IMG/VR virus record: IMGVR_UViG_3300017706_002363
Reading direction: 5' to 3' (one strand)
Length of the DNA stretch: 20,000 nucleotides
DNA from: an uncultured virus (IMG/VR IMGVR_UViG_3300017706_002363)
Taxonomy: Duplodnaviria; Heunggongvirae; Uroviricota; Caudoviricetes
The number at the start of each line of letters is the position of its first letter. Position 1 is the stretch's first letter. The position numbers and the translations under genes are program-made. Shown piece after piece: positions 1 through 20,000 of this stretch. The notes under the pieces were generated by a model. That model was not told where the DNA came from. It saw only the letters and a program-made list of their open reading frames with translations, and ran no database searches.

Positions 1-1
1 T

Positions 2-2410
2 TTAGGTGATACTATATGGTACATGGACAATCCAGGATTTGGAAATACATTATATTCAGGAGTACAATTTGGAGTACCATGCTTATCAGTTCCTCCAGTA
101 TATGGCTGTACAGATGATGATTATCAAGAATATGATATATTAGCTACAGTAGATGATAGCTCTTGTGTGAATTTACATATTTACGGCTGTACAGATTCTT
201 CTGCATTTAATTATGACCCATTGGCAACAATCAACGATATAGTTCCTGATTGTCAATATCAATTACTAATTGAAGATGCTGGTGGTGATGGTTGGGGAAA
301 TTCTTATTTAGGAGTTTACCAAAATGGAATTAACTTTGGAACATTTACAATGGGACCAGGTAGTTATCAAGACTCTTTCTTATTAATATTAGATGCTGGA
401 ATTCCTGTTAACATATACTACTTTGAAGTTGGCGGACCTCAGCAGCCACCAGAAGAAGTACAATTTCAAACTTGGCATAATTCATTTAAGCTAACAAACG
501 CTAACGGTGTTGTATTAATGCATGAAGGTACAAATCCTTTTGCTAATAACGGACAAGGTGCTTTACAATCATTCCAATCACCATTTTGGACAGTATATTC
601 AGCTGAACCTTTTTGTGGTGATTATTGTATTCCTACAATATATGGCTGTATGGATTCTTTATCGTTTAACTACGACCCATTAGCCAATACAGACGATGGT
701 TCGTGTATTCCTTATACTCCAGGCTGTATGAATGTATTTGCAATAAATTATAATCCTTTAGCTAATGTAGATGATGGTAGCTGTATTCCTTTTATTAATG
801 GATGTACAGATTCAACAGCAGACAACTATAATTCATTTGCTAACTTTGATGATGGTTCATGTTATTATATTGGCTGTATGGACATAGCTGCATGTAATTA
901 CGACTCAACAGCTACTGTAGATAACGGATGTCAATATCCTCCGCAATATTATGACTGTAATAACATATGTTTATCAGATATTGATGGTGATGGTATTTGT
1001 GATGAACTAGAAATACCTGGCTGTACAAATCCAATAGCTCTTAATTTTGATATAACAGCAACAGATGATGACAGTACTTGTATATTACCAATTTATGGAT
1101 GTACTGACCCAACAGCTTTTAATTATGATGCACTAGCAAACACTGACAACGGCTCTTGTGTTCCTATAATATATGGTTGTACAGACGCTATGTCATTTAA
1201 TTATAATCCGCTAGCTAATACAGAAAATGGTTCATGTATCCCATTTGTTTATGGCTGTATGGATTCAACACAATTCAATTACAATCCACTGGCAAATGCA
1301 GATAATGGAAGTTGTGTACCAGTTATATATGGATGTATAGATTCTACTGCATTAAATTATAATCCACTTGCAAATACAGATGATTTATCTTGTATAGCTT
1401 ATTTATATGGCTGTACAAATCCAATAGCATTAAATTACAATGCATTGGCAAATACTGATGATGGTTCATGTATATTACCTATTCCTGGATGTATGGATGC
1501 CACGGCATTTAATTACGACCCGATGGCCAATGTTGATGATGGAAGTTGCGTACCAGTTATACTTGGTTGTACAGATCCGACTCAATTTAATTATAATTCT
1601 TTAGCTAATACTGATGATGGTTCTTGTATTCCTTATATATACGGTTGTACAGATGCTACTGCTTATAATTATGATGCCAATGCAAATACAGATAATGGAA
1701 GTTGTGAACCATTTATTTATGGATGTACTGATTCTACTCAATTTAATTACGACCCTACAGCAAACACAGATAACGGAAGCTGCACTCCATTTGTATACGG
1801 TTGTACAGATAATTTGGCATTAAACTTTAATCCTTTGGCAAACGCACTAGATAATTCATGTTGTTATATTGGAGGTTGTACAGACATTGCATCTGTAAAT
1901 TATAATCCAAATGCATGCTTTGATGATGGTTCTTGTATAACAGCAGTACCAGGTTGTACAGATGTTGGTGCATACAATTACAATCCAGCTGCAAACGTAT
2001 CTGATTCAACAGCTTGTTTATATGATGCAGGATGCTATGGAGGACCTGGAGTTCCTTATTGGTTAAATGATGGATGCTTTGCATGGGTAATCGATGTTGA
2101 CAATTACTGCTGTACAAATGAATGGGATGCTACATGTCAATCAATGTACGACTACTGCCAATTAGGTTGGCCAACTTCAGTAGATGATATAGCTTCTATG
2201 GGAATAATGGTTTATCCTAATCCTACAGGAGATATGTTAAACATAGATACCAGATTAGATATTGAGATTGAAATATATGATATTATGGGCAAGCTAATGA
2301 CAAAAGAAAGCTCAAAAAGAATAGATTTATCAAATTATCCTAATGGTACATATAACTTGATACTTATATATAATAACAAAAGATTTACTACAAGGGTGAT
2401 AAAACAATGA
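2..2410 (+). CDS. T9SS type A C-terminal-domain protein with Cys/Asp-rich GCTD repeats; probably 5'-truncated by the window edge
   Basis: The frame is open from nt 2 (LGDTIWYM...; first ATG at 23). It has 19 GC(T/M)D..A.NY...A..DDGSC repeats and a DIDGDGICD Ca-binding-like loop. The C-terminus VYPNPTGDMLNI...EIYDIMGK...IDLSNYPNGTYNL...TTRVIKQ matches the Por secretion system CTD (TIGR04183-type). Confidence 0.85.
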   Translation, partial: LGDTIWYMDNPGFGNTLYSGVQFGVPCLSVPPVYGCTDDDYQEYDILATVDDSSCVNLHIYGCTDSSAFNYDPLATINDIVPDCQYQLLIEDAGGDGWGNSYLGVYQNGINFGTFTMGPGSYQDSFLLILDAGIPVNIYYFEVGGPQQPPEEVQFQTWHNSFKLTNANGVVLMHEGTNPFANNGQGALQSFQSPFWTVYSAEPFCGDYCIPTIYGCMDSLSFNYDPLANTDDGSCIPYTPGCMNVFAINYNPLANVDDGSCIPFINGCTDSTADNYNSFANFDDGSCYYIGCMDIAACNYDSTATVDNGCQYPPQYYDCNNICLSDIDGDGICDELEIPGCTNPIALNFDITATDDDSTCILPIYGCTDPTAFNYDALANTDNGSCVPIIYGCTDAMSFNYNPLANTENGSCIPFVYGCMDSTQFNYNPLANADNGSCVPVIYGCIDSTALNYNPLANTDDLSCIAYLYGCTNPIALNYNALANTDDGSCILPIPGCMDATAFNYDPMANVDDGSCVPVILGCTDPTQFNYNSLANTDDGSCIPYIYGCTDATAYNYDANANTDNGSCEPFIYGCTDSTQFNYDPTANTDNGSCTPFVYGCTDNLALNFNPLANALDNSCCYIGGCTDIASVNYNPNACFDDGSCITAVPGCTDVGAYNYNPAANVSDSTACLYDAGCYGGPGVPYWLNDGCFAWVIDVDNYCCTNEWDATCQSMYDYCQLGWPTSVDDIASMGIMVYPNPTGDMLNIDTRLDIEIEIYDIMGKLMTKESSKRIDLSNYPNGTYNLILIYNNKRFTTRVIKQ
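101..2017 (+). repeat. Coding tandem repeat, about 78 bp / 26 aa period, 19 copies (2, then 17 after a spacer domain)
   Basis: Counted by eye in the translation, e.g. YGCTDPTAFNYDALANTDNGSC. The DNA copies are diverged at synonymous positions. Confidence 0.9.
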
Positions 2411-3465
2411 AAAAAATAATAATATTAGCCGCGGTTTTATTAGCGTCATGTGCAGCACCAAAAAAATGCTGTTCTCAGGTAAAAGATTTATTTAAGTTTT
2501 CTACATTTTATGGAGCTGTCAATGGTAATACATCGATATCAGACTTAGATATATACAGCGTTACAGATGGCTTAGAAACAGTTACAGTAGAAACACCATT
2601 TGACTATTCAGTACTTTTTGGTACTAGAAAGATTAGAAGATTTGGATATGAACCAAAAGAGGCATTTAAAAATGGTACAGAAAATTCATTTTCAGATGCA
2701 GCAACAATTGGTTTGTGGGAAAATAAATTAGAATTTCTATTTCAAGCAGAATTTAAAAGACAAGAAGGTGAAGCATATTTTGACCAACGTCACATGCTTA
2801 GATATGTAGATGAAAAATGGTTAGCAAAAGTAGAATATATTGAAGACGGCTTTGCAGATGTAAAGTTTTTTGAATCATCACAAAGATATAGAAAAGAAAT
2901 GGAAAATGGTATATCATTTAATGTTGGTATATCACAAAGAATATCAGAAGCCTATGGATATAATCCTCTTGACGAATGGTTATTATCAAATGGTAATTTA
3001 CACTACACTTATTTAGCATTAGAAGAAGGGTATACAACTCAATTTGATGGACAGGGTGGAGTTGAATATTTCGACCCATCAGGTAATTCTGTAGCAACAA
3101 GCACTGAAGTTTGGGAAGCAGTTGTAATACCAGAAATGCTAGCAAATTATACTGAAAAGAAAAGAGACGAACTACCTGTACAGTGGACACATTCATGGGT
3201 AGCAGGATTCGATTATTACAAATATTCAAAAACAAGCTGGTTACACGCATGGGGTAATATCATGCCATTACATTTTAGTGATGAAGATAATCAGTATAGT
3301 TATTATAATTTTAATAAAGGACAGTGGACAGATTATTCAGGTGGTATTATTTACGGACACTGGTTTAATAAAAATCTAGGATTATTTGTAGAAGGTACAT
3401 ATAATAAATATTGGAACAGAACATGGCACGGATTTAGTGCTGGTATAAATTACAGAGTATTTTAA
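2407..3465 (+). CDS. Putative outer-membrane beta-barrel-like protein with lipoprotein-type signal peptide
   Basis: N-terminus MKKIIILAAVLLASC (lipobox LASC), aromatic-rich alternating strands, C-terminus ...HGFSAGINYRVF ending in Phe (BAM beta-signal-like). ATGA overlap with the upstream gene. Confidence 0.6.
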   Translation: MKKIIILAAVLLASCAAPKKCCSQVKDLFKFSTFYGAVNGNTSISDLDIYSVTDGLETVTVETPFDYSVLFGTRKIRRFGYEPKEAFKNGTENSFSDAATIGLWENKLEFLFQAEFKRQEGEAYFDQRHMLRYVDEKWLAKVEYIEDGFADVKFFESSQRYRKEMENGISFNVGISQRISEAYGYNPLDEWLLSNGNLHYTYLALEEGYTTQFDGQGGVEYFDPSGNSVATSTEVWEAVVIPEMLANYTEKKRDELPVQWTHSWVAGFDYYKYSKTSWLHAWGNIMPLHFSDEDNQYSYYNFNKGQWTDYSGGIIYGHWFNKNLGLFVEGTYNKYWNRTWHGFSAGINYRVF

Positions 3466-3476
3466 GGGAAAAGAAA

Positions 3477-3761
3477 ATGGCAAAAGAATTGAGTGAAAAT
3501 ACAAGCTTTAATGTTAGCATACAAACACTAATAGGAATAGGATTTGCAATAACAACTGTTGTTGGTATGTGGTTTGCATTACAAGCAGATATACAAGAAG
3601 CCAAAGAATTGCCAGTTCCTCCACCTGCAGAAATTACTCGTATGGAATTTGATATGAAAGACCAGTTGGTTCGTCAAACAATTATGAGCACTCAAGAAGA
3701 TGTACAAGAAATAAAAGCTACTCTTGAAAAATTAGAAGATAAAATAGATAGGTTAAGATAA
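3477..3761 (+). CDS. Single-TM protein with C-terminal coiled coil
   Basis: TM segment IQTLIGIGFAITTVVGMWFAL, a PVPPP linker, and heptad-like VQEIKATLEKLEDKIDRL. Confidence 0.7.
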   Translation: MAKELSENTSFNVSIQTLIGIGFAITTVVGMWFALQADIQEAKELPVPPPAEITRMEFDMKDQLVRQTIMSTQEDVQEIKATLEKLEDKIDRLR

Positions 3762-3767
3762 AAAGAT

Positions 3768-4109
3768 ATGAAACTATTAAACACTAATATATGTTTAACA
3801 TCACGCAGATCTTTACTGGTTATAGCAATATTACTAATAAGCACATTGGTAATAGCAGGCGTAATTACAGAAAAGAAAGTTATAATAAAAGATAATAATA
3901 AAGAAGTTTGGATACCATCAGCTGAAGATATTGCTTATCAAGACAGCATGTTTTCTATAGTAGAACAAACACAATCAGATATAGACACAATAAAGGTAGC
4001 AATTGATGATATACTTTGGAAGCTAGAAAAATTAGACTATTCTGATGGAACTTATGATAGCATAAGATATGTGAAAGGTGGCAAACTGGACAAAAAGAGG
4101 AATAAATAA
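3768..4109 (+). CDS. Membrane-anchored or secreted hypothetical protein with short coiled coil
   Basis: Hydrophobic LLVIAILLISTLVIAGVI and helical QTQSDIDTIKVAIDDILWKLEKL. TAATG coupling to the next gene. Confidence 0.65.
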   Translation: MKLLNTNICLTSRRSLLVIAILLISTLVIAGVITEKKVIIKDNNKEVWIPSAEDIAYQDSMFSIVEQTQSDIDTIKVAIDDILWKLEKLDYSDGTYDSIRYVKGGKLDKKRNK

Positions 4110-4489
4110 TGAAAAAAGATTATACATGGATAAAAATGTTTATAGGTTATTTATTAGTACTTTTATTACTTTTTATCTCGAGTCCTGCTAACGGACAGTC
4201 TCCTTGCGGTGGAGACAATTTATGTGTAGTACAATTTAATGCAGGATTTAATGAAGCAAACAAAGTTGCTTGGGTAGAAAAGCTTGGAGATTGTGACACT
4301 AAATTTATAGACATACAAACAGATGCAACAGCTGCTGGTAAATATAAAATAGTTGTTGTACCTACAATTTTAATATTTAATGGTGAAGAAGAGGTTGCTA
4401 GGTTTCAGGCAAACATTATGATGAAAATGGAATCAACGCAAAAAGATATACAAGGAAAAGTAGACGAATTAATTATGGAGTTGTTTTAA
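4109..4489 (+). CDS. Secreted thioredoxin-fold protein lacking CxxC
   Basis: Signal peptide ending ...SSPANG. VVQFNAGFN sits where F.A.WC..C is expected, and KYKIVVVPTILIFNGEEEVARFQ matches the thioredoxin cis-Pro region. Confidence 0.65.
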   Translation: MKKDYTWIKMFIGYLLVLLLLFISSPANGQSPCGGDNLCVVQFNAGFNEANKVAWVEKLGDCDTKFIDIQTDATAAGKYKIVVVPTILIFNGEEEVARFQANIMMKMESTQKDIQGKVDELIMELF

Positions 4490-4722
4490 TGTGGAAAATA
4501 TTTAAAGATAAAAATAATTATAATGAAAAAAACATCGTTGGTTTTGTATCATTTACAGTAATGGTATTATTTGCTGTAGCAGATCTTGTAACAGGTATAT
4601 GGTTTATGGGATATGTTGGTGATGGCAAATTGGAGATTAACGATACTATATTTAACTCATTTGTTATGGTGACATTAGGATGTTTTGGTATTAGTGCATT
4701 TGAAAAAGTAAAGGGAAAGTAA
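4489..4722 (+). CDS. Holin-like 2-TM protein
   Basis: 77 aa with two hydrophobic helices and a basic C-terminus, translationally coupled to the endolysin gene. Confidence 0.55.
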   Translation: MWKIFKDKNNYNEKNIVGFVSFTVMVLFAVADLVTGIWFMGYVGDGKLEINDTIFNSFVMVTLGCFGISAFEKVKGK

Positions 4723-5192
4723 TGGAAAAATTTAGCGAACACGTAAGCTACAAAGAAGGCGTAAAAAGTAACACAGCAGATAGGTTAGGCTTAGACAATA
4801 CTCCTTCTGCAGACCAAAGAAAATGTATGCATGAAATTGCACGAGATGTATTTGAGCCATTAAGAGAATGGGTAGGTGGACCTATAAAAATAAACAGCTT
4901 TTTTAGAGGAGAGCCTGTTAATACGGCAATAGGCGGTTCTAAAAGGTCTCAGCATATGAAAGGTCAAGCTATGGATATAGACGACACATTTGGACATAAA
5001 ACAAATGCTGAAATGTACCATTATATAAAAGATAATTTAGATTACGACCAGTTAATATGGGAGTTTGGTGATAACAAAAATCCTAACTGGGTACATGTTA
5101 GTTATGTAACGCACAGGCCTAACAGAAAAATACTTACAGTTGCTTTTAAGAAAAACGGTAGAACTGCATACGAACACAAGGCACATGCATAA
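4722..5192 (+). CDS. Peptidase M15A (Peptidase_M15_3) Zn peptidase, putative endolysin
   Basis: PIKINSFFR..VN.AIGG, SQHMKGQAMD (SxHxxGxAxD) and WVHVSY motifs. Confidence 0.9.
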   Translation: MEKFSEHVSYKEGVKSNTADRLGLDNTPSADQRKCMHEIARDVFEPLREWVGGPIKINSFFRGEPVNTAIGGSKRSQHMKGQAMDIDDTFGHKTNAEMYHYIKDNLDYDQLIWEFGDNKNPNWVHVSYVTHRPNRKILTVAFKKNGRTAYEHKAHA

Positions 5193-5830
5193 TGATTAAA
5201 TTAAGTAAAATATTAAATGAAGGAAAGGACGAGATAATCTTTGGAAAACCTTCAGAAAAACACGTAAAAAAGATGAATAGATCGTTTGGTGTTTTTGAAG
5301 GATTTAATATGACAAACTTATATAATATACCACCATCACCTAATTCTTCATCAGAAACTTTAGAAGAATTATTTGAACTTGATAAAATAAAACCTAATCC
5401 TGATTTTGTTAGAAAAGCAGATAATATAGCTGAATATTTTATAGAACGAACATCAGATTTAGATATTAAAAAAGATTTAAAAACATTTATAGAATCTGTA
5501 ATATATGATTCAGGTCCTATAATATTAAGATTAAAATATCATTACAATAGACCTAGACCTATACAAGTTGCTAAGATGCAAGGATTAAAATTCCATCATC
5601 AGCCTCTTGAAAGTGCAATGTCTCCATCATATCCAAGTGGACATACAGCACAATCTTATCTACTGGCTTATATGTTAAGTGATATTTATAATAAATACAA
5701 AAACAGATTCTTTAAGATTGCAGAAGAGATATCGATTAGTAGAAATGTTGCTCGACAACACTTTATTTCTGATTCTGAATTTGGTAAGAAAATTGGACAC
5801 GAATTGTGGAGACATTATGAAACTAAATGA
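5192..5830 (+). CDS. Soluble PAP2/haloperoxidase-superfamily phosphatase with N-terminal MIKLSKILNE tag
   Basis: All three motifs are present: KYHYNRPRP (Kx6RP), PSGH and SRNVARQHFISD (SRx5Hx3D). No TM helices. Confidence 0.88.
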   Translation: MIKLSKILNEGKDEIIFGKPSEKHVKKMNRSFGVFEGFNMTNLYNIPPSPNSSSETLEELFELDKIKPNPDFVRKADNIAEYFIERTSDLDIKKDLKTFIESVIYDSGPIILRLKYHYNRPRPIQVAKMQGLKFHHQPLESAMSPSYPSGHTAQSYLLAYMLSDIYNKYKNRFFKIAEEISISRNVARQHFISDSEFGKKIGHELWRHYETK

Positions 5831-6377
5831 TATATTAAATGAAAAGAAATCTTCTCCTTATGGAGAGATTATGCAAAAGCTAGATAAAGGCTTGAAACAA
5901 GCTATTAAATCTGGTGGAGTACCTCAGCGATATGCAAAGGACTATGTAAAGTCTTTAGAAAGAATTGCAAATAAAAATTCTAAAAATTTCTTTAAAGACT
6001 ATGGAAAATTTACTGCAGATGATTTTGAAGAAGATGTAATATATAATATGCAAAATGAAGAGTACTCTGTAAAAACTGAAGACCATGACTGCTTTGCTGA
6101 ATGGTTAGTTGAAAAACAAAGCCAAATTACAGAAGCAGAATATCAAGGACGTACTGTAAAATTAAATAAGCCTATGCAGGGTGATGTTAGCAAGTTTAAA
6201 GTATATGTTAATGGACCTAAAGGAAAAGTTGTAAAAGTTAACTTTGGTGCTAAAGGTTCAGAAAATAGAATTAAAAAGAGCGACCCTGCAAGACGTAAGT
6301 CTTTTAGAGCTAGACACAATTGTGATAATCCAGGGCCAAAACATAAAGCAAGATACTGGTCTTGTAGAAAGTGGTAA
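5817..6377 (+). CDS. Tagged modular phage protein (MKLNDILNE) with basic C-terminal domain (VNFG...RRKSFRARHNC...ARYWSC)
   Basis: Start revised from 5679 to ATG 5817 (GGAG at 5808-5811, tag motif, short overlap with the PAP2 stop). The C-terminal domain is recalled as a recurrent viral hypothetical domain. Confidence 0.75.
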   Translation: MKLNDILNEKKSSPYGEIMQKLDKGLKQAIKSGGVPQRYAKDYVKSLERIANKNSKNFFKDYGKFTADDFEEDVIYNMQNEEYSVKTEDHDCFAEWLVEKQSQITEAEYQGRTVKLNKPMQGDVSKFKVYVNGPKGKVVKVNFGAKGSENRIKKSDPARRKSFRARHNCDNPGPKHKARYWSCRKW

Positions 6378-6387
6378 GGAGAATAAA

Positions 6388-7011
6388 ATGAAATTAAATG
6401 ATATATTAAATGAATCTAGAGAATTTGTAATTATCGACCCTAGAGGTAATGCAAGACCTGTAGGTTCTAAAATGCAAGGTGCTATGTATCTTAAAAAGAT
6501 GGGCGGAGCTAAAAGAGGCTATCACATGGTGTTGAAGAAAAATGCTTTGAAGGCTAGAAGAGCTATTGAAAAAAACGGTGGTAATTCTACAAACTCTAAA
6601 ATACAAAATATTATGTTTGACTTAATGTACGAAGGTAAAGTTAATGAAGCTAAACTAAAAATATCTGGACCTGCTTACGATTTTTGGGATGAGAGAGAAG
6701 TCCAAAGAAAATTAAGAGATGTTAAGATAAAGATAGTTGGAGATATTGGTGGTGTTCTGACAATTAAAGGTAACGATAAAGAACTACAAAAAGTTAAAGA
6801 CATATTAGGTTTAAAAGGTGCAAAAGAATCAGTTAATGAGGCATACGTAGAGTCAATGGACTATCCAGTACTTAAAAAGGCATTGGACACTATCGTTGAT
6901 AAATGGAGCGATTGGAAAAAAGGTCCTATGACAGAACCAAGTGATATAAAACCTGCTCAAAAAGAATTAATGAATTTTGTTAGTTCATATCTTAAGAAAA
7001 ATATTAAGTAA
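6388..7011 (+). CDS. Tagged modular hypothetical protein (MKLNDILNE)
   Basis: Start revised from 6244 to ATG 6388, after TAAGGAG. Internal linkers EGKVNEA and KESVNEA. Confidence 0.75.
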   Translation: MKLNDILNESREFVIIDPRGNARPVGSKMQGAMYLKKMGGAKRGYHMVLKKNALKARRAIEKNGGNSTNSKIQNIMFDLMYEGKVNEAKLKISGPAYDFWDEREVQRKLRDVKIKIVGDIGGVLTIKGNDKELQKVKDILGLKGAKESVNEAYVESMDYPVLKKALDTIVDKWSDWKKGPMTEPSDIKPAQKELMNFVSSYLKKNIK

Positions 7012-7400
7012 TGGAAAAATATATATACAGAGCAAAGTTGGAGAGAGTTGTAGATGGTGACACTATTGATGCTCTTATTGATGTTGGTTTTGACATTTGG
7101 ATTAAGAAAAGGATTCGCTATATGGGTATCGACACTTGGGAATCTCGTACAAGAGATTTGGAAGAAAAGAAAAAAGGTCTTGCTGCTAAAGAAAGAAATA
7201 AAGAATTACTTGAAAAAGTTAGCAAAGACTCAGGATACTTTAGATTAAAATCTCATGGTGTAGGCAAATACGGAAGAGTGCTGGGAGAGATATTTATACA
7301 AGATACTGATGGTAATTCAATAAACATTAACGAGCAGTTAAAGTTAGAAGGCCATGCATATGAATATCACGGCGGTAAAAAACAAATATTTAAGGGATAA
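7011..7400 (+). CDS. Thermonuclease (SNase-like) family nuclease
   Basis: RVVDGDTID, RIRYMGIDTWE and GKYGRVLG motifs. Confidence 0.9.
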   Translation: MEKYIYRAKLERVVDGDTIDALIDVGFDIWIKKRIRYMGIDTWESRTRDLEEKKKGLAAKERNKELLEKVSKDSGYFRLKSHGVGKYGRVLGEIFIQDTDGNSININEQLKLEGHAYEYHGGKKQIFKG

Positions 7401-7402
7401 TT

Positions 7403-7819
7403 ATGAAATTAACAGATATAATCGATGAAATGCAAGCAGTAAATAAAAAGACTGGTAAAGATATTACAAAGCATTTGATAGCATATTTAGAAAAGAAAAT
7501 ATCTAAAGAAGAATTTGAAAAGCTAACAGGGCTTAAGAAAGATAAAATTAAAGTATCAGAAGCTACAAATGTTTGGAAAATTTTTGATATGAAGCAGAGA
7601 TTGTATGGCGACATAATGGATATTGAAATGGATATGAAAACCATTACCAAAGACTTAGGACAGCTTCATAAAGATATGGAACAAGAGGCTGAACCAAGTG
7701 GTGGTAAAGTTGCTGATAAATATGGAAAGCAGATAGACAAGCTTGAAAAAGAATATAAAAAGAAAAAGGCAGAGTTTAAAAAACTTATGGCTAAATTAGA
7801 TAAACTGGAGCAATACTAA
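7403..7819 (+). CDS. Tagged helical/coiled-coil hypothetical protein (MKLTDIIDE)
   Basis: Tag variant, internal VSEA linker, and a DMEQEAEPSGGKVADKYG helical hairpin followed by a coiled coil. Confidence 0.75.
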   Translation: MKLTDIIDEMQAVNKKTGKDITKHLIAYLEKKISKEEFEKLTGLKKDKIKVSEATNVWKIFDMKQRLYGDIMDIEMDMKTITKDLGQLHKDMEQEAEPSGGKVADKYGKQIDKLEKEYKKKKAEFKKLMAKLDKLEQY

Positions 7820-7992
7820 TGATTAATTGGATAAACGGATTTAAAGCAGGGAATAAAAAACAGAAATATAGTTTAACTTTTAGACTAGGTACGTTTACAG
7901 TACTTGAAATTAAAGCATGTTTACTTTGCGAAGCAAACTGCACATCTAAAAAATTTAGACTTATGGTGCTTAATTTAGGATTCGAAATATAA
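7819..7992 (+). CDS. 57-aa beta-rich hypothetical protein (not in ORF track)
   Basis: MINWINGFKAGNKKQKYSLTFRLGTFTVLEIKACLLCEANCTSKKFRLMVLNLGFEI. TAATG overlap with the upstream stop, and GGAG upstream. Confidence 0.65.
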   Translation: MINWINGFKAGNKKQKYSLTFRLGTFTVLEIKACLLCEANCTSKKFRLMVLNLGFEI

Positions 7993-8093
7993 CAAAATTG
8001 GTTAAAAAACCTTAATAATATATAGGAATAATATATAAAAGGTTTATAAGACACGGCGAAATCCATGTCTAACAAAGTAAAAGAAGTAACGAT

Positions 8094-8816
8094 ATGGCAA
8101 AATTAAATAAGAAAGATGTTGCATATACATTAGCAATAAACTATTCAGGTAATACAAAACCTAAAATTACTAAGTTCAATAAAAAGAACATGGTAGTATA
8201 CTATGGATATAAAGTAAATCCAGATGATGTAATTAAATCTTTAAAGCAGTTGGAGCCTTCGTTAAAAATTAAGCACAAGGCTTGGAATTCTATCTCATCA
8301 GGAGGTGGAACTCATACATTTTTATTTGAAGCAGCAACACCTGAGGATGACCCAGAATACTTTAAAGGATTAAGTAAAGACGATAAAGAAGAAAGAGAAA
8401 AAGTTATCGCAAAGAGAAGTAAGATGGATGACGATGACCCTGATGCATATAAAGATTTTAAAAGTGATAAAGGAGTAAAAACCAAAGTGTCAAAACATAC
8501 AAATAAATTCAAGCAAATGTATGGTGAATCCGGCTGGAAAACAATAAAAGAAGTATACAAAATGTCTAAAGGTCTTAATGAAATGAGTGCTGCTGTAAAA
8601 AAAGGCCTCAGAACTAAAGCAGAGAAATCTGGTATGCCTTTTGGAATATTAAAGCAAGTATTCAATAGAGGTATGGCTGCATGGAAAACAGGCCACAGAC
8701 CAGGTGCATCACAACAGCAGTGGGGATATGCACGAGTAAATTCATTTACAACGAAAAGTCCTGGTACTTGGGGTAAGGCAGATAAAGACTTGGCTAAAAA
8801 AGTAAGAGGCAAATAA
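8094..8816 (+). CDS. Modular viral protein with DUF5824-like C-terminal domain
   Basis: KAEKSGMPFGILKQVFNRGMAAWKTGHRPGASQQQWGYARVNSF is recalled as the DUF5824-type motif of large DNA viruses. Family name is from memory. Confidence 0.7.
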   Translation: MAKLNKKDVAYTLAINYSGNTKPKITKFNKKNMVVYYGYKVNPDDVIKSLKQLEPSLKIKHKAWNSISSGGGTHTFLFEAATPEDDPEYFKGLSKDDKEEREKVIAKRSKMDDDDPDAYKDFKSDKGVKTKVSKHTNKFKQMYGESGWKTIKEVYKMSKGLNEMSAAVKKGLRTKAEKSGMPFGILKQVFNRGMAAWKTGHRPGASQQQWGYARVNSFTTKSPGTWGKADKDLAKKVRGK

Positions 8817-8817
8817 A

Positions 8818-9156
8818 ATGGTAAAATTAAAGGACATATTAAGAGAAGGTATTGAATTTCAAGCTATCTTAGTAAAAGATGCGACAGTAAAATATAATAC
8901 TCGTCCAGCTGGCGGTATTCCTGGTGTAGGAACACAAATGGCTGGTAAAAGCCATGCAAAAGTTCCTAAAGGTACATTCTTAATCGGATTGCCAGGTGGT
9001 TTATTCGCAGTTAATCTTAAAAACAAATTTGCTTTTCAGTTAACAAGTGGTAGAGACAAATGGTTAGATGCTCAAGACAAGTTAAAAAATAGTGATTTAG
9101 GTGGAACAAATATGGCTCCTGATTATAATCAGTGGCGAAAATACTTAAAAAAGTAA
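8818..9156 (+). CDS. Tagged hypothetical protein (MVKLKDILRE)
   Basis: Tag motif; fills the gene space 1 nt after the upstream stop. Confidence 0.75.
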   Translation: MVKLKDILREGIEFQAILVKDATVKYNTRPAGGIPGVGTQMAGKSHAKVPKGTFLIGLPGGLFAVNLKNKFAFQLTSGRDKWLDAQDKLKNSDLGGTNMAPDYNQWRKYLKK

Positions 9157-9168
9157 AAGGGAAAAATA

Positions 9169-9513
9169 ATGGCAAAATTTAATGATAGAAAATGGCGAAG
9201 AGAACTAATAGAACTTAGTGAAGGTGCTAGTCCTAAAGAAGGTGCAAGAAGACTTATTGATAAATTAGTACAATCAAAACTTCTTGATAAAAAGAACGAA
9301 AAGAAAGCAATAGATTTACTTACTTATTTAATGGCTAGAGGAATACATGAAGGCAAATTAAATGAAGGTGTAAAAGAAAACATGCTTAAAGCAATTCCTG
9401 ATTCTTATAATTATGACAAGTTGGCAAAAGACGTTGCTGATATTATCAAAGAAGAGTATGGTTCTCATAATGTAAAACCTTTTATTAAATCTATTACAAA
9501 ATATTTAAAATGA
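9169..9513 (+). CDS. Modular helical hypothetical protein with internal LxE-G linkers
   Basis: ELIELSEG and GIHEGKLNEG linkers. ATGA overlap with the next gene. Confidence 0.7.
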   Translation: MAKFNDRKWRRELIELSEGASPKEGARRLIDKLVQSKLLDKKNEKKAIDLLTYLMARGIHEGKLNEGVKENMLKAIPDSYNYDKLAKDVADIIKEEYGSHNVKPFIKSITKYLK

Positions 9514-9908
9514 TTAAGCTAAAGGATATACTATCAGAGGGATTGTCGACAAAAGATATACAATCGATAGTTAATGAGGTTTATCCTAAAGTAATAAAAT
9601 ATTTTGGTAAAAAAGGTTCTGTACCTAAAATAGAAATACACAACAGCATATATGCAAGATTAAGTGGAGTTGAAGGTATGGTTGGCGAAGCCAATCCTCA
9701 TGCAGAATATGACCACGAAAGAAATAAAATATATTTATATAAACCTAAGATGACAAACAGAGAACAAGTCATTAGGTCTATAATTCATGAATATACACAC
9801 TCAAAACAAGACATAAGCAAAATAGAAAAATACAGAAAGTTAGGATACAAAAAGAATCCTTTTGAAGTTGAAGCTCACAATGCAGAAAAACATTGGAGAA
9901 AATTTTAA
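9510..9908 (+). CDS. Zincin-type HExxH metallopeptidase with N-terminal MIKLKDILSE tag
   Basis: SIIHEYTHSKQ plus a downstream NPFEVEA (third-ligand Glu), preceded by the AEYD....KIYL strand pair. Confidence 0.8.
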   Translation: MIKLKDILSEGLSTKDIQSIVNEVYPKVIKYFGKKGSVPKIEIHNSIYARLSGVEGMVGEANPHAEYDHERNKIYLYKPKMTNREQVIRSIIHEYTHSKQDISKIEKYRKLGYKKNPFEVEAHNAEKHWRKF

Positions 9909-9934
9909 TATGTGTAAGATTTTTATTATATTAG
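9904..9934 (+). promoter_or_regulatory. Putative Bacteroidota-type promoter (TTTA-19 bp-TATATTAG)
   Basis: Same spacing as three other copies and as the TTTG-N19-21-TAnnTTTG consensus. Ends 4 nt before ATG 9939. Confidence 0.5.
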
Positions 9935-9938
9935 TATT

Positions 9939-10469
9939 ATGATTAGACTAAAAGACATATTGACAGAAGGCAAAAAAGGAATGCTTAGTATATTTGATTT
10001 TGATGATACTATAGTAAAATCAGATTCATGGGTATATGTTAAAAAACCTGACGGTACTGAATATAAACTTGACGCTGCAGAGTTTGCACTTCATAAAGGA
10101 CTTAAAGCAGGTGAACAATATGATTTTAGAGATTTTGATAGAAAATTAAGAAGTCCTAGACTTATAAAGAAAAATGCAGATTTGCTTCGCAAGCAATTAA
10201 AAAAAGGCGGACGAAAGGTTACGATACTTACAGCAAGAAGACTTGGAGCACCAATAGGTCATTTTTTTAGAACAATAGGAATTGACCCTTATGTAGTTGC
10301 ACTTGGAGATGGAAATCCTCAAAAGAAGGCAGACTATATTGAACGTGAAATCAAGAAAGGTTACGATCCGATATACTTTATGGACGACAGCCCTAAAAAT
10401 ATCAAAGCAGTCGACAAACTTAAGGTTAAATATCCTCATATAACGATAGTAACATCACTGGTTAAATAG
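9939..10469 (+). CDS. HAD-superfamily phosphatase with N-terminal MIRLKDILTE tag
   Basis: Motif I FDFDDT, motif II ILTAR, motif III K (PQKK), motif IV FMDDSPKN. Confidence 0.88.
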   Translation: MIRLKDILTEGKKGMLSIFDFDDTIVKSDSWVYVKKPDGTEYKLDAAEFALHKGLKAGEQYDFRDFDRKLRSPRLIKKNADLLRKQLKKGGRKVTILTARRLGAPIGHFFRTIGIDPYVVALGDGNPQKKADYIEREIKKGYDPIYFMDDSPKNIKAVDKLKVKYPHITIVTSLVK

Positions 10470-10533
10470 CTGTTTGATATTTATATATAGGAAAATTAAT
10501 AATTAAAAAAACCGTAAAGGTAGGGTATATGTT

Positions 10534-10794
10534 ATGGCATGCTGCACTAAACGAAAAAAGCAAATATTCATAAAACAGGTAAAAGGATTCATGAGATCGA
10601 TGTGGTTAAACATCAAATCAGGATTTAAACATGTTACATATGAAGAATACGAAGACAGATTGATGGTATGTCATGGCTGTCCTTTTTTAAATCACAAAGA
10701 AACACAGTGTACAGACTGTGGTTGTTATGTAAAAGTAAAAGCAAGATTAAAAGTTGAGGATTGTCCTCAAGGTTATTGGAAGAAATTAAGATGA
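10534..10794 (+). CDS. Small Cys-rich metal-binding protein (DUF6171-like)
   Basis: Pattern RLMVCHGCP...QCTDCGCYVKVKARL..EDCPQGYW. Family name is from memory. Confidence 0.75.
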   Translation: MACCTKRKKQIFIKQVKGFMRSMWLNIKSGFKHVTYEEYEDRLMVCHGCPFLNHKETQCTDCGCYVKVKARLKVEDCPQGYWKKLR

Positions 10795-10913
10795 AAATAG
10801 AAATTAAAAAATTAAATGACACAGAATATATTATATATTTAATAGATGAGTCAGGACAAAAAATTAAAGCTAAAATAATAAAAGCAGATTTGCAAGATAA
10901 GATATGGGATTAA
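10791..10913 (+). CDS. 40-aa hypothetical protein (not in ORF track)
   Basis: MKIEIKKLNDTEYIIYLIDESGQKIKAKIIKADLQDKIWD. ATGA-coupled upstream and overlapping the start of the next gene. Confidence 0.5.
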   Translation: MKIEIKKLNDTEYIIYLIDESGQKIKAKIIKADLQDKIWD

Positions 10914-11611
10914 TACATTCTAATTTACAAGGAGTACCAGGACTAGGCTGTCAGTCGCCAGCAATTACATCTATACTTTTTGTAACTGCTGCAAATGCCG
11001 TATCGTTAGATGCTTCAGGTGCAGGTTCATATAATGCAGATAACAAAAGCTTTATAGAAGACAAGAAGATAAGATGTACATCAGAAGGAGTGTTAAAAAA
11101 GTTTACTCAAATTCATCAAGACGATGGAGTATCTCTTCCTTCTGCAAATGCAAAGAATACTTCTACTCCTAATATAGATGTTAAAAGACCTAATTGTACA
11201 TGTGCAAAGCTTACAGACTTAACAATAAAACACCAACAGACGTCAGCAACACCATCCAATGTATACAGTATTACATTTGCAGATGGTTACAGTATTAAAC
11301 TAGGAAAATATATATTTTTGCTTAAGATAGGAGCAAGCGGTTTAGAGTTTTCAAAAGTAGAAGACTTAACAACAAATGATTATATTGCAAAATGTGCAAC
11401 ACCAGGACGTACAGATGAAATCTCTGCAGGCTGTGTAAAAATAACAAGTATATCATCAAACGCTTCTGTTGATGCAGGAGAATATTTTGTAACTGAGCCA
11501 GAAACAGACTGGCCTCAAAGCCAATTTCCAACTAGCGAAATAAGATGTTCATTAATGTTGGAAAATGGTGTATATATATTTACAATACCTGATGGAGGTG
11601 AATACGCATAA
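10904..11611 (+). CDS. Protein with degenerate Hint-like domain
   Basis: SFIEDKKIRCTSEGVLKKFTQIHQDDGV (block A-like), VYSITFADG, FSKVEDLTTNDYI, VKITSI and MLENGVYI. No TxxH or terminal HN. Confidence 0.55.
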   Translation: MGLIHSNLQGVPGLGCQSPAITSILFVTAANAVSLDASGAGSYNADNKSFIEDKKIRCTSEGVLKKFTQIHQDDGVSLPSANAKNTSTPNIDVKRPNCTCAKLTDLTIKHQQTSATPSNVYSITFADGYSIKLGKYIFLLKIGASGLEFSKVEDLTTNDYIAKCATPGRTDEISAGCVKITSISSNASVDAGEYFVTEPETDWPQSQFPTSEIRCSLMLENGVYIFTIPDGGEYA

Positions 11612-14193
11612 TGGCAACTCCTGGAGTAAATATAGCTAATGGTAATCCTGTAGTTCCTGAAGGAGAATTCTGGCACCATCCTGTACACATACATAGACAC
11701 AGATATCAAGGTGTGTATAATAATGGAGATGATGCTTTTTATGGTTCAGTAATATCTGCAGACACTAAGTTTTGGAGAAGAGGCTCAGGTACAGGTTTTT
11801 TACAAACATTTGCAGAGATAAATAGTGGCATTGCAATAAATTCAAATTTCCAAGCTCCTAGTATATCTATTCCTGATGCTGGTACATGTGCAACACACTC
11901 ATACCATACAAAAAGAATATATGATGTTTCAGTAAATTTTGATGAGGTCGATTCAATAAACTTTTTATCACCTTCTAATAAAGACGCTTATTTTTTATGG
12001 AAAGAGTTTCCTGAAACATCACCTCTTACTACATCTTCAATGTTTCGGTATGTAGGTGGAATACTTACAAAGTTTTACAATGACTTTAACTGGTTTGATT
12101 TTCGTACAGGAAGTAGTGGGCACCCTCAATATCATTTAGGATTTAATCATGGAGATTCTAAAGGTATGATTTTCACAACAGCTTCTAGTTTAAATAATAT
12201 AAACTATTGGAATGACCCTGCATCTACAGGAGATTACACAGAGCAGTTTGTGCAAGGGCTAAATAGAAACTATGGCTTTTGGTTAACAGCTAGTAAAATG
12301 GGTACAGGGATAATCGATATAACGTCTAGCTTTGGACATGTAAATGAATACTATCACCCAGATCAGCCTTATGGAGCTTTAGAAGGTTTAGATGACATAT
12401 ACATAGCATCAATACAGAGAGACTCAGTACCAACATTTGCAGCACCAGCTCCAGGTTTTGGATTTACAATTCAAAGGCATTATAGTTCAAGTATATTTAC
12501 AGACATTAGAGGCTGGGATATAACAGGTTCACAAGGAGGCCATACATTCTATCACGATGCATTTACTCAAAACACTGTAATGTGGAAAGGAGTAAGTCAA
12601 GATGATAGAATTGCAACTGCACCATTCAGTCATTCTTTATTAGGTTTAGAGTTTAGTAGAGAGTATGGCGACGCTTGGACAGGAAGCGACACTACACGAT
12701 ATTTTAATAATGTTGAAATTGAAAACAGTCCTGAAAGAAGAATAAGAGGAACGCTTTCGGGTAAATACGATTATTGGTTTAAATTTGCAGGTACTCAACC
12801 TGTTATGGTTAAACGACCTACTTGTCAGTGCACAGAATTTATAGACTTTTTTAACGTACCTTATCAATCTGTAAAAAGTATATCGAAACCTTTGCGTAGC
12901 CTTGATTATTATAGGCTTACATTTACAGACGGATATACATTTACAGCAGGAGGATTGTTAAGACTTTTTACATTTAATCCTTTACATATATCTGCTACTC
13001 AATCACTTGTAGGTTATCCTAACTCATCACAATGGCCTCACAGTCTTACTACTAGAACACCTGTAGAATTATTCAATAGTTCTAGTGACTTTATAAACGC
13101 AAACGATGTAGGCTTTATTAAGTGTGCAGATTTAATACCTGGAACAACACAACTTTCAGGTTATACAACACTGGCATCAATAGAAAAATTTGATGTACCT
13201 GAGCTTTCAAGTAGCCTAAGACCATATTATTGGAATGAAACGCTAGGTGAAAAACACTTTGACATTAATGCGACATCTTCATGTCCCACAAGTAGTACTA
13301 CACATCACGACTTTTTTCCTCATATGACAAGAGTTCATACAAACATGGGAGAATTTACATCTTCTGCAGAAAAAAGTCATATAGATGGTGTGATAATGAT
13401 AGAAAACGGATTGTATGTTGGATTTGAATCACATAGACATATTACATTCGATACTATATCTGCAGTTGATAACACAGGATGCTCAGGAGCTCCAAATGGA
13501 ACAATAGATGTTACAGCGAATGGAGGTATTGCACCTTTAACATATTCTTGGAGCAATGGAGATACAGGAAATTCAATAACAGGACTAAGTGAAGGATTTT
13601 ATACAGGTTCTGTAACAGATGCTAATGGGTATTTTAACTATGTAATAGTAGAAGTTGAATCATCAGCACCTGCAGTGTCTGCTTCAATGGCAATAAGAGG
13701 TCCTCATACAAATGCAGACCCATCAGTACCTTATTTCAGACATAATATTGCAGTGTCAATGTCACCTCAATCAGGATGTCCACCGTTTACTTATTCTTAT
13801 GAAATGGGGTATAACAGTGGTCCTAATCCACCTCTTTGGGAAGCTTTATGTACTCAGTCTTACGATGATTATTTAATTAATGGTAATACATGTGGTAATA
13901 ATAGTCCGTTTAACTACCCTCAAAGTGACCTATGGACTGGTAGTTTAAATAATTATGCCACAAAGAATGTTATCGATGGTATAAGACTTCATACAAATCC
14001 TTTTTCAAATATGATTAGAGTTACTGTTACAGATTCTAATGCTAATACTTATCAAGTTTCTGGTGCATGGGCAATCGCTGGAGCTGGTGGTGCAGATGTA
14101 TTTGCTAATGCTGCAAATGTAAATGGCTGTACTCAATCGACCGCTGCAAATTACAACTTCTTTGCCAATATTGATGATGGTTCTTGTATATAA
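11611..14193 (+). CDS. Large Ser/Thr-rich protein: split Hint-like domain, SprB repeat and C-terminal GCTD repeat; possibly virion-associated or adhesin-like
   Basis: Motifs paralogous to the upstream gene at 12811-13420. SprB-type repeat GCSGAPNGTIDVTANGGIAPLTYSWSNG...GLSEGFYTGSVTDANG at about 13465-13630. Ends in GCTQSTAANYNFFANIDDGSCI. Confidence 0.7.
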   Translation: MATPGVNIANGNPVVPEGEFWHHPVHIHRHRYQGVYNNGDDAFYGSVISADTKFWRRGSGTGFLQTFAEINSGIAINSNFQAPSISIPDAGTCATHSYHTKRIYDVSVNFDEVDSINFLSPSNKDAYFLWKEFPETSPLTTSSMFRYVGGILTKFYNDFNWFDFRTGSSGHPQYHLGFNHGDSKGMIFTTASSLNNINYWNDPASTGDYTEQFVQGLNRNYGFWLTASKMGTGIIDITSSFGHVNEYYHPDQPYGALEGLDDIYIASIQRDSVPTFAAPAPGFGFTIQRHYSSSIFTDIRGWDITGSQGGHTFYHDAFTQNTVMWKGVSQDDRIATAPFSHSLLGLEFSREYGDAWTGSDTTRYFNNVEIENSPERRIRGTLSGKYDYWFKFAGTQPVMVKRPTCQCTEFIDFFNVPYQSVKSISKPLRSLDYYRLTFTDGYTFTAGGLLRLFTFNPLHISATQSLVGYPNSSQWPHSLTTRTPVELFNSSSDFINANDVGFIKCADLIPGTTQLSGYTTLASIEKFDVPELSSSLRPYYWNETLGEKHFDINATSSCPTSSTTHHDFFPHMTRVHTNMGEFTSSAEKSHIDGVIMIENGLYVGFESHRHITFDTISAVDNTGCSGAPNGTIDVTANGGIAPLTYSWSNGDTGNSITGLSEGFYTGSVTDANGYFNYVIVEVESSAPAVSASMAIRGPHTNADPSVPYFRHNIAVSMSPQSGCPPFTYSYEMGYNSGPNPPLWEALCTQSYDDYLINGNTCGNNSPFNYPQSDLWTGSLNNYATKNVIDGIRLHTNPFSNMIRVTVTDSNANTYQVSGAWAIAGAGGADVFANAANVNGCTQSTAANYNFFANIDDGSCI

Positions 14194-14210
14194 AATAAAC
14201 CTATAAAAGT

Positions 14211-14241
14211 TTTTATATATCAAATATTTTTGTTATATTAG
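14211..14241 (+). promoter_or_regulatory. Putative Bacteroidota-type promoter (TTTT-19 bp-TATATTAG)
   Basis: Aligns without gaps to the 14531-14561 copy (both preceded by AAAAGT). Ends 4 nt before ATG 14246. Confidence 0.55.
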
Positions 14242-14245
14242 TTAT

Positions 14246-14431
14246 ATGGAAAAAGCGTACAAAAAAGCACTAAAAGTAATTGCAAGCTGTAACAAGCCTG
14301 TTCATATACAATCAGCGTATAACTATTCGTATAATTTCTGGAAACTTTATGGAGATGAAGCAGGTGGTACAGCATTGTATAGAAGGTTACGAGATAAATG
14401 CAAAAGAAAAGGGAGAATAATAAATGGATGA
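14246..14431 (+). CDS. 61-aa basic helical hypothetical protein
   Basis: ORF directly after a putative promoter, of typical small phage gene size. Confidence 0.65.
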   Translation: MEKAYKKALKVIASCNKPVHIQSAYNYSYNFWKLYGDEAGGTALYRRLRDKCKRKGRIING

Positions 14432-14495
14432 CTACTGGACATATGACACCACGTTTAATTGTGATTGGTACTATTGTTATTTAGAATGGGTATAA
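14424..14495 (+). CDS. 23-aa aromatic/acidic microprotein (not in ORF track)
   Basis: MDDYWTYDTTFNCDWYYCYLEWV. GGGAGA upstream; overlaps the previous stop. Confidence 0.35.
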   Translation: MDDYWTYDTTFNCDWYYCYLEWV

Positions 14496-14536
14496 ATTAG
14501 CATATTTTGCAAAAATAATTGCTAAAAAGTTTTTTT

Positions 14537-14578
14537 ATCCGAAAAAAATAGCGTATATTTATAGTATAAATAAAAACA
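14537..14578 (+). promoter_or_regulatory. Repeated promoter element, copy 1
   Basis: ATCCGAAAAAAATAGCGTATATTTATAGTATAAATAAAAACA, 41/42 identical to 14966-15007. Confidence 0.8.
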
Positions 14579-14585
14579 ATTAACT

Positions 14586-14846
14586 ATGGATAGAATAAAT
14601 TTAAAAACAATTACTCAACTTTACAATGAAATGGATTGCTATAATGTAGGCAACATTGAAATAGGTGTTAGTGAATTCAACAAAGGAACTTTTACCTTGA
14701 GATTTGGTTACTGGAAAAAATTATCAGAAGAAAATGTAGAAAGAGTAAATTACATTCTACCTAACCACCTTCATATCGTAGAGCAATTTGTAGATGAAGA
14801 TGAAGATTGTGGTGAGTTATATAACTACTTAATACTTAGAAAATGA
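14586..14846 (+). CDS. 86-aa acidic hypothetical protein
   Basis: ORF immediately after repeat copy 1. Confidence 0.75.
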   Translation: MDRINLKTITQLYNEMDCYNVGNIEIGVSEFNKGTFTLRFGYWKKLSEENVERVNYILPNHLHIVEQFVDEDEDCGELYNYLILRK

Positions 14847-14941
14847 TAGAAAATATTTTAAAAAAGGCATTTGCAGTGGCCTGGATAATAGGTGCAATGG
14901 TTATTTTAATGTTAACAACTCAATTGTTAATAACTTTTTGA
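14843..14941 (+). CDS. 32-aa single-TM microprotein (not in ORF track)
   Basis: MIENILKKAFAVAWIIGAMVILMLTTQLLITF, ATGA-coupled. Confidence 0.45.
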   Translation: MIENILKKAFAVAWIIGAMVILMLTTQLLITF

Positions 14942-14965
14942 AAATAGTTGCAAAATACCTTTCAA

Positions 14966-15007
14966 ATCCCAAAAAAATAGCGTATATTTATAGTATAAAT
15001 AAAAACA
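14966..15007 (+). promoter_or_regulatory. Repeated promoter element, copy 2
   Basis: ATCCCAAAAAAATAGCGTATATTTATAGTATAAATAAAAACA, ending 10 nt before ATG 15018. Confidence 0.8.
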
Positions 15008-15017
15008 TAACATCAAT

Positions 15018-16952
15018 ATGAACACATTCAACAACTCTTCTTTCTGGCTCGACAACGACCTCGACTATGACGTATTAACAGGCGAAAAAATCAAAGCTGG
15101 TAAAGACTATGTAAAAATGGCGGCAACAAAAAGAGCCATTGCAAACTTTGTAAGCATTGTTACTGGTAAATCTATTCCTGTTACATACAGCACCAAAGAT
15201 GAAAGCTTTACCGATGGTCAACAAGTTGTACTATCTGGTAACATTAAAGAAAAAGACTTCGACCCTACTGTTGGTTTGGCACTTCACGAAGGTTCACATT
15301 GTATTCTTACAGACTTCGATGTTCTTAAAATTCTAATGGATTCTACGGTTTCAATTCCACAAGATATTATGAACATGGTAAAAAATAAATATTTTTCAGG
15401 TGCAGACGAAGACGAACTATGGTCAACTCACAATTACATTCGTAATCAAGTAAAATCATTACTAAACTATGTAGAAGACAGACGTATTGATAATTTTATT
15501 TATCAATCTGCACCAGGTTATCAAGGTTATTACCAAGCAATGTACAACAAATACTTTAATTCAAAAATTGTTGACAAAGGTCTACAATCATCAGAAATGC
15601 GTGATTTGGATTGGCAATCTTATATGTTTAGGATTATAAACATAACAAATCAAAACCGTGACCTAAATGCTTTACCTGGCCTTAAAGATATATGGAAGTT
15701 ATTGGACTTAGGAAATATATCAAGAATACCAGATACATTACAATCATTAAACCTTGCATTTGAAATATTCAAGATTGTTGAATCTCATCTACCAACACCT
15801 TCTCAACAAGAAAAACAAAAAGAAAAAGAAGGTGATAGCGAAGATGACAAAAAAGGTGGTAATAAAAAACAAGGAAGCAATCCATTAAATCAAAGCCAAC
15901 AAAATCAGTTACATAAACAGATTGGAAAACAAATGGAATTTAATGATGACAACGTTAAAAAATCTACAGTTTCAAAATCAGATAAGAAAAAGGTTCAAGC
16001 AGTACAGGAATCTGGTTCAGAAATAAAAACTGTTGGTGCTGGTATGGCAAAAAACTATTACACACAAACAGGCCAAGGTACAAAATGTTTGGTTGTAAAA
16101 ACAGTTACTAAAAATCTTATTGAATCAAGGTTATATAATACACTATCAGCTAGACATTGGTTCCTAGAAGAAAACCAAGAAGCAATCAACAAAGGTATCG
16201 CACTAGGTACTGTACTTGGTAAAAAGCTACAGGTAAGAGATAATTCTAAATCATTAACATTCAACAGATTACGCAAAGGAAAGGTTGACAGCAGAATGAT
16301 ATCGGCACTAGGATTTGGTAGTGAAAACGTATTTAAACAAATTCACATTGACCAATTTAATCCTGCTACTGTTCACATCTCAATAGATGCTTCAGGTTCT
16401 ATGTCTGGTGACAAATGGTTAAAGACTCAAACATCAGCAGTAGCTATAGCTAAGGCAGCTTCAATGATTCAAAACCTTGATGTTATAATATCATACAGAA
16501 CTACAGAAGACCAAGGAAATTCACAGATACCTGCAATCTTTATTGCTTATGATTCTCGTAAAGATAAAATCAAGAAAATACAAACATTGTTTAAACACAT
16601 CTGCTGTCCTGGTACAACACCAGAAGGATTGTGCTTTGAAGCTATTCAAAAGGAAATCATAGATGGCGGCAATGGAAATGACAGTTACTTTATTAACTTC
16701 AGCGACGGCGAACCATACTTTGAAAATAAAGATATCACATACTACGGACAGCCTGCATCAAAACATACAAAAAAGCAGGTTGATAATATGAAAGCTAGAG
16801 GTATCAAGGTGCTAAGCTTCTTTATTACTGGAGCTTACTCAAGCGATATGGAAAACTTCAAAACGATGTACGGTAACGATGCAGCATCAATTAATGTTAC
16901 CAAGCTTACAGAATTAACAAGAACACTTAACAAAAGATTTATAACTAAATAA
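15018..16952 (+). CDS. HExxH metallopeptidase-like plus VWA domain protein (CobT-like; usual partner of a MoxR AAA+ ATPase)
   Basis: ALHEGSH and LLNYVEDRRID in the N-terminal part, a charged Q/K/E linker, then MIDAS residues IDASGSM, GTTPEG and NFSDGEP. Confidence 0.85.
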   Translation: MNTFNNSSFWLDNDLDYDVLTGEKIKAGKDYVKMAATKRAIANFVSIVTGKSIPVTYSTKDESFTDGQQVVLSGNIKEKDFDPTVGLALHEGSHCILTDFDVLKILMDSTVSIPQDIMNMVKNKYFSGADEDELWSTHNYIRNQVKSLLNYVEDRRIDNFIYQSAPGYQGYYQAMYNKYFNSKIVDKGLQSSEMRDLDWQSYMFRIINITNQNRDLNALPGLKDIWKLLDLGNISRIPDTLQSLNLAFEIFKIVESHLPTPSQQEKQKEKEGDSEDDKKGGNKKQGSNPLNQSQQNQLHKQIGKQMEFNDDNVKKSTVSKSDKKKVQAVQESGSEIKTVGAGMAKNYYTQTGQGTKCLVVKTVTKNLIESRLYNTLSARHWFLEENQEAINKGIALGTVLGKKLQVRDNSKSLTFNRLRKGKVDSRMISALGFGSENVFKQIHIDQFNPATVHISIDASGSMSGDKWLKTQTSAVAIAKAASMIQNLDVIISYRTTEDQGNSQIPAIFIAYDSRKDKIKKIQTLFKHICCPGTTPEGLCFEAIQKEIIDGGNGNDSYFINFSDGEPYFENKDITYYGQPASKHTKKQVDNMKARGIKVLSFFITGAYSSDMENFKTMYGNDAASINVTKLTELTRTLNKRFITK

Positions 16953-16960
16953 TTTTAAAA

Positions 16961-17182
16961 ATGGCAAAAGAAGCAGAACTAACAGTTACAAATGGAATGG
17001 GGCACGAAAATGGATTCGTATACGATATACATCTTAAGGATGCAGATGGTTATGAAAACACATACAGTGTAACTCATATACACGGCAAATGGTATATCAC
17101 AGAAGAGGTTGATATAGAAAGCCGTTTTGGTAAAAAATTAATCGAGCATGTAAATGTTCACAGACAAATGATGTTAAACTAA
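16961..17182 (+). CDS. 73-aa hypothetical protein
   Basis: Operon-like spacing with TAATG coupling downstream. Confidence 0.7.
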   Translation: MAKEAELTVTNGMGHENGFVYDIHLKDADGYENTYSVTHIHGKWYITEEVDIESRFGKKLIEHVNVHRQMMLN

Positions 17183-17589
17183 TGAAAGCAATTATTTATA
17201 TACCAATTAAGGATGCCGTAAAAGGTACGGTCCAAGCAGCATCTGAATGGTACACAACAACGGACCAATTATCAAACAACGAAAAAAAGTCACTAGTACA
17301 AGTACTTGTTGATTCAGACCAATTACAGAATATGATTGATGGCAGAGGCTGGATGTATAAAGATACAGAGCGAAACGGTGAAAGAATATTTGAAAGAAAT
17401 CCTGATACAGGCACAATAAGAAGTAGAGAGCCAGGTGATTATGGAAACGAGGAAATTCTTTCAATGCCACAAATAGCTGATATGTCTATGAGGCCTTCTA
17501 AAAAAGATGAACAGTGGTTTGTTGACCAATATAATCGAAATAGAATGCCTGATGACCAAGTGAATAGTATTGACCAAATTATAAAATAA
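17182..17589 (+). CDS. 135-aa hypothetical protein
   Basis: Coupled ORF containing an IFERNPDTGTIRSR hairpin-like motif. Confidence 0.7.
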   Translation: MKAIIYIPIKDAVKGTVQAASEWYTTTDQLSNNEKKSLVQVLVDSDQLQNMIDGRGWMYKDTERNGERIFERNPDTGTIRSREPGDYGNEEILSMPQIADMSMRPSKKDEQWFVDQYNRNRMPDDQVNSIDQIIK

Positions 17590-17590
17590 T

Positions 17591-17983
17591 ATGAATATAG
17601 AAAAAAGACAAGCAGAGTTTGCAAAAATGAAAAAGGTTGTAAACAGAAAGTTTAAAGGTGCAAAAATCGTAATGTCAGGTAATATGTTTACCATACAAGC
17701 AAATGGCAAAAACGTAGTTAATCCTGAATGGCCGGATTTACAATTTGCAGATAGTGTATATAACGCTTATAAAAACGCGTTTATGTCAGAATTTTGGACA
17801 AGACAATATAATAAGAAACCTAAAAAGGTTCAAGCATCTATTGTTAATATGGTTGGAGATGATAGTAGCATGCCTGATAACAAACCGACTATCGACAAAC
17901 CTTCTAAGTCAAAGGTAAAAAAAGATGAAGAGGTTTTTGATGAGGTTGATTATTCATTTGATAGAATGGAAGACTGGGGATAA
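17591..17983 (+). CDS. 130-aa hypothetical protein with acidic tail
   Basis: Coupled ORF with a basic N-terminus and acidic C-terminus. Confidence 0.7.
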   Translation: MNIEKRQAEFAKMKKVVNRKFKGAKIVMSGNMFTIQANGKNVVNPEWPDLQFADSVYNAYKNAFMSEFWTRQYNKKPKKVQASIVNMVGDDSSMPDNKPTIDKPSKSKVKKDEEVFDEVDYSFDRMEDWG

Positions 17984-18771
17984 TGAAACCACTAAGACCT
18001 AAAGTAAAAAGAACTCGCAAGGGATACATTATATTGGAATCCGATGTGAGGAGTGCAATGGCTGTAACAAAATCAAATCTTGCAGCAGCACGGTATTTAG
18101 GTATATCATATAACACGTATAAAAAATGGGCAGAGTCATACATTGATAGCGATTCAGGCAAATCTTTATTTGTATTGCATTCAGCATGGGATTATGAAAA
18201 CAATAAGCTTAAGACATATATACCAAGAGGTAAGTCACGTAAAGTAAACAAAGGTAGATATAGCCAAAAGCTAGAAGATGTATTGGATGGTAAATTTGAA
18301 AAATATCCACTTACAAATCTTAAGGAGCGACTATTTCATGCCGGACTTAAACCTGATTGTTGTGAATCATGCGGCTTTAACCATCATAGAGTAATAGACG
18401 GCAAGAAGCCGTTATTGCTATCACAGAAGGATGGCAATAGAGAAAACTATGATTTAGACAATTTGGAAATACTGTGTTATAACTGCTATTATTTAATATC
18501 AGGAAACGTATTTGGTCGAGATAAAAGGCTGCCAAAAGACTGGCTTAAAAAGCTTGGCAAAGGATATGAAGGTATAGAAGTTGATGATGACGGATATCCA
18601 ACAAATTTAAAGCAGTTCGATAATGTTGAAATAACACCTGATAAAGTAGATAACGATATTGTATTACCACAAGGTAGTCCATTATCATATCAAGACATAT
18701 TTGCTGAAATCAAGAAAAGAGAAGTAGAAGAAGATAAACAAAAGCATTACTTAAAGAATAAGGATGAGTAA
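17983..18771 (+). CDS. HTH plus Zn-finger/degenerate HNH protein
   Basis: HTH SNLAAARYLGISYNTYKKWA, and CESCG...PLLLSQKDGNRENYDLDNLEILCYNCY. The HNH histidines are replaced. Confidence 0.75.
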   Translation: MKPLRPKVKRTRKGYIILESDVRSAMAVTKSNLAAARYLGISYNTYKKWAESYIDSDSGKSLFVLHSAWDYENNKLKTYIPRGKSRKVNKGRYSQKLEDVLDGKFEKYPLTNLKERLFHAGLKPDCCESCGFNHHRVIDGKKPLLLSQKDGNRENYDLDNLEILCYNCYYLISGNVFGRDKRLPKDWLKKLGKGYEGIEVDDDGYPTNLKQFDNVEITPDKVDNDIVLPQGSPLSYQDIFAEIKKREVEEDKQKHYLKNKDE

Positions 18772-18910
18772 GCTAACTGATAAACAGAAAAGAGGTGTAC
18801 GTAGACAGGTAGATATTGACTTAGGTATTAAGCCGCCTTCTACTAATGTACATAAAAATAACAAGAAGTATAATCGTAAAAATAAACATAAAAAGAAAGA
18901 AAATGAATAA
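18764..18910 (+). CDS. 48-aa basic microprotein with ArfA-like tail (not in ORF track)
   Basis: MSKLTDKQKRGVRRQVDIDLGIKPPSTNVHKNNKKYNRKNKHKKKENE; overlaps both neighbours by 8 nt. Confidence 0.6.
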   Translation: MSKLTDKQKRGVRRQVDIDLGIKPPSTNVHKNNKKYNRKNKHKKKENE

Positions 18911-19052
18911 AAAGAAAGAAGAACCTAAATGGGAATACCAAGGAAGAACACAAGAACAATATACAGCTAGTTCAGCAATAGTATTTTATGCTATGATAGG
19001 CTTGTTTATAACTATGTTGACATTAACATTATATACACACTTTGCATTATGA
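18903..19052 (+). CDS. 49-aa single-TM protein
   Basis: Start revised from 18846 to 18903 (MNKKKEEPKWEYQGR...). C-terminal TM helix. Confidence 0.6.
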   Translation: MNKKKEEPKWEYQGRTQEQYTASSAIVFYAMIGLFITMLTLTLYTHFAL

Positions 19053-19192
19053 GAAAATGGATAAACAAAAATAGAAGAGGTATAGAACTGTTAATCATAA
19101 TAGGACTATTGATAAGTGGAGAATGGCAAATAGCTTTAATCTTTGGTATACTATGGGGATTAGACGAAGAGGAGTACAATGGATTTAATTAA
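19049..19192 (+). CDS. 47-aa hydrophobic protein (not in ORF track)
   Basis: MRKWINKNRRGIELLIIIGLLISGEWQIALIFGILWGLDEEEYNGFN, ATGA-coupled. Confidence 0.55.
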   Translation: MRKWINKNRRGIELLIIIGLLISGEWQIALIFGILWGLDEEEYNGFN

Positions 19193-19610
19193 TACACACC
19201 CAGTAAAAAAGTCAGACCTCGGGTTCCACGGCAATCTTTTCGGGGGCAAATTGCTGGCTTGGCTCGATGCTTCGGCGGCGGGGTACGCTATGCAAATATG
19301 TGATACACCGAGAATGGTTACCGTATCGATAGATAAGTGTGAATTCAAGAGACCGGCCAGAGAAGGCCAACTTGTAAAAATATACGGAGAAGTAAATCGA
19401 TTCGGCACGACATCGGTAGAGCTACATCTACAAGCGAGATCGCATAATGTTTATAATGGTAGACAACATATAGTACTTGATACAAATATATGTTTTGTGC
19501 GTATAGATGAAATGGGAGAAGCTATTCCGATTAGCGATAGAGTTAAAGACAAGTATATGCCTAAAAATAAAAAGCAAAAGACATTTAAGGAGATACGTAA
19601 AAATGGTTAA
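19179..19610 (+). CDS. Acyl-CoA thioesterase, hotdog fold (YciA-like)
   Basis: DLGFHGNLFGGKLLAWLD, VTVSIDKCEFKRP, GTTSV and FVRIDEMGEAIPI motifs. GAGGAG RBS. Confidence 0.9.
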   Translation: MDLINTHPVKKSDLGFHGNLFGGKLLAWLDASAAGYAMQICDTPRMVTVSIDKCEFKRPAREGQLVKIYGEVNRFGTTSVELHLQARSHNVYNGRQHIVLDTNICFVRIDEMGEAIPISDRVKDKYMPKNKKQKTFKEIRKNG

Positions 19611-19785
19611 GAAATATCCGTACATAATAATTACAGTAATACTAGCTATATTAAAGATAACAGGCTTAATAGATATAGAATGGATATGGGTCTTGTTACC
19701 TATATGGTGGTGGTGGCCTATAGTAATCTTTATAGGGGTACTAGTTATAGTATACATGATAATAGAGGAGATAATAACACGATGA
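19603..19785 (+). CDS. 60-aa phage membrane protein (LKITGLIDIEWIWVLLPIW type)
   Basis: Start revised from 19507 to 19603, after TAAGGAG. Recurrent small phage TM family pattern. Confidence 0.65.
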   Translation: MVKKYPYIIITVILAILKITGLIDIEWIWVLLPIWWWWPIVIFIGVLVIVYMIIEEIITR

Positions 19786-19889
19786 TACTCTACGCACTAA
19801 CTTGGCTATGGATTATAGGACTTGTATACACGGTACACTCTATACTATACGATAGCGAACAAATAGATGACAATGATGAACGTTTCTAA
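19782..19889 (+). CDS. 35-aa single-TM microprotein
   Basis: Start revised from 19680 to 19782 (GAGGAG upstream, ATGA overlap). MILYALTWLWIIGLVYTVHSIL followed by an acidic tail. Confidence 0.5.
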   Translation: MILYALTWLWIIGLVYTVHSILYDSEQIDDNDERF

Positions 19890-20000
19890 TCGGTTGTATC
19901 AAGACTTCTCGTATACAAATTTTCTACGGGATAACTATGGATATATACCTATATATTGGCTATAAGATATGTTAGAATTCACTTTAGACCTTGCACACAC

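Follow-up and report, generated by a model that had tools for sequence, protein, structure and literature searches.

Why should a phage carry, next to its lysis genes, a protein that bears the sorting signal of a bacterial secretion system, together with a set of other genes whose products seem addressed one to each layer of the cell envelope? The stretch of DNA that we analysed (the window) comprises 20,000 nucleotides of an uncultured virus (IMG/VR IMGVR_UViG_3300017706_002363; Caudoviricetes). Its viral origin is supported. The preliminary description had allowed for a chimeric contig; for this region that can be set aside, because a contig from another run also covers positions 1625-4701, with 28 differences. 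The cassette probably comes from a marine T4-like phage of flavobacteria, and the set of cargo, barrel and inner pair is common in ocean phages. Phage-encoded cargo of T9SS, the type IX secretion system, is itself already in print (PMC7468147, in the part of that account available); a paper describing the whole module was not found in the literature. The features, all on the + strand, are the following.

2..2410, +: T9SS cargo, 5'-open at the window edge, with about 375 aa missing by comparison with relative L003
104..2014, +: 19 two-Cys repeats of the type GCxDxxAxNYxPxAxxDDGSC, period mostly 26 aa
2003..2176, +: phage-specific Cys module, C-x-WV..D.YCC...WD..C, before the CTD; candidate barrel-binding part
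2210..2407, +: T9SS type A CTD (PF18962, 43.4 bits; TIGR04183, 42.1 bits; fold of 8GLK and 8GLJ)
2407..3465, +: predicted outer-membrane beta-barrel of an unnamed family (AF2 pLDDT 76.6, 12 strands in the model)
3477..3761, +: TMCC, inner-membrane protein with a single TM segment (TM 17-35), Pro linker and C-terminal coiled coil; 73/80 loci
3768..4109, +: accessory TM/coiled-coil protein, weakly TMCC-like; 9/80 loci
4109..4489, +: exported protein of thioredoxin fold, lacking CxxC and retaining the cis-Pro motif; 74/80 loci
4489..4722, +: two-TM holin-like protein, so called by topology and position only; 21/80 loci
4722..5192, +: M15 peptidase endolysin (PF08291, E 5.6e-14; phrog_894 endolysin, E 7.5e-25)

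The type A CTD had been called intact, and computation confirms both its identity and its fold. The last 66 aa of the cargo exceed the cut-offs of PF18962 (27) and of TIGR04183 (23), the latter being the check proposed at the outset, and the model adopts the beta-sandwich of T9SS type A substrates, matching the substrate CTD 8GLK (Z 11.2, rmsd 1.5, 69 aligned) and 8GLJ (Z 10.5). The 19 repeats first noticed were recovered by a GC[TMI][DN] count over the ORF, and their Asp-rich motifs suggest that they may bind Ca. Repeats of this type are common to the cargo and to host surface proteins, and the C-terminal third of the cargo has matches in 36/41 genomes around a marine Flavobacteriales MAG, mainly via the repeats. 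The window cargo aligns to residues 376-1151 of L003 (68%), so that its own signal peptide region falls outside the window; its closest relatives, L001 and L003, open with a hydrophobic leader, and the N-termini of 108/112 relatives with a complete 5' end look like signal peptides under a crude charge-plus-hydropathy rule, not SignalP. Cargo with repeats and CTD is present in 31/31 and 28/28 well-covered loci of the window's clade, two sets that share some contigs. Shared repeats and tails point to Flavobacteriales as the candidate host group, whose genomes encode SprA (20/21) and PorV (21/21). A genuine CTD, the signal peptides predicted for full-length relatives and the T9SS genes of the likely hosts are the supported parts of the proposed use of the host T9SS, through which the cargo would be secreted.

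The partner encoded at 2407-3465 had been suspected of being a beta-barrel, and structure prediction bears this out, giving a 12-strand outer-membrane barrel: the predicted barrel is even-stranded and amphipathic, with a leader peptide and an aromatic C-terminal strand (terminal F in 69/79 barrels and Y at -4 in 78/79). The lipobox noted alongside the terminal Phe is present as LASC in this protein, but it is no family trait, as it occurs in 23/76 near relatives and 25/264 unique barrels. The same leader was found on a cargo protein in L044. In the model, aa 181-258 form a large helical loop, which the inferred topology places outside the cell, and aa 79-105 are a conserved stretch of low confidence (pLDDT <50); on the side inferred to be periplasmic, the barrel shows a conserved segment. 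Its best fold matches are the EstA barrel (Z 13.3, rmsd 4.1, 186 aligned), KdgM (Z 12.9, rmsd 3.8, 164 aligned) and NanC (Z 12.7, rmsd 4.3, 181 aligned). Twelve-strand barrels of like fold include KdgM/NanC porins, autotransporter barrels and FapF, but such likeness shows no function, and the phage protein differs from them by an identity of 6-12%, the large helical loop insertion and the lack of a passenger domain. Scans against domain, NCBIfam and PHROG-type families returned no match that would give the family a name.

These folds, of small-solute porins and autotransporters, could be taken to mean that the barrel is an unrelated porin moron and that the cargo decorates the virion or is released to the medium. 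A gene of the Synechococcus phage S-CAM3 weakly matches similar repeats (E 2e-5) and is annotated as a virion structural protein in 1/4 records. Yet signal peptide and CTD are kept across relatives, and would therefore remove the cargo from the cytoplasm, where virions assemble; moreover, the linkage of barrel to cargo is strict within the window's clade. We regard this explanation as highly improbable.

If barrel and cargo belong together, which part of the cargo concerns the barrel? Translational coupling had been proposed, and in the window the cargo does overlap the barrel ORF by ATGA. The arrangement is not conserved, because the cargo abuts the barrel in 60/114 loci and lies downstream in 41/114, nor is it specific, since other genes of the window also overlap or nearly abut each other. 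By sequence divergence the genes separate into two pairs, the barrel with the Cys module of the cargo and TMCC with the thioredoxin. Over 101 non-redundant loci, the partial rank correlation was 0.56 for the first pair, 0.44 for the second and at most 0.10 for the other four combinations (0.10 and 0.03 for the barrel with the two members of the inner pair). After length equalising, the two values became 0.42 and 0.37, and within the BMTC gene order only they were tied (0.36 vs 0.34). In focal loci whose barrel and inner pair point to different kin, the Cys module sides with the barrel (85/90), and it still follows the barrel when the cargo lies beyond the inner pair (37/37 focal loci). Across the same 72 loci the Cys module tracks the barrel 63:3 and the CTD does so 36:29, in tests whose triplets and pairwise distances are not independent of each other. 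The barrel co-diverges with the Cys module, not with the CTD, although the signal of the latter is weakened by its faster divergence (mean identity 40% vs 61%). The segments of the barrel that track the module cover its N-terminus and those loops predicted to face outwards. A nuclease gene nearby keeps to the barrel no less closely than the Cys module (10:1 each), and barrel-cargo tracking may therefore reflect vertical descent, the inner pair being a mobile block.

The Cys module is itself a phage trait. Its pattern was found in 98/114 cargo C-termini and in 1/41 cellular genomes, there on a phage-like contig, and it is modelled as three short helices of modest pLDDT. Barrels that are 74-96% identical are accompanied now by a full, now by a short tail, and the short one is a tail of the hosts, with 3-46 matches in 16/21 genomes. 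In a second barrel clade, the barrel's neighbour in 76/80 loci is another secreted protein, rich in Cys and ending in a short tail.

These patterns bear on the shuttle first proposed, in which a PorV/PorQ/SprF-like barrel would bind the CTD directly and the thioredoxin would be a chaperone of the cargo. It would account for the frequent abutment of the two genes, and there are precedents in cognate barrels that hold PorZ and type B cargo (PMC10202324, in the part available). None of 35 barrel members matches the NCBIfam models of T9SS barrel families at E up to 1, and the model NF033709 detects PorV in 21/21 cellular genomes. The PorV-type fold has 14 strands, against 12 in our model, whose aa 79-105 are of low confidence, and PorV (6h3i_F) ranks only 42nd among its matches (Z 7.2, rmsd 5.4, 166 aligned). 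Furthermore, the CTD does not track the barrel, tail types swap on nearly identical barrels, the likely hosts own PorV already and the thioredoxin occurs without cargo. A complex fold of the barrel with the 135-aa cargo C-terminus gave weak support for their pairing (0.60 vs 0.00 for the best control; at least 91% contact agreement between runs, partner pLDDT at least 70). The mark it passed is reached by 116/157 solved pairs and 2/215 mismatched pairs, but at or below 0.60 by only 18 solved pairs and both mismatches, and the score may be raised by memory of solved PorV-CTD complexes. This fold included the CTD and yielded no interface, and so is compatible with CTD binding as well. The tracking and the complex fold give some evidence that the barrel and the C-terminus of the cargo are partners; a shuttle for the CTD is, in our estimate, very unlikely.

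The two TM/coiled-coil proteins and the thioredoxin had been seen as periplasmic helpers of the cargo. This interpretation is not supported: TMCC and thioredoxin are a pair of their own, found without cargo and without barrel, and tracked by the holin-like gene (15:3 focal loci). TMCC is directly followed by the thioredoxin in 224/247 loci. Each of the two TM/coiled-coil proteins does have one hydrophobic segment, but the second is an accessory of few loci, ten members of its family being matched by the TMCC profile at E 9e-6 to 0.012. The thioredoxin fold was confirmed by matches of the family profile to PDB thioredoxins (E 2.7e-9) and, as first described, WCGPC is missing: C..C occurs in 3/264 proteins, in none at the active-site position, and P85 and T86 are invariant. 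The orientation assigned to TMCC agrees with forms from lineages other than the window's, in which an N-terminal MshEN c-di-GMP motif is fused to it. One such protein was scanned, the TMCC of L167:11099, and matches NF053729 (46.4 bits, cut-off 38); by pattern the motif is present in 20/54 loci, and further fused forms were seen. Of the holin-endolysin pair announced downstream, the M15 peptidase/endolysin stands, and the holin is an assignment from topology and position, with no match in family scans and no PHROG match for five members. Within 6 kb of the thioredoxin, 40/68, 34/34 and 12/25 loci have a gene that resembles an endolysin, at median distances of 340-680 nt.

Such proximity invites comparison with spanins. 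By hydropathy, TMCC has an i-spanin-like topology, one N-terminal TM segment followed by periplasmic helices, and a single-TM inner-membrane coiled coil beside lysis genes is also what lambda Rz/Rz1 presents (Kongari et al. 2018, PMC6139136, in the part available). Barrel, TMCC and thioredoxin might then form a non-canonical, spanin-replacing device for outer-membrane disruption, the cargo being a passenger moron of one lineage. In the P0147 clade, cargo is present in 0/33 well-covered loci, and these retain the barrel (33/33), TMCC (33/33) and the thioredoxin (32/33); a type A CTD above cut-off was found in 1/5 whole records, on an unrelated Cys-free protein. Several observations nevertheless make such a device unlikely. 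Unlike in Rz/Rz1, there is among separate, non-embedded genes no conserved adjacent outer-membrane lipoprotein (few barrels have a lipobox), the constant neighbour being a soluble thioredoxin fold. Among 44 TMCC members just one weakly matches an Rz family (E 0.027), and the periplasmic part of TMCC has only about 58 residues. Complete small phages carry the inner pair without the barrel (barrel in 0/5 records), barrel and inner pair co-diverge poorly, and no well-covered locus of the window's clade lacks the cargo.

Alternatively, fibre, barrel, thioredoxin adaptor and TMCC could be one sensing chain through which contact or superinfection would be signalled to the lysis clock, in the manner of T4 lysis inhibition and without homology to it. 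The addressing of one product per envelope layer, the constant TMCC-thioredoxin order, the holin-like gene that follows this pair, the cytoplasmic c-di-GMP motif of some lineages and the conserved periplasmic-side segment of the barrel all fit such a chain. In T4 the antiholin RI, located in the periplasm, binds the holin T (PMC11413866, PMC8385771, in the parts available), and the inner pair may be likened to these two as a membrane protein and a soluble exported partner linked to lysis genes, an analogy only, with no homology to T or RI seen in family scans. But the two pairs recombine and occur apart, and a tight four-part complex is therefore disfavoured; we consider the chain improbable. 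We hold equally little confidence in a broader scheme, a widespread trans-envelope system of T4-like, crAss-like and small tailed marine phages in which the barrel, a new 12-strand one, would grip by its Cys module a sensor or decoy fibre exported by the T9SS, and the redox-dead thioredoxin would couple it to a lysis-timing TMCC that reads c-di-GMP in some lineages.

The reading that we prefer, tentatively and at slightly less than an even chance, is that the phage barrel anchors a fibre which the host T9SS exports, and that the inner pair has its role at lysis. Computation shows the identity and fold of the CTD, the fold of the barrel, the synteny, the split into two pairs and the T9SS genes of the hosts; secretion, binding, also of Ca, the purpose of display (masking, exclusion or adhesion) and the role in lysis we infer. 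The cargo would leave the cell by Sec and the host T9SS, with the host's own SprA and PorV, and the CTD would serve as no more than an address label, taken from host proteins and free to be swapped. The 12-strand barrel would hold the cargo at the surface via the Cys module, using its extracellular loops, and because of this the infected cell would display a variable, host-like, disulfide-rich fibre. Such a fibre would most likely mask receptors or act as a decoy for competing phages, or attach the cell to particles. TMCC and the redox-dead periplasmic thioredoxin would be a unit belonging with the holin-like gene and most likely tuning lysis. This preferred reading is weakened by the P0147 and MshEN-bearing clades, which are without such cargo, and by a lone barrel among housekeeping genes in one cellular genome.

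The nearest precedents are the type A cargo of 'Cryophage' (Bellas et al. 2020, PMC7468147) and the sorting-domain genes of crAss-BACON phages (PMC6949934). As far as the available parts of these accounts go, they too concern phage genes with a type A CTD, variable among relatives and proposed to use the host T9SS. Endoglucanase, GH39, PA14 or BACON proteins serve there as cargo, unlike the repeat protein here, and those parts mention no cognate barrel, inner-membrane protein or thioredoxin. Among T9SS cargo-barrel pairs, namely PorZ-PorQ, PorU-PorV and type B CTDs with PorP/SprF (PMC10202324, in the part available), there is likewise a secreted protein that a cognate barrel, often encoded with it, is proposed to retain at the surface. 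Our barrel differs in matching none of the PorQ, PorV, PorP and SprF families and in tracking the module ahead of the CTD, on a type A, phage-encoded cargo.

Should the barrel anchor the cargo, ocean phages of lytic type would rebuild the surface of infected cells by means of a T9SS-substrate anchor of their own and would sidestep the host attachment complex. This would be a new way to retain type A cargo, and possibly a display tool for Bacteroidota. The barrel family is large (2731 homologs) and spans unrelated phage groups, with gp23 in 3/5 records and a crAss-type portal in 2/5. For phages with poorly annotated lysis genes, the inner pair with its c-di-GMP fusions offers a concrete candidate controller of lysis.

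Co-divergence splits the cassette that opens the window into two pairs of genes. Among 101 non-redundant four-gene loci (out of 121), partial correlations were 0.56 between the barrel and the Cys module of the cargo and 0.44 between the thioredoxin and TMCC (together the inner pair), with the remaining four pairs at or below 0.10; these partials, like the triplet counts that follow, are not phylogenetically independent. The genes concerned, with some others of the window, are:

2-2410: cargo, a T9SS-tagged repeat protein (Cys module at 2003-2176, CTD at 2210-2407)
2407-3465: barrel
3477-3761: TMCC, a single-TM coiled-coil protein
3768-4109: the 3768 protein
4109-4489: thioredoxin lacking CxxC
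4489-4722: holin-like gene
4722-5192: M15 endolysin
5192-5830: PAP2 phosphatase, an ordinary accessory gene
15018-16952: CobT-like vWA protein, an ordinary accessory gene
19179-19610: 4HBT thioesterase, an ordinary accessory gene

After length equalising the two partials were 0.42 (barrel-Cys module) and 0.37 (thioredoxin-TMCC), and they tied, at 0.36 and 0.34, in loci of the BMTC gene order alone. Where barrel and inner pair gave conflicting triplets, the Cys module sided with the barrel at 85 of 90 focal loci; with the cargo on the far side of the inner pair, it did so in all 37 cases. The same test on 72 loci gave 36:29 (barrel:inner pair) for the type A CTD, against 63:3 for the Cys module, and the holin-like gene sided with the inner pair (15:3, 34 loci). 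Vertical descent can explain part of this pattern, because a neighbouring nuclease also tracks the barrel (10:1, equal to the 10:1 of the Cys module, 26 loci) and the M15 endolysin leans towards it (17:8, 39 loci). A single four-part sensing chain that sets the time of lysis, a process for which parts of two papers treat T and RI of T4 (PMC11413866, PMC8385771), would unite genes that diverged as two pairs, and we consider it unlikely.

The cargo is best conserved in the Cys module just ahead of the CTD (98/114), whose mean identity is 61% versus 40% for the CTD. This module was found in 1 of 41 cellular genomes, whereas the short tail, a C-terminal tail other than the type A CTD, occurs in 16 of 21 genomes of the candidate host group, marine Flavobacteriales; the module is phage-specific, and the repeats and the short tail are not. 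The module had no fold match in a structure search where the CTD filled the list. The short tail, of ~40 residues (L351-L356, and tails such as L014:14645-14779; 3-46 matches per genome), is missed by TIGR04183 and PF18962 and is likely a minimal T9SS signal outside both tested type A models.

We folded barrel residues 25-352 with the final 135 residues of the cargo. The predicted complexes scored 0.60, 0.59 and 0.60 versus 0.00 in all three controls, with contact agreement of at least 91% and partner pLDDT of at least 70. In calibration, this mark was reached by 116 of 157 solved and 2 of 215 mismatched pairs, of which only 18 solved pairs and both mismatches scored at or below 0.60; the alignments came from the loci of the co-divergence test, and solved PorV-CTD complexes known to the predictor may have raised the score. 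The scores, which come with no interface, weakly suggest that the barrel binds the cargo C-terminus.

Modelled with AlphaFold2, the barrel-like partner of the preliminary description indeed takes a predicted barrel fold (mean pLDDT 76.6), with 12 strands by our own reading of the secondary structure and a helical insertion at 181-258; segment 79-105 is conserved yet poorly modelled. Structurally it comes closest to the barrels of autotransporters and of KdgM/NanC (Z 13.3-12.7). A PorV- or SprF-like identity was not supported: none of 35 diverse members matches any T9SS barrel model. A PorV-like shuttle would take up the CTD, which is part of the folded segment, and cognate cargo-barrel pairs are described in part of PMC10202324; with PorV at rank 42 among the structural matches (Z 7.2), we regard this role as quite improbable. 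The lipobox reported for the window barrel is present, but 23 of 76 close barrels and 25 of all 264 share it, and a leader of the identical type is also found on a cargo protein in L044; it is therefore no defining trait of the barrel.

The barrel family has 2731 homologs. The barrel had no match in 50,697 annotated phage records or in a single-sequence scan of GTDB, and ESM Atlas returned only generic barrel look-alikes. An alignment-based scan found six loci in MAGs of unrelated taxa; five carry a phage-type cassette, and we read these as probable binned phage contigs. Two of 301 Flavobacteriales genomes have the barrel, one on a phage-like contig and one as a lone copy amid housekeeping genes, which rules out a phage-only barrel in absolute terms. 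This lone copy, of 404 residues, lies at L363:9379-10593 (contig C35 of cellular genome G069), with a decayed second piece on contig C25.

The 19 two-Cys repeats described for the cargo were borne out as GC[TMI][DN] repeats spaced mostly by 26 residues in an ORF (2-2410) open at the window edge. Its type A CTD is likewise intact: the terminal 66 residues score above the curated thresholds for PF18962 and TIGR04183, and the modelled CTD fits the CTDs of T9SS substrates in solved translocon structures (8GLK, Z 11.2, rmsd 1.5). Residues 376-1151 of the protein in the related locus L003 align with the cargo at 68%, and because the alignment begins at residue 376, about 375 cargo residues are missing from the window. 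A signal-peptide-like N-terminus was seen in 108 of 112 5'-complete relatives by a crude rule, some loci overlapping. That a protein with such ends is released, or belongs to the virion, we hold to be very unlikely indeed. Type A cargo encoded by phages is described in parts of PMC7468147 and PMC6949934; among the 50,697 annotated phage records the cargo had five weak matches, through its repeats. Elsewhere in the window, 11611-14193 encodes an 860-aa protein, possibly a virion fibre. It has an SprB repeat scoring above the PF13573 cut-off and a weak match of Hoc type, carries a single C-terminal copy of the cargo's two-Cys repeat and shows no visible signal peptide.

A contig from another run spans 1625-4701 with 28 differences, so the gene junctions are natural and not chimeric. 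The ORFs downstream of the cargo are as first described, except that the holin label lacks a family match. A promoter scan stayed at chance level (43 vs 45.3), and contigs from RNA libraries covered short pieces, showing no transcription. A run of short ORFs beginning with an IKLxDIL-like motif occupies 5192-10469; in L003 and L088 similar ORFs separate the cargo from the barrel. They come and go, because 6638-6831 and 8811-9162 are missing in two other runs.

In the 80 best viral loci for the barrel, TMCC occurs in 73, the thioredoxin in 74, a cargo-like gene in 64, the 3768 protein in 9, the holin-like gene in 21 and the M15 endolysin in 14. Loci of at least 18 kb in the window's clade all have the cargo (31/31 and 28/28, in sets that share contigs), which adjoins the barrel in 60 of 114 and sits downstream in 41 of 114. 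Clades further away differ. In the P0132 clade, 76 of 80 loci encode a secreted protein whose head resembles LDLa (PF00057 below cut-off), with a stalk rich in Thr, Val and Glu and a short tail of another kind. That tail is weakly type A-like (2/75 at E<0.01), has no NCBIfam match and was found in 5 of 101 cellular genomes, so it is only a tentative candidate for a T9SS signal. It is seen at L173:12539-13456 and in L357-L359, and a few cellular genomes have individual proteins that end with it. For the P0143 clade, a lipoprotein rich in Cys was found in 5 of 6, and P0147 has such cargo in 0 of 33 well-covered loci, with an unrelated CTD protein in 1 of 5 whole records. Some P0147 phages (L264:4303-9972, L262, L330) carry a second exported-protein cluster immediately upstream of the barrel; one of its proteins, Cys-free and 245 aa long, has a type A CTD. 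Cargo-less clades often have a lipoprotein of ~190-200 residues between barrel and TMCC (L254:9649-10221, L372:9348-9950; no family match), and small outer-membrane-protein-like genes (weak PF13505) lie near the cassette in several loci (L013:11510-11938, L022:11687-12106).

Of 247 loci, 224 have TMCC next to the thioredoxin. The inner pair is also present in five records, including three complete ones (28.6, 36.9 and 59.7 kb), where a barrel profile that elsewhere gives E 1e-137 to 1e-24 found nothing. In complete small phages (L397:9971-11203, L409:9977-11127, L416:9998-11148), the pair and a second TMCC-like gene follow genes of the tail region and precede small membrane ORFs; a barrel is absent. 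An endolysin-like gene lies within 6 kb of the thioredoxin in 40/68, 34/34 and 12/25 loci, as raw counts rather than against a formal shuffled control. Barrel and inner pair might instead form a trio replacing spanins (treated in part of PMC6139136), with the cargo a mere passenger; the inner pair does occur without the barrel, every well-covered locus of the window's clade has a cargo, and we judge this improbable. Some TMCC of other lineages have an N-terminal MshEN c-di-GMP motif (46.4 bits, cut-off 38, in the one protein scanned), found by pattern in 20 of 54 loci. TMCC relatives with a tandem motif (L167:11099-11776; P0368-P0449; L364-L396; the single one scanned passes the NF053729 cut-off) occur in phages whose cassette lacks T9SS cargo. 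Apparent TMCC-thioredoxin fusions (P0348, P0358, P0338, P0351; 1-3 sequences per cluster) look like read-through or frameshift calls and were set aside as evidence. For TMCC, no family of use came out of ESM Atlas, and neither the window thioredoxin nor that of the small phages matched the 50,697 annotated phage records. Literature searches, in a collection with few subscription papers, turned up no description of this module or of an MshEN fusion encoded by a phage; supplements may list such genes.

The 21 window proteins scanned gave several PHROG matches and no housekeeping genes. The 80 best viral loci include records with a T4-type gp23 (three of five tested, L001, one of the closest loci, among these) and records with a crAss-type portal (two of five); we infer that the window phage is T4-like. 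Its host group would be marine Flavobacteriales, because cargo-type repeats are shared by 36 of 41 genomes close to one such MAG, whose relatives have SprA (20/21) and PorV (21/21).

Overall, our results tentatively point, at somewhat less than an even chance, to a joint reading in which Sec and the host T9SS would export the cargo as a fibre and the phage barrel would anchor it through the Cys module. The displayed fibre may mask receptors, act as a decoy or serve attachment, and the inner pair would work separately, tied to lysis.
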